Assembly: GCA_977017645.1 (NCBI GenBank)
Contig: OZ360242.1
Span: 16,368,001 to 16,432,000 of the forward strand
Reading direction: 5' to 3'
DNA from: Torpedo marmorata
Lineage: Eukaryota
DNA: 64,000 nucleotides
The number at the start of each line of letters is the position of its first letter. Positions within the stretch are counted from its first letter, which is position 1. The position numbers were made by a program, and so were the translations under genes. Below are positions 1 through 64,000 of this stretch, piece after piece. The notes under the pieces are model-generated. The model did not search any database and was not told where the DNA came from. It worked only from the letters and a program-made list of their open reading frames with translations.

Positions 1-858
1 CAACACAAGCGATGGGTCCTTATGGACAAATACACTCACAAAGACACATGAGTACGATGGTAATCACGAACCAAAATAGTTTTTTACCTGGCTGATCGTG
101 AGGCGCAGCTTGATCAATGCTAGTGGTGGCGTCCATCTCCAGGCCGCTAACGTCTCCTGCATCAACACTGCTGCTGGCGGCGGGAGATGCAGCAGGAATG
201 GGTTGAGGGGAAGCTGGATCCTCCATGATGCTCCGAAGAGCATCCGGGTTGGCAGAGTGGCTTGTCCCCCAGATCGAATGGCACAGGTCAAAATAGGGCC
301 AGTCCAGGCGCCCTCTGCCACTCCTGCCATTATGATCCACGACCTGATGAAATTTCTTGCGGAGGCTTTTCAATTTTGTTATTACCTGGGCTTTGCTCCG
401 TTCAAAGCCGTGGTCCCTGAGTTGAGTGGCCAGCCTTTCGAAAATCGGGCCATCCTTCACCGTGCCCGTTACCTGGCGATTTATTTCATCCTGTGCCCTG
501 AGTGTTAGGAGCTCACGGACCTCGTTATCTCCCCAGTTGCAAGACATGGTGAGAGCTGAATGTATCCTGATCGTTGCCGAGTTCGTTGATGTCGGATAAT
601 TTTGAATTTCCCGCACTTACGTCGCACGCTAAAGACGTCATCACGACGTTATCTTCCCTTCCCGTTTCAACCTGGCAAAACGGCTCGCCCTTTTAGACTG
701 GCCCCGCTTCGCAACGCTCCACCTCTGACACTACCTACCTTGGCAGATTAAAGCCGGGTAAGTTTAGACCCCCCAATCCGCCTTCGATGCGTTCACACAG
801 CGAGGTGAAGTGTTCTAAAGGTGGATAATACCCGGCTTGAATCCTCTGTGTAAAAGGG
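1..858 (-). mobile_element. End of a putative PIF/Harbinger DNA transposon (continues beyond window start)
   Basis: Contains the Myb/SANT ORF. Terminus reads CCCTTTTACACAG on the minus strand next to TAA (859-861), a Harbinger-type target. The other end is not visible. Confidence 0.45.
88..547 (-). CDS. Myb/SANT-like DNA-binding protein exon, probably the Myb-like ORF of a PIF/Harbinger transposon
   Basis: Translation MSCNWGDNEVRELLTLR...IFERLATQLRDHGFERSKAQVITKLKSLRKKF...DWPYFDLCHSIWG fits the trihelix Myb/SANT (Myb_DNA-bind_4-type) pattern. ATG at 547; CAG|GTAAAA donor at 88/87. Confidence 0.7.
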
Positions 859-2839
859 TAAACAGTGTCTGCAGACTTTCCTGTATAACACTGATACTGC
901 AACAGTTCTTTGAAATCCAATGTGTAAGTAGGCACTGAATCATATGCTCAGGATGAAACTGACACCTGCAATCAATCAGGTGCCATTCCTGTTCCAGTTC
1001 AACTTTCATTTCAAAATTAGAAAATAAATCTACTTTGAAAAATACCATACCAAAACAAAAACTGTACCTCCATAATCTAAGAACAACAATTTCAGGAGAA
1101 GTTTGATAATAAAATAAATGAGGATTTTGAAATTACTGTGTGATGAAGCTGAGTGAGTTATTAAAAATTTACAATAATCTTCTGGTTAACAGAACTTTAG
1201 CGAGTTAAGCATTGATCATGTTTTCAATATAAAGCACTACTGCCCCTTTATGGCAAATGACTGGTTCTGCAGCTAACTACTGTAACAATGTGATTCAGTG
1301 ATTGCAATGATATTTTCATGAACATTGATAAATGATAACCAAAATACTTAAAAAATAAAGTAACAACTAAGAGACCAATTTGGAAAAGAGGGATCTCAAG
1401 GAATTCTCTCGGAGGTATAAACATACTTGAAATAGCAGGAATAAATTTTTAAAAAGCACTCTGATGATCCAGGGCCCGAATGAACAACCTCCCATGTTGG
1501 ACGAAGCCATGGGCTACCTTATGCAGTTATCCACTCATGCTCGCCAGATTACAAAAGAACAAGCAGTGAGCTTGTTAAGCTGTCTCTCAGGATCGAGGAT
1601 AATTCGCTTTCAAGCCCCTTTTGAGAAGTGGAAAATGCTCACATGTGAATATTTTTTCAAATGGGTGGCAGTTTACACCAGCTGCCGCATAGTTGTGACA
1701 GGCCAAAGCATCCAAGAACATTATAGGCAATTGGAGACCAGTTTCTGTTAGACAAGACTTCAGCAGAAACATAGTCTCAGCACTCTGATGACACACACAC
1801 ACCCAGGTGTGTGATTTTGCCCATACCTTTTTAGTTGAACCCCTCCCTCAAAACACCCAATTCTCCTCCCTGCCTCAGTGTGTCCTTTCCACCAGCTTCC
1901 TCATTCTCAGCTTCTACCTCTTTTATTCACTTCCTTGCCTATTTATACCCTCCCTATTCCATTGTTACAGTGGTCTGATTTCCAGATGTAATGTTCCCCT
2001 TGCAGCACTCACAGTTTGTAAACTAATTTTACTGTAATGAGGCATCTCATGATCTTCTGCATTGTAAACTAATGCAGTAAATCATGAGATGCCTCATTAC
2101 AGCATAATCTCGCATATCATATTCCATTGAAGCTTTACTTAAATTACTCAATTATCAGACGAAAGGAACTGGCAGATCTCCACAAATGTCTGCATTAGAT
2201 TTTTGCCTTCCTTGTTATCCCCTTATTTATACTTTTTAATCACACTATAGGTTTTGGTAAAATAAGATCTTCTTATGTACTATTAGTAATGTTTTATTCT
2301 TAAATTGTAGATGCATACCAGTGTTTCACTGATTGGCTTCTCCCTGCCAGCCTGCAAAAATTTAAACTGATACAAAATTTTGCTGCTCATTTCCTATCTC
2401 ACATATTCTGCTGAACCATTGCTCACTTATATTAGCTCCTGGTTAAACTGTGATTTGTTTAAAATTATGATAATTGTTTGCGGTATCTGCTGTCTTCGGC
2501 TGTGCCCTTTTCCACCTTTGTGACCTCCTCAACATTATAACTTTCTTCTTTATAATACCCATGATTTTAATTGTTCCACTTGCTCACTGGGCCTATGGTT
2601 ACGGGGGCCCTGAATTCTGGAATTATGTCTGGAAATCTCTGCTATTTTTCCTCTTTAAGGCTCTCATTAAAATCCACATTGTTGACCAAGCCTTTAATCA
2701 TCTGCCTCTATTTCTCCTTCTATAGCTCAGCATCAAATTGTTTAGAAATGTTTTTGTGAAGGGTTCTGGGACATTTTACTAGGTTCATATTCAAATAGAT
2801 GCAGGAACTCACTAATAGAGACCAGGGCAGGAGTAGCAA

Positions 2840-3090
2840 ACACCAGAGGACATCTGTACAAAGTGAAGGGAGGAAGGTTTAGGGAGTCATCGGGGTAGTT
2901 TTTTTACACACAGTTGTGAGTGGCTGGAATGCATTGCCAGGAGTGGTGGTGGAGGCTGGAACAATAGGGGCATTTAAGAGAAAAATAGAGGGTTATGAGG
3001 GAGGGAGGGTTTCGTTTTTTTTTAGGTACATATAGGTCGACACATCGTGGGCCAAAAGGCTTTTACTATGCTCTAATGTTCTGTGTTCTG
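2840..3090 (+). mobile_element. CR1-like LINE 3' fragment
   Basis: Degenerate CR1 ORF2 C-terminal sequence (TRGH...FFT..VV..WNALP..VVEA) followed by a CR1-type short-repeat tail. Confidence 0.6.
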
Positions 3091-3433
3091 TAAGACATGA
3101 GCAGAATTAGGCCATTTGGCCCATCGAGTCCACCCCGCCATTCCATAATGGCTGATTTATTATCCTTTTCAACCCCATTCTCCTGCCTTTTCCTTGTAAC
3201 CCTTAATTCCCTTCCTAAGCAAGAACCTATCTGTTTCAGTCTTAAATATACCCAATGACTTGGCTTCCACTGCTGTCCACAACAATGACTTCCCCAGATT
3301 CACCACCTTCTGGGTAAAGAAATTCTCCTCTTCTCTGTCCTTACTGAGGCTGTGCCCTCTGATCATAGACTCCCCCACTATAGGAAACATCCGCTCCACA
3401 TCCACTCTATCCAGGCCTTTCAGTTTTTGATAG

Positions 3434-3676
3434 TGATAGGCCTATCAATGATTCCAGAGAGGCAAGAAGTAGTGCAGGAACAGAAGGCTTTTATTAGCTA
3501 TAAAAGAGCACGGCAGTTGACCTGCTGGGACCTGCTGATCTATCCCGGAATGAGGGCGGAGCAGTGGCACAAGGGCCTTTATTCGGGGTAGGAAGGGGAG
3601 GAGCAACCGGGACAGACAGCAGGACATGCCCAGACTTATCCTCAGCCCACAATACACATAACACTGGTTTACCACA
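3434..3676 (-). repeat. 3' LTR of element A
   Basis: Direct repeat of 7637-7879. Confidence 0.95.
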
Positions 3677-3786
3677 TTCACCCCTCCTTTTTAAAAAAGA
3701 GTCCAACGGGGTGACGTGGCCACTGTGGTTATCTTTACAAATACAAAGTGTAAAACAGATGTAAACGAATATATACATATATACAT

Positions 3787-6700
3787 TTACAGGTCGAGCC
3801 GATCAGGCGGTCGGATCCGCCGCTGCGACCTGCGCAGTACCCGTGGTGACGGGGCAGGCTGTGGTGATGGTGGCTGGGTTGTCTCCTGCCTGGCTTGCAG
3901 TACATCCGGCACCGGCGAGGGTGCTGGGGCTGTCGTGCTGGGAGAGGGGGGGGGCTGCGACAAGGGGTTTCCGTTGTCGAGGGCTTCTCCCGGCGCTCCT
4001 GCTGGCGCCAGGTCGCGTATCGATACGGTGTCTTCCCGCCCATCAGGGAAGACCACGTAGGCGTACTGGGGGTTAGCATGGGCTAACTGCACCCTCTGGA
4101 CCATGGGTTCGTATTTGCTACTCCGAAGGTGTCTGCGGGGCAGCACAGGTCCCGGGGACGTCAGCCAAGCAGGTAGGGTGGTTCCGGTGGTCGACTTCCT
4201 GGGGAAGGAGAAAAGTCGTTCGTGAGGGGTGGCATTAGTAGAAGTGCACAGCAGGGACCGGATGGAGTGGAGGGCCTCCGGGAGAACTTCCTGCCATCGG
4301 GAGACCGGCAACCCCTTTGACTTGAGGGCCAGGAGCGCGGCTTTCCAAACGGTGGCGTTCTCCCTTTCCACCTGTCCGTTGCCCCGTGGGTTGTACCCTG
4401 TGGTCCTACTAGTGGCGATGCCCCGGGCCTGCAGGTACTGTCGCAGCTCTTCGCTCATAAAAGCTGATCCCCGGTCGCTATGTATATAGCTGGGGAAGCC
4501 GAATAGTGTAAATACCTGGCGAAGAGCTTTAATGGCCGAGATGGCCGAGGTATCGGGGCAGGGAATGGCAAAGGGGAACCGCGAGTATTCGTCAATGATA
4601 TTGAGGAAATACACATTGTGGTCCGTGGAGGGAAGGGGGGCCTTGAAGTCGATGCCGAGACGTTCAAAAGGGCGGGTGGCTTTGACCAGCTGTGCCTTGT
4701 CGGGGCGGTAGAGCTGTGGTTTGCACTCCGCGCAGACCCGACAACTGCTGTTCATTGTCCTGACCTCTTCCAGGGAGTAGGGCAGGTTCCTGGCTTTCAC
4801 GAAGTGGAACAGCCTGGTAACTCCTGGGTGGCAGAGGTCACAGTGGAGGGAGTACAATCGGTCGATCTGCGCGCTGGCGCACGATCCCCGGGATAGAGCA
4901 TCGGAGGGCTCATTGACCTTCCCGGGCCGGTACAGGATATCGTAATTGTAGGTGGAGAGCTCTATTCTCCACCTCATGATCTTATCGTTTTTGATCTTAC
5001 CCCGCTGCTGGTTGTTAAACATAAACGCAACAGAGCGTTGATCCGTCAGCAGGGTAAAGTGCTTACCGGCGAGATAGTGCCTCCAGTGCCTAATAGCCTC
5101 CACTATGGCCTGGGCCTCTTTCTCAACCGCGGAGTGCCGAATTTCGGGGCCTTGGAGGGTCCGTGAGAAGAACGCCACCGGTCTTCCCGCCTGGTTGAGG
5201 GTAGCAGCCAGCGCGAAGTCCGATGCGTCACTCTCCACCTGGAAAGGTGTCGATTCATCCACCGCGTGCATTGCTGCTCGGGCAATGTCCCCTTTTATGA
5301 GGTCAAAAGCCTTACGTGCCTCCAATGGGAGGGGAAACGTGGTGGACTTGACAAGGGGTCGGGCTTTATCTGCGTAATTAGGGACCCACTGCGCATAGTA
5401 CGAGAAGAACCCGAGGCATCGTTTAAGGGCTTTGGGGGTGTGGGGAAGCGGAAGTTCCAGCAGGGGCCGCATGCGGTCGAGGTCGGGTCCAATAACCCCG
5501 TTCTCAACGACGCACCACAGAATAGCGAGTCGGGTGGTCCCGAACACGCATTTATCTTTGTTGTACGTGAGGTTTAGCGCCTTGGCCGCCTGCAGGAACC
5601 TCCGAAGGTTATTATCATGATCCTGGCGATCATGACCACATATGGTGATGTCGTCCAGGTATGGGAAGGTGGCTTTGAGCTTAAATTGGTCGACTATTCT
5701 GTACATCTCCCGCTGGAACACGGACACCCCATTTGTGACTCCGAAGGGGACGCGCAGGAAATGAAACAGCCTGCCGTCCGCCTCGAAAGCGGTGTACGTG
5801 CGGTCCTCCCGACGGATAGGGAGCTGGTGATAAGCTGACTTAAGGTCTATAGTCGAAAATAGCCTGTACTGGGCTATTTGATTCACCATATCCGCGATTC
5901 GTTGTAGCGGGTATGCGTCCAGTTGTTTGAATCGGTTGATTGTTTGACTATAGTCCACCACCATCCTGCTCTTGGCCCCGTTCTTTACCACGACTACTTG
6001 GGCTCTCCAGGGGCTATTACTCGGCTCGATGATCCCCTCCCCCAATAGTCGCTTCACCTCCGCCTTGATAAACGCTCTGTCCCCTGCACTGTATCGCCTG
6101 CTTTTAGTTGCCACGGGCTTACAGTCAGGGGTCAGGTTGGCGAATAGCGACGGGGGCGAGACCTTAAGTGTGGAGAGGCCACAGGTAGTCTGAGGCGTGT
6201 TGTTAAGGAACTGATGGTTAGCTACCGTGATTGCAGGGTGGGGCCCGTCGTAGCGCATCGTGACACTTTGTAGGTGACTCTGGAAGTCAAGTCCCAGTAG
6301 TACCGGCGCACACAAACGAGGCATGACAAGTAATGAAAAGTGCCGATATTCTGTGTCCTGTACTACAATGTTCGCCACACAACCCCCCCGGATGTCCGTT
6401 GTGTGCGACCCGGACTCCATGGCCACCCTCTGGCTTACCGGTACGGTAGTTAGGCCACAGCGCTGTACTGTGTCCGGGTGTATAAAGCTCTCCGTGCTGC
6501 CTGTATCGAACAGGCAGGTGGTCTTGTGCCCCTCAACCAGGATGTCCATCATGGATCGGGACAGCTGGTGGGGCGCACTCTGGTCGAGGGTGACGGATGC
6601 TAGGGTCGGGATGTAGTCTTGATCCGGCGCTGAAGAAGATGGCCGCCTCCGTGAGTCACACGTGTCGTGGCTGGAGCTGCAAGATGGCAGTGCCGGAAGT

Positions 6701-7614
6701 GCTGATGTGGAGCTGTAAGATGGCGGCGCCGGAAGTGCCGGTGTCCAAGATGGCCGCCTCCACTCCTCGCACGAGGTCGCAACCATGGGTGAATACGACG
6801 CCGGAAGTGACGGGAGGTAAGATGGCCGCTCAGAAATCTCACACGCGGCGCTGCTCGGACCCGCTCGCGGCTTAGAGCGGCAGGCCTTTGCGTAATGGCC
6901 TTTCTTGCCGCAGCTGGAGCAGGTCGCGTCTCGGGCCGGGCAGCGTTTGCGTGGGTGCTTCTCGAGCCCGCAGAAATAGCACTTCTCGGGCTCTCGGTTA
7001 ACGGCTGCGGCGGTGAGTTCACGGATGGTGGCAGCGGCGATCGGGTCGCGGCAGACGGCGGCGGCGGTCAGATCGCCGGCAGGGTTGGGGTTCGGGACTG
7101 TCCACGAGGCCGGCTGGAGGTCGCGCGCTTGCATAGCGTCAGAGTTCCGCAGCACGGCCTCCAGCGTGTGGGCGTGCTCCAGCAGCCGCTGGCGCACGTA
7201 TACCGACCTGATCCCCATGACGAATGTATCTCTCCCCAGCAGTTCCGCATGCTCCTCTGCCGTCAGCGCTTTGCAATCGCACGCCCGCACCAGCGACTGT
7301 ATATCTCGGACAAATTCGGTGATCGACTCCCCGGGCCGCTGCTGCCGCGTTGATAGCCTGTGCCTGTTCACGGGCGTTATGTATAGTCTTTTCAGGGCGT
7401 CCATACCCTCCACGTAAGTTTGACAATCCCGAATTGTCGAATATACCCGAGGGCTTACCCTGGACACGAGGACCGTTTGTTTTTCGTCCTCGTTTTCCAC
7501 TCTGATCGTCCTTAAGAAGGACTCAAAACAACGCAGCCAGTGTTCGAAAGCGTTACCGGCGTCTGGAGCTAGAGGATCGATGTCCAACTTATCCGGTCTC
7601 AGGACGCTCTCCAT
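3787..7614 (-). CDS. Gag-Pol polyprotein (two Zn knuckles, protease, RT, RNase H, integrase), 1275 aa, uninterrupted
   Basis: CYFCGLEKHPRKRC and CSSCGKKGHYAKAC knuckles; LFDTGS protease; YLDD RT; ESDASD RNase H; HxxxxH...CxxC and D-D-E integrase (IDFK, SDRG, VERE). Confidence 0.93.
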   Translation of the reverse strand: MESVLRPDKLDIDPLAPDAGNAFEHWLRCFESFLRTIRVENEDEKQTVLVSRVSPRVYSTIRDCQTYVEGMDALKRLYITPVNRHRLSTRQQRPGESITEFVRDIQSLVRACDCKALTAEEHAELLGRDTFVMGIRSVYVRQRLLEHAHTLEAVLRNSDAMQARDLQPASWTVPNPNPAGDLTAAAVCRDPIAAATIRELTAAAVNREPEKCYFCGLEKHPRKRCPARDATCSSCGKKGHYAKACRSKPRAGPSSAACEISERPSYLPSLPASYSPMVATSCEEWRRPSWTPALPAPPSYSSTSALPALPSCSSSHDTCDSRRRPSSSAPDQDYIPTLASVTLDQSAPHQLSRSMMDILVEGHKTTCLFDTGSTESFIHPDTVQRCGLTTVPVSQRVAMESGSHTTDIRGGCVANIVVQDTEYRHFSLLVMPRLCAPVLLGLDFQSHLQSVTMRYDGPHPAITVANHQFLNNTPQTTCGLSTLKVSPPSLFANLTPDCKPVATKSRRYSAGDRAFIKAEVKRLLGEGIIEPSNSPWRAQVVVVKNGAKSRMVVDYSQTINRFKQLDAYPLQRIADMVNQIAQYRLFSTIDLKSAYHQLPIRREDRTYTAFEADGRLFHFLRVPFGVTNGVSVFQREMYRIVDQFKLKATFPYLDDITICGHDRQDHDNNLRRFLQAAKALNLTYNKDKCVFGTTRLAILWCVVENGVIGPDLDRMRPLLELPLPHTPKALKRCLGFFSYYAQWVPNYADKARPLVKSTTFPLPLEARKAFDLIKGDIARAAMHAVDESTPFQVESDASDFALAATLNQAGRPVAFFSRTLQGPEIRHSAVEKEAQAIVEAIRHWRHYLAGKHFTLLTDQRSVAFMFNNQQRGKIKNDKIMRWRIELSTYNYDILYRPGKVNEPSDALSRGSCASAQIDRLYSLHCDLCHPGVTRLFHFVKARNLPYSLEEVRTMNSSCRVCAECKPQLYRPDKAQLVKATRPFERLGIDFKAPLPSTDHNVYFLNIIDEYSRFPFAIPCPDTSAISAIKALRQVFTLFGFPSYIHSDRGSAFMSEELRQYLQARGIATSRTTGYNPRGNGQVERENATVWKAALLALKSKGLPVSRWQEVLPEALHSIRSLLCTSTNATPHERLFSFPRKSTTGTTLPAWLTSPGPVLPRRHLRSSKYEPMVQRVQLAHANPQYAYVVFPDGREDTVSIRDLAPAGAPGEALDNGNPLSQPPPSPSTTAPAPSPVPDVLQARQETTQPPSPQPAPSPRVLRRSQRRIRPPDRLDL

Positions 7615-7636
7615 CAGATTATATAGCTAATAAAAT

Positions 7637-7879
7637 TGATAGGCATATCAATGATTCCAGAGAGGCGAGAAGTAGTGCAGGAACAGTAGGCTTTTATTAG
7701 CTATAAAAGAGCACGGCAGTTGACCTGCTGGGACCTGCTGATCTATCCCGGAATGAGGGCGGAGTAGTGGCACAAGGGCCTTTATTCGGGGTAGGAAGGG
7801 GAGGAGCAACCGGGACAGACAGCAGGACATGCCCAGACTTATCCTCAGCCCACAATACACAAAACAGTTGTTTACCACA
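7637..7879 (-). repeat. 5' LTR of element A
   Basis: Direct repeat of 3434-3676; gag ATG lies 22 nt downstream. Confidence 0.95.
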
Positions 7880-8680
7880 GATAGGCTTCAATGAGATCAG
7901 TGAGTACAGCCCAAAAGCCATCAAACACTCTTCATATGATATCCCTTTCATTCCGGGGATCATTCTTGTGAACCTCGTCTGGATCCCTCTCCAATGCTAA
8001 CACATCCTTCCTTAGATAAGGAGCCAAAAACTGCTCACAATTCTCCAAGTGAAGTCTGACCAATGCCTTATAAAGCCTCAATGTTACTTCCCTGCTTTTA
8101 AATTCTATCCCTCTCGAAATGAATCCTAGCATTGCATTTACCTTCCTGACTCTACATGCAAGTTAACCTTAGGGAATCTTGCACGAGTTACTGTGCAGGT
8201 CCAATTTTATTTTTTTTTTTAAATTTAGAGATACAGCATGGTAACCCTGTCCCGCCCCAATACACCAATTAGATACAAACCTGTACGCTTTGGAGTTTCT
8301 GAATTCATTGCCTCTTCAGAAAATAGTCTACTCCTTTGTTCCTTCTACCAAAGTGCATGTTCATACACTTCTCTACACTGTATTCCTTCTGCCATTTCCT
8401 TGCCCAATCTCCTAACAGGTCCAAGTTCTTCTGCAGGCTCAGGGCTTCCTCAACACTACCTGCCCCTCCTCCTATCTTTATATCATTCACAAACTTAGCC
8501 ACAAAGCCATCAATTTCATCATTCAAATCATTGACATATAACGTGAAAAGAAGTGGTCCCAGTACAGAGCCCTGTGGACACCACGGGATACTGGCAGCCA
8601 ACCTGAAAAGGCCCCTTTCATCTCCATTCTCTGTTTCCTGGCAGTCAGCCAATTGCCTATCCATGATAATATCTTTCCTG

Positions 8681-9848
8681 TGTTACAAACTAACAAACCT
8701 TGCTAGTACTAACAAATGAACAGCAATGGAAAATTCACCAGACAATGGTAAATTCAAAAATAGTTTTTATTTAAACTATTAATAACACAACATATCTTAC
8801 TTATATCTAAACTTAACTCTAACTTAAACCCCACTATGCGCAAATGTAAATGTGTGTGTGTTAAAGTCCAAACTATTTCAGTTTAAAGTTAATTCTGAAA
8901 AAATTGATTTTTTTTAAATTATTTTGTTTAAAATTTTTAAATCAAAAAATACACAAAATAAAATATGAAATTATCAAATACTTGTGATACATTTTCACCC
9001 CCCCTCCCTCCCTCCCCTCCCCAACCCTCCCAACCCCACTAATCTAATAAAATAATAAAAAGAAAGAGAAGAAAGAGAAAAGGATAAGGTAAGGAGAATG
9101 TCAATCTAATAAATACATCTATAAACTAATTCTATTATGGAGGTTAGGTAGCCAGTAGATCCAATGTCCAGAGATCTTCAAATCCTTAAGCCAACAGCTT
9201 TCATATAAGGGCTCCATATTTTTAAAAAGAAATGATATTTATTACGTAAATTATAAGTAATTTTTTCAAGTGGTATACACGAACGAAGTTCTGCATGCCA
9301 TCTTTCTAACCCTAAATCGAGATCAGATTTCCAAGTAATAGCAATACATTTCTTTGAAACAGCTAAAGCAATTCGCAGAAATTCTATTTGATACATATTT
9401 AATTTCACCTTATACTAAATTTTCTAATATCGCCAAACAAAAATATCATAGGATCCATTGGAAATGTAATCTTAAATACTTTATCTAAAAAATTTGTAAC
9501 TTTCTACCAAAAATCATAAACTTTTGGACAAAACCATGTAGAATGTACAAAAGAACCTTCCTCTTTATTACATCTAAAACATAAACCTGATAATGTCGGA
9601 TTAAATTTCTTATCTCAAGAACCATCATAAAATTTTTGCATCTCTAGCTTCATTTGCTCTGAGCAGACATTTGGTCTCTGAGATGATGTCAGCTGCCATG
9701 CACAAAGAATCTCTCTCTGTGTTTTTAAAATGCAAATGTGTTGTCTTTGTGTCCCTGAACCACCCAAACTAGCTTACTAAGCCATATCTAGATGAAATAT
9801 ATATTTTAACATTAAACTAAAGATGAATATTAACACAGATCCATTACA
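8681..9848. mobile_element. Solo LTR inserted in CR1, itself interrupted by an L1 3' fragment
   Basis: TGTTA...TTACA termini; 4-bp TSD CCTG (8677-8680, 9849-9852); CR1 sequence resumes right after. Confidence 0.65.
8907..9611 (-). mobile_element. L1-clade LINE 3' fragment (same family as 15697-18450)
   Basis: ORF 9178-9408 (KLNMYQIEFLRIALAVSKK...WSPYMKAVGLRI) is nearly identical to the reverse complement of about 17735-18430. A-rich tail at about 8907. Confidence 0.85.
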
Positions 9849-10726
9849 CCTGTAATACTATGGAATCTTATCTTATTTGGCAGCCTCATTTGCGGCAATC
9901 AAAGGCCTTCGGAAACTCCAAGGAAACAACATCCACTGACTCTCCTTTGTCTGTCCTCCCTGCTGTTCTCTCAAAACACTCCAGCAGGTTTGTCAGGCAA
10001 GATTTCCCCTTCAGGAAACCATGCTGACCAGCCTATTTTACAGTGTACCCCCAAGTACCCCGAAACCTCACCCTGAATAATAGATTCTAATATCTTACCA
10101 ACCACTGAAGTCAGGCGAGTTTTCTGTCTTTTGCCTCCCTCCCTTCTGAAAGAGTGGAGTGACATTTGCAATTTTCCAGTCCTCCAGAACCATTCCAGAA
10201 TCTAGTGATTCTTGAAAGATCACTACTAATGTCTCCATAACCTTCTCAGCTACCTCTTTAAGTACCCTGGGATGTAGTCCATCTGGACCAGGTGATTTAT
10301 CTACCTTCAGACTTTTTAACTTTCCCCCACACCTTCTTCGTAATAGCGATTACACCCACTTCTGCCCCTTGACACTCTCGAACTTCTGGCATACTGCTGG
10401 CATTTCTCACAGTGGCGTCACTAGGGTTGGTGTCACCCAGTGCGGTAACTGATGGTGTCACCCACCCCCCCCCCATGGACCTCCTCCCATACCAGACCAT
10501 ACAGAATCCTTAGTAATGTTTTTTGTACTAATATTACTCATAAATTGTAATTCCTGTATATCACTGAAGGTAATGGCAATAGTAGTGAGATAAATAACAA
10601 GCAAAATTAAAATTACACCTTTAAATTACAATATCATACACACAGCCTAAATGTATTTACATTTATATAGTTTATTTTAATTACTACTTCATTCTCCAAA
10701 AAGTTATTGATATAAGTTCACAAATA

Positions 10727-11275
10727 CAGGTGCCTAACCTTTTATCTGAAATTCCGAAAACCGAACATTTTTTCCAGTATATTTTCAGGTGTTTAGCTTA
10801 GTTTGAGCCAGTTAATGTTTGAAGATTTACTGTACGTTTTACTGAAAAATAAAAAGTATGCTAGTAATTTTATGGACTATCTTTATCTCACTTCATTTAC
10901 CACCCCCACTGCCCCCCCCGTCCAGCGCCACTGCGAACACCCCCGTCCAGCACCACCGCGAACACCCCCGTGCAGTGCCGCCGCGAACACTCCCGTCCAG
11001 CGCCGCCGCGAACACCCCCGTCCAGCGCCGCCGCAAACACCCCGTCCAGCGCCGCCGCAACCGCCCCCCACCATTCAGCGTCGCCGCAACCCCCCACCAT
11101 CCAACGCCGCCGTACAGAAACCCTTCTAGTTGGAGTGTGTCTTTGTTTTGCACGAATCTGAAGCAACGCAATTATTTTAAAGTACCGCCGTTAAAATAAT
11201 TCTATAATCCGAAAAAATCCAAATTCCGAAAAGTGTTCCGGTCCCAAGGTTTTCGGATAAAAGGTTAGGCACCTG
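10727..11275. mobile_element. Tc1/mariner (Tigger/pogo-like) MITE nested in the hAT element
   Basis: TIRs CAGGTGCCTAACCTTTTATC and GATAAAAGGTTAGGCACCTG; TA on both sides. Confidence 0.85.
10913..11113. repeat. GC-rich minisatellite, unit about 24-25 bp (CCCCCGTCCAGCGCCGCCGCGAACA), about 8 copies
   Basis: Tandem units visible directly inside the MITE. Confidence 0.85.
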
Positions 11276-12254
11276 TACTAATTACCACAATATTGTAGCT
11301 AAAACACCAGAAAATTTGACAAAAGCAGCGACTACAAAAACACCAGCAGCAATGAAAACAACAGCGCGTGCTTGTAGCACGTGCAGACGAAACCACGTGA
11401 TTCGAAGCGTCATTGTAATTGGGTAATAATGACAGTTCTGACTGGAGCACATTAGAAGGTTCAAAAAGTAAATTAGCATAAAGTTTTAGCCTTGTAGGTA
11501 TATTGATACATGTAAGCTGGGCTTACGAAAAAAAAATTTGTTGTTACAACTAACTACAGGGATATTTTTATAAAAAATAATAAATTTCTGCTGAAACACT
11601 GTACAAAAATTTTATAGACAGTAATTTTGGTGTCACCCCCTGATGGTGTCGCCCGGTGCGGTCTGCACCCCCCGCACCCCCCGAGTGACGCCAGTGATTT
11701 CTCACAGTGCAAATTGAGTTCCATTCCCTTTCTCACAGTGCAATTTCAGTTCCCTCCCCTATCTTTGTCCCCTATTACTATCTCCCCAACATCATTTTCC
11801 AGCGATCTAATGACCACCCTGGCCTCTCTTTTGCTCTTTATATATCTGAAAGAAAAAAAATTCAAATCGTCTTTTATGTTACATGGATGAGAGAGGTATG
11901 GAGGGCTATGGACTGGTTGCAGCTCAGTGGGACTAGGCAAAAAAAAATGGTTCTGCACAGACTAGAAGGGCCGAAGGGGCCTGTTTCTGTGCTGTAATGT
12001 TCTATGGTTCTATGTTACTAGCTAGCTTACCTTCGTAGTTCATCTATTCCCTTTTTATCACTTTTTTAGTTACCTACTGTTGGCTTTTCAAAGCATCCAT
12101 ATCCTCTGGCTTCTCACTAATTTTGCAATATTGTACGCTCTCTCTTCTGCTTTTATGGTGTCTTTGAATTCCCATGTCAGCCACAGTTGCCTCATCTTCC
12201 CTTCACAACACTACTTCATCCTTGAGATGCATTTGTCCTGTGCCTTCTGTGACC

Positions 12255-15200
12255 ACTAAGCCAGTCATTGATAAGTCAGAGAAAGACTCTGATATTTATC
12301 CGGCATGTGCCATAACCAGGGCCATGTCTAAGAAAAATGTCACTGTAGAGAAGGCAGTGGAAAATAACTTGCTGAAAGAAAAAGTAAGTGATAATCAAGA
12401 AAACCTGGAAAAGGTTGAGCAATCTCCTATGTTACACCCATCCACTGACAAGACACCTAAAGGCACAGATTTGTCACTATCCCGACAGGAGTTAATAGCA
12501 AGGCAAAAGGACGATCCTGATCTTGCTGAGGTGAGGGATAAGGTTCTCTCTGAAGAGGAGATTAAAAAGGTGCCAGTAGGTTATTATGAAAAAGATGGGG
12601 TGTTGATGAGAAAGTGGAGACCATGTGATGTTCCTGCCAATGAAGAATGGGCAGTAGTGCAGCAGGTTGTGATCCCTAAAGTATATAGGGATGCAATAAT
12701 AACTTTGGCTCATAGTACACCCTTAGGTGGTCATCTTGGGGTGAAGAAAACTATAAGGAAGATAACGAAACAATTTTATTGGCCCAGTTTGAGAAGGGAG
12801 GTTGTAAGGTTTTGCCGGGCCTGTCACACTTGTCAGGTGGTGGGTAAACCTAATCAGGATTCCCTGGTGGCACCCTTGCAACCTATCCCTGCTTTCAGTG
12901 AGCCTTTCTCGAGAGTAATTGTGGATTGTGTTGGCCCATTGCCCAAAACCAAAGCGGGGAATGAGTATTTGTTAACAATTATGTGTGCAGCCACCAGATT
13001 TCCAGAGGCCATTCCTCTGAGAAACATTAAAGCAAAGTCAATTGTAAAGGCTATGGTAAAGTTTTTCACCTTGGTAGGTTTGCCAAGGGAAATTCAATCA
13101 GATCAGGGCAGTAATTTCATGTCAGGCGTTTTCCAACAAGTGGTTGATGGACTAGGAGTTAAACAGATTGTATCCTCTGCGTTCCATCCAGAAAGTCAAG
13201 GGGCCTTGGAGAGGTTCCATTCGACTTTGAAAAACATGATTAGAACCTATTGTTGTGAAAAGGAAAAGGATTAGGATGAGGGGGTTCATTTGTTGTTATT
13301 TGCAGCGAGGGAGTCTGTCCAAGAATCACTTGGTTTTAGTCCATTTGAGTTAGTTTTCGGACATGAGGTGAGAGATCCTTTAAGATTATTAAAAGAACAG
13401 TGGATTAATCGTGATGTGCATTTAAATCTGTTAGATTATGTTTCCAAATTTAAGGATCGGTTACATAGGGCTTGTGAGATGGCAAAGGAGAATTTAAAGG
13501 CCACTCAACGGAGAATGAAGGTTTGGTATGATCGAAAGGCGAAGATGAGAACTTTTAAACCTGGTGAGAATGTATTAGTTCTGTTTCCCGTCCATTCAAA
13601 TCCTCTTAGGGCTAGATTTTCAGGACCCTATAGAGTTAAGGCAAAAATTAATGAGCTCACCTATGTCATAGAAACACCTAATCGCAGACGAGACACACAG
13701 GTCTGTCATGTGAATATGATTAAGCCATATTTTGAACAGGTGCCACACAAAGAGACTGAACATTTACCAGAGGTACTGGTTATTGACAGGGGTAAGGAGG
13801 AGACAGATAAAACCAGTTTCAGAGAGGGTCATGGGACTGTTACTTCTCGGGGTTATGTAGTAGGACAGGGGAAGTTGGCGCCAGTAGAGGCAAAGGTTGT
13901 GACTATTTCCGAGTTCCCTGTTCCAACTGGTAAAAAAACTCTGAGGAGGTTCCTGGGAATGATTGGCTACTACCGCAAGTTCTGTAAAAACTTTGCTGAT
14001 CTTGCGCTCCCTCTCACAAATTTGCTTAGAAAGAAAGAAAAATTTGTATGGTCAACAAGTTGTCAGGAAGCATTTGTCAAATTGAAAACCATGTTATGCC
14101 ACCAACCTGTGCTTAAGTCACCTAATTTAGAACAGCCGTTTTCTTTAGCAGTGGATGAAGCTGTGGGTGCGGTGCTGTTACAGAAGAAGAACGAAGAGGA
14201 CATTGACCATCCGGTATCCTACTTCTCAAAGAAGTTCAATGATCATCAAAGGAATTATTCAACCATAGAAAAAGAGTTGTTGGCTCTACAACACTTTGAA
14301 GTGTATATCTGTACAGCTCAAAAACCACTCATAGTGTACACTGACCATAACCATAAGAATCGACGGTTGTTGAATTGGAGTCTAATTTTGCAAGAATATA
14401 ATTTGATAATCACACATATAAAAGGGAAAGATAATGTAATTGCTGATTGTCTTTCTAGATGTAAAACTTTATCAATGAAAATAGTTCATATTTTGTATTT
14501 GTGGATGAACATTGTAGATTTTGTTTATATTGTGACACCTCAATTACTTTCCAAAATTTTGTTCTTGCAGACCAAAATTTTCTTTGTGGGTGGGAGGTGT
14601 TATGGACCATGACTGACCATTGGGACTGCGGACGGTCAGCAGGAAGGATGAAGTATTTTGGAGTATACACTGGGGCCAGGTACTGAAAGAGTTAACTTGC
14701 CCAGGACTTGGTGTACCCAGAGAGAGAGAGAGAGCAGAGAGAGACAGACTGTGGAAAAGATACATTGTTGCACTTTTGCAAAAGCAGGTGCAGACCTCTG
14801 CAAAAAGCAGACAGTTGGGAGTTGCAAAGGCTAGAGAACACAGCCAAATCCAGGCTTGTGCATCCCAGAGAAAAGACTGGCAGGATAGCACATGGCCTCC
14901 TGTCTCAGAGAAATTCTGAGGTAAAGCAACTTCTGTGGAGAACAGGCGAGAGATCAGCGAGACTAGCTGTGAGATCCAAGCACACGCCTTAATCAGTGGT
15001 ATACTGATCTGAACTCGCAATCCTTATGAAAACACAAGAAGGGAACGTCATCAGAGAAGAAAAACAAGTATTTGTAAGCATAAACAGTCATTGTCTCTCT
15101 CCAACGTTCATTTAGAAGTACTTCTACCAGACACAGAGCTGAATTTGAAACCTGAACTTAGAGAGTGAATTTTGTGGACTGTATTATTCTTTTTTTTGAC

Positions 15201-15459
15201 TGACTTGTTTTTATGACTGACCTGGGGTTTTTGGGGAAAGTTTTTCCATTTTTACATAAGGGTTGGGCACAGACTGTAATGGTCTGGGCTTTACACACAC
15301 ACACACACACACCTTTTAGATAAGAATAGTGTTTATAGACGTTTATAGTGGGGTTAATTGTTGTGAAATTATATGTTTAATTGTCTTTAATAAATATAAA
15401 TTTCAATTTTACCCCTTTTGCATTGCGTCTTCTGTCGTTGCTGGTTTGATTTTGTAACA
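12255..15459 (+). mobile_element. Gmr1-like Ty3/Gypsy LTR retrotransposon, 5'-truncated and RT-deleted (integrase upstream of RT/RNase H) with 3' LTR
   Basis: Integrase (AHSTPLGGHLG..CRACHTC, VDCVGP, SDQG, ERFH, GPY) precedes the RT tail (GYVVGQG, LRRFLGMIGYYR) and RNase H. PPT GGGTGGGAGG, then an 862-bp LTR TGTTA...TAACA at 14598-15459. Confidence 0.85.
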
Positions 15460-15696
15460 AACTGATTTATAAACGGCCGATTAAGAGACCCACGAGGCTT
15501 ATCGACTCGTCTCATTGTAAAGCTAATTCTAGCCACGAATAGATCAACAAGCACTAGATAAAACAATGAGCTGTATGGCAGGGATCCTCTGTGATTGTGC
15601 AGCTCTTCGCGTGCTTTGTGAAGCAAATTTATTTGTACATATTTGTAAATATAATTGTCGTCAATTTCGTCTATTTTATAAAATAAAATGTTTCTT

Positions 15697-18450
15697 AAAA
15701 TTAATTGAGAAAACAAAACAAAGATATTATGAATTAGGGGAAAGAGCCCATAAGGTTTTGGCATGGCAATTGAAAAAAGAACAAGTTTCTAAAACTAAAA
15801 ATGCTATAAGGAAGAAAAATACTGGAGAAATAACTTATAAACCTCAAGAGATAAATGAATGAATCTTTTAAAGATTATTATCAGAATTTATATAAATCGC
15901 AGATTGATCAAGACGATTCTAAAATTAATAGATTCCTATCCAAAATCACACTACCTAAATTGAACATTCAGAGTAGAGATTCTTTAGATTTGCCTTTTAC
16001 AATGAGGGAAGTTAGTGAAGTTTTTTCTTCGCTGAAGAGTGGTAAATCTCCGGGTGATGACGGGTTTCCATCAGAATTTTATAAAGAATTTAAAGATTTA
16101 TTAATACCTCCATATATGGAAGTACTAGGTTCTCTCTGAAGAGGAGATTAAAAAGGTGCCAGTGGGTTATTATGAAAAAGATGGGGTGTTGATGAGAAAG
16201 TGGAGACCATGTGATGTTCCTGCCAATGAAGAATGGGCAGTAGTGCAGCAGGTTGCGATCCCTAAAGTATATAGGGATGCAATAATAACTTTGGCTTATA
16301 GTACACCCTTAGGTGGTCACCTTGGGGGTGAAGAAAACTATAAGGAAGATAATTAAACAATTTTGTTGGCCCAGTTTAAGAAGGGAGGTTGTAAATTTAA
16401 AGATTTATTGATACCTCCATATATCCTAAGATAGTGGGTATTAAAGTTGGTATGGAAGAACATAAGATTAGTTTGTTTGCAGATGATGTATTGATATATA
16501 TGACAAAATCTATTACATCACTTCAACAACTATCTAACATATTAAGAGAGTATGGTGAAATATCTGGATATAAAATTAATTCTGATAAAAGTGAAATAAT
16601 GGCTTTATCTCAAGGTGATTATACTAGATGTAAAGAAATTACACAATTTAAATGGGCTAAAGAAGGAATTAAATATTTGGGAGTTAAGGTTGATACAAAA
16701 TTGGAAAATTTATATAAATTAAATTATCTACCATTATTTGTGAAAATAAAGAAAGATTTAGAGAATTGGAAAGATTTACCCATAACTTTAATGGGAAGAG
16801 TAAATTGTATTAAAATGAATATTTTTCCAAGAATTCAGTATCTTTTTCAATCAATTCCTTTTGGAATTCCTCAAAAAATTTTTAAAGATTTAAATTTTAT
16901 TATTAGGAAATTTTTATGGAAGGGAAAGTTAGCAAGAGTAAGTATGGAAAAATTAACTTGGAATTATGAGATGGGTGGATTGTAACTTCCTAATTTTCAA
17001 AATTATTATAAAGCATCTCAATTAAAATTTGTTAATGAATTTTTTGATTCAACTAAATCTTCTGCTTGGATTAAAATAGAATTAAATAATATAGGAGAAG
17101 ATTTTAAAGAAGAAATTATTTATAAATGGGATTCTAAATTAATATCAATAAAAAAGAAAAATTCACCAATTATTAAACATTTGTTGGAAATATGGGGTAA
17201 GACGGATAAAGAAATAGGTGGAAAAGGATTGATTTCTTCAAATACGCCATTATATCAAAATGGACTTATACCATTTACTGTTAATAATCAGTTACTTAAA
17301 ATTTGGTTTCAAAAAGGTATTAAGAAGATTAGTGATTGTTTTGAAGCTGGAAAATTTATTACGTTTCAAAGAATGAAAGATAAATTTAATATATTAGATA
17401 ATACATGTTTAGCTTATTATCAAGTTAAAGCTTTTTTGACTGAGAAATTAGGTTATGCTTTGATTTTACCGAGACAAAATGAGTTAGAATTATTAGTTAC
17501 TAATGGAGATGTCAATAAATTCATTTCTCAAATGTATAAATTGTTTCAGAGAAAAATGCCTAAAATAGGATTGCATAAATCAAGATTAAAATGGGAATTA
17601 GATTTAAATGTAAATATAGATGAAAATCATTGGAAAGATTTATGTAAGTTAAGTATGACGAAGATTATCAATGTTAGATATAGACTAGTACAATATAATT
17701 TTTTTCATCAATTATACTTAACACCTAAAAAACTAAAGAAATTTAATCCGACATTATCAGGCTTATGTTTTATATGTAATAGAGAGGAAGGTTATTTTGT
17801 TCATTCTACATGGTTTTGTCCAAAAATTCAAGATTTTTGGCTGAAAGTTAAATTTTTTTTAGATAAAGTATTTAAGATTACATTTCCAATGGATCCTATG
17901 TTATTTTTATTTGGAGATAATAAAAAATTTAGTATTAAGAAGAAATTAAATATGTATCAAGTAGAATTTTTGCGAATTGCTTTAGCTGTTTCAAAAAATG
18001 CATTGCTATTACTTAGAAATCTGATTTAGATTTAGGATTAGAAAGATGGCATGCAGAACTTCGTTCGTGTATACCACTTGAAAAAATTACTTATAATTTA
18101 CGTAATAAATATCATTTTTTTTTGAAAATTTGGAGCCCATATATGAGAGCCGTGGGTTTAAGGATTTGAAGATCTCTGGTTATCGGATCTGCTGGCATAT
18201 TTGACCTCCATAATTTAGAAGGTATTCCCCTTATTCTATTCTTTTCTTTCTTTCTTTTTTCTATTTTACTTTAAATTTTTATTTTTATATTATTTTTTTT
18301 TTTATTAGATTAGTGGGGATGGGGGGGTTGGGGAGGGGAGGGATGGTGGAGGGGTGAAAATGTATCACATGTATTTTGATAATTTTATATCTTATCTCGT
18401 GTATTTTGTGATTTAAAATTTTAAATAAAATAAAAAAAAAATAAAATAAA
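15697..18450 (+). mobile_element. 5'-truncated L1-clade LINE (ORF2 pseudogene) with an internal foreign insert
   Basis: YYELGERAHKVLAWQL, KSPGDDGF, ISLFADD, IKYLGV and C-terminal Cys motif; A-rich tail; TSD up to 19 bp ATAAAATAAAATGTTTCTT (15678-15696, 18451-18469). Confidence 0.88.
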
Positions 18451-19495
18451 ATAAAATAAAATGTTTCTTCAGTTTGGCAAGAACGCGGCTGAATATGTGA
18501 CTATTCTTTCTTAAAAGGCTATTAGATTAATGGCAGACCGCAGTCTGTCTCAAAAAAGGCAATGTCCGGGGTAAAACTGCAAAGCAACTCCAACTGCCCC
18601 ATGCCCATCATCTAACCTCCGACGCCCGACCGCCTCGGCCTTGCTGTCGCTGATTCCTACCTAGCCCCGTCCTTCGCCCCCCCCCACATCTAACTCCCGA
18701 TGCCCGACTGCCGCAGGATCGAGCTGTGTGTCGCTATATCTTTGGCACACTTTTCAATTTAAAAGGGTGGAAAATTTCCTAAAAGTATAACTTTTAAAAT
18801 AATGTGCATATAATGGAATTTTGAGAAATAAAAGAATCTGAAAACAATATAAAAAAGCGAATTAAAAACCAATTTCAAAGAAAAAGTGAAGCCAAGGGGC
18901 AGGCTTCAAATAATTTTTTGCATCTGGTTTTTTTAAATCTAGGCTCCTTGATAATCAGTTTACCCATTGAAAGAGTACAAGATCTTCGGTGTTAAGACTT
19001 GAGTCTTGATAGAGTCTCAGCTCGAAACGTCGACAATTATTTTCTCCCACTGATGCTTGACCCGCTGAGTTCGTCCAGTAAATTGTATTTCGATATAGAT
19101 TACAGCATCTGTAGTCTCCTGTGTGATTTTAGTTCCCTTGCTGTTGGCAAGAGTTACAATACAACTCCGCAAACCGCTAATTGTTTGGCATATGGTTGAA
19201 AAGTGACTTTTACAGGACTCCCTCCAAGCTCTTTGAGCACGTTTCCTTGACTAATTGGGCTGTTACCATTGGAACTTGCACTCACTTGAAATTCACAGGG
19301 GTCCTGTTTCCACCACACTCCCTTGAAATTCAATGGGCCACTGTTTCCAATGCTCGCTATAAACTCTCTTGTTTCACTAGAAAATGTATTATACCAATGT
19401 ATATCATCTTTAAAACATGAATTAAAAGTGTGTTGGTGTGTGACTGAAAAGGGTAATATACTATAATCTGAAGAATTACCATTTCACCATTGTAT

Positions 19496-20175
19496 TGTGA
19501 AGGGTCGTGACAGCACTACCCATCACTGTCAATCAAGGTTTGGCCCCGCCCCACCCATTAGTGCACACCTTGCCGTTGGCCAATTTAAATTCCTTTGTAC
19601 TTGGCCTTGGGCCATTGGCCTTTGTAATTGGCTTAACCTTGATGGCACCGAGCCATTGGCCCCCTGTAAATGACCTGGGCTGGACCCCCCCCAGCCCTCC
19701 AGACTATAAAGGGCGCCACGTGTGCTCGAATCGCCCTCTTTGCCATTGGGACCACCCTGCTTCACTCCAGGCCTAGAACCGTGGAACGGCACTGGAGAAA
19801 CTGTTGGTAAGATGTGCACTGTTGAGAGCATTTAATTAGTGACCCCAGTAGTAGCATAGTGCCGTGTGCCTGTACTGAGTCAAGGGGTGGCATGGCGGGT
19901 ATCGTATTGGTTTTCCTTGATTGTTGTATGTACCCAGTTCGTTGTGTGTGTGTGTGTATTTCATCCCAGCTGCGATTTTCCAACAATCGCTATAAATTGT
20001 ACGCGTGTTTTTTATTGCCGGTGTGACTTTCCCACGCTCGCTATAAACTGTGCACATGTGTTTTGCCGCTACGGTTTCCCATGCTCGCTATAAACTGTGT
20101 GCGTGTGTGTGTGTGTGTGTTATCCCCGTTACTATTTTCCCATGCCCGTCTTTTGTAAATGAAATCATTTACTAC
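19496..20175 (+). promoter_or_regulatory. LTR-like repeat with Pol II promoter architecture and internal ~48-bp tandem repeats
   Basis: GC box at about 19543, four CCAAT/ATTGG boxes at 19578-19660, TATAAA at 19705, GGTAAG donor at about 19806, three CGCTATAAA units at 19989-20145. No TSD confirmed. Confidence 0.4.
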
Positions 20176-20744
20176 AAAACTATTAAACTTAAATGTATTT
20201 GTATTTGAATCTGAATATTTTTTGGAATTTTGTGGCTTATGGGTGTGAATGCTGAGACTGTTTGAAATGTCAGTTGCTATTTTGACGGAGCTAAGTCCAT
20301 TTGTTCTAAGGGGTTAATACTGCCACTAAAGTTGAGAAAGGAATTGCAGAAGAGCACCTTGACTGCAATCAATGCTGTCTGGCATAATTTAAATACATAA
20401 TTTCAGAATATACTGCATGCATGGCCCACTGAGTTCCTCCAGCAATTTGTTTTTGCTCCATGATTTACAGACTTTTCTCCGGTGAAAAAAAGTCAAACTT
20501 GAAATGCAAATCTTCATGCTGGTACAGGTCTGATATAGATCAGTACTTGGGGTTGATGGAATATCATCAAAGGCATTAAATACACGTGAATTGTTGAATG
20601 TGAAAGAAGATTCAAACTGGTTCGTAAACACATGATGCTTTTTGTATTTCAGCAGATCAGTAAAAGATCAAACCTACTGAAAATATTTAAAAATGAGATT
20701 CTAATAAATTACAATGCAACGTGTGAAATTTACAAGGATATGTC

Positions 20745-20850
20745 GGGCAGCATGGTTGGCATAGCGGTTAGTGCCAGCGATCGGGACCTGGGTTCGAATC
20801 CTGCGCTGTCTGTAAGGAGTTGGACTTTCTCCCCGTCTAAATTAAATTAA
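20745..20850 (+). mobile_element. Truncated tRNA-derived V-SINE
   Basis: B-box GGTTCGAATCC and start of the V-domain, as in the other copies. Confidence 0.6.
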
Positions 20851-21000
20851 ATACACAGGGAGTAGTGGCAAGGATTTTGGAGTGTACTTCACCAAATAAA
20901 GCGTGTTTATTCATATAATGATGTTCGGAGTTCAATAACCTGGACTGGGAAGGGGTGTCGGCTGTGAATTATGCTTCTAACAACCGAGAAAAGAACCGCT

Positions 21001-24000
21001 TGTGGCAGCTCACCCACGTGGTAGGCGAACTGGCTCCAGCAGTCGCGGGCAAGTCCGCAGCCAGCGGCATTCACGGGGACTCTCAGTGCGGGGCAAAGCC
21101 GCGGCCCAGAAGCCGACATCACTTCCGCCCCGCCGGGCGCTAAGGTCGCTGGGTCAGGCGCGGGGTTTTAAGCGCGCGATTTTGAATTAGTAAATCAGTT
21201 GCTCTGAAGCTCTGCTCGACTCAGCGTGTTTCTTTCGCTCACAGTGGCACAGCAGCCACATTGGTGACCCCGACGGTCCAACGGCATTTGGACCCGACAC
21301 GAACGACTCCATCGACATGGACAACACGGACGACTCGATTCTTCAAAACGCAGTTTCGCTTAAACTGCCAACTTTCTGGACCACTCAGCCCCTCGTCTGG
21401 TTTCAACAAGCAGAGGCCCAGTTCCAGGTCAGGAACGTTGTCTCCGATGAGACCAGATACTACTACGTGGTGGCTGCGCTTGACCAGAAAACGGCGGGCC
21501 GAGTAATGGACTTTCTGCAACAGCCCCTGGAGGCCAACAGGTATGCAGCACTCAAGGCCCTGTTGGTCGGCATATTCAGCCTCTCACGCCGTGAACGGGC
21601 CGCGCGGTTGCTGCATATGGACGGCCTAGGCGACCGCGCACCGTCAGCCCTGATGAGTGATATGCTGGCACTAGCAGACTACCATAAGCCGTGTCTACTT
21701 TTCGAACAGATCTTTTTGGAGCAGATGCTGGAGGACATCCGCATCCTACCAGCAAATGAGGATTTCTCCGACCCTCGAAAGGTGGCCGCTCACGCGGATG
21801 TTCTTTGTCGTGCCAAATGAGAAGGCAGAACCAGCATCGTGATTAGTGCTGCGTCACGACCGAAGTCCCAGCCACACCGTACACCAGCAGCAAAACCTGC
21901 AACGCCCACGCCAAGAGACGACACCAGTTCCGAGTCTTGGTGTTTTTACCATCAAAGGTGGGGATCCGGGGCCTGCTGATGCCGACCGCCATGCTTGTTC
22001 CAGGGAAACGAAAGGGCCAGCCGTCGCTGATGGCTATGGCGGCTGGCCACCATGATAGCCTCCTGTACATCTGGGACAGACACTCCGGGCACAGATTCCT
22101 GGTGGACACGGGAGCGGAAATCAGTGTCTTTCCCCCCTCGAGCCACGATACCAGAACCAGAGGGGCCAGACCGGAGCTCACGGCGGCCAACGGCAGCACC
22201 ATCCGCACCTACGGCACGCAGACTACCCCCTTTCAATTCGGTTCCAGCCGATTCACATGGACGTTTACGCTGGCCACGGTGTCACAGCCATTGCTGGGTG
22301 CAGACTTCCTCCGCGCGCACTGTTTGCTCGTGGATCTGAAGGGACGACGGCTGGTCGACGCAAAGACATTCCAAACTTTCCCCCTCAGTGAGGCCAAATT
22401 GCCGGCTCCGCACCTAGATTCCGTCACTTGTTCGGACAACGTGTTTGCCAGGGTGTTGTCGGAGTTTCCATCCGTCATCACGCCGCAGTTTTCCACAGCA
22501 GCCCCCAACCACGGCGTGATGCACCACATTCCCACACAGGGACACTCCCTGCACGCCCGGACCCGCAGGCTACCACCAGACAAGCTCCGACTCACGAGGG
22601 AGGAGTTTAACAAGATAGAGGAGATGGGGATCGTGCAGCGTTCTGACAGCCCATGGGCCTCCCCGCTCCATATGGTGCCCAAGTCCGCGGGAGGATGGAG
22701 GCCGTGTGGTGACTACAGGAGGCTGAATGATGCAACCATCTCCGATAGATATCCAGTCCCGCACATCCAAGACTTCACGGCCAACCTGCACGGGGCATGC
22801 ATCTTTTAAAAAATTGAAGTCCCAGTCCACCCAGATGATATTCCAAAGACGGCCATCATTACCCCATTCGGCCTGTTCAAATTCCTCAGGGTGCCGTTCG
22901 GCTTAAAAAACCCAGCACAGACCTTCCAGCGCCTCATGGATGCAGTAGGGAGGAACCTGGACTTTCTGTGCATCTACCTAGATGACATCCTGGTAGCCAG
23001 CCACTCCCGCCAGAAACATCTGGCACATCTGCGCCTGCTCTGCTGCCACCTCAGTGACTATGGCCTGTCGATCAACATCGCCAAGTGCCAGTTCGGCCAA
23101 CCCACCATCGACTTCTTGGGACACCAGATCGACCGTCACGGAGCCGTCCCCCTGCCGACGAAAGTGGAAGCCATTCGCCAGGCCCAACACAGTCAAAGGC
23201 GTCGGTTATGTATTTCTATCTTTGCTACATAAAAGACACTGTTTGACCTGCTGAGTTCTCCAGCTTTTGTGTTTTTTACAGTCAAAGGCCTGCAGGAATT
23301 TGTCAGGATGGTTAACTTTTACCACCGGTTCATTCCCTCAGCGGCCCGGATCACGTGCCCCCTTTTCGGCTTGATGTCCGGCAAAGCCAAAGAAGTTGCC
23401 TGGACGGAAGAGGCGATGGAAGCTTTCGACCAGGCCAAGAACGCTCTAGCCAATGCCACGCTCCTGGTCCACCCCTGAGTAGACGTCCCCACGGTCCTCA
23501 CTGTGGACGCCTCCGAAGCGGCAGTCGGCGGCGTGCTTGAACAGTTAATTGAAGGCCAATGGAAACCGCTTGCTTTCTTCAGCCGGTACCTGCGACCCCC
23601 AGAGATCAAGTACAGCGCGTTCGACAGAGAGCTGCTGGCCCTGTACCTGGCCATTCGGCACTTCATGTACTTCCTGGAAGGGATGAAGTTCAGGATCTTC
23701 ACACAGTAGGGAGGAAGAGACGTTTACCATAGACCGTCTCAAACCGGCACACCTGGACATTGAACGACCAGTCGTGGTGCCACCCGCTAGGAAACGAGGC
23801 CAACCACGTAAAACGGACTGTGTACAGGTTACGGTTTCTGCGCCTCCTATCGCCGGTTCTGGGGGGGGGGGGTGTCATGTGGCGGCTCACCCACGCGTCA
23901 GGCGAACTGGCTCCAGCAGTCGCGGGCAAGTCTGCAGCCAGCGGCATTTACGGGGACTCTCAGTGCGAGGCAAAGCCACGGCCCGGAAGCCAACGTCACT

Positions 24001-24137
24001 TCCGCCCCGCCGGGCGCTAAGGTCGCTGGGATAGGCGCGGGGTTTTAAACGCGCGATTTTGAATTAGTATATCAGTTGCTCTGAAGCTCTGCTCAACTCA
24101 GCGTGTTTCTTTTGTTCACAGTGGCACAGCAGCCACA
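21001..24137 (+). mobile_element. CsRn1-like Ty3/Gypsy LTR retrotransposon, degenerate (integrase largely deleted)
   Basis: 260-bp LTRs at 21001-21260 and 23878-24137; TSD CGCT; PBS TGGTGACCCCGACG (tRNA-Trp complement); poly-G PPT; gag AVSLKLPTFW, protease FLVDTGAE, RT YLDD, RNase H DASEAAVG with stops and deletions. Confidence 0.92.
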
Positions 24138-24865
24138 CGCTCCTCGCAGGAAACCATCGATATTCTTAATTGGTACAGGACTAATGATAGGAAATACTTT
24201 TAAAACAAATTGGGTTGAATAACGCCAGCGGGCATCTGAGCGGGAGAAATAGAAGATAACACAGGGAAAAGTCTTTTAAACAGCTTTTTCTGTATTGTTG
24301 ATCAGACTGCAAGCAGTGAGGCAGAGGCTCGGACATATAGAAATCCCCATGAATGCCCTACAGGTGGTCCAGCTCACATAATCCCCCATTTTAAGGCACT
24401 CTCCTTAGCAAGACAATTGTATTCAAAGCCCTCTCTTTTTTGCTCCTAATTGAAGCGATGGACAAGTGTTATAGACGACAAGCTGTAACAAAAACAAACT
24501 CCATGACAATTGCCTGGACTATAGTGGCAAGCAGATAAACAGAATGGCAGCGTTGTTCAGGGAAGTGTATGCTCCTCATAAAAGGACATTTTATTCCTTT
24601 TAGCAGTTTTGGCTGACATAAAAAGAAACTATGCCCAATATACACGCGGCGGATCTTCAAAACTAGCCCAATTGTGCGTGGAAATCGTCCAACTGGCAAC
24701 TTTATTTGCGATTTTTTAACGGGGGACGGGGGGGCGCAATTTCAGTGCTTGCCATAGGCGCTATTTTACCTAGATACGCCACTGGCGGGAAATGGAGGAG
24801 ATGCGGGTGAGGGCTGAGATGTAATGTGGTGGAGGGGAAGCCACGTTTGTGGAAGGCGGCAAAAG

Positions 24866-25130
24866 GGTGGCACAATTGGCTTAGCAGTTAGCGCAACGCC
24901 TTTACAGCGCCAGCGATCGGGACCGGGGTTCGAATCCCGCGCTGTCTGTAAGGAGTTTGTACGTTCTCCCTGTGTCTGCGTGGGTTTTCCCCGGGAGCTC
25001 CGGTTTCCTCCCACCGTTCGAAACGTACCGGGGGTTGTAGGTTAATTGGGTGTAAATTGGGCGGCACGGACTTGTGGGCCGAAATAGCCTGTAACCGTGC
25101 TGTATGTCTAAATTTTTTTTTTAATTAAAA
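24866..25130 (+). mobile_element. tRNA-derived V-SINE (HE1-like)
   Basis: A/B boxes and V-domain GTTCTCCC..GTCTGCGTGGGTTTTCCCCGGG..CTCCGGTTTCCTCCCA; T/A-rich tail. Confidence 0.8.
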
Positions 25131-25139
25131 ATTTTTAAA

Positions 25140-26780
25140 ACTAAAATTCAGAAGATATGGACTGGAAGTCCTCATCTTGGGAACAGATGCGGCGGAGACA
25201 GAGAAATTGTGAGAAGGGAATAGAATCCTTGCAGGGGACAGGGTGTGAGGAAGTGTAGTCAAGGTAGTTGTGGGAGTTGCTGGGTTTGTAATATATGTCG
25301 GTGGAAAGCTTGTCTCCCGAGATGGAGACAGAGAGATCCAGAAAGGGGAGAGTGTTGTCGGAGATGGACCAGGTGAGTCTGAGATTGGGTGGAAGTTGGC
25401 AGCGAAGTGAATGAAGTTGACGAGCTCTTCGCGGTTGCATGAGGCAGCCCCCATGTAGTCATCAATATAACGGAGGAAGAGTTGAGGGGCCTTGCCTGTG
25501 TAGGCTTGCAGCATGGATTGCTCCATGCGGGTACCCATGGCTACTCCTTTGATTTGGAGGAAGTGAGATGAGTCAAAGGAGATGTTGTTTAGAGTGAGGA
25601 CAAGTTCTGCCAGGCAGAGGAGGGTGGTGGTAGAGGGTGACTGGTCGAGTCTCTGGTCCAGAAAGAAGTGAAGTGCTTTAAGACCTTCTGTATGGGGAAT
25701 GGAGGTATAAAGGGATTGGACATCCATCGTGAAAATGAGGCGGTCCAGTTCAGGGAATCTGATGTCATTGAAGAGATGGAGGGCATGTGAGGTATTGAGG
25801 ATGTAGGTGGGGAGGGATTGGACCGGGGTGAAAAGATAGAGTCAAGGTAAGACGAAACTAGTTCAATGGGGCAAGAGCAAGCGGAAACAATGGGTCTGCC
25901 TGGATGGTTGGATTTGTGTATCTTGGTTAAAAGGTAGAATCAGGCAGTGCAGGATGGGAGACAATGAGGTTGGAGTCTGTGGGAGGGAGGTGACCAGAGG
26001 TGATGAGGTTGGAGATGGTGTTGGAGACGGTGGCTTGATGAGTGGTGGTGGGGTCCTGTGGAAGGGGTAAGTAGGAGTAGGTGTTTGAGAGCTGTCGTCT
26101 GGCCTCAGCGAGGTAGAGGTCAGTGCGCCAGACCACAACAGCACCACCCTTGTCTGTGAATTTGATGGTGAGGTTGGGATTGTTGTGGAGAGAGTGGAGG
26201 GCAGAGCGTTCAGAGGAGGTGAGATTAGGTGAAGAGAAGGGAGTGGTGAAGTTGAGATGGTTGATGTCTTGGCAGCAATTAGAGATAAAAAGATCCAGAG
26301 CGGGCAGCTGGCCAGGACGAGGTGTCCAAGAGGAGGAAGAAGGCTTAAAGCAGGAGAAGTGGTCTTGGGTGGGGGGGTGGAGAGTCACGGTCGTGGAAGT
26401 AGGCCCGGAGACGGAGGCGACGGACGAAGAGTTCGGCATCGGGGCGAGTGCGGAACTCATTAAAGTGTGGGCGGAAGGGGACGAAGGTAAGGCCTCTGCT
26501 GAGGACCGAGCGCTCCGTCTCAGAGAGGGGAAGGTCAGAGGGGATGGTAAAGACCAAGCAGGGGTCAGAGTGGGAGTCAGTGTGGTGGAGGGTGTTGAGA
26601 GGAGGTGGAGGGTGTTGGGAGGAGGTGGAGGGTTAGGGAGGTCATAGAGAAGGAAGGTAGGGGAGGTCAGAGGGGGAGGTGGAGGGTTGGGGAGGTCGGA
26701 GGGTAGAGGGGGAGAGTTGGGGAGGGGTGGTGAAGGTCAGAGGGGGGAGGTGGGGGTTGGGGGATGTCAGAGGGAGGAGG
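25140..26780 (-). mobile_element. Penelope-like element, RT region pseudogene
   Basis: LSETERSVLSRGLTF, TDKGGAVVVW, MDVQSLYTSIP, GVAMGT, RYIDD, LPFLD and IYYKP motifs across frameshifted ORFs. Confidence 0.85.
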
Positions 26781-27197
26781 TGAATTCTATCACTGCCTCC
26801 CAAGGGTTCTTTTATCTTAAGCTCCCTTATCAAATCTGGTTCATTAAACAACACCCAAAGCAGAATTGCCTTTTCCCTGATCGGCTCTTCCACAAGCTGC
26901 TCTAAAAAGCTATCCCGAAGGCATTCTATAAATTCCTCCATTTGGGATCCAGCACCAACCTAATTTTCCCAATCAACCTGCATACTGAAATCCCCATGAC
27001 TATCATAACATTGCCTATTTGCATACCTTTTCTATCTTCCACTGTAATTTGTACGTCACCTCCTGTCTACTTTTTGGAGGCCTGTTTATTACTCCCATCA
27101 AGATTCAAAATTCTTTTATTGTCATGTAATAGTACAGAACATGAAATATTACATGAAATTGCCTTCTACCTGCCATAAGGCAGACAAAGAGTCGGCA

Positions 27198-30100
27198 TGA
27201 TGTACCTATCAATGACAGATGCGAGTCTAGAAGTGCAGGAATTAATAGGCTTTTAATACCAGAATCAAGGCCAGGGCTAAGCTACACCTTGACCTGGTGA
27301 TCCCTGCTGGATTGTCCCGGAACTGAGGGAGGAGTCAATGGCTCAAGGCCTTTATTCCAGGGAAAGGGGGGAGGAGTCACCGGGACAGACAGACAGGTCA
27401 TGGTCATACTTGCCTCAGGCCACAATACCTATATACATACTAAAAGTGGTTTACCACATTCACCCCTTCTTTTAGAACAAGTCCGACGGGGGGGGGGGGG
27501 GTGAAGTGGATACCATAATATTAAAGAAAAGAACAAATAAACATAGATTATTTACATAGTCTCTACAAGTCGAGTCTAACCGGCGGCCGGATTCGCCGCC
27601 GTGACCTGCGTAGTACCAGCGGTGATGGTAGTGGTTGTGGAATGAGGGTACGTGATGCCTGCGGAGATGGTTGTGGTTGTGGAACGGGAGTAGGTATAGT
27701 AGGGTGGATCTGGGTTTGGTTCGCCTCCTGCCTGGCTTGTGGCCTTTCCAGCTGCGGCTGGGGCGTTGTACCCGCCGTGCTGGGAGGCGGATGGGCCGGA
27801 GGGGGCAGCTGCGACCCGGCGTTCCCGCTGTCGGGGACCTCCTCTGACGCTCCTGCAGGCGCCAGGTCCCGTATGGACACCGTGTCTTCCCGTCCGTCAG
27901 GGAAAACCACGAATGCGTACTGCGGGTTCGCATGGATCAGCTGCACCCTCTCGACCAAGGGCTCGTACTTGCTACTCCGAAGATGTTTGCGGAGTAGCAC
28001 CGGCCCTGGGGACGTCAGCCAGGCAGGGAGGGTGGTCCCAGTGGTCGATTTTCTGGGGAAGGAAAAGAGACGTTCGTGAGGGGTAGCGTTAGTGGCAGTA
28101 CACAAAAGGGATCGTATGGAGTGGAGGGCGTCCGGGAGAACCTCCTGCCAGCGAGCCACTGGCCACCCTTTTGCTTTCAGGGCCAGTAGTGTAGCTGTCC
28201 ATACCGTGGCGTTCTCCCTCTCCACCTGTCCGTTCCCCCGTGGGTTGTACCCCGTGGTCCTACTGGTGGCGATGCCTCGGGTCTGCAAATGCTGTCGCAG
28301 CTCCTCGCTCATGAACGCGGATCCCCGGTCGCTATGGACATAGCTGGGGAACCCGAACAAGGTGAATACCTGGTGGAGGGCCTTGATAGCCGACGCCGCC
28401 GAGGTATCTGGGCAGGGGATGGCAAAGGGGAACCGCGAGTACTCATCGATGATGTTGAGGAAGTACACATTGCGGTTCGTGGAGGGAAGGGGGCCCTTGA
28501 AGTCTGTACTGAGACTTTCGAACGGGCGGGTGGCCTTGACCAGCTGTGCTTTGTCGGGGCGGTAGTACTGCGGTTTGCATTCCGCACAGACTCGGCAGCT
28601 GCTGGTCATGGTTCTGACCTCATCCAGGGAGAAAGGCAGGTTCCGTGCTTTAATGAAGTGGAACAGCCTGGTGACTCCTGGGTGGCAGAGGTCGTTGTGT
28701 AGGGAGTATAACCGGTCGATCTGCGCGCTGGCGCACGATCCCCGGGATAGAGCGTCAGGGGGCTCGTTGAGCTTCCCGGGCCGGTACATGATGTCGTAAT
28801 TATAGGTGGAGAGTTCTATTCTCCACCTCATGATTTTGTCATTCTTGATTTTACCCCGCTGCTGGCTGTTAAACATGAATGCGACGGAGCGCTGGTCCGT
28901 CAGCAGGGTAAAATGTTTTCCGGCGAGATAGTGCCTCCAATGCCGAACAGCCTCGACAATGGCCTGGGCCTCTTTCTCTACCGCGGAGTGCCGAATTTCG
29001 GGGCCTTGAAGGGTGCGGGAGAAAAACGCTACCGGCCTTCCCGCCTGGTTGAGGGTAGCAGCCAGTGCGAAGTCCGAGGTGTCACTCTCCACCTGAAAAG
29101 GTTCCGACTCGTCCACCGCGTGCATCGCTGCTCGGGCGATGTCCCCTTTTATGAGGTCGAAAGCCTCACGTGCCTCCGCTGCAAGGGGAAACTTGGTGGA
29201 CTTGACGAGGGGTCGGGCTTTGTCCGCGTAGTTTGGGACCCACTGCGCATAATACGAAAAAAACCCGAGGCATCGTTTAAGTGCTTTGGGGGTAACGGGG
29301 ATCGGAAGTTCCAACAGGGGGCGCATGCGGTCGGGGTCGGGTCCAATCACCCCGTTTTCCACGACGCACCCCAGGATAGCGAGTCGGGTAGTCCCGAACA
29401 CGCATTTCTCCTTGTTATAAGTGAGGTTCAGCGTCTCGGCTGCCTGCAGGAACTTCCGAAGGTTCCTATCGTGATCCTGGCGATCATGACCACAAATGGT
29501 GATGTCGTCCAGGTACGGGAAGGTGGCAGTGAGCTTGAACTGGTCAATGATCCTGTCCATCTCCCGTTGGAACACGGATACCCCATTTGTTACCCCGAAG
29601 GGGACGCGCAGAAAATGAAATAATCTGCCGTCCGCCTCGAAAGCGGTGTACACTCGGTCCTCCCGGCGAATCGGGAGCTGATGGTAAGCCGACTTTAGGT
29701 CGATAGTGGAGAATACTTTATACTGCGCAATCTGGTTGACCATATCCGCGATTCTTGGCAGCGGATAGACGTCCAGTTGCGTGAACCGGTTGATGGTCTG
29801 GCTATAGTCCACCACCATCCGGCTCTTAGCCCCGTTCTTCACCACGACTACCTGTGCTCTCCAGGGGCTGTTACTGGGTGCAATGATCCCTTCCTCCAGT
29901 AAACGCTGCACCTCCGCCTTAATGAATGCCCTGTCCCCTGCACTGTATCGCCTACTTTTAGTTGCAATGGGCTTACAGTCAGGGGTCAGGTTGGCGAAGA
30001 GTGGCGGGGGTTGGGTCTTCAGCGTGGAGAGACCACAGGTAGTCTGGGGCGTATTATTCACGTATTGGGGGTTTGCCACTACGATCGGGGGGTGGGGCCC

Positions 30101-31955
30101 ATCATAGTGCATGGTGACGCTACGCAGGTGGCTTTGGAAGTCCAATCCCAGCAATACAGGAGCACACAAACGGGGCATGACCATCAATGAAAACTCCCGA
30201 TATTCCGTGCCCTGTACCACTATATTCGCCACACAACCCCCCCGGATGTCTGTTGTGTGCGTTCCAGATGCCATGGCCACCCTCTGGCTTACCGGTACAA
30301 TGGTGAGGCCACAGCGCTGGGCAGTGTCTGGGTGTATAAAACTTTCGGTACTGCTTGTGTTGAACAGGCAGGTGGTCTTATGCCCCTCAACTAGTATGTC
30401 CATCATTGATCTGGACAGTTGATGGGGCGCGTTCTGGTCCAGCGTCACGGATGCCAGGGTCGGGACGAAGTCTTGGTCCGACGAGTCGTCTTGATCCGAT
30501 GGCAGCTCCCGTAGCGCACACGTGTCGCTACAAGATGGCGGCGCCGGAAGTGCTGGCACAGCCGCGGCGAGGTTGTAAAATGGCCGCGCCGGAAATGTAG
30601 AAACCGGAAGTGCAGACCAAGATGGCCGCCTCCATTCCTCGCACGAGGTCTCCGCCAGAAGTGACGTCAGGTAAGATGGCCGCTCCCCCACTTCGCATGC
30701 GGCGCTGCTCGAAACCGGAAGTGCTGCGCGCCGAGATGGCCGCCTCCATTCCTCGCACGAGGTCTCCGCCGGAAGTGACGTCAGGTAAGATGGCCGCTCC
30801 CTTACTTCGCACGCGGCGCTGCTCGGACCCGTACGCGACTTGGAGCGGCAGGCCTTAGCATAGTGGCCTTTCTTGCCACAGCTAGAACAAGTCGCGTCTC
30901 GGGCCGGGCAGCGCTTGCGCGGGTGTTTGTCGAGCCCGCAGAAGTAGCACTTCTCGGGCTCCCGGGTGACAGCGGCAGCGGTTAACTCACGGGTGGCGGC
31001 GGGCTCTCGGGCAGCGGCGGCAACGGCCAACTCACGGATAGCATCGGCGGCGGTGATCGGGTCCCGGTAGACGGCAGCGGCCGTCGCGTTGCTTGCAGGG
31101 CTGGCGGTTGGGGCGATCCAAGAGGCAGGCTGCGTCTGCATAGCGTCAGCGTTCTTGAGCGCCGATTCCAGCGTGAGGATATTCCGGACGGTAGATTTCA
31201 GGGTCAGGTCGGCGTGTTCCAGCAATCGCTGGCGAATGTAACCCGACCTGATCCCCATAATGATAGTGTCCCTTGCCAGTATTTCGGCGTGTTGCTCGGC
31301 CGTCAGGGCTCGACAATCGCACGCCCGCACCAGGAGCATCACGTCCTGGATATATTCAGAGATCGACTCTCCGGGTCGCTGGTACCGTTGCGATAACCGG
31401 TGCCTCGCGAAAACCTCGTTCACCGGCGTCAGGTACAGCCTTCGGAGGGCTTCCAAGGCATCCTCATAGGTATCACAGTCTCTGACAGCGCCATACACTC
31501 GTTTGCTTACTCTGGACATGAGGATGTCGAGTCTATGCTCGTTGGTAGCCGCTCCGGTCGACCTCAGGAAGGCTATGAAGCAGCGCAGCCAGAGTTCAAA
31601 GTCACTTGCAGCGTCTTGGGCCAGGGGGTCGATGTCCAGCTTATCCGGCCTCAGAAAATTCTCCATCGGATTTTCTTGGAACTGGTATTAAAATTGATGT
31701 ACCTATCAATGACAGACGCGAGTCTAGAAGTGCAGGAATTAATAGGCTTTTAATACCAGAATCAAGGCCAGGGCTAAGCTACACCTTGACCTGGTGATCC
31801 CTGCTGGATTGTCCCGGAACTGAGGGAGGAGTCAATGGCTCAAGGCCTTTATTCCAGGGAAAGGGGGGAGGAGTCACCGGGACAGACAGACAGGTCATGG
31901 TCATACTTGCCTCAGGCCACAATACCTATATACATACTAAAAGTGGTTTACCACA
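27198..31955 (-). mobile_element. Full-length Ty3/Gypsy LTR retrotransposon (Mag-like), element B, related to element A
   Basis: 261-bp LTRs at 27198-27458 and 31695-31955 (1 mismatch seen); TSD CGGCA at 27193-27197 and 31956-31960; PPT; single ORF. Confidence 0.96.
27563..31666 (-). CDS. Gag-Pol polyprotein, 1367 aa, uninterrupted; protease active site reads LFNTSS
   Basis: Same domain order and motifs as 3787-7614; YLDD intact; 38-aa tandem duplication in the gag-protease linker. Confidence 0.93.
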   Translation of the reverse strand: MENFLRPDKLDIDPLAQDAASDFELWLRCFIAFLRSTGAATNEHRLDILMSRVSKRVYGAVRDCDTYEDALEALRRLYLTPVNEVFARHRLSQRYQRPGESISEYIQDVMLLVRACDCRALTAEQHAEILARDTIIMGIRSGYIRQRLLEHADLTLKSTVRNILTLESALKNADAMQTQPASWIAPTASPASNATAAAVYRDPITAADAIRELAVAAAAREPAATRELTAAAVTREPEKCYFCGLDKHPRKRCPARDATCSSCGKKGHYAKACRSKSRTGPSSAACEVRERPSYLTSLPAETSCEEWRRPSRRAALPVSSSAACEVGERPSYLTSLLAETSCEEWRRPSWSALPVSTFPARPFYNLAAAVPALPAPPSCSDTCALRELPSDQDDSSDQDFVPTLASVTLDQNAPHQLSRSMMDILVEGHKTTCLFNTSSTESFIHPDTAQRCGLTIVPVSQRVAMASGTHTTDIRGGCVANIVVQGTEYREFSLMVMPRLCAPVLLGLDFQSHLRSVTMHYDGPHPPIVVANPQYVNNTPQTTCGLSTLKTQPPPLFANLTPDCKPIATKSRRYSAGDRAFIKAEVQRLLEEGIIAPSNSPWRAQVVVVKNGAKSRMVVDYSQTINRFTQLDVYPLPRIADMVNQIAQYKVFSTIDLKSAYHQLPIRREDRVYTAFEADGRLFHFLRVPFGVTNGVSVFQREMDRIIDQFKLTATFPYLDDITICGHDRQDHDRNLRKFLQAAETLNLTYNKEKCVFGTTRLAILGCVVENGVIGPDPDRMRPLLELPIPVTPKALKRCLGFFSYYAQWVPNYADKARPLVKSTKFPLAAEAREAFDLIKGDIARAAMHAVDESEPFQVESDTSDFALAATLNQAGRPVAFFSRTLQGPEIRHSAVEKEAQAIVEAVRHWRHYLAGKHFTLLTDQRSVAFMFNSQQRGKIKNDKIMRWRIELSTYNYDIMYRPGKLNEPPDALSRGSCASAQIDRLYSLHNDLCHPGVTRLFHFIKARNLPFSLDEVRTMTSSCRVCAECKPQYYRPDKAQLVKATRPFESLSTDFKGPLPSTNRNVYFLNIIDEYSRFPFAIPCPDTSAASAIKALHQVFTLFGFPSYVHSDRGSAFMSEELRQHLQTRGIATSRTTGYNPRGNGQVERENATVWTATLLALKAKGWPVARWQEVLPDALHSIRSLLCTATNATPHERLFSFPRKSTTGTTLPAWLTSPGPVLLRKHLRSSKYEPLVERVQLIHANPQYAFVVFPDGREDTVSIRDLAPAGASEEVPDSGNAGSQLPPPAHPPPSTAGTTPQPQLERPQARQEANQTQIHPTIPTPVPQPQPSPQASRTLIPQPLPSPLVLRRSRRRIRPPVRLDL

Positions 31956-32989
31956 CGGCATTAGTGTTCTTCGGAGCAGCGCTGTGTCTCCGCTCTTCTG
32001 GGTCCACACCAGTGCCAGAGCTGCTGTTACAGCAGCTCTGGCAACCCCTTACAATAAGAGAGAAAGAGAAACAAAAGAGAGTACCTTCAGAGTCAGTGAG
32101 CGTCCGTGGATTCGCCTCCAGCGCTCCCGCAGCCTCTGCAGTCACACAGATTCCTGTTCAATCCATCGGCAACCCAAGCTCAGATGCAAACCTCAAACAC
32201 GATCAGGAAGCCTTCAGCACTCGAGGCAGTTCAGGAGCCCTTCTTGCCCTCAGCACCCTCTCGAATCCCGGCTCCGATACCTGGTTCCAATGAGCCAGTC
32301 TCCAGCAGTCCACAGCCCATGCGGGTCCCCCAACAGCAAGTTGCCCACAGCCTGTGTGGCTCCTTGAGTCGCTGAGTCCCTCGCTGGTTCGCCACCATGG
32401 TCACCGTCTTGTAGAGTTGTCTCCTCTGCTTCTCCTTCTCAACGGGGGGGGGAGGGAATGTTCTCCACATTTCTGGTGTCTGCTTCTTCCTGGAATCTGC
32501 AACCCCTTGTGGCCACTGCCCGACTACAGGCATTGCCATCTTGGATACAGACTTGTGGTTGCAGGATTTTAATTTAAAAACACCTTCGGCTCCTCTAACA
32601 GGCCGTTTAATGCTAGTACGGAGCTGCTGGCATTAGGACCGGACGGTTGAACCCTTTGAAGCAGCGCTGTCTCCGCTCTCCCTGGTCCACACCAGCGGCA
32701 GCGCTGCCGTTACAGCAGCTCTGGTAGAGCCGCCATCTTTTTTTTTTACTCTTGCAATTTCTTAACTCGACCCACAGGGATTCTACATCTGATCCCATGT
32801 CTCCCCTTTACAAGGATTTGATTCCATTTTGATACCAACAGAGCCACCCCACTCCCAATGCCTACCTGCCTGTCCTTTTGATACACCATGTATCCTTGGA
32901 TGTTAAGTTCCCAGTGATTTTCTTTCAGCCACGACTCAGTGATGCCTGCAATGTCAGACCTGTCAAATTCCACTTGCGCTACAAGATTT

Positions 32990-33232
32990 AAATTTAGACA
33001 TACAGCATGGTAACAGGCCCCTTCGGCCCACAAGCCTGTGCCACCCAATTACTCCCAATTGACCTACACTCCCGGTAGGTTTTGAAGGGTGGGAGGAAAC
33101 TGGAGCAGCAGGAGGAAACCCACGCAGACACGGGGAGATCGTACAAACCCCGTACGGACAGCGCTGGATTCAAACCCGGGTTGCTGGCGCTGTAATAGCA
33201 TCACACTAACCGCTACACTAACCATGCTGCCC
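32990..33232 (-). mobile_element. V-SINE
   Basis: Reverse complement of the SINE at 24866-25130. Confidence 0.75.
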
Positions 33233-33343
33233 CGCGACACTAACCGTTATCTACCTTATTCCTTATTCTGTGTGCACTTAATTACAAGATCTTCAGTCCT
33301 GTCCTGTATTCATCTTCCTTTTCAACTTTGTCTCCAGAATACC

Positions 33344-34482
33344 GCCCCATCATCCCCTCAAAACTGATCAGCAAACTCCAAGACCTGGGCCTCCATACCT
33401 CATTGTGTAATTTGATCCTGGATTTCCTCACCTCCAGACCCCAATCAGTGAGGATTGGTAAGAACATCTCCTCCACAATCTCCATCAATACTGGACCACC
33501 ACAAGGTTGCGTACTTAACCACCTGCTCTACCAGCTTTACACCACTGTGTGGCTCGGAACAGCACCATTTACAAATTTGCTGACGATACCACGGTAGTGG
33601 GTTGTATAAGGAGGGCTGATGAGTCAGCATACCGTTTGAAAACTTGGCTGAATGGTGTACTAACAACAACCTCACAATGTCACCAAAACGAAGGAACTGA
33701 TTTTGAACTTTAGGAAGGGAAAACCAGAGGTGTACGATCCAATGATCATTGGGGGATCGATCAGAGATGGAGAGGGTGAGCAAATTTAAATTCCTGGGAG
33801 TCACTATCTGAGGTCCCTTCCTGGACCCAAACACAAATGTCATCGTGAAGAAAGCACGTCAGCGCCTCTACTTCCTCAGGAGTTTGCGGAGGTTTGGTAT
33901 GACCTCAAAAACCTTGGAAAAATCTCAAGATGTGTAGTGGAAAGTGTGGTGACCGGGTGCATCATGGCCTGGCATGGGGGCACCAATACCTCTGAGTAGA
34001 AAGCTCTGCAAATAGTGGACGTAGCCCAGTACATCACAGGAAAAACTCTCCCCACCATCGAGAAAATCTACATGGAACACAGCCGCTAGAGAGCAGCAGC
34101 AATCATCAAGGATCCACACCACTCAGGACATGCACTGTTCTCGCTGCTGCCATCAGGATAGAGGTATAGGTGCCACAAGACTCGTACCTCCAGGATCAGG
34201 AGCAGTTGCTACCCCTCCACCATCAGACTCCTAAACAACAGACTCAGAGACTCATTTAAGGACTCTTCCTTTGCACATTATTTATAACTGAATATTTATT
34301 TTTTCTTCTGTATTTTAGTTTGTTTTCATTTCTTTCTTTGTTTACATTTCTCTCTTTTGTATATGTATCTTTTCTTGAGTACAGTTTTTTGCTCTACCGA
34401 TAAGTAGAAATTCTGCCTGGCCCACAGGAAGAAGAATCTTCGGGTTGTATGCGATGTCATGTATGTAATCTGACAATAAATT
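33344..34482 (+). mobile_element. Rex1/Babar-type LINE 3' fragment
   Basis: [29 protein letters not shown] and KKARQRLYFLR; AATAAA at the 3' end. Confidence 0.75.
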
Positions 34483-34484
34483 TG

Positions 34485-34728
34485 GGCGGCACGGTTAGCA
34501 CAACGCTGTTACAGCGCCAGTGATCGGGACCTGGGTTCGAATCCCGCGCTGTCTGTAAGGAGTTTGTACGTTCTCCCTGTGTCTGTGTGGGTTTTCCCTG
34601 GGGGCTCGAGTTTCCTCCCACCGTTCGAAACCTACTGGGGGTTGTAGGTTAATTGGGTGTAATTGGGCGGCACGGGCTCGTTGGTGAAATGGCCTGTTAC
34701 CGTGCTGTATGTCTAAATTTAAAAATTT
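34485..34728 (+). mobile_element. V-SINE
   Basis: Matches the other SINE copies. Confidence 0.78.
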
Positions 34729-34884
34729 ATGTCTGCAATTTTGCCCTATTGAATGCCCATCCTTCCTCACAATCTCACTGCACTGTGCATGTACTTGTAT
34801 ATCATCTGCCCTAACACACTGGCAAACTAATTTAAATCATCCCCAAGAGCTCCAGCAAACCTGCTCATTGGGATGGAAAGTAAA

Positions 34885-35050
34885 ACAGGAAAATCTGTAG
34901 ACACCGTGGTTGAAGTAAAAAACACAAATGCTGGAGAAACTCAGCAGGTCAAACAGTGTCTTTTATGTAGCAAAGGTAGAAATACATAACCGACGTTTCG
35001 GGCTTGAGCCCCTCATCAAAGTATGAGAAAATGCCGGCAGGCGTCCGAAC
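34885..35050 (-). repeat. Penelope-like terminal repeat with a minimal hammerhead-ribozyme-like motif
   Basis: Minus strand reads TTGATGA-G-GGGCTCAAGCCC-GAAAC-GTC at 35019-34992. Related copies at about 19000-19085, 23201-23277, 36730-36920, 37645-37935 and 63495-63630. Confidence 0.55.
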
Positions 35051-35059
35051 AAAAGAGAT

Positions 35060-35840
35060 TGGGATATTGGTCCCCTCAGATTCAGATGTAACCAGTCCTT
35101 TATGTACAGTTCCCTCCTTCCTCAGAAGAGATCCCAATGATCCAGAAATCTAAAACCCTGCCCCCTCAACAATTTTTCAGACACACTGTTGCGGTCACGT
35201 ACTTACCTGCATCGGGAGCGGTGCCGGTCGCCACTGATGACGTAAGCGAAGCGATGCGCGGGATTAATAGCGCGCATGCGCAGGTGTGTTAAGCGTAAGT
35301 ATACAGGTGATCGATCTCGGACGCAGGAGGAGGAGAGTGAGAGTGTCAGGATCACCCGTGCGGCGGTGAGCCAATGAGAAGGTCAGAGGGGTTTGGCTGG
35401 GTGATGTTTTGGGAGTTGAAGAATTCAATGTTGTGTCTGCAGAGTAAAGAAAGTCGACTCCATTTTGTGCTGAAAGAAACGAGTGATTGTATTCTTTCAT
35501 TGTGTGTAAACTGAGTAAATCAGTGCCGTTACAACACATTCATCTGCCAGATCATCCTATTCTTATGATTACTGTACTACCTCTTAATCAGCAATCCCAA
35601 GATTACTACCCTTGAGATCCTGCCTTTCAGCTTCCTACCTAGCTCCCTACATTCCATGTTCAGGACCTCCTCCTTTTACTACTTATGTTGTCAGTACCAA
35701 TATGTACCACGACTTCTGGCTGCTTACCCTCCCCTTTTACAATGCAGTGTACCCGATCCAAGATGCCTATGACCCTGGCACCTGGAGGGAACAAACCATC
35801 CGGGTGTCTCTTTCGCGTCCGCAGAATCTCTTGTCTGCTC
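35060..35840 (-). mobile_element. CR1 ORF1 (esterase-like) fragment interrupted by a solo LTR
   Basis: PGARV....EGKQPEVVVHIGTDNI motif typical of the CR1 ORF1 SGNH-like domain. Confidence 0.65.
35187..35533 (+). mobile_element. Solo LTR (Gypsy-like)
   Basis: TGTTG...TTACA termini; TSD ACAC (35183-35186, 35534-35537); CCAAT and AGTAAA signals. Confidence 0.65.
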
Positions 35841-38004
35841 ATACAAGTGGGTAACGTTGTTGAAATATGTTTGTGTCAATTTGTTTCAAAATTGGAACAA
35901 GCTCTTAATATCAGTGTCTGGTGGCATTTATCCAGCCTCATTTCCTTGCGTTGCTAACAATGTATTTGCCAGCTTTAGCTGTAATAACTCCAATTATTTT
36001 CCTACATTTCAAAAAGATCCCAACATATCAGAACAGTCATATTGCCTATTTTTGCCTATTGTGACCTATTTTGGTCACAATATTCCAGCGAGAGGAAAAA
36101 AAACACATCTTAGCATTTAAATCCTGTCAAGATCTCACTCTCAAATATCAATAATCTTTTGAAAATGCTCCTCGTGTTCATCCATCACTTCAATGGAAGC
36201 ACATAGTCAGTCTCTGTGCTATCTATTTGCTTCCCATCCCAGCATCCAAACCTGGGGCCTTTGAATACATCCTTATGAGGTGCCTCAAGAAGGCATCCAA
36301 CATCATAAAGGATCCCAAAACCCTGGTCGACTCTTTTCATTGCTACCTTAGGGTAGAATCAACAGAAGCTTGAAGACCAGCACCTCCAGGTTCAAGAACA
36401 GTTTCTTTCCAATAACCTCCCCTTGTTTCACTAATCATGGACTGTTCCAACACCACAAAAGGACTCTCTGCACTATTATAACACCACATTTTTTAAGTGC
36501 ACCATTGTAACAGTGAATGTTTCTGATCTCTTTTGTATGCTATTGTGGTTGTTTTTTCATGAAGTACCTGTTCAGCTGTAGCAAGCAAGAATTTTGCTGC
36601 ATAGGTACATTGTACAATATTTCTGACAATAAACTCATTATCATCCCCTTTAAACTGCTGTACGCAGGCAATTTTTCTTTTCCTCTCAGTCCAGATGCAG
36701 TGTCTCAACTTCAGAGACACTGACCTGCACCTTTTGCTTCCACAGATGGTGCTTGACCTGCTGAGTTCTTCTGGTGTTTCCTGCAGGTAAACAAGAAGTC
36801 TGCAGATGCTGGGGAATTCGTGCAGTCCACAAAGGTGCTGGAGGAACTCAGCAGGTCAAGCAACACCCAAGGAAAGCAATAAACAGTTGATGTTTTGGGT
36901 TTGAGCCCTTCAAGTATGCCGAAAATCTGGCAGATGCCAAAACAAGGTGGGGTGGGGAGGGGGAGGAACACAGACTAGCAGGTGATAGGTAGAGACAGAG
37001 GGAGGGGAAAGAAGCCAAGGTGATAAGGGGAGAGGGCAGGGGAACTAGAGGAATGGAATCAGAGGGATGAAGGAAAGTGAGAGATCAGTCAGGGGGTTAC
37101 AAGAAATTGGAGAAGTCAATATTGGGGCCATCTAGTTGGAGACTGCCAAGACAGAATATAAGTTGTACCTGTGAGCTTATGTGCAGCATCTGCAGTTTTT
37201 GTTTGGTCTTCAAGTTTATTATCATCTGACTGTACATATACAACCAGACGAAACAGTGTTTCTCTGGGCCACAGTGCACACACATAGCACATAATTATCA
37301 CATATATACATGTACAAAATAAATATATAAATATTTTCGATTAATTTACTCATCACTCAAGATTCCAATGCACTTGCACGATTTGAATGAGAAAGCCCAG
37401 TCTGTTTTGTCTTGATTCACAGCACGGAATGAACGTGAAAATCAGAAACATTCAAGGAAGCTGCTGTCTGTAAAATGAGAAATAGCCGATAGTTTTGCTG
37501 GGGATAGGATGAGGATAAGTCGAAGAGGAGAAAGTGTGATTATGAATGTAGCAAATAGTATATGTTGATAAATACACAAAGTAAGAAAGAATAATGATTT
37601 TTTTAAAAAAGGAATGAGGGTAGGTTGTGTAAGATAAACGTAGTGAAACACGAAAGTCTGCAGACGCTGTGATTGTAGTCAAAACACAGAAATGCTGGAA
37701 GAACTCAGCCGTTCTTGCAGCCTCCATTCAAGGTAAAGATACATTACCGATGCTGCAAGACCAGCTGAGTTCCTCCAGCATTTCTGGGTTTTGACTTTGT
37801 GTACAATAAACACCAGTCAATCCAGACCGGTGAAAACACATCGAAATGCTAGTGGAACTCAGCTGGTCTTGCAGCGTCCATAGGAGACAAAGATATATTG
37901 ACGACGTTGCTGGCCTGAGCCCTTCCTCAAGGAATAAGCAGATAAGATGCTTATTCTGCTTAGCTTGGGGCCCCGATTATTCTGCTTAGTCCTTGAGGGT
38001 TTAT

Positions 38005-38305
38005 GTCCTTCCAAGTGAAGCAAAATTTCACTTGTGAATCTGCAGGGGTCATCTACTGCATCCGGTGCTCCCGCTGTGGTCTCCTCTACATCGGAGAGAC
38101 TGGGAGCTGTTGAGCACCTCGGCTCTGTCCGCTGCAATCGCGTGGATCTCCCAGTGGCCACCCATTTCAATTCCCTGTCCCATCCCCTTGCCGACATGGG
38201 CTCATGCACTGCCAGACTGAGACCACTTGCAAATTGGAGGAACAAACACCTCATCTTCCGACTGGGCACCGGACGGATGGCACTAACGTCAACTTCTCCG
38301 GTGTG
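38005..38305 (+). mobile_element. Penelope-like GIY-YIG endonuclease fragment
   Basis: Reads FTCESAGVIYCIRCSRCGLLYIGET..EHL..PVATHFNS in shifting frames. Confidence 0.7.
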
Positions 38306-38584
38306 GTGATAAGAGTGCTGGTGATACTCCTGACCACTAAGAGGGAGTCGGAGATGAATGATAGATACAAAAAAATGGCTGCACCACGAGGTCGTGAGTT
38401 GTTAATAAAATTTTGTTAATATAAAAGAACCCAAGTTTCTTTAGTACTTAAAAGAAACATCACATCGTGTTTCACTCATAAAGGTGGCTGGGTTATTCAT
38501 CCTCATCCCACATGGCCATCCCCGCTTACTTTTAGTCACCTTCACCACCACCCCGTCGAGTTTTAGCATTATGTTCCTTGCAGT

Positions 38585-39150
38585 GAACGGCCCACGTACG
38601 ACATTCATCCGCTCCCGCCAGGGAACGCCCGCTGGCGCTTGCCCCGCTCCCCCCACACCCCTCAGAGCGCACGCGCGCTACGCCGCGTCACATGCCGCGC
38701 GCCGCCCGTTCCGACGCGATGACGTCGGCGGCCGGAGGGGAAGGGTGAGCGCCGGTTTGAAGAGGGGCCTCCGGAGAGAGCTGCGTCCAGCATGGCTACC
38801 AAAAGTCGGGCTGCTTCGAGGGACGGAGCGAAAGGTCACGCAGCCCCGGCCGGGGCCGACAAGAGCTGCGTCCTGTGCTGCCAGGAGCTGGAGATTTACG
38901 CCGTGGGCAAGTGCGATCACCCGGTCTGCTACCGCTGCTCCACCAAGATGAGGGCCCTGTGCGGCCAGAGGTACTGCGCCGTCTGCCGCTTGGAGCTCGA
39001 CAAGGTAAAGGGAAAACGTGGGGGGGAGCGGGGAGGGACTGGAGGAAGTGAGCACTCAGCACCGCAGAGGAAGGCAAGGAGGGGAGGGAGTTCGGTGTTG
39101 GAGGGAGGGCAGAGCCTGGCGGGATCATACCACCTCGCTGGTACATGCGC
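38585..39150 (+). promoter_or_regulatory. CpG island / promoter of ZNF598
   Basis: High GC and CpG density around exon 1; GCGCACGCGC (NRF1-like) and TGACGTC (CRE-like) motifs upstream of the ATG. Confidence 0.75.
38792..39004 (+). CDS. ZNF598: E3 ubiquitin ligase ZNF598, coding exon 1 (RING domain)
   Basis: CVLCC..EIYAVGKCDHPVCYRCSTKMRALCGQRYCAVCR matches the ZNF598/Hel2 RING; AAG|GTAAAG donor, phase 0. Confidence 0.93.
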
Positions 39151-39869
39151 CGGGAGTCTGGACTTTGGCCTCATCTCCTGGTGTAGTTGGGCGGGGAGTA
39201 CACGAGCCTGGGGCCACGAAGTAGCTAGCCTACTGATTTATGTTTTAAACTCGGGCACCAAGTGATTTTTCTTTCGTTTAAGTCTCCCGTAGTGTGTGGA
39301 TCAATGCTTTGTACTAAACAGGGATCACACACCCTTTTTGTGCTGTCAGCTGCCGCCTTTCCAAAGACATTGATGTACATGGAAATATAGGGATGCGGGT
39401 GGAAATCAAAAACGATGTTGAAGTTCTCTAATGATTCAGATCAAATCCTTGTTTTGATCTGGCATTGTTTACTAGTAGTCTTATCAGGATCCCGAGATCG
39501 TCTATTTTTTTTTTTACTTACCACTGTGTTTCGCAACTTTCATTAACTTGTGGCAACGCGCCCAAGTGTCACATTAACCAGTATTGTCATTACATACTTA
39601 ACTCGTTTTTCAAGAGACTTTCGCTTTCCCAGTCGGAAGAGCTGGGATCAAGATTTTTGAATCGATTGATCACGTAGCAGGAGATTGCGTAACAAAGGAG
39701 ATTTTTTTTGGTGGACCTGTTTATTCAAATTTATTTGAACGTTGATCTCTTTTTTTTGCTGCTGTGAATTTCTGGTAATTTGTACACCTACCACCATTTA
39801 CAGATATCATGACAATGCTCAAAGTTCCAACCAAAACATTTGTAACGTTTTATCATTGTATGTAGTCTC

Positions 39870-40920
39870 TACTGGAAGCAAGAATGCTTTTCTAGCTATC
39901 TACCAACACTCCTACTTAGTGGAACTTGATCTTGCCCATGACAGCTTCTCTCCACTCCTCATTCCCTCCAAATCCACATTCATGGGTGCCAGTTATGACT
40001 GCCCTTTTGTCAGTATTGTGGAACAGTCCCTGTTCTAATCCTAGTCTGGTACCATTCCCAAACTTTTCCCCTGCTACATAAACGACTGTATTGGTGCTCC
40101 CTCTTATACCCATGCAACACTAGACAATTTTATTAGCTTCTCTGTTAAATTTACTTATTTCTTACATCTTTGACTCCTTTATGGATCTCTCTGTCTCCAT
40201 CTTGAGAGAAATTATTCATGGACAACTATTTTAAACCCATGGACTCCCAGAGCTACCTAGATTATATTTATTTGCTCCCTGTCTCTTGTAAGGATGCTAT
40301 TCCTGAATTCATCTGCCTCCACCATGTGTTCTCAGAATGAGGCCTTCCAATCCAGAATGTGAAATGTCCCCTTTCTTCAAGAAACGTACTTTTATTCCAC
40401 TCTCGTGCCGTTATTGATTGAGCCCTTACCTGTACCTCTCCCATTTCTTGTCCTTCTGTGCTCACCCCACCTTCCACCACCCCCCCCCCAGACATAACAA
40501 GGAGAGAGTCTCCTTTGTCTTCACTTTCCACCCCACCAACTTGATATGATTCTACCACCAGCTCTGTCTTCCCTTCCCTACTCTTGTCTGGTTTTTTTGT
40601 TGCAGAGATCAATCTCCATTACATTCTGGTTCACTCTTTGCTCCCCACCCATCCTTCCACCCTCTAAGGTACTTCCCCTTCACAGGAAGTGCAAGAGTTG
40701 TCCTTGCATGTCCCTTCTCACCTCCATCCGGGGCCACAAGAGAACTTCAGACAAGTCAGAGTTTTGCATGCACAGCATTCAACCTAATCGGCTGCTTTCA
40801 GTGCAGTCAGTGTGGCCTCCTTTACATCAGTGAGACGAAACGTTGATGGGCGACTGCTTCGCTGAGCACCTGCACTCTGCCTGCAGGTCCAAGCTATAAC
40901 TCCCAGTTGCTAACAATTAT
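39870..40920 (+). mobile_element. Degenerate Penelope-like element in ZNF598 intron 1
   Basis: MGASYDCPFV (RT) and downstream FKP/YLDY and GIY-YIG-like remnants. Confidence 0.6.
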
Positions 40921-41204
40921 AAAGGCACTAAGCAACAATTGAGGCAGGGCATTCTCAATTATCCATGGAACAAAAAAAAGCCACTTCTACACAGGCAGTG
41001 AAATCAGGATTCCAACTGATGAAGGGGCTTGATGTTCTCTTGGAAGTGGATTAAATGTGATATCTCTAAGACACTTGTGGGCCAAATTGTTCTGGGTAGA
41101 GATAACCTGTTTATTGGTCACATGTAGCCTTTGTTTCTATTTCTGTAAAAATACTAATATCATTCTTAATGTCAATGTACTTTTCTTTGCCTTGTTCTTT
41201 GCAG

Positions 41205-41317
41205 GTTGTGTTTGTGAAAAAAATTGCTCCATTTTCAACAATAGCAACTCATCAATTCCACCATGAAAAGAAATATGACATTTATATTGCCGATGGAAGG
41301 ATTCATACCCAATTCAG
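41205..41317 (+). CDS. ZNF598: ZNF598 coding exon 2
   Basis: Polypyrimidine tract and GCAG acceptor; VVFVKKIAPFSTIATHQFHHEKKYDIYIADGRIHTQF(R); AG|GTAC donor; frame continues from exon 1. Confidence 0.92.
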
Positions 41318-42396
41318 GTACATCACATTCACTTTTAAAAAAAAATAGTGATCCTCTACTAATTCCAGTTTTGCTTAAGTTCTTTTATTAATTTTTATTC
41401 ATGGCTCTTTAAAGTTAAATGAAACGACATTTTTGTTAGTTCAGTCAGACTCTTGAGGATAGACATACGTTCTCTGTGCATATTGGATATCCTGGAGATT
41501 AAAGCAAATTTGCAACCATGTTTTGTTTTATCATATAAAAATAGGTGGAAATGAAATTGAGGTTATTTTCATGGTGAATGGACCTTGCTTGCAGCATAGT
41601 ATCCAGACAGTCAGTGTGGTCTGGAAAAAAAAAAGTATATTGTGTGAACCGGTAACTAACTTTACCAGTTATAATTGTGAATGAAAATGACTAGTCACAT
41701 TTATTTTATGATAGGCTCATTTTCTTCATAATTTAAAATCTCTATTTTTCGCCATTCCCTGATCTGACTAACTCTTTGAAAAATTATCTGAATGATACTT
41801 AAAACGAAATTGGAAAAGTAGAAAGAAATTCTAGGATCATTTTGTAACAAGGGAATAAGTGCCGAATGGTCTACTTCTGTTCCTTTATCTTGTGATTATA
41901 TTTTACAAAAAAAAGAATGTGGGTTTTTACACAATCCATTGCCTCTCCATCCTTTTGAAGAATTGATCGTGAGATGTGATCTTGTGAGCATCTGTAGATT
42001 TCTGGTACTCCTTTCAATTCTTCATAAAAGATTAATATACATGGCAAGCATTGCAGAATGCCACATCTTTTGCTTCTTAATTTGCATGTTTTTCGGAATT
42101 TCCACGTTTTCCTCCCTGCCCCAAGTTGGGCATTATTTTTGCCTGAGCTTGGTTTAACTTGTTGGGTAGTTTTGGTGTTGCCGCTCAACCTTTTCCTCCG
42201 TGTTTACATTAGACACATACTCCTAAGCATTTTTAGATGGGATTAGGTGAGACACATCAATTTTGAGATTTATTTCACACGTGCATTATTCTTACTTTAC
42301 ACCCAGTTAAATCTATATATTCAATGACACTGTACTAGAAACAGATGTATTGGAATTGTACAGTCTGTAATTTAATGTTGAACTGGTAAAACCATG

Positions 42397-42650
42397 CGGC
42401 GGCACGGTTAGCGTAGTGGTTAGCGTGACACTAACTAGCGTTACAGTGCCAGCGACCTAGGTTCGAATCCAGAGCTGGCTGTATGGAGTTAATACGTTCT
42501 CCCCGTGTCTGCGTGGGTTTTCCCCGGGTGCTCTGGTTTCCTCCTATCCTCCAAAGCATAAGGAGTTGAAGGTTAATTGGGTGTAATTGGGCTGCATGGG
42601 TTTAAATAGCCAGAATCAGCTTCTACCGTGTTGTAAATAAATTTAAATTG
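42397..42650 (+). mobile_element. V-SINE in ZNF598 intron 2
   Basis: A/B boxes and V-domain. Confidence 0.75.
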
Positions 42651-42728
42651 TACAAGACCGTGAAATACAAATATTTCGAATTCAAAATTTTTTTGTTTCA
42701 TTCTTAATTTGTTTCTACAATTTGTTAG

Positions 42729-42858
42729 GAAACTCCTGCAGCATGACTGCTCAGTATGTCTTGAGTCAAGACCCTTTAACACTTTTGAAGAACTGGAGCA
42801 TCACATAAGGAAGCAACATGAGATGTTCAGCTGTAAGCTGTGTGTAAGACACCTCCAG
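42729..42858 (+). CDS. ZNF598: ZNF598 coding exon 3 (C2H2-like finger)
   Basis: TTAG acceptor; KLLQHDCSVC..FNTFEELEHHIRKQHEMFSCKLCVRHLQ; CAG|GTGAGT donor; phases 2 then 0 are consistent. Confidence 0.92.
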
Positions 42859-43099
42859 GTGAGTTACCTGATCCTAGTTTAGAGTGTTGCAGGTAAGTCG
42901 ATATACCTGCCTCTTTCTTTTGTGCATGGTTTTTTTACTGCCAAGAAAACTTCTGTTCATCATTAATACCTCCAAGTGATAGTGATCTGCTGCCTTGAAT
43001 TATTACAATTTTTGATGAAGATAGACCTGGGCTGCTTAATCTGGTGAAGCTGAAGGAATAGCCAAGATGAGACAGTGTACACCTTTTTTGAGGTTGTAA

Positions 43100-45165
43100 T
43101 ATTGAAGACCACAGCACCAGTGGTGAGGACGGCGAAAATATGGTCGAAAGAGGCAGAGGAGCGTCTGCAGGACTGCTTTGAATCGGTGGACTGGAACATA
43201 TTCAAGAACTCATCCATAGACCTGAATGAATATGCAACAGGTGTCACCGACTTCATCAAGACCTGCGTGGATGAGTGTGTGCCCACGCGCAAATACCGGG
43301 TGATCCCCAACCAGAAGCCCTGGATGAATCAGAGCATTCGCAACCTGCTGAAGGCGAGAACAAAGGCGTTTAAGGCCGGGAATCGGGATCTTTACAAGAA
43401 GTCCAGGCACGACCTGCGGAAGGCCATCTCTGAAGCAAAGTGGCAATTCTGGAGGAAGCTAGAGACAGATACATGGCAAGGAGTGCAGGCCATTACAGCC
43501 TACAAAGCGAGGGCGAACACTATAGACGGCTGTGATGCTTCACTACCCGATGAGCTGAACACCTTCTATGCCCACTTTGAGAAGAAGAACCAAACAGTGC
43601 CTACCAGAATCCCTGAAAGCTGAGGACCCTGTGATACCTGTCTCTGAGGGCGACATCAGAACATCATTCAAGAGGGTGAACCCTCGCAAGGCGTCAGGCC
43701 CTGACGGCGTACCTGGCAGGGGACTGAAAATCTGCGCCAACCAACTAGCCGGAGTGTTCACGGACATTTTCAACCTCTCATTGCGGCAGTCAGAGGTTCC
43801 CACATGGTTCAAAAGGGCATCAATCATCCCGGTACCCAAGAAGAGTAGTGTGAGCTGCCTCAACGACTACTGCCCAGTAGCACTAACTTCTACTGTGATG
43901 AAATGTTTTGAGAGGCTGGTCATGGCCAGAATTAACACATACCTAAGCAAAGATCTGGACCCACAACAATTCGCCTATCGTCACAATCGCTCCACAGCAG
44001 ATGCAATATGACTGGCTCTCCACTCAGCTCTGGATCACCTCGAAAACAGCAATTCATACATATGGCTGCTCTTCATCGACTACAGCTCGGCCTTCAATAC
44101 CATTATTCCCTCAGTGCTGGTCCAGAAGCTACAAACTCTAGGCCTCTGTACCCCTCTCTGCAACTGGATCCTTGACTTTCTCATCGGAAGACCACAGTCA
44201 GTACCAATTGGAAACAACGTCTCCTCCTCACTGATTATCATCACAGGCGCACCCCAAGGATGCGTGCTTAGCCCACTGCTCTGCTCGTTATACACCCATG
44301 ACTGTGTGGCCAGGCACAATTCCAATGCCATCTGCAAGTTTGCAGATGACACCACAGTTGTCGGCAGAATCACAAACGGCAATGAGGAAGCGTACAGGAG
44401 GGAGATAGATCAGTTTGTTGAATGGTGTAACGACAACAACCTTGTGCTCAATGTCAGCAAAACCAAGGAAATGATTGTGGACTTCAGGAGTAAGTCAGGG
44501 GAGCACGACCCAGTCCTCATCGAGGGCTCAGTAGTGGAGAGGGTCAAGAACTTCAAATTCCTGGGTGTCAACATCTTCAAGGATCTGTCTTGGAGCCTCC
44601 ACGTTGATGCAATCACAAAGAAGGCTCGCCAGCTGCTATACTTTGTGAGGTGTCTGAGGAGATTCGGTATATCACCGAAGACTGTCGTAAACTTCTACAG
44701 GTGTACCGTGGAGAGCATTCTGGCTGGTTGCATTACTGCCTGGTATGGAGATGCCAACTCTCAGGACAAGAATAAACTCCAGAGGGTTAACTTGGTCTGT
44801 GACATCACAGGCACCAGACTTCACTCCATCGAGGGCATCTACATGAGGCGATGTCTTAAAAAAGTAGCCTCTGTCCTCAAAGACCCCACCACCCAGGCCG
44901 TGCCCTCTTCATTCTGCTAGCATTGGGAAAAAGGCACAGGAGCCTAAAGACGAGCACTCAACGGCACAAGGATAGCTTCTTTCCCGCTGCCATCAGATTC
45001 CTGAATAATCAATGAACCAAAGACACTGCCTTACTTTTCGTGCACTATTATTTATATATATTTTTTATAGTTATGTCGTAAAATGGTTATAATATGAATG
45101 CACTATGATGCTGCAGCAAAACACCGAATTTCATGACTTGTTCATGACAATAAATTCTGATTCAC
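43100..45165 (+). mobile_element. Rex1/Babar-type LINE, 5'-truncated
   Basis: [52 protein letters not shown] and FKFLG; AATAAA plus TTCTGA tail. Confidence 0.85.
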
Positions 45166-45936
45166 ATCAGCCTTTGTCCTTCCAGATGGCAAAGAATGCT
45201 GGCTTACAAGATGCTGTCTAATAAACTTCAGTGCCAGTATATCCTGTAGATGGCCATGATGTATTGCTGGTGGAAGGAGTGGGTTTTTAGTTAGAATATG
45301 GTCTGCTGGTACAAGCTCCTTTCTCCTGTTTTTTTTTCTTTTTCTGTTTCTTGGGATGTCCAAAAGTGCCAGTGGAGCCAGTCCTTTCATTGTTTGTTAA
45401 TAAGTCACCAGCATTCACAGCTGCATGTGACAGGATCTTATAAATTTGATTGTGAAATTGCTTAACACTGTCCAAGCGTCTTACTTTGCGAAGTACCTGG
45501 TGCTGTTCTTGGCATTGCTATTGCTGAATTCTTCAACTGGAGAAAAACTTGGTTTTAGTGGGGAAGTGAGGGATGCAATGAGTCACGAGTTTGCAGGTTT
45601 TGAGTCTGATTACCCACAGTGCATGAGTGTCCAATTTTAATTTTCTAAATTAATTCTTAATGGATCCTAATAGACATTTAGTACTAACAATAAAAGTTGT
45701 CCTTGTTCTGAAGATCAAACTTCACAAAACTAGTAGGAGTGCCTACTGCACAGGGTCGTTCTGAAATAATGCATCTATTGTTGATGGATTGTTTTCTATC
45801 ACTTTAATTTCTCTCTTTTTTTTCCCCCCCCACTACACATGCCATAAGTCAGATCTGCGAGTTTAGTCCTACACGTGAGTCAGTAGCTACTGTTGTTGAT
45901 CCACTCCTGAAGAACATTGAAATTCCTAAGCGAGTA

Positions 45937-46430
45937 CAGGTAGACCCCGACTTACGATGGGGTTCGGTTCCAGGACTCCCATCGTAAGTCGAAAATATCG
46001 TAAGTTGAAAAAATACTGCACTCTACCATTTTTTGTAATTAAACGTTGAAAATCTTTATTCAAAAAACATTTGCACTGAAAAATCCAATACTGTAATGTA
46101 CACAGCGGCCGGGGAGAGGACCCGCGGTCGGGAGCTCGGATGCGCGGGCGGCCTGGGTGTCGGGAGCTCGGATGCGTGGGCGGCCGGGGAGAGGACGCTG
46201 AAAACCTTTATTCAAAAGCTACAGAGACTGCTAGCGTGGTTGCGTCACAGCGTATGCTGAACGCTACTCGCGCGCGATGCTGCAATCGCCAAGCATCGGG
46301 AGAGAGTCGCGTTACTGCGCCGCATATTGCAAGTGCGGGGAAACATCGGAACTTGAAATCAAAACTACGGATTCTGACCATCGTAACTTCAAAATATCGT
46401 GTCGGAACATCGTAAGTCGGGGTCTATCTA
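45937..46430. mobile_element. Tc1/mariner (Tigger-like) MITE
   Basis: TIRs CAGGTAGACCCCGACTTACGATG and CATCGTAAGTCGGGGTCTATCTA; TA flanks. Confidence 0.78.
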
Positions 46431-49400
46431 TATGCGGTGTCCTTGCTTTCCTTCACTTTCCATTGATTCAGCAGCTAAGGGAGAATGATGGATAGTTTTT
46501 TTTACTCGTGTGGACTTGAAGCTATGGAATGTGGCGATTCCAAAGTCTACTCCTTTTAGCTCTCATTTGGGTGTCCAGAACCAGGGGTCCATCAATCAAA
46601 ATTGATTAGGCAGAGGCAAGAAGAAATTTCTTCATCTGAAGGTTATTGAACCTTTGGAATTCTCTGCTTTGGAGAGTGCCTAAACCCCAATGTGAGGTTG
46701 ATTGTGCCAACTTGTGCCAAGTGATTAGTTTTATTCCATTCGTGTTTTTGTTTTTTTCCCAAGCTGTTTGTAATCCATGAGTGAGACGTTAAGTTTTTTT
46801 TGAATATTTTATTTTTTAATTTGCAAAGTTCAAGATATAAACAGGAAATATGCGATTCACAACTATATACAGTACAACATTATCAGTGAACTTTCCCTCC
46901 CTCCCCCCCCAACTGAAAAAGAAAAGAAAATGTACAAAAATGTTAATTTTTCAATCTTTCTGGAGATGCCACACCGTTAAATATTTCTATATTATATTAC
47001 ACTTCAGGGTTTAGATTACAACTGGACTCCCAATATGCTCCAGGTACAGTTGCCACACCTTTACAAATGTATCATATCTATTCCTGAGGTTATATGTAAT
47101 TTTCTCCATAGGAATACAGCTGCGCATTTCTGTTGACCACCGAGTGATTTGAAGGGGGGAGTCGGACTTCCAAGTGACTGCATACACTTTTTTTGCTCTG
47201 GACAAAGCAACTAGCACAAATTGAATTTGGAATTTGGATAATTTGTAGCTTATGTCCATTAAATTTCCCAGGAGATACAACTCCGGGTCCAGTGGAAAGG
47301 CCACCCCCGTAATTTTAGTATATTACATATATCATACCAAAAGGATCGTACCTTTGCACAGGACCAAGGGAGTGCAGAAAAGTTCCAACCTCCCCACCAC
47401 ATCTGAAACACAGTTTCGATATTTTGGATTTGGACCTGTGCAACATTTGTGGCGTGAGATATAGTTGGTGCAAGAAATTATATTGAACCAATCTATATCT
47501 AGCATTAATAACCGTCGTCATACTGTCCCTACACCAATCCGACCAGCAACGCTCATGAATTGTTGTACCCAAGTCCGACTCCTATCTCTCCCTCGATCTA
47601 TGTATACCCGGCTTAGGGCTTTCACTTTGGAGTACATAATATATTCTGGATATAATTTTGAATGCATTTCCCAGTCAAAGTAACTGTTCTACCTCGTTGC
47701 TTATAGGTGGGGTCATTGCAGGACCCCACCTTTCTCGCAAGAAGGATCTTAATTGGAGAAAACTGAAAGGTTCTATTAGACAAATCATATTTATTTTTGA
47801 GTTGTTCAAAGGACATAAGCTGTCCCTTGTCGTAGCAATCTTCAATATATCAAACTCCCTTCTGATACCAAACACTCCATATTTTATTACCCAAAATCAT
47901 TGGTATAAGCTCATTTTGAAATAGAGGTGTCTTGGGGGATATTCCAATTTTTCCCCCAACACACTCATTCATTTCTTGCCATATTTTAATCAGATGTTTC
48001 AGAATAGGGTTGCTCGTTCTTTTTGTAAATAAAGTCCTTAGCTGTTTTCTCCCCTATAGTATCCAGTCCAATTTGAACCCATGAAGGTGTATCACCCTCT
48101 TCAATAAAGGACAAAAGAAACCTCGACTGGGCTGCTAATTAATACTTCTTAAAATCTGGTAATCGCAAACCCCCCAATTTATAATCCCACGTCATCTTTT
48201 CCATGGAGACTCTGGAGACCTTGCCATTCCAAATAAACTGTCTTACATATCCATTAAGTGTTTTGAAAAAAGTTTTTAGCAAAGGGATAGGTAAAGATTG
48301 AAAAAGGTATTGCAGTTTCGGCATCACCATCATTTTGATACAGTTAACCCTGCCCACTAATGTGATAGGTAGGCTTCTCCATCTAAGGAAATCGTCTTCA
48401 ATCTTTCCAAGCATCGGAAGGTAGTTGAGTTTATATAAATTCTGCAAATTATTATCTGTCCTTATCCCTAAATACTTAATGCCTTCCGGTTGCCATTTAA
48501 AGCAACTCCCTTGTTGAAGCTTTTTATAGTCAAATTTCGTCAGTGGCATGATTTCACTTTTATCTAAATTTATTTTACATCCTGAAATCATGCCGAAATC
48601 CTCCAGTGTAGTCTGTAATTTGGCTAAAGACTCAGCTGGGTCTGTTAGATATAACAATACATCGTCTTAAACAAGTTTATCTTGTGGTCCGTCTGGTCCA
48701 CCTTGAATCCTTTTATCTCTGGATCCCTCCTGACAGCCTCCGCCAACGGTTCAATCGCTAATACAGAGTCCTGGAGACAGTGGACAACCCTGCCTACTAG
48801 ATCTATTCAATGAGAATATTGACGACATCTGTCCATTCATTATAATTTTAGCCTGAGGGTTGTGGTAAAGTGTTTTTACCCATTGGACGAACGATTGTCC
48901 CAGTCCAAACTTTTCAAGTACTTTAAATAAAAAATAAAAAAGCCTATTAAAAGCCTTTTCCGCGTCTAAAGACACAGCTATGCTCGGGTCTATCTTGGAT
49001 TGTGCCAAATGTATAATACTAAATAATCTGCCCAGGTTTTTGGCAGAGTGTCTCCTCTTCACGAAGCCGACTTGATCCGAATTTATCAATTTTGGTAGAT
49101 AATCACTTAATCTATTAGCTAATACATTAGCTATTATCTTATAATCCGCATTTAGCAGGTTCATATAGGTCTATATGAAGATGGTTTTAATGGATATCTA
49201 TCTTTTTTTGGTATAACCGTAATAATAGCTGTTGAAAACGACTCCGGGAGGGTCCGTGTCTCCGCTGCCTGGTTAATCACGTCCATAATAAGAGACATCA
49301 AAGGTTCTTTAAATTCTCTGTAAAACTCAGGCGGGAAACCGTCCTCCCCTAGTGATTTATTAGCTTGTAATGTATTCAAGGCTTTTTCAATCTCTTCTGT

Positions 49401-51355
49401 AGAGAAAGGGGAATCTAATTTCGTCTGATCGTCTTGATCCAATCTCGGCAAATCAATCTTGGACAAAAATTCATCTATTTTAGTTAAATCTTTAGGTGAC
49501 TGATTTATACAGCTCAGTATAGAATTGCTTGAATGTATCGTTTATCTCTTTTGGGTTGTGTGTTATCTTGTCTGATCCCAACTGAATCGCATTAATTGTC
49601 CTCGATGTCACTTCCGCCTTCAATTGCCAAGACAAGACCTCTCACCTAATTCATAATATTTTTGCCTGGACCTCAAAATGGTTTTCTCCATTCGATATGT
49701 TTGTAGAGTGTTGTACTTAAGCTTCTTATTAACCAGAATTTGATATTTTTCCTTTGAGACAGATTGTTGATATTCCTTTTCCAACTCTAGAATTTCTCGT
49801 TCTAATTCATTTACATCTGCCAGATGTTTTTTCTTTACATTTTTAGTGTTCGAAATTATTTGTCCCCTCAAATAAGCCTTTAAAGTATCCCATATTAAAA
49901 AACTGTTATTAGTGGAGGGGCAATTTGTTTCACAAAACAAATTTATCTGACCCCTTATAAAGTCACAAAAATCTGTCCTTTTCAACAGCGTGGAATTAAG
50001 GCGCCATTTGTATACGTTAGCCTGTTTTTCTGGCATAACAATAGATAGAATCAAAGGTGCATGATCTGATAATAGTCTGGCTAGATATTCCGGTTCGATC
50101 ACTCTGCCTTCCAGCTGCGCCGACATTAAAAAAATAGTCAATTCTAGTATAGGAATCATGGGGTTCAGAGTAAAAGGAGTAATCTCTGGCTTGTGGGTGT
50201 AACCATCTCCATGCATCTATTAAATTTAGATCTTTCATAAAGGCCAGCCTTGGAATTGAAAGAGGACGCAAACACCTGTCACACCCATTCCCTCTTTAAT
50301 TTGTTATGTTCTTTATTTGTGAGGTGAGTTTCCTGCAAAAAGACTATATCCACCTGCATTTTTTTTAAGGTGTGCCAAAACTCTTTTCCTTTTTATGGGT
50401 CCATTTAATCCATTAACATTAAAACTAACAAATTTTATAGTCTTATTCATTATAGTGTTCATACATTACTATGTTATTTTCATAGCCCCTTAGTATATTT
50501 CTTTCCCAGTGTACATTCTCCCTTATAAGGAAACACATGTATTTCCCCTGCACTGACAGTGACGTCATCAGGAAACCCCAAAAGCCTGCGAAAAAAAATT
50601 TGCAAGGCAAAAAGAAATTCCCTCCCCTTTTTTCCAGTGCCATTTTTCAAAACAACCCTTCTCCTGGTGCCATCAGCCCCCTTAATTTGAAGTACACTGT
50701 GCCCATCCTACCATAACTTCCCAGCCCTTCCCGGGCTCTCCTTATATTTTTACAACATTTTCTTATAATAAAATACACCCCCGCAATTCAATATACAATA
50801 ATCCAACCCCTCCACCTTCTTTTACACCACATGGTCCGCCCCATCTCTTTTACTCAACGTCTATTTATATCCTCCGCGATTCTTTCAGTCCTTGTGCCGT
50901 CTCCTTTCCCGTGTCGAGGAAAATCTACTAGTCACAGAATTAACCCATGCAGAGACGTTCAGGGTAGAGCTTCAAGAGACTTTAATCATGACATTGTCAC
51001 GGAGAGCTTGCCCAGTCCGCACTGAGTCAATGCTCTGCTTTCTGCTTAATCTTGTCTGTTTGTATACAGTGTAGTAAACAACTTTTTACAATGAAGCAGT
51101 CATGGGCTACACAAGGTTTCAATAATTCCATCGATTAATCATTTAGAACTTCATTCTATCTTCTAAACACATAGTTTCTGTCTCTTGATGATAACACCCA
51201 GCTTGCAGTAAAGTTGATAAGGAAAAAGGAGTTACTGTCTCATGTCCTGTTACATCCTTCAAGACCTTGAAGGCTTTCCGGCCCCTATGAGTATGCTTAT
51301 TAACCCATTGAGGTCGGAGTAACATTTTTCCTTCTACAAATCCCTCCTTGTGGAT

Positions 51356-52435
51356 CTACAGATCCACATCACGCCCTTCTGATGGGAAGGGAGGATCATA
51401 TCCTTGCGGAAATGGTCGCATCTGCAAACACACTTCTTCATTATAAGATTCCTGCATGCGACTACAATTTTTTATTCTGTTCCTATTAATGCGCACATGT
51501 TCCTTGAGCTGGGCTACAAGCGTCATTGCAGTATTTATCAACTGCTTTACCCTGAGCCATAATACGCAAGTCACAACTAAAAGTAACAGAATAAAGATCC
51601 CCACTACCACTATAGGATGTATTGCTAATTTGAGGACGGCCGAGGCTTTTGGGGACCACCCCTTGAAAATGTCCCACCAATGGTGCACCGTGAGTGAGGT
51701 CACCTGATCCGATATTCGAATCAGTTGACCCTCCTTGTAGCTCATTTCCACTGTCATTTGTCGGAGGTTACGTCCTCTCTGAGCCAAGGCATTGGTTATC
51801 TCCTGTCCATTCTTAATAAGAGTGTGTAATTTGTTAAGACTGATGACTGGGGGCAAGAGCTCAATATGATTAACACTCATATATTTTTTTCATGTGCTTC
51901 CACTGCCCCAAATAGTGGGTCCTATTGGTATGGGGGTCCAGAATCATCCTTACTCCTTTATAACAATTATTTATGGGGGGCTTAAAAAGAACGCCATCCA
52001 AGTTTTCAGCCCACACACTAGATATGCAGACATGGCCCTCACCTATCTCAGAAATCACCGTCTCATTGGAGAATTTCATTTCCCACTTACAAGTTCCATT
52101 GGCGTAATATTGAACGTCAAATCCAACTGCATACTTCCCCCACCTCGGCTAGTCGAGTAAAATACAAATTGACCTCTCCCTGTTCTTTTCCTACATCCCA
52201 TCGGGCATCTAACCACTTCGATCCCTACCACACATCGTTGGCCAGCCGGGCATGTAAAGTTTCCTTGGGTCTGGTTACTGTTGGTTGCCCTCCAGACTAA
52301 GGAGGTCCTCCATTCTTTATAACTTCCTTTCTCAAAAGGGATAGGCCCTTTTGGTTCCACCACTTCCGCCACTGAAGTCTGATAGGTGGGTGCCAAGAAC
52401 AGACCCACCAAACTCAGAATCACAAACTCATTCAT
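51356..52435 (-). pseudogene. env: ERV env, short (probably internally deleted) and frameshifted
   Basis: Signal peptide MNEFVILSLVGLFL; Cys-rich segment; HHWWDIF..WSP pre-TM segment and hydrophobic TM (IVVVGIFILLLLVVTCVLW) just upstream of the PPT. Confidence 0.75.
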
Positions 52436-52473
52436 GTCAAGCGTTTTACAAAGTCAATCAGAAGGCTACAAAG

Positions 52474-55400
52474 TCAATCAAAATGGAAAATCTTGCATCG
52501 GGCGGCGTGTACCCAGTCCGTTCTTCCGTCTAGCTTTAATGCCGTCCGAGTTGTCAGCAACACTTGGTAGGGTCCTTTCCACCTAGGAGAGAGATTATCC
52601 TTTATTAAAGCCTTGACTAATACCTGATCCCCCCGGCTGGAAAGGATGCACTTCCCCACTGCTCATGGGAATCTGGTTTTGTTTCACCTGGTTATGTATC
52701 CTGGCCGCAGCCTCACTCATAGCCTGAGCAAACCTTAAGGTATTATCATTCCAAATCAAAGCCACCTTTTCAGGGGCTAATGGTGGACTGATTCCCGTAG
52801 GCATAGGTCGTCCCATGAGGACCTCGTGGGGCGTTAACCCTGTGCTGCGATTTCTTTGATTTCGCAACATATACATAACAACAGGTAAGGCCTCCGGCCA
52901 CCTTAATCCCGTCTCATTGCATGTTTTGCTTAATGCTGTTTTAATTTCTCCATTCATTCTTTCCACTATTCCTGACGACTGGGGCTGATAGGGCAAATGC
53001 AACTTCCACTGGAATCCCATTGCCTGCGCAAGGGCCCCTACTATCTTGCCCGTGAAATGTGTTCCCCTGTCGCTATTAAATGCCATTGGCATTCCATATC
53101 TAGGTATCAGCTCTTTCAATAATATTTTTACCACTGTCCTAGCATCGTCCTTTTTCGTCGGGTATGCCTCTACCCACCTGGTAAACATGTCCACTACTAC
53201 TAACAAATACTTGTACCCTGTGGCTGGGGTCATATGTACAAAATCAATTTGTAAATTTTCAAACGGGGTGCTCGGCATGGGTAAGTGATCATATTTTGCA
53301 GGTGTTTTTCCTCTATTATTTTTCTGGCATATTAAACAGGTTCTTACTACTTTATCAATAACAACAGTGATGCCTGGCGCATACCACTGCGTGGTAATAT
53401 TGTGTGCCATCCCTCCTTTGCCCATGTGAGCCTGACCATGAGCCAGGCGAGCAAGGGGCAAAAACAAAGATCGTGGGCAGGCCACCCGGCCATCCGGGTG
53501 GCACCACGTGCCCTGGCGCAGAATGCAACCTTGCTTTTCCCAGGTCCTTTGTTCTTGTGGGGTAACCTGGAGCTGGGCCTCACGCAACGAAGCAGCATCA
53601 ATCTTCCCCATATCAGAGGGGGGCTTACCCTGTGCCATTAGTAAAATGGGAGCCTGGGCTAAGGCCACTCGTTTGGCAGTGGCATCTGCAGCGGCATTGC
53701 CTCTGGATACCTCATCCTCTCCCCCAGTATGGGCCTGACATTTGATAATAGCCAGTTTTGCAGGCAGCTGGATTGCCTCTATCAACTGCAATACCAATTT
53801 GGCATGTTTGATGTATTTTCCCCCTGTTGTAATAAAACCCCGATTCTTCCACAACTGTCCAAAGTTGTGGACCACCCCAAAAGCGTACTGGGAATCTGTA
53901 TATATATATATTGGCCGATTTTCCCTTTGCAAGGATACAGGCTCGGGTGAGGGCAAACAGCTCGGCGGCTTGTGCCGATGTTCCTGGGGGGAGCGCAAAG
54001 GCTTCCTCCGTTCCATGCGGACCTTCAATCGCATACCCGGCCAAAAGTACATTGTCTGCTGGTCGATGAGAGGATCCGTCGGTAAAGAAAATAAGTTCTG
54101 GATTGTCCAAGGGCTCAGTGGCCAGATCCACCCTGGGACTGGTAGATGTTTCCACTATAGCCACGCAATCATGCAGATCCTGCTCTTGTGATGTCGTCGT
54201 TGGTATATAAGTTGCTGGATTTACTGCCAGGGATCGCCGATAAGTGAAATTTGGATGTGAGAGGAGTATTACCTCGTACCCCATTCGCAGTGACGCGGTG
54301 AAATGTTGTGTGGCTGCTGAGTTCAGGAGCAACAAAACAGCATGGGCCGTTATAACTGTACACGGGCAATCAAACACGATAGTAATCGCCTTTTCTACCA
54401 TCATGGCGGTGGCCGCCACTGCCCGTAGACAGGCCGGCATTCCCCGTATGACTGGCGGAAGTAAAAGCGAATAATAAGCTACCGGCCTTTTCAGGCCGCC
54501 ATGGTCCTGTGTGAGGACAGCGGTTGCAAAGCCCTGTCTTTCATTCACGAAGAGCTGAAATGGCTTCTTGGGATCTGGCAGTCCAAGCGCAGGGGCGCTA
54601 GTAATGGCCTCCTTCAGGGACCTGAAAGCCTGCTCACGCTCTTCCGTCCACTGCACTTGTGCCGGTGCATCCTTCGTAGTTGCCGACCGTAACACTGCAT
54701 CCCATTCTCGGTAGTCGGGGATCCATTGACGACAATAACCGACCATCCCGAGGAAGGACAGGACATCTTTCTTCGTACGAGGTACCGGAGTGTCACATAT
54801 AACCTGTACTCTCTCTGGGCCTAATTGTCGCTGCCCCTGCTGCAGGTAAAAGCCCAGATATTGGACCCTATATTGGGCAAACTGGAGCTTGTCCAATGCT
54901 ACTCGGTGCCCTCTTGCCTCCAAGTGTGTCAATAGGGTCACGATATCAGTAGTGCAGGCCGGGCCGTCCTGCGAGGCAGTCAGGAGGTCATCAGCATATT
55001 GCAGCAACACAGAGACTTCATAGTGGACAGTCTTCCAAATCCCTTTTTACCGCTGCCGCGTATACAGCAGGGCTCTCAATGTAGCCTTGTGGCAATCTAG
55101 TCCATGTATACTGCTGGTTCTTGTAAGTAAAAGCAAAGAGATACTGGCTGTCCTTATGCAAGGGAATAGAGAAGAAAGCTGAGCACAGATCGATCACCGA
55201 GAACACCTTGGCGGATGCCGGGAGGGAGGATAAAATAACATTGGCGTCCGGAACGACAGGGGCAATGGGGACAACTATGCGATTAACAGCCCTTAAGTCC
55301 TGCACAAAACGCCATTCCCCTGGCTTATGGACTTTTGGAATGGGCAGGATGGGCGTGCTGCACGGGCTTTGAGTAGGGATCAGAACATCCTGTTGCAATA

Positions 55401-56596
55401 GTGCCTTTATGACAGGAGCAATGCCTTCTTCGGCCTCGGGGGACAGCCGGTACTGCCGTATGCAGGGTAGGACCGCATTTTTATTCAAAACCACTCTATG
55501 GGGAGTGGCCGAGTGTACCTTCCCTACATGGTTTTTATGTCTTGCCCATATGTCAGGGGGCACCAGCCTCAATGCAGACGGCAATTTTTCGTCTGATTTT
55601 TCAGGGGGCTGCTGGCGCCTGAAAAAGGTTCTGTAACAATGTCGGCACCAGGTAATGCAGCCGCTCCACTCGGAAATCATCTCTATCTGTGCACGACCAC
55701 TTGGTAACTTAACCGTTTCCTGTGCCCATGGGTGATAAGTCTCTGATCGCTGTTCCGCCTTTAATGCCAGTATCATGGGACCCAGGTCCTTCGCAGTAGA
55801 CGGGGGTTTCACGGCCAGAGTCAAATGGGGAACGGAACCCTTTACCTTGAACCTTTTCCACTGTTCTGCTGTTAAAAGGGCCTCCACTCCCACTCCATGT
55901 TTTCCAAAGTAAATCACGGACCCTTCCAATTTTTCCTCCTTATCCAAATACGGGGACACTCGGTCCTGATACTCAGGGTCCTCCAGATAAAAGAACTGGG
56001 CGGTGCAGTGTAATGGCACCTTTTCCATGCTGGTTTGCAGAATGAACTGGCACCCTCGCAGCTAGCTGGTTGCCCCCCATTCCCTTCAAGGCCTCTAGTA
56101 ATTCCTTCAAATCCCGGGAATAAGGATTGCCATCCAGCTGCCAACAATACAAGATGGGGTCTACTCTTTCTGGTTGAGGCACCGGCAGAGTCAACTGCAC
56201 CAATTGAGGAATGCCCTTCGAGGGTACTTCCATATAAATGCCTTGTTCTGTACAGTAAATGGTGGCTCCTAGCTTACATAGGGCTTGTCTCCCTAATAAC
56301 GGTAATGGGGCAGTACTGGAGACAATAAGAGTGTCAGTTATTTGTTGCCCCTGTATTTCCAGGGGCACCGGGAGGGAAAGGGGTTCCTGCATCGGGATTC
56401 CGGCTATCCCCATGCTAACTATGGTAGATCCACTAAGCGGTACTCCCACGGAGGACGGTACAGAGGACATGGTGGCGCCGGTGTCCACCAATAATTGCAA
56501 ATGGCTATCTCCAATTTTCACCGTTACTACGGGCTGATCTTCCATGCCCGACGACAAGCAAACGGAGGGAGCCTGTACCTTCTCTCTGGGGCACCC
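52474..56596 (-). pseudogene. pol: ERV pol: protease, 2H-like domain, RT, RNase H, integrase (several frameshifts)
   Basis: LVDTGA; WRFVQDLRAVN, LPQGY, YADD; FTDGS, SAQAAEL, YTDSQYAF; HxxxH..CxxC, IDF, SDRG, VERMN; PRWKGPY. Confidence 0.92.
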
Positions 56597-58284
56597 TTAT
56601 GCTGATGGGTGATATGGTTGATGAAAGGAGAATTGTGGGGGGTCATAAGTCCCCGGGGGGTTACCTTTTCTTTCCCCTTCTTTTCTTGGGGGGCCCCAAC
56701 AATCTCGGGCCCAATGTCCCTTCTTTCCACAATTACGACACTCACCTTGTGATCGGTCGCGCGGGGACCACGCTCCCCTTCCTCTACCTCTTCCATAATT
56801 TCCCCTTCCCCTGGCAGCCATCTGTCCTCTTCCTCCCTGATAGTACTGTCCTACTTTCGCCCTAGTTTCTTTGTGGGCAAACAAACCCTCTCTATCCATA
56901 TTGGCCAACACTGTTATAGTATCTTGCCATAACTTCCCTTGCCAATCCAACACCTTAATCTTATAAATCCTGGCCTGCTGGGGCAACATACAATTCAATA
57001 GAGTCTGCACTGCCAGGGGCTGGCTTTGTTGCAAGGGTATCCCGGCGTGCTCCTCCCAGCAGCTCTTCCACCTGGCGGCGAAGTCTATCATAGGCTCGTC
57101 AGGTCGTTGCAAACACCGAGTTACCTCCCCGATATCACCGTGCTTTTTTGCTCCTTGCATAATAGCGTCCTTTCCCCTATGTCCCAGCCAGTGCGTCAAT
57201 GATTCATTCCCTTCATTTGCCTGTGTATCATCCCTTCTCCAATCCCCGTTCTGTCCTACGGGGATTTGGAACAAGTCCCGGACCCCATGCCACGAGGTCC
57301 CATAGGCAGCCTGTAACAATATCCTAACGTCCCCGGGCAAAGGGTTATAAATGGTACAGGTTTGCTCCAGCCAGTTGTGAAAAGCTACAGGTTTCTTTAC
57401 CGGGTCAGGGGCTGCAGAAATCATGTCTCTCGCTTCGCCTGGTGTCCAGGGTTTTAGTACGGCGGTGTTACCTATCATTACCCTGGGAAACTGGGTACTG
57501 ACCCCAGATCCCGATGAGGAGTCTGCCTCAACCTTCTTAGTCGTCTTAGCCCGCGTCTGGGGCCCCTCTCTTTCCCTTCTCTCATCCCGGGCGGGTCCCC
57601 TTGCCTGTTCCACCAAGGGTTGTCCTTCTCCTTCCTCCCCTCCTACACCAGGGGCTGGCACGGGTCCTACCGGCCCTCCTGCTGCGGCCTCATTCCCTTC
57701 ATCATCTTCCCTCGGGGTTACAACAGCAGCAGCTTCCATAATCAGCTGCCACCCATCCGACTTCTTTGAGTGCTCTATTCGGGGGTATAATCCTACTGGA
57801 GTTGCACGGGGTGCCGTAGGGTTGTACGGCGGGGGCGTATCTCTTATGCTATCTTTGGGCTCCTTTTTTCCTATTCCCTCCTGCTTTTGCTTTGGAGGCT
57901 GGTGCCTCTTGGCCACCTCCATCCACTTCTGAAAACAATTCAACATATATTCCTTATCCCAATTAGGGTCCCCCCGTCTTCGGCAGTCATATCCCACCAT
58001 TCTTGAATAAGGGGAATTTTAAAACTTCCTCCGTACGGCCAGTCCCCATGGGACCATCCGTACAAGTCGCTACTGAATGTCACAGCGTATCGATCGTCTC
58101 CCGTTTCTCGTATTACCGTATCAGCGGGGGATCCGGGAGGAACAATCGGGTCTCCTACCTTCTGCCGATGCTTTTTTACCGTATCTGCTTTTTTTCGGGT
58201 TTGCTTCTTCATGGGGGGTCCCGATCTAACCTTCACATTGTTCCCGGGAGCAGAGTTACCCGCTCGACCGTTTGAATTTCCCAT
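56597..58284 (-). pseudogene. gag: ERV gag (one frameshift near 58000)
   Basis: MGNSN myristoylation-type start; PPPY late-domain motif; CRNCGKKGHWARDC knuckle; TAA stop in frame with protease. Confidence 0.88.
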
Positions 58285-60419
58285 GGCTGATGTTCTTTTC
58301 TCTCCTGGAGGTAAGCACAGTTAGCACGCACACACACAATACCACATTCAAAACTCCCCACTATTTACAAGCGCTCACCGGTGTGTTCTCCGTTCTGCTC
58401 TTCCCGGGGTCTCGTCCGCCTTGTTATCCTGCCAAATCGGTAGCTACCCTTTATTCTTTGCCTCACCCCTTCGGGATCTTGGCGGTCGCCCCCCTTTCAG
58501 CTGAGGCGACTCCGGGATTTCCTATCACGGCAAACCCCGATTTTCCTCTTTACTATATTTTCTTTGGTTATTTTCTTTGGTTCGTTTTCCTTAAGAATCC
58601 CGTTCTTTAGGGACCTGCCTGACTACGCCAGAATCTGTTGAGGAAAATCTACTAGTCACAGAATTAACCCATGCAGAGACGTTCAGGGTAGAGCTTCAAG
58701 AGACTTTAATCATGACATTGTCACGGAGAGCTTGCCCAGTCCGCACTGAGTCAATGCTCTGCTTTCTGCTTAATCTTGTCTGTTTATATATAGTGTAGTA
58801 AACAACTTTTTACAATGAAGCAGTCATGGGCTACACAAGGTTTCAATAATTCCATCGATTAATCATTTAGAACTTCATTCTATCTTCTAAACACACATAG
58901 TTTCTGTCTCTTGATGATAACACCCAGCTTGCAGTAAAGTTGATAAGGAAAAAGGAGTTACTGTCTCATGTCCTGTTACATCCTTCAAGACCTTGAAAGC
59001 TTTCCGGCCCCTTTGAGTTCATCCAAGACCTTGAAGGCTTTCCGGCCCCTATGAGTATGCTTATTAACCCATTGAGGTCGGAGTAACATTTTTCCTTCTA
59101 CATCCCGACTCCCGTTCCACTCCTACGACCTCTCCCGCAGACCTCGGACGAAGTCCTCTGCCTCTCGGGACGTCGCGAAGAATCTTCTCCCGCCCTCCGA
59201 CATCTCCAGCCTCAATGTCGTGTGGTAGAGCATCAAGTAAGGTATGTTCCTTACCCGCAGCTGTTTCTTCATGGCGTCGAATTCCTTCCAACGCCGCACT
59301 AGGGCTGCGCTTAGGTCCTGGAAGAAGAAAACTTTGTCCGTTCCGATCTCCAGGGGCCTGCCTGTTTCCCTGGCGCGTGCTGCCGCCGCACGAAGGATTT
59401 CCTCTCAGTCCCGGCAGCTCAGCAGTCGCACCAGAACCGGTCGTGGTCTCTGGTTCAGTGTCCTACGGGGGCCGGTGGGCTCTTTTCACCTTCAGAGGGT
59501 TTTTAAAACGATCTTTCCCCAGAACCTCTGGGAACCATTTCTGAAAAATTCCACGGTGTTTCTTCCCTCTGCCCCTTATTTTAATCCAATAATTCTCACG
59601 TTATTTCCTCTATTAAAGTTCTCCATGTGATCCATTTTATCCATGATCTCCTGTTCTTCTTTTCTCCAGTCATTCTTATCTTTTTCCAGGCTCCCCAGCC
59701 TTGTATGTTCTCTGCTGTTTCTTCCATCTTTTCCACACGGGGAGTTAAAACCCCCATTGAATCCTTGAAATCCTTTACGACGTCCAGCACCTCCTTTATC
59801 CAGGTTTCCATTCTATCGAACCTTCTATTCAGGTCCCCAATGGCCTGCGCCGTGTCCGTGGGAGTACTCATCAACTCCCCCTTCGTCTTCCTTTTCTCCA
59901 GTACCATCAATGAGGGCTCCATGTCCCTGCTCCCGTGTGGGGCCTCACCTGACGAATCCGTTGAATTCGGAGACCCTCCTACTGCCAGGAGTTGAGATCT
60001 ACCCTTCTTCCCCATTCTAAAGTTTCTCCTCTGTTAAAATTCAAAAAATCAATATTTATCTTGTTTTAAATCAATGGTGTAGAGAGAGCCCAGGAATACA
60101 CTTCTGCTCAGCTCCTCTGCATCACGTGACCCCGAGTGAGACGTTAAGTTATGTCAAGAGTTGAGAATCCTCTAAATTTGTTGGTTTAGAATAGTGTTGG
60201 CAAGATTGGTTAATAACTGCGGATTTCATTCCCTTAGAAATAGTGAACCAGATGAGTTTTGAGCCAGTCATAGCCACCATACCAGTTTGTTTTAATGTAT
60301 ATTTACTTAAATGCTGAATTGATTTTCACCTGAAGAAACTTGATCAGTACAAAGTCTTGTGGATGAAATCAATATTGCCAAACAAAATGAAATATTACAG
60401 TTAACCCTTGGTTAAAGGA

Positions 60420-61990
60420 TAATCTGGTGCAGTAGGAGACAGCAAAGCTTCACTCCAAGATGAACTCAATGCCTTCTATACCCGATTTGACCACCAGAAC
60501 AAGGAAGAACCACTGCGCACCCCCATGTCCCCTGATGACCCTCTACTGTTAGTATCTGAGGATGACTTGCAGACTGCCTTCAGTAGAGTGAAGCCAAGGA
60601 AAGCACCCGGTCCGGATGGAGTACCTGGCCGAGTACTGAAAACCTGTGCTGACCAACTTGCCACTATATTCACGGATATCTTCAACTCATTCAGACAGGG
60701 AGTAGTACCCAACTGTTTCAAACAGGCCTCAATCGTACTGGTAACCTGCTTAAATGACTACTGACCAGTAGCACTCACATCCACAGTGATGAAGTGTTTT
60801 GAGAGGCTGGTGTCGAAGCATATCAGCTCCTGTCTGAGCGGCAACATGGATCTGTTCCAATTTCCCTCCCCCAGCAACAGGTCTACAGCAAATGCCATCT
60901 CACTGGCTCTACATTAAACCCTGGAACACCTGGACAGTAAAGACTCGTACATCAGGATGATCTTTATCAACTGCAGCTCGGCATCCAACACCATCCCCTC
61001 AAAACTGATCAGCAAACTCCAAGATCAGCGCCTCAATACCCCATTGTGTAATTGGACCCTGGATTTCCTCACCTGCAGACCACAGTGAGGATTAGTTAGA
61101 AGATCTCCTTCAGGATCTACATCCATACCAGAGCAGCACAGACTTAGCCCCCTGCTCTATTCACTTTACACATATGACTGTGTGGCTTGGTACGACAATG
61201 CCATCTACAAATTTGCTGATGAGTAGGTTGTATAACAAGGGGTGATGAGTCAGCATACAGGAGGGAGATTTAAAATTGGCTGAATAGTGTGCGATCAACC
61301 ACCTTGCACTCAATGTCACCCAAACCAAGGAGCTCATTGTGGACTTTAGGAAGGGAAAACCAGAGGTATACGATCCAGTGATCATTGGGGTATCAGAGGT
61401 GGAGAGGGGAGCAAATTTAAATTCCTGTCACTATCTCGGAGGAACTTTCCTGGATCCAACACACTGATGTCATCGTGAAGAAAGCACGTCAGCGTCTCTA
61501 CTTCCTCAGGAGTTTGGTATGACATCGAAAAACTTGGCAAACTTTTACAGATGTGTAGCGTAAAATGTGCTGACCGGTGGCATCGCGACTTGGTATGGGG
61601 ACACCAATACCTCTGAGTGGAAAGCCCTGCAAAAGGTAAGTGGACACAGCCCAGTACATCACAGGCAAAACTCCCCCCACCATCTACATGGAATGCTGTC
61701 GTCTGAGAGCATCAAGGATCCAAACCACCCAGGACGTGCTCTGTTTTCACTGCTGCCATTGGGAAAGAGATATAGGTGCCACAGGAAACGAACCACCAGG
61801 TTCAGTAAAAGTTGCTACCCCTCCACCATCCGACTCCACCTGAATCAGTTTGTTTACATTTTTCTTTTTGTCTACATATCTTTTCTTGAGTACAGTTTTT
61901 TGCAAGTAGAATTCTGCCTGGCCCACAGGAAAAAGAATCTCAGGGTTGTGTGTGATGTCATGTATGTACTCTAACAATAAGTTTGAACTT
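60420..61990 (+). mobile_element. Rex1/Babar-type LINE fragment
   Basis: [29 protein letters not shown] and TCLNDY; 3' end similar to 33344-34482. Confidence 0.8.
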
Positions 61991-62074
61991 TGTCTTGCTG
62001 ACGAGTCACATATTGCAGCTTTCAAATTTATTAATAATTTTTATTTATGTAAATAAAGATGCTGGGGGGGGGGG

Positions 62075-62875
62075 GATGGATGGCGGCGCTGCCAGAGCTG
62101 CAGCAACAAACCCACGGGGAGCGAAATTTCAGCGCTCTCCCGTGTGGTCCAGCCGCCCAGTCCAACTGCGCTTGCTTCGTACAGGCTTTAAACGGCCTTT
62201 TAAAGGAGCTGGCAGTGGTTTATTTTCAAAATCCCACGAACGCGGGGACTGCCCAAAGATGGCGTCGCCTATGATCGGCAGCGGCCACGAGGGGTTGCGG
62301 ACTCCGGGGAAGCAGAGGACTGAAAACAGGAAAAAAGAACACCAGAAACTGCGCCCCCCCCCCCCCCATTTGGGAAGAAGCAGGGTTGACAACCCACGGG
62401 ACTGTGACGGCGGACTAGTGAGGGACTGAGGCTGAAGAACACACAGGCGGCAGGCTGTTGGTGATTCGAGACAAGGTACCCACGTAGGATGCGGGCTGCT
62501 GGTGACTGCAGTCAAAGGACTCACGCCAGGCTGCGGGCTGCTGGAGACTGGCTCAAGACTGGCTGAAGGGTACCAGGTATTGGAACCGGGATGTGAGAGG
62601 GTGCTGGAGGCTTCCTGATCATGTTGGAGGTGTGTATCTGGAGCTCCGGTTGCTGATGGTTCGGACTGAAGGCTGCAGGAGCTCTGGAGCTGAAGCCATG
62701 ACTCTTTGGGGTGGGGGGGGGAAGACTCTCTTTTGCTTGTCTTTCTCTGGCTGGAAGGGTCGCTGGGTAATTTTTGCTGATAGCGAATCTTTGTCTTCCT
62801 TACGGTAGACTAAAGGAAATTTCGTGTAATATCACATTTTCTGTTTTATTACATGACAAAATAATCTTGAATTGT
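62075..62875 (+). mobile_element. Non-coding, non-autonomous retroposon-like repeat (related to 27100-27197 + 31961-32737, minus strand)
   Basis: Both start GATGGCGGC..CCAGAGCTGC and end ATTACATGACAA..TCTTGA; no coding motifs. Confidence 0.5.
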
Positions 62876-62948
62876 AAGGAATGGTTTCAGTGTCATGTGA
62901 TACTGAAAATGTTATTAATTCAAATTCTGTTTCAAAACTTTAGAACTA

Positions 62949-63166
62949 CAGTAAAACCCTTGGTATCTGGCACATGGGGATTGGTAGATGCTGGATAAGT
63001 GTATTTGCCGGTTGCTTGAGATTGCATGTTGCGTGATTGGCGAACTAACTGCAAGGTGCGCCAATTTTAAACTTCTGTATTTTTGCCTATTTCTGCGTGT
63101 TTTTTTTTATTGCCGGTCGTTTGAGGCTACTGGTTGCTTGAATTTCAGATAACCAGGATTTTACTG
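62949..63166. mobile_element. Tc1/mariner (Tigger-like) MITE
   Basis: TIRs CAGTAAAACCCTTGGTATCTG and CAGATAACCAGGATTTTACTG; TA flanks. Confidence 0.75.
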
Positions 63167-63932
63167 TATATACAGTACTCAAGTAATATTTGATCCTGTG
63201 TAAAAGTCGATTTTCCGTCCCCATTTTTTTTGGCCCAAAAATCGCGTATTTTCTGTATATCCCGTGTAAAAGTCGCCCGCCCATCCGAGCTCTCGACACC
63301 CTGGCTGCGGATCTTCGCCTTGTCCGCCCGCCCATCCGAGCTCCCGATGCCTTGAATGGCGCACGTACTTAGAAAATTTTCAAAACCTGAGATGGAAACC
63401 TGTACGAAAAGCTTTTATTTTTAGTCTTTAGAAGTATTTTTAAATCTGGATATCTTGACAAGATAATGACTATAATATTCCTTTTTTTTTTCTTCACCTG
63501 AGACGAAGGGCCCAGGCCCAAATCATTGTTTACTCCTTACTTCCTAAAGATGGTGTGTGACTTGCTGAATTTCTCCAGCATTTTTGTGTATTGCACTTGA
63601 TTCCAGCATCTGCAGGCTTTCTTGTTTAACACCTTTTTTTAAAAAAAAGGTTGAATAACTTTTCACATTAATGCTTTTTATCAATATTGCAAATGTCTTT
63701 TGGTTTAACTTTATTATGTTGGTAGTCTTATAAATTTGCATGCATTTAAATGTCATTCATTCTTTGTTTTAGATGTGGTTTTGATTTGAGTGATATTGGA
63801 ACTTTCAAATATAAATGTATAACACATCATTTCACAAAAATTAAATGTTAAATTATTTTCCAGTAAATTTGAAGACCAAAATTACCTGGCTATGTATGTA
63901 AGAATTCTAGTTCAGTAAGAAGTTAATTACTA

Positions 63933-64000
63933 CCGTATATTTCGGCGTATAAGTCGACCCTTGAAACCCTCAAAAATGTCTCAAAAAAAGGGGGTCGACT
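63933..64000 (+). mobile_element. Start of a Tc1/mariner-type element (runs off window)
   Basis: TA-CCGTATATTTCGGCGTATAAGTCG terminus; related degenerate sequence at about 63173-63400. Confidence 0.5.

Follow-up and report, generated by a model that had tools for sequence, protein, structure and literature searches.

Enhancers in the 5' coding region of LTR elements are known from the activating sequences of Ty1 TYA and from avian retrovirus gag; they are not tandem and use different factors. Intragenic enhancers in HIV-1 pol (AP-1, Sp1, PU.1) and HTLV-1 tax (SRF/ELK-1) likewise place host factor sites in coding DNA and support LTR transcription (PMC12846392), with the HTLV-1 enhancer using an ETS factor and raising antisense output. 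Their sites overlay ordinary protein domains (PMC12846392), whereas the gypsy linker described here seemingly grew itself by amplification of sites for housekeeping factors.

In mouse LINE-1 Tf, the 5'UTR monomers are likewise tandem units within a retrotransposon, each carrying a YY1 site that reads GCCATCTT in the consensus of the monomers and is oriented in the same way relative to the element RNA (PMC11602158, PMC7605266). The monomers activate sense transcription (PMC11602158), and YY1 or GABPA ChIP enrichment upon methylation loss is recorded for young mouse L1 subtypes (PMC11602158, PMC7605266). The Tf monomers are untranslated, lie at the 5' RNA start and are themselves the promoter, whereas the units of the element described here (element A) are short, in frame and translated, lie inside an LTR element and are interleaved with ETS and CRE motifs. 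Furthermore, an ETS-CRE composite is known from host proximal promoters of mammalian housekeeping genes (PMC3464117); its exact 11-mer occurs in element A and its 15-mer in the sister element B, in both within the ORF of a mobile element and followed by YY1. Promoter-like sequence in coding DNA that faces an upstream promoter is also represented by the antisense promoters of protocadherin-alpha (10.1101/360206) and by convergent promoters (PMC11735407); these belong to host genes, with antisense RNA demonstrated and a CTCF basis in Pcdh. An earlier description of such an array was not found in the open-access literature searched. The array is thus related to known intragenic enhancers and to the YY1 monomer arrays of LINE-1, and linker growth by site amplification appears to set it apart.

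The window, i.e., the whole analyzed stretch of 64,000 nucleotides from Torpedo marmorata, contains element A on the minus strand at 3434-7879 (Table 1). This element is a single-ORF Ty3/gypsy LTR retrotransposon featuring TG...CA LTRs, a target-site duplication, a 3' purine tract, the order PR-RT-RH-IN, a Ty3-like RT and no env; its top match is Ty3 Gag-Pol (E 7.7e-60), and its family may resemble Mag-group gypsy clades. The ORF end is separated from the 3' LTR by 110 bp, and the LTRs differ at 7/243 positions and are flanked by the 5-bp target duplication CTATC. The first-pass annotation had considered the LTR very short, but 243 bp is within the ordinary range, since training-set LTR lengths of four animal gypsy clades span 174-330 in the first table of PMC3601003. 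A tRNA-type TGG primer site was sought after the 5' LTR and not detected; the LTR-complementary stretch located there could serve self-priming, as in elements known to do so (PMC4600332), or mask the polyA signal. Its counterpart in element B is 12 nt long, and both of its arms show changes. The 5' LTR of A contains no YY1, CCGGAAG or CRE-half motif and no canonical TATA, and YY1, ETS and CRE-half motifs were likewise absent from the LTRs of the elements, which fits an internal activator. CpG observed/expected is approximately 1 in A and B as compared to 0.2-0.5 across much of the window; this was set aside as evidence because young insertions show high CpG anyway.

Table 1. Coordinates of features of elements A and B within the window.
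Feature	Position	Strand	Remark
3' LTR of A	3434..3676	-	purine tract precedes
gag-PR-RT-RNaseH-IN of A, one open frame	3787..7626	-	1279 aa (P0001)
Expanded nucleocapsid-protease linker of A	6607..6879	-	~91 codons, diverged tandem units, holds motif array
Candidate YY1 site 1	6636..6646	+	AAGATGGCCGC
E-box CACGTG	6659..6664	either	inside CpG-rich module
Candidate YY1 site 2	6681..6688	+	AAGATGGCAG, 3' flank weaker
Candidate ETS site 1	6693..6701	+	
Candidate YY1 site 3	6717..6727	+	AAGATGGCGGC, full consensus
Candidate ETS site 2	6729..6737	+	
Candidate YY1 site 4	6747..6757	+	AAGATGGCCGC
Candidate ETS site 3 overlapping half CRE	6801..6812	+	ETS-CRE 11-mer of PMC3464117
AG/GTAAGA, donor-like	6814..6822	+	antisense direction, overlaps YY1 site 5
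Candidate YY1 site 5	6819..6829	+	AAGATGGCCGC
14 nt directly after 5' LTR of A	7622..7635	-	complementary to polyA-signal region of LTR, 7692-7705
5' LTR of A	7637..7879	-	243 bp, TG...CA; AATAAA at LTR positions 94, 182
Element B	27198..31955	-	261-bp LTRs differing at 1 position; target duplication TGCCG
ORF of B	31687..27563	-	1374 aa; pol ~90% identical to that of A at the aa level
Homologous array in B	30499..30830	+	7 ATGGC cores, 5 ETS sites and 1 decayed, 2 full CRE

The linker of A corresponds to Gag-Pol residues ~250-340 and is located between the second zinc knuckle and the protease. The eight motifs reported previously were recovered exactly, with AAGATGGC at 6636, 6681, 6717, 6747 and 6819 and CCGGAAGTG at 6693, 6729 and 6801, all on the + strand and hence opposite to the ORF (7626..3787). 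Window-wide, 14 matches to AAGATGGC (2.48 expected) and seven to CCGGAAGTG (0.36 expected) were counted, numbers reached in 0/100 shuffles in both cases, and all seven CCGGAAGTG matches are located in the linkers of A and B. The ETS site at 6801 extends into the ETS-halfCRE 11-mer CGGAAGTGACG (6802-6812). An intact GCCAT core, as defined in PMC11602158, followed by (C/T)TT was observed for 5/5 cores in A and 5/7 in B. The array is translated and located 811-901 bp (0.8-0.9 kb) inside the element, its motifs residing in diverged tandem units (repeat families D6/D14/D20 in A; units likewise in B); since these units are tandem duplicates, the motifs are not independent. On the mRNA strand of A, the YY1 motif has the orientation of GCCATCTT in the L1 Tf consensus. 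Thus, tandem YY1-bearing units in the same orientation are shared with Tf-type monomers, whereas the untranslated 5' location is not; by analogy, the array may work like such a monomer promoter without being a member of this class.

In order to separate DNA-level from protein-level constraint, codons were resampled with the protein fixed (20,000 draws, the element's own codon usage). For A, five YY1 motifs were seen versus 0.025 expected and three ETS motifs versus 0.009; for B, the values were four versus 0.020 (YY1), four versus 0.015 (ETS) and two versus 0.020 (CRE). Elsewhere in the ORFs of A and B, strict motifs were not found. Because the copies are tandem duplicates, each array was counted as one event, giving p ~0.025 for YY1 and ~0.009 for ETS, for motifs picked after having been seen in the sequence. 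Rare codons cluster in the linker: TCT accounts for 10/161 Ser codons and CCA for 30/184 Pro codons outside the linkers, and Pro-Ser is encoded as CCA TCT in 5/7 linker cases in each element versus 0/10 and 1/6 outside. Judged from these sequence data, the array motifs are constrained as DNA without demand from the amino acids. As in intragenic enhancers, factor sites in coding DNA are thus conserved beyond protein need.

Codon clustering in the linker could also reflect a constraint on RNA or unintegrated DNA, such as RNA folding, packaging, a pausing of ribosomes at rare codons, or YY1 recruitment for integration or silencing; YY1 has roles in both processes for retroviruses. This explanation is regarded as the least probable, because sense RNA folding was no better than in shuffles (z 0.60 and 0.31) and element A has no Rfam match, which led to rejection of RNA structure in particular. 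Moreover, it leaves unexplained the ETS-CRE overlap, whose spacing is exact for cooperative DNA binding (PMC4555227).

The array of B includes the exact ETS-CRE 15-mer CCGGAAGTGACGTCA at 30769-30783 and the variants AAAATGGC at 30577 and CCGGAAATG at 30589. An S>F change in B yields an AAAATGG form, by which the DNA motif is kept, matching GCCGCCATTTTG as quoted in PMC11602158. Since A and B are closely related (270/393 four-fold sites in pol identical), B lends weak independent support. The CCGGAAATG variant results from an L>F change that likewise keeps the DNA motif, this form being tolerated by ETS factors.

The closest named relatives of the element originate from sharks and rays. Linkers comprise 81-289 aa in shark/ray members versus 43-64 in invertebrates, and the peptide footprint of the YY1 motif was recognized in 20/21 shark/ray linkers versus 0/14 invertebrate ones. 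With the relatives' codons deduced from protein reading frames, the residue after Pro-Ser is one with T-starting codons in 58/70 cases (20 de-duplicated linkers), as compared to 31% in shuffles, 14/44 in the rest of the same proteins and 279/774 in other relatives. Frameshifted gene models read the same codons: GHL/RHL/AIF, corresponding to the off-frame window motif, occurs in 8/14 hand-picked proteins, including those of Hypanus, Hemitrygon and two Scyliorhinus species. ETS sites were seen within the window's own family only. The footprint is absent in Narcine P0008 and P0061 and present once in Mustelus P0117. In a tree computed with the linker removed (hand-picked rows, midpoint root), a branch with a support of 99 separates off the members with long linkers. 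Viral contigs gave 0 matches to the 21-nt pattern, no confirmed relative was obtained from viral and prokaryote collections, and 39 metagenome loci were distant, 0 of them with motifs clustered antisense to the ORF.

An array without regulatory role, in which amplification concerned a peptide unit (C-D/E-x-W-x-R/P-P-S) or a neutral repeat prone to slippage and the match to the motifs goes back to chance codons of one ancestral unit, would account for tandem duplicates whose number varies among copies, for the Cys-Asp/Glu-x-Trp pattern recurring across species and loosely resembling the invertebrate 'SAA-x-W-x-P-TLA' spacer, and for long linkers without footprint (P0187, P0249, P0008). It appears improbable, since rare motif codons are kept across diverged units and across families 34-59% identical in protein, the post-Pro-Ser residues differ in their chemistry (W, C, L, Y, S) yet can all be encoded by codons with the same first base, and three different motifs match, with the exact 15-mer having only seven occurrences in the table of PMC3464117. 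Required amino acids or absence from the family would have spoken against a regulatory cluster according to the first-pass annotation; neither applies, because the motifs are constrained as DNA and common to shark and ray members.

Based on motif content and codon constraint, the linker is interpreted, with a probability of roughly 0.55, as a cis-regulatory array that is translated incidentally and would act as an internal housekeeping-type activator supporting LTR transcription. Most likely, this shark/ray family grew a coding stretch from repeated host-factor sites as its own transcription switch. In an early shark/ray branch, a short YY1-bearing unit would have multiplied, with the frame preserved, within the spacer between nucleocapsid and protease, which tolerates such growth, with CRE-half and ETS sites joining later in sub-lineages. 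In a new unmethylated insertion, the ubiquitous host factors YY1, GABP/ELK-type ETS and CREB/ATF would bind to the array, and a promoter-like patch would open downstream of the 5' LTR, at a distance of 0.8-0.9 kb. More LTR-initiated genomic RNA would follow, and the array would be selected in cis. A certain amount of local initiation would be expected as well, likely with an antisense bias in the direction of the LTR. Factor binding, chromatin opening and LTR activation are inferred. Since YY1 acts directionally and is more enriched at promoters than at enhancers, a promoter is a better fit than a pure enhancer.

The previously proposed internal enhancer or antisense promoter gains from DNA-level constraint, family-wide sharing and motif-free LTRs, and the sequence fits either role. 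A primarily antisense promoter, whose RNA would run from the ETS-CRE-YY1 units through gag to the 5' LTR and license the LTR (convergent, demethylating) or limit the element (interference, small-RNA source), is a possible, albeit tentative, explanation. YY1 sits just downstream of start sites in a directional manner, AAGATGG being the sense-strand form of its site, and the last unit reads ETS, CRE, YY1 on the + strand, the order in which a compact promoter would carry them. The AG/GTAAGA at 6814..6822 is the sole AG/GTRAG match on either strand of element A, and in B, too, such matches are confined to the array on the + strand; the donor needs a Tyr codon, though, which is present after just 5/70 Pro-Ser cases. 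In A and B alike, a + strand polyA-type hexamer directly precedes the 5' LTR (at 7629 and 31687, respectively); it would suit antisense transcripts but is an automatic consequence of the LTR-complementary stretch. As precedents, the sense promoter of Pcdh-alpha is activated by antisense promoters that lie in coding exons (10.1101/360206), and convergent promoters are co-regulated (PMC11735407). Nevertheless, orientation alone does not force the antisense interpretation because the same YY1 orientation serves sense activation in the Tf monomers of mouse L1. The ATG-started antisense frame (78 aa each) differs in end and upstream extent between A and B, and an antisense protein was rejected since this frame is not common to both. 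In a more far-reaching and rather unlikely version, a complete housekeeping promoter (ETS-CRE-YY1, own splice donor, LTR-edge polyA signal) would have been built from the gag-pol linker of an invertebrate-type gypsy lineage on entering vertebrates, firing antisense at the 5' LTR and keeping it unmethylated and active, with the peptide as by-product and unit number tuning activity.

A sense internal promoter producing pol-only RNA, similar to an L1 monomer array ahead of the protease, is very improbable. It would agree with the Tf-like orientation, the in-frame Met pair near the protease start of batoid members and several gene models starting at a linker Met. However, this Met is absent in several catshark and other members, upstream frameshifts can produce such gene-model starts, and single-ORF elements need Gag in excess, not Pol.

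For the internal activator, the linker is a clear example from nature of dual coding, as a DNA motif appears to dictate a peptide, leaving a protein footprint legible across sharks and rays. How an LTR lineage whose invertebrate relatives have a plain spacer of 45 residues can remain active in a vertebrate genome depleted of CpG is a question to which the array suggests an answer open to testing. In a high-copy family, an inserted array could moreover bring along a housekeeping promoter or enhancer in portable form.

Among further sites, a CGCAYGCG module may be of NRF1 type; the strict core was found once, in B. An AP-1-like TGAGTCA at 6652 was rejected, as position 6658 is a G in the greater part of the contig depth. 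Among the differences listed for contigs placed on the window, CpG-decay-type changes in copy A lie beside motifs at 6658, 6703 and 6841, suggesting that the array gives incomplete protection against methylation. The family is of high copy number, with 31,620 contigs placed in one run.

All eight motifs reported in the first-pass annotation (five YY1 and three ETS sites at 6636–6829) were confirmed at their positions on the plus strand, opposite the ORF of element A. Within the window, AAGATGGC occurs 14 times (2.48 expected) and CCGGAAGTG seven times (0.36 expected), counts that were reached in 0/100 shuffles. Among 250-bp windows scored for housekeeping motifs, the cluster in A (9 matches) and its homologue in element B (12 matches) represent the top two, the next best having 5. 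In both elements, the YY1/ETS arrays consist of diverged tandem units.

Element A is an ordinary Ty3/gypsy retrotransposon with one frame of 1279 codons, in which the protease, RT, RNase H and integrase domains follow the Ty3/gypsy order. The best named homologues originate from Hypanus, Mobula, Hemitrygon, Narcine, Scyliorhinus and Mustelus, which suggests a cartilaginous fish as host. The cluster occupies the linker, the stretch that separates the protease from the second zinc knuckle, 811 bp inside the 5' LTR. The array of B comprises two full CRE sites, and it also carries an exact copy of the 15-mer CCGGAAGTGACGTCA, an ETS-CRE composite described as bound by GABPA and CREB in PMC3464117; the 11-mer core of this composite is present in A. 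The LTRs of A and B contain no YY1, CCGGAAG or CRE-half motif; those of B contain one isolated GCCAT.

Features located in the window
Feature	Position	Strand	Details
Element A	3434–7879	minus	243-bp LTRs with 7 differences; 5-bp target duplication
Element B	27198–31955		LTR differences 1/261; homologous array 901 bp inside
Endogenous retrovirus-like element	50912–58895	minus	260-bp LTRs, 99% alike
LTR element	21001–24137	plus	DUF7041 gag; weak protease match
Element with integrase ahead of RNase H	12168–14612	plus	
Myb/SANT-like ORF	20–616	minus	
CpG-rich 25-bp tandem array	10915–11112		two E-boxes (11378, 11394) come next

As a control, the protein was kept fixed and codons were drawn 20,000 times from the elements' own usage. 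In A, 0.025 YY1 and 0.009 ETS motifs were expected (5 and 3 seen); in B, 0.020 YY1, 0.015 ETS and 0.020 CRE motifs (4, 4 and 2 seen). Because the units arose by duplication, a fairer measure is how likely an array is to contain one or more sites; in A this probability amounts to 0.025 for YY1 and 0.009 for ETS. The encoded amino acids do not account for the YY1/ETS motifs. Codons forming the motifs are rare (TCT 10/161 Ser, CCA 30/184 Pro, CTT 22/228 Leu). Pro-Ser is written CCA TCT in 5/7 cases in each linker and in 0/10 and 1/6 cases outside, and Leu-Pro is written CTT CCG in 3/5 and 4/5 cases as compared with 1/10 and 1/9. The strict motifs are absent from the remainder of both ORFs; a relaxed ETS pattern gave three matches in A's pol. 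In one unit of B two residues changed to Phe, and both motifs were kept in alternative forms, the ETS variant being one that ETS factors tolerate. As A and B are closely related (identical four-fold sites: 270/393 in pol, 36/64 in gag), B alone provides modest support. The cluster is real and constrained as DNA.

The family-wide test was based on protein sequences, codons of other species being deduced from reading frames. Named invertebrate relatives possess knuckle-to-protease spacers of 43–64 residues, and the YY1 peptide footprint was present in 0/14 parsed (15 given). In members from elasmobranchs and from the window, spacers measure 81–289 residues and the footprint is present in 20/21 parsed (23 given), so that absence from the family, which the first-pass annotation would have counted against its reading, does not apply to shark and ray members. 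In other short spacers it was found in 6/146. It is missing from the Narcine proteins P0008 and P0061, the former having a 289-residue linker with a different Ala/Thr repeat. F/L/S/Y/C/W, residues with T-starting codons, follow Pro-Ser in 58/70 cases (20 de-duplicated linkers out of 39; 2/20 segments are mis-cut and include gag), in 46/56 without A and B and in 38/50 without Ser. Control values were 31% in 5,000 shuffles, 14/44 in these proteins outside the linker and 279/774 in 244 other relatives.

Translated in its two alternative frames, the YY1 motif of the window reads GHL/RHL and AIL/AIF. These words gave 14 matches (one possibly a different sequence) in 8/14 proteins chosen by hand after inspection of relatives, the background rate per residue being 0.26%; 6/14 are without off-frame words, several of them being in frame. 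Off-frame words and in-frame reading together fix the codons of stingrays and catsharks as G CCA TCT T. Moreover, off-frame tails in Hypanus (deduced from protein P0092 and in-frame paralogues) would imply a CGTCA half-CRE at the same position as in A and B. ETS sites were demonstrated only for the window's family. In an unrooted FastTree phylogeny of 41 hand-picked rows with the linker removed, all 16 long-linker rows lie on one side of a branch with support 99, and long-linker members may share one origin. For YY1, the constraint on DNA extends across the family. The linkers of the catshark proteins P0004 and P0144 are (I/H/Y/C)VTSG repeats; VTSG is the window's ETS-halfCRE site in another frame, and, as read from protein, these repeats could encode ETS or a full CRE.

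Contigs from three runs span the linker, and their joints skip or repeat 42–79 bases, so the unit number varies. At a loose end at 6745 (30 contigs), CCGGAAGTG is retained within a different spacer. Copy A shows CpG-decay-type differences at three positions (6658, 6703, 6841).

LTR elements replicate only from LTR-initiated RNA, and a DNA feature kept across a clade therefore most simply boosts that RNA. From sequence we infer, with a probability of roughly 0.55, that the linker array acts as an internal activator that would raise LTR-initiated RNA. Published work describes ubiquitous expression favoured by YY1, ETS and CREB motifs (10.1101/2023.06.27.546584), enhancers in coding regions of HIV-1 and HTLV-1 (PMC12846392) and synergistic activation by tandem YY1 monomers of mouse L1 Tf (PMC11602158). 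The promoter grammar of the array points to a possible antisense promoter: under the usual strand convention for its motif, YY1 is directional and acts immediately downstream of start sites; on the plus strand the order of sites in the last unit is ETS-CRE-YY1; and AG|GTRAG, wherever it occurs in A and B, lies within the array on that strand. However, L1 Tf monomers in the same orientation as the array drive sense RNA, and antisense transcription is not forced. Since convergent promoters can activate an upstream promoter (PMC11735407 and 10.1101/360206), the antisense reading can merge with the internal activator.

The YY1 ATGs all fall in one antisense frame, forming 78-codon plus-strand ORFs (6639–6875 in A, 30622–30858 in B), probably as a by-product of in-frame units; an antisense protein was rejected, as the ORFs end differently in A and B. 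RNA structure was likewise rejected, as the sense RNA folds no better than shuffles.

The array would work similarly to the L1 Tf monomer array, from which it differs in being translated and internal, and to retroviral intragenic enhancers. In contrast to both, amplification of the sites seems to have given rise to the coding spacer itself, a feature shared across sharks and rays. No prior description of such a linker array was found in the open-access literature searched.

After the 5' LTR of A, 7622–7635 pairs perfectly (14 nt) with the LTR polyA-signal region 7692–7705 around AATAAA; in B, 31682–31693 pairs perfectly (12 nt) with 31748–31759 around ATTAAA, both arms being changed between A and B. 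This stretch may either allow Tf1-like self-priming (PMC4600332) or mask the 5' polyA signal. Gene models for PSTPIP1a, CFAP53, MTMR9-like and PRKRIP1 (P0124, P0139, P0176, P0117; Hypanus, Scyliorhinus, Mustelus) include the element's linker or gag, three beginning at a Met within the linker; they are possibly element-driven host isoforms or annotation artefacts. Many stingray models (P0007, P0032, P0094, P0099, P0101, P0105, P0100) leave the element at one point, after HFAK in the second zinc knuckle, which suggests a candidate sense splice donor just upstream of the linker.

Among neighbouring elements, the endogenous retrovirus-like element encodes a zinc knuckle, retroviral protease, RT, RNase H and integrase spread over several frames. 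The DUF7041 element, for which RT was not found in the two frames scanned, carries ETS, CRE-half and Sp motifs inside its LTR, whereas the LTRs of A and B are without ETS/CRE-half. The Myb/SANT-like ORF is of a type found in Harbinger-type transposons. The element with integrase ahead of RNase H, a Gmr1-like order, has direct repeats of 201 nt (12541, 16127) that lack TG...CA ends and is enclosed, together with these repeats, by long inverted repeats at 8976–9611 and 17736–18376.

Follow-up and report, generated by a model that had tools for sequence, protein, structure and literature searches.

A primer-position arm complementary to its own LTR in a Gypsy lineage without chromodomain from Torpedo marmorata

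Element A and the other retroelements of the window

The window analysed here is a stretch of 64,000 nucleotides from Torpedo marmorata (GCA_977017645.1, contig OZ360242.1, positions 16,368,001 to 16,432,000). Its minus strand carries a full-length Gypsy LTR retrotransposon, element A (3434..7879), which is flanked by a 5-bp target duplication (7880-7884 and 3429-3433). The 5′ LTR (7637..7879, minus strand; TG...CA) and the 3′ LTR (3434..3676, minus strand) are 243 nt each, with 7 differences between them. A single gag-pol ORF of 1275 codons (3787..7614, minus strand) encodes capsid, two CCHC arrays, protease, reverse transcriptase (RT), RNase H, and integrase, and no chromodomain is present. 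Before the 3′ LTR, a polypurine tract (3692..3681) followed by TGAA is recognizable in the sequence (3677..3692, minus strand).

The 5′ LTR is separated from gag by a leader of 22 nt (7636..7615, minus strand). The first-pass annotation had reported that this leader contains no TGG tRNA-type site, that gag starts directly after it, and that positions 7622-7635 are the exact 14-nt reverse complement of LTR positions 7692-7705; all of this was confirmed from the sequence. The arm at the primer position (7622..7635, minus strand) begins one base past the CA of the LTR. Its partner in the LTR (7692..7705, minus strand) is the predicted self-primer and, as had also been annotated, includes an AATAAA on the element strand (7698..7693). 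This hexamer (7693..7698, minus strand) is the likely poly(A) signal in the family of element A, and it is not kept lineage-wide. By analogy with Tf1, the 3′ end of the primer would be created by a cut between 7692 and 7691. The 3′ LTR has the same 14-nt segment (3502..3489) with no arm following, and the earlier remark that the pairing partner exists only after the 5′ LTR therefore stands. Shuffling the LTR 5000 times with dinucleotides preserved never gave a complement to the leader of more than 11 nt, as against the 14 nt observed. An Rfam search of 7500-7950 gave no match.

In a fold of element A begun at the predicted upstream start, the pairing probability (P) was at least 0.92 for 12 of the 14 pairs and 0.83 and 0.32 for the last two. 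Folding also predicts a second helix beside this duplex (7643..7691, minus strand), in which the GCC after the paired segment (7691..7686) pairs with the end of U5 (about 7649..7643). A terminal hairpin (7652..7635, minus strand) had been proposed at the junction of U5 and leader. It is indeed in the sequence and folds in the window copy (P up to 0.99), but it is not a conserved fold. In the sister copy L002 it is predicted with a P of about 0.04, and the helix right after the paired segment with a P of 0.95. Both L002 and the 3′ LTR of the window have G at the position of 7645, the 5′ LTR of the window being the variant, and it is because of this variant that the terminal hairpin wins in the window copy. 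In the families of this genome, the partner of the helix formed by GCC or ACC (RCC) lies within the hairpin-forming stretch, therefore the two folds exclude each other. According to the folding predictions, it is the RCC helix and not the terminal hairpin that is the conserved fold.

A sister element, B, is found at 27198..31955 (minus strand). It has its own 12-nt arm (31693..31682), which pairs perfectly with its own LTR (31759..31748) and differs from the arm of element A; both elements have 5-bp target duplications. Element B is very young, with 1 difference in its 261-nt LTRs, and each of the 150 matches scored in the genome for the start of its Gag has 99-100% identity. A short Gypsy element, C (21001-24137, plus strand), which we take from its features to be CsRn1-like, has an ordinary TGG primer site and was used as a control. 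The retrovirus-like element D (50912-59102, minus strand) encodes a CCHC Gag, RT, tether, second RNase H (PF00075), and integrase in several frames, and has a TGG site a few bases past its LTR. Finally, a broken Gypsy element (12168-14612, plus strand) carries integrase ahead of RT-RNase H, an order that is presumably Gmr1-like.

Covariation and geometry of the duplex between arm and LTR

Copies in the 6.2-Gb genome were collected with a junction pattern whose only fixed parts are the A-run with GCC, the end of the LTR together with the initial bases of the leader, and the start of gag. It matched 32,723 places, and its reversed control 1. The first 70 of the 100 matches listed served as the covariation sample. 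An earlier pattern, without the usual four-A run, had matched 222 places compared to 15 in the control; of its 100 listed places 90 were examined and 10 were dropped as not resembling full family junctions, and the set, mostly mutated copies, was kept out of the statistics.

A perfect run of at least 11 nt was found in 62 of the 70 sampled copies. At leader positions 9, 10, 12, and 13, the frequency of pairing with the copy's own LTR was 0.96, 0.97, 0.97, and 0.91, respectively, as opposed to 0.51, 0.29, 0.48, and 0.36 between elements. At positions 14-16 pairing drops to 0.80, 0.66, and 0.20. Leader positions 7-13, which lie outside the pattern, occur in 33 combinations in the 70 copies. The 14 recurring combinations (51 copies) are all perfectly paired, and 13 of the 19 singletons are mismatched, which is the expected outcome of decay after insertion. 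With the leaders dereplicated into 26 types, 169 of 182 positions pair, compared to a permutation mean of 108.5 (sd 5.7, maximum 135 in 20,000); this test, like the one on distant families below, ignores kinship among copies and families. Moreover, the duplexes of the recurring types comprise 168 Watson-Crick pairs and no G-U pair, and the neighbouring helix 91 Watson-Crick and 13 G-U pairs. Among the best 30 family-A loci, including that of the window, all 12 positions are paired in 27 loci, 11 positions in 2, and 10 in 1, and L026 represents a double change within family A. All 10 family-B loci pair at 12 of 12 positions. Conservation of the pairing across copies, which the first-pass annotation had put forward as a check, was thus found both as covariation in 70 copies of the genome itself and in distant families. 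At one locus (L214), the LTR segment is like one subfamily and the leader like another, possibly a recombinant with a mismatched duplex.

Priming by a whole tRNA, with its terminal CCA, requires a TGG site. TGG is absent from element A, from element B, and from the 70 sampled copies (their leader start being fixed by the pattern), and it is present in element C and in L340, L346, and L347. In a comparison with a partial tRNA set (46 genes for 8 amino acids, the tRNAs of the controls missing), the best complements measured 5-8 nt, and none lay at a 3′ end. The 14 recurring variants follow their own LTRs, therefore no single tRNA fits them all. Such tracking of the own LTR is a stronger argument against tRNA priming than the tRNA comparison. 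It also bears on the idea of priming at the arm by a half-tRNA or by some other small RNA of the host, with the LTR match as a by-product. Half-tRNA primers are known in copia lineages, according to the accessible text of PMC6317226, and a set of this size leaves room for one; however, 14 recurring arms in one genome, each matching its own LTR, together with complements in that tRNA set that are so short and never terminal, make such a primer extremely improbable.

A metagenome scan returned 79 loci at 41-65% identity, of which 42 include a gag start and 40 have enough upstream DNA. A complement of 11-19 nt is found in 31 of these 40, matched by at most 1 in 200 shuffles, and 29 of the 31 complements begin one base past a CA. 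Two loci short of upstream DNA gave complements of 14 and 12 nt when the other end of the contig was used. In 9 of the 40 loci the complement is below 11 nt; no recognizable LTR junction was found in four of these (L079, L097, L100, and L102), and L067, L069, L082, L103, and L108 have the same layout with substitutions and look like decayed copies. Because many metagenome loci come from one assembly, they were dereplicated into 21 families. In these families 148 of 168 positions pair compared to 86.1 by permutation (maximum 115), with anchors set by motif, blind to pairing, and with three mis-anchored rows kept in the count. No relative was found in a viral contig collection. The closest named proteins are from rays and catshark, with 76-84% identity over RT to integrase. 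At the protein level, named relatives are also found in corals, an anemone, a jellyfish, a whipworm, and a damselfly.

Two further features were seen in distant loci. In L090, the primer-site arm occurs twice (about 150-252) with a hairpin-rich insert in between. The LTRs of L054, L055, L057, L063, and L098 have a pyrimidine tract and an AG upstream of the paired segment, which resemble a splice acceptor, and an LTR intron in these families is possible.

The geometry of the junction was compared in 21 families with a clear duplex, dereplicated and with the one-base offset required. The spacer base is A in 19 of the 21, and GCC or ACC directly follows the LTR segment in 20. The spacer is 1 nt while the length of the loop ranges from 23 to 86 nt. 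The duplex, of 12-19 nt, ends in a conserved A-run before RCC, and the leader measures 15-47 nt at loci with a clear junction. Position -10 relative to the predicted cut is a G in 19 of 21 families and in 23 of 26 types of the own genome, with a pyrimidine-rich run before it; this would fit a start site yielding a primer of about 11 nt, as in Tf1. A splice-acceptor reading of the AG near -10 was rejected because pairing continues across the AG. Folding predicts the CC of RCC to be paired with a mean P of 0.87 in 27 own types and 0.70 in the 21 families, compared to nulls of 0.45 and 0.43, respectively. The predicted helix is weak in 7 of the 21 families (P at most 0.41).

This helix also has a bearing on how the 3′ end of a self-primer would arise. 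The paired segment is found in both LTRs and ends in A's, which favours a scheme in which the genomic RNA primes with its own 3′ terminus, provided by the 3′ LTR segment, so that the RNA circularizes and no internal cut is made. Such an RNA would, however, have to stop exactly at the AAA/RCC junction and without a long tail, and the conserved RCC helix past the junction would better fit a cut in a continuous RNA. Priming from the RNA's 3′ terminus is therefore considered very unlikely, and an internal cut ahead of RCC is the preferred reading.

Poly(A) signal, transcript start, and candidate mechanism of priming

The duplex had also been proposed to hide the poly(A) signal of the 5′ LTR. This may operate in this genome, where AATAAA or ATTAAA is found at the end of the duplex arm in 68 of 70 copies, but as a purpose it is not lineage-wide, the hexamer being there in 10 of 21 distant families. 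L049 and L087, without a hexamer in the duplex, have AATAAA 26-28 nt downstream. If masking were the main role of the duplex, priming would be left to some other primer. The frequency of the hexamer within the duplex in this genome and the restriction of the partner arm to the 5′ LTR favour this explanation; against it stand the distant families, of which just under half have a canonical hexamer in the duplex and two have an AATAAA farther downstream, the fixed one-base offset and the G-U-free duplex, neither of which masking needs, and the lack of another primer site. A duplex that serves mainly for masking is thus improbable, and masking of the 5′ signal is at most a side effect of a duplex that would serve priming.

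Retroviral RNA stems are known to mask the 5′ poly(A) signal, for example the poly(A) hairpin of HIV-1. The present duplex is similar in that a stem would cover AATAAA at the 5′ end only. Unlike in the HIV-1 hairpin, the partner lies beyond the LTR, in the primer-site arm, and the hexamer is missing from about half of the distant families.

A search for retroposed A-tailed copies, as markers of the poly(A) site, gave 2 distinct places downstream of the lower hexamer, each of them a T/A run, and none downstream of the upper one. In element A, an imperfect inverted repeat (7734..7826, minus strand) pairs 7826..7810 with 7751..7734 around the upstream AATAAA. An inverted repeat around this motif is seen in many subfamilies (L210-L279), with a mean z of -1.64 over 27 types, 17 of which are below -1; it could pair the two ends of the RNA, or mask that hexamer in the 3′ LTR. 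In the LTRs of L210-L279, moreover, GCC-like bases come after each of the two AATAAA motifs, with a pyrimidine-AG about 30-32 nt farther along. The two halves of these LTRs look like an old duplication or like two elements of the same kind.

Two transcript starts come into consideration. The start probably lies at the 5′ end of the paired segment. The end of covariation at 12-14 nt is sharp, the conserved bases around -11 resemble an initiator, and Tf1 is a precedent for a start at the duplex. A start at a site about 50 nt farther upstream is a somewhat doubtful option. In element A this candidate (7754..7786, minus strand) consists of AATAAAGG at 7786..7779 and an initiator-like site 32 nt on (7754), with a putative function in initiation. 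The distance from AATAAAGG to the initiator-like site is exactly 32 nt in 55 of 63 measurable copies and 31-34 nt in all 63 (7 of the 70 were not measurable), and the distance from the initiator-like site to the predicted cut is variable, at 51-75 nt. The fixed spacing points to a start 51-75 nt before the cut, unlike in Tf1. In distant families, no TATA-like box was consistently found at a constant distance from the paired segment. Both starts may be used; alternative transcript starts are described for Tf2 in the accessible text of PMC5341516.

The exact complement, its covariation across families, the one-base offset, and the RCC after the segment are direct observations, and the second helix beside the duplex is a prediction from folding. 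From these, the leader arm is very likely the primer-binding site and the element's own 5′ LTR segment (12-19 nt) its likely primer, in a Tf1-like self-priming. The tRNA-independent self-priming predicted by the first-pass annotation is in this way strongly supported by covariation and fixed geometry. Following the model of Tf1, the element RNA would fold back to place the LTR segment onto the arm, and the element's RNase H would cut just ahead of RCC. From the 3′ end freed in this way, RT would copy the single spacer base and then U5, and the bases that lie between cut and poly(A) site would let the resulting short strong-stop DNA transfer to the 3′ LTR. In the families of the own genome, the 5′ poly(A) signal would also be shielded by the duplex.

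The absence of G-U pairs from the duplex would follow from copying of the primer into the primer site, as in retroviruses. In the available portion of PMC7472051, Ty1 and Ty3 are described as not inheriting their primer, therefore strict selection on a cleavable duplex explains the missing G-U pairs equally well. A joint reading that goes further is offered only tentatively and is, as a whole, unlikely. It would describe an animal-wide, non-chromovirus Gypsy lineage in which self-priming arose independently of Tf1/sushi. The own-genome families would use an internal primer located 37-61 nt from the cap, silencing of the 5′ poly(A) signal would fall to the same duplex, and every cycle would write the primer anew into the primer site. 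If this were true, changes in the LTR would be compensated in one step by the copying, which would give the 14 perfect recurring variants and no G-U intermediates, and one RNA fold would couple priming, the choice of the 3′ end, and its own inheritance.

Comparison with known elements

Pairing with the primer site involves the first 11 bases in Tf1, and RNase H separates base 11 from base 12 (accessible text of PMC7175516). Its fold has been described as a three-duplex 'pretzel' with a further duplex beside the primer (available part of bioRxiv 10.1101/2022.12.06.519325). The primer sites of Tf1 and Tf2 (Schizosaccharomyces pombe), of Tj1, and of the Tf1/sushi group are complementary to the own LTR, as in the present lineage, for which folding predicts the central duplex of the pretzel and one flanking helix. 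The differences from Tf1/sushi lie in the proteins and in the dimensions of the junction. None of 36 lineage proteins has a chromodomain or SH3_Tf2-1 match (E 0.01), and the Gag, with its two CCHC arrays, resembles that of Mag; the leader measures 15-47 nt and the duplex 12-19 nt with an A-run before RCC. Furthermore, the lineage has two candidate starts, one of them upstream of the primer segment. As chromodomain and SH3 are missing from 36 of 36 proteins, the lineage is not filed in Tf1/sushi, although the proposed mechanism is alike. The missing chromodomain counts against the self-priming reading, self-priming being proven in a group that has this domain. Chromovirus-type elements, sought in this genome as an outgroup, gave weak partial matches only.

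In plants, self-priming has been predicted for Tcn1 (gypsy) and TAR/Houba/Osr-1 (copia) based on a complement of at least 10 bp located 0-5 bp past the 5′ LTR (accessible text of PMC6317226). A complement of this size and position is found in the present lineage as well, while lineages and hosts differ. Beyond the complement itself, covariation and the flanking helix were examined here.

The lineage had been called Mag-like from element A. This holds for the Gag, with its capsid and two CCHC arrays, but apparently not for RT-RNase H, which has 29-31% identity to the Mag-type elements of this genome and its own long branch. The capsid profile matches the Mag-type Gag of the same genome at 5 of 5 loci (E 3e-15 to 9e-8), and it gave no match to elements C and D or to the Gmr1-like element. 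The loci L341-L347, which from their features we take to be Mag/SURL-type Gypsy (the label Gmr1 being assigned in the same way), share with it a homologous capsid, two CCHC arrays, and the organization as one ORF, and resemble it in a basic C-terminal motif. Unlike the present lineage, however, they have TGG primer sites. The identity of RT-RNase H to element C is 28% and to the Gmr1-like element 30%. In a quick tree without named references, the 30 rows from the lineage group together as a single clade with a long branch (SH-aLRT 100). Element D, whose match was too short, is not part of this tree. Cigr-1 of Ciona, through its resemblance in size, may be a lead to the identity of the clade. 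The accessible part of the supplement to PMC6238403 places Cigr-1 under Mag.

Self-priming in a non-chromovirus animal Gypsy lineage was not found in the literature searched, which for the most part did not include subscription papers, so that a prior mention is possible. The accessible texts of PMC3601003, PMC6934838, PMC4600332, PMC6238403, PMC2864245, PMC2774666, PMC8556966, and PMC11042837 contain no such report. The elements named as self-priming in the available text of PMC6317226 are Tf1/sushi, Tcn1, and TAR/Houba/Osr-1, and among Gypsy elements self-priming has so far been tied, in the literature found, to Tf1/sushi chromoviruses. The feature described here is real and lineage-wide; its probable mechanism is a known one, in a lineage for which no earlier report was found. 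If self-priming holds, a second and very successful animal lineage would be independent of host tRNA, and its elements would be beyond control by tRNA supply and by 3′ tRNA fragments. Annotation tools that require a tRNA site would miss or misread such elements. In addition, the compensated variants, together with the invariant spacer, A-run, RCC, and G at -10, would amount to a map of what RNase H requires for its cut in an RNA-RNA duplex.

As a name for the clade, Saci2 was rejected because elements A and B have 5-bp target duplications and the Saci2 clade has a 4-bp one (PMC12471100). In Saci2-like tapeworm elements, primer sites vary by family, which the accessible text of the same paper reads as tRNA switches.

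Follow-up and report, generated by a model that had tools for sequence, protein, structure and literature searches.

In the 64,000 nucleotides of Torpedo marmorata DNA analysed here (contig OZ360242.1, positions 16,368,001 to 16,432,000 of the forward strand; hereafter the window), a young, intact Ty3/Gypsy element, termed element B, carries a perfect 12-bp duplex between its 5' LTR and its primer-binding-site position. As judged from the sequence, the clade of element B, a widespread non-chromoviral Gypsy lineage, probably primes reverse transcription in a Tf1-like manner with 10-12 nt of its own RNA, and the helix so formed probably conceals the 5' poly(A) signal as well. This reading builds on features that were observed directly, namely the duplex, its fixed register, covariation specific to each family, the absence of a TGG tRNA site, and a separate position in the reverse transcriptase tree.

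Element B and its LTR-leader duplex

Element B occupies 27198-31955 on the minus strand, on which all its features are read. It was assigned to Ty3/Gypsy by its PR-RT-RNaseH-IN order, TG...CA LTRs, polypurine tract, and target-site duplication. The LTRs are 261 nt each (5' LTR, 31695..31955; 3' LTR, 27198..27458) and differ by 1 mismatch; the polypurine tract, read from the sequence, adjoins the 3' LTR at 27459..27473. A single ORF of 1367 aa, counted from its ATG, encodes Gag-PR-RT-RNaseH-IN (27563..31666), and the target-site duplication measures 5 bp (31956..31960, second copy 27193-27197). The 35-nt LTR-leader junction has 670 exact copies in the 6.2 Gb genome. Within gag of element B and of a second element in the window, element A, we observed in-frame variable repeats of 50-60 nt (30498-31000 and 6618-7032, respectively), which make up much of the size excess of A and B over their relatives of 1200 aa.

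As the first-pass annotation had claimed, the LTR arm at 31748..31759, a candidate self-primer, is the exact reverse complement of the primer-binding-site position at 31682..31693. The latter lacks TGG and is separated from the LTR end by a single spacer base (31694). The 3' part of the arm is an ATTAAA hexamer on the element strand (31754-31749), the G of the tenth pair is 31757, and the arm 3' end faces the LTR edge, a polarity that suits priming. Element A, likewise on the minus strand, has a duplex of 14 bp (7622..7705) between an arm at about 7692-7705 and a primer site at about 7622-7635. The distances from arm to LTR end, 53 nt in B and 55 nt in A, agree with the earlier description, and so does the full pairing in both elements despite changes in 4 of the 12 paired columns. 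In 1000 dinucleotide shuffles of the LTR, the longest stem measured 9 bp (mean 3.8), short of the 12 bp of element B. In the 3' LTR, 27251-27262 repeats the arm with its hexamer, and a downstream partner is absent there.

Beyond a 3x3 loop, four further pairs of element B (31675-31678 with 31763-31766) were found where they had been described; they are not retained across families, in which pairing fades past column 16. The 6-bp junction hairpin (31710-31693) had been described as retained. It is indeed present in B, and is common mainly to the three close families of the Torpedo marmorata genome rather than to the clade as a whole. In B it competes with a predicted inner helix (31701..31747) of 10 bp, in which 31747-31738 pairs with 31710-31701 and which stacks on the arm 3' end; folding favours the inner helix.

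The duplex across related families

DNA of relatives was available from 80 metagenome loci, 7 MAG contigs, and two more Torpedo marmorata families. We compared a hand-picked set of 15 families, each represented by one well-preserved copy, with LTR ends uncertain in three (L033, L034, L084). The check that had been proposed was whether LTR/leader complementarity in related Gypsy families outlasts the turnover of its letters, and this was borne out: a perfect duplex of 12-19 bp was found in 14/15 families, and 0/1000 shuffles matched it for those 14. In the remaining family, represented by an older copy, the longest unbroken run is 7 bp, with pairing at 14 of 16 columns. The duplex begins exactly one base past the LTR CA in all 15 families. 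Leaders pair with their own LTR over a mean of 14.5 bp, versus a mean of 5.4 bp and a maximum of 10 with foreign LTRs.

A blind scan upstream of gag covered 87 loci, 69 of them testable, many being copies of the same families and so not independent. It returned a stem of at least 10 bp in 47/69 testable loci, of which 42 were in the CA+1 register, against per-locus shuffle maxima of 7-13; most of the misses appear to be decayed copies. The G at pair 10 was present in 40 of the 42 in-register loci (L068 and L232 lack it), and in these loci the start codon lies 14-49 nt past the beginning of the primer site. All five testable held-out loci also had a stem of at least 10 bp.

A normal tRNA primer site or a loss of pairing in related families had been named as the observation that would count against the structure; a TGG site is absent in all 15 families. 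When the leaders of families A-D were compared with 27 distinct tRNA genes, representing 9 anticodon types only, the best match was 5-6 nt. Two control elements of the window, 50912-59102 and 21001-24137, have TGG sites and self-pairing of only 5 bp. The former (minus strand) is retrovirus-like, with a frameshifted pol, matches to protease, RT, two RNase H domains, integrase and a zinc knuckle, and a 38-40 nt duplication within its 5' LTR; the latter (plus strand) is a short Gypsy element with a DUF7041 Gag and LTRs 93% identical. Elsewhere in the window we noted a fragment at 12168-16327 (plus strand) in which integrase precedes RNase H, as in Gmr1-type elements, and about 270 nt are duplicated internally; a GC-rich tandem repeat with a 25-nt unit (10892-11043); LINE-type RT fragments with RVT_1 and ALKBH8_N matches (33348-34231, 44012-45001, 60989-61837); and dispersed short repeats with a tRNA-like head, probably a SINE (20770-20821, 24887-25060, 33068-33195, 34494-34667, 42439-42560). 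Other Gypsy elements also lie beside or around copies of the clade (L051:782-5785, L058:10504-15301, L059:5094-12696), two with integrase before RT and one with a TGG primer site.

Column pattern and folding

Across the 15 families, A:U occupies pairs 1-3 and G:C occupies pair 10 without exception, and pair 11 has A in 10 of them. Pair types swap at columns 4-9, 11, and 12. The arm 3' end reads AATAAA or ATTAAA in 10/15 families and a near variant in the other five, and is directly followed by [AG]C[CT], which can pair with a downstream GG. When folded from the presumed start, the central duplex had a probability of at least 0.77 in 13/15 families; inner and U5 helices vary among families, and the inner helix is significant by itself in 3/15 only. 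By eye, the 45 nt that precede the arm show no conserved TATA box, and families A, B, and C have an AATAAA-like or TATA-like word about 90 nt upstream; the transcription start may thus lie elsewhere. An Rfam search gave a single miRNA match at chance level (E 0.28).

Compensatory changes and primer-site variants

Close relatives showed compensatory changes. L213, about 93% identical to element B, has an arm change in both LTRs together with a compensating primer-site base. L051, 98.6% identical to L047, has a different compensatory pair, again with the arm change in both LTRs; of its roughly 11 private sites in 1435 relative to its siblings, two make up this pair, for which a post hoc calculation gives a chance of about 0.3%. 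Primer-site columns 13-15 tolerate change (B versus L213; the L052 family), consistent with a primer about 10-13 nt long. Within family B, 0/14 primer-site variants had a compensating arm change, a count that is uninformative at such depth, and in family C the count was 0/8.

Single variants of family B in columns 5-16 fell on column 12 in 6/16 cases, with a corrected p of about 0.015 that is not significant if descent is shared. These column-12 variants (L199-L208) are all transversions and occur on mixed subfamily backgrounds. A variant hot spot at the far primer edge was considered and set aside, as family C showed no repeat of it. In L227-L229, L214, and L215 the primer site departs from its own arm by a base matching the arm of a sister family, L229 having three such changes; these mismatches could reflect either priming in trans or an ancestral state.

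The first-pass annotation had attributed the pairing to selection on RNA structure rather than to chance. Function over chance is supported by the family-specific pairing, the register fixed in 15 families, and the compensatory changes in near-identical relatives. Covariation need not, in contrast, reflect two independent mutations fixed by selection, since replication would copy a self-primer into its binding site.

Relatives and placement of the reverse transcriptase

Among the matches listed, named homologues of element B come from cartilaginous fish, a sea anemone, nematodes, an isopod, a damselfly, and a sea cucumber, the closest being from rays and sharks. These named-host homologues are known here as proteins, and the duplex data come from metagenome, MAG, and Torpedo marmorata DNA. 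The clade has short LTRs, a 5-bp target duplication, and a Gag with a double cysteine knuckle, and in most relatives the single ORF spans about 1200 aa. Contigs filed in bacterial MAGs (L231-L237) also carry the retrotransposon of the clade, likely as host contamination. Viral contigs held no relatives of the clade, and the ESM Atlas gave generic Gag clusters only.

It had been proposed to place the RT relative to the Tf1/sushi chromovirus group, and the placement falls outside. In a 19-row tree of RT-RNaseH, a long branch with 100/100 support unites the clade and separates it from four proxy chromoviruses (two algal with a chromodomain, one fungal with DUF4939, and one plant; Tf1 and sushi themselves are not among the rows). 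Grouping the clade with these proxies was rejected (AU p=0.008, for 19 rows and with long branches in play). The 19 rows leave out four long or odd rows of a 45-row quick tree and further rows. Chromodomain matches (PF00385 or PF24626) were absent from A, B, three relatives, and the 120 homologues listed. A search for chromovirus references in the Torpedo marmorata genome found two chromodomain loci without RT and no reference, which is not proof of absence. The RT of Ty3 scored 189 bits against B, 214 against a Mag-like protein, and 248 against a Gmr1-type protein. The tree row nearest to the clade is P0012, which its motifs suggest to be Mag-like, and Cigr-1, of similar size, is presumably a lead for naming the clade.

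Mechanism and alternative explanations

The TG...CA ends of an LTR element are rebuilt only if reverse transcription starts at the LTR edge. Since an edge start is required, and the arm is the only conserved partner of the site with its 3' end facing that edge, self-priming of the Tf1 type is favoured; the site pairs with the element's own terminal repeat rather than with a host tRNA, so priming by a short RNA of its own is likely. Transcription would begin at or near the G or AG lying 10-11 nt before the arm 3' end, and the 5' piece of the RNA would fold back onto the primer site. RT/RNase H may then cleave past the A run. Extension from the new 3' OH would take in the spacer base, then 35-65 nt of U5 and R, and the resulting strong-stop DNA would transfer to the 3' R, whose end would lie just past the hexamer of the 3' LTR. 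As a side benefit, the arm helix would conceal the 5' poly(A) signal. There is no need to invoke a splice-built primer, because the partner of the site is a contiguous stretch of the LTR and AG is missing in 5/15 families.

The earlier description had offered non-tRNA priming or poly(A) control as alternatives. Masking of a poly(A) signal by a hairpin is known from retroviruses, which counts for the explanation that the helix merely masks the signal of the 5' LTR and that something else primes, as do the hexamer or its near variant at the arm end and the unpartnered copy in the 3' LTR. We consider this explanation unlikely, because masking needs neither the fixed one-base offset nor the invariant G:C at pair 10, and leaves priming unexplained when there is no TGG site beside the LTR. 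Priming accounts for more than poly(A) control does alone, namely the register of one base and the lack of a TGG site, and both may act together. The arm could also prime from within a longer 5' end, with transcription starting further upstream and a cut at the 3' side of the arm only. Perfect pairing that often reaches 14-19 bp and the TATA-like word upstream in A, B, and C speak for this arrangement, but pairing past column 13 drifts within families, and the AG/G at columns 11-10 after a T-rich run resembles a putative initiator; we consider a longer 5' end quite improbable.

A host small RNA or tRNA fragment might instead prime, with the LTR complement acting as a packaging, dimerisation, or translation structure. 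Half-tRNA primers are reported in some copia lineages (PMC6317226), and our tRNA comparison spanned just 9 anticodon types. Nevertheless, the letters of the site track each family's own LTR, even among four families of one host, and the best tRNA match is short, which makes a host primer very improbable. Returning to self-priming, we tentatively suggest, at somewhat less than even confidence, that it may have evolved independently of Tf1/sushi in a large Gypsy clade spanning animals from cnidarians and nematodes to cartilaginous fish, with one transcript-start RNA of 10-12 nt serving as initiator, poly(A) signal, mask, and primer, and with primer copying keeping the LTR and the site in step.

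Comparison with known systems

Tf1 is described as self-priming with its first 11 bases (PMC7175516). In Tf1/Tf2 of Schizosaccharomyces pombe, Tj1, Tosmo, and Tf1/sushi elements, the primer site after the 5' LTR complements the same LTR over about 11 nt, with no tRNA site (PMC10085805, PMC7175516, PMC4600332). The clade of element B resembles them in that its primer site complements its own 5' LTR and not a tRNA 3' end. It differs in that its candidate primer covers the poly(A) hexamer, with a fixed TAAA end and the pair-10 G, and in having no Tf2-type SH3 match. The pretzel structure of Tf1, in which three duplexes surround the primer site (PMC10085805, PMC7175516), is not clearly formed in the clade.

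Self-priming has also been proposed, from complementarity of primer site and LTR, for the plant lineages Tcn1 (gypsy) and TAR (copia) (PMC6317226), TAR placing the trait outside chromoviruses. These are plant elements of other lineages, whereas the named relatives of our clade are animals. The Mag lineage, Cigr-1, and MolGy (PMC6238403) share its short LTRs, single ORF, 5-bp target duplication, and double cysteine knuckle Gag; the words 'PBS' and 'primer' do not occur in the main text of that source. Within the literature found, self-priming is described for Tf1/sushi, Tcn1, and copia TAR and for no member of the element B clade, which may nonetheless have been annotated before.

Among Gypsy elements, this literature ties self-priming to the Tf1/sushi chromoviruses. 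If our reading is true, a second abundant animal clade would mean either repeated origins of self-priming or an earlier origin than has been assumed. Self-priming elements would evade tRNA fragments that target primer sites, and would be overlooked by PBS-based annotation. From the constant register, the invariant tenth pair, and the 670 near-identical copies, precise predictions follow for where transcription starts and where the RNA is cut. Element B likely works in a Tf1-like manner but, by its missing chromodomain and separate RT branch, falls outside Tf1/sushi in the tests run.
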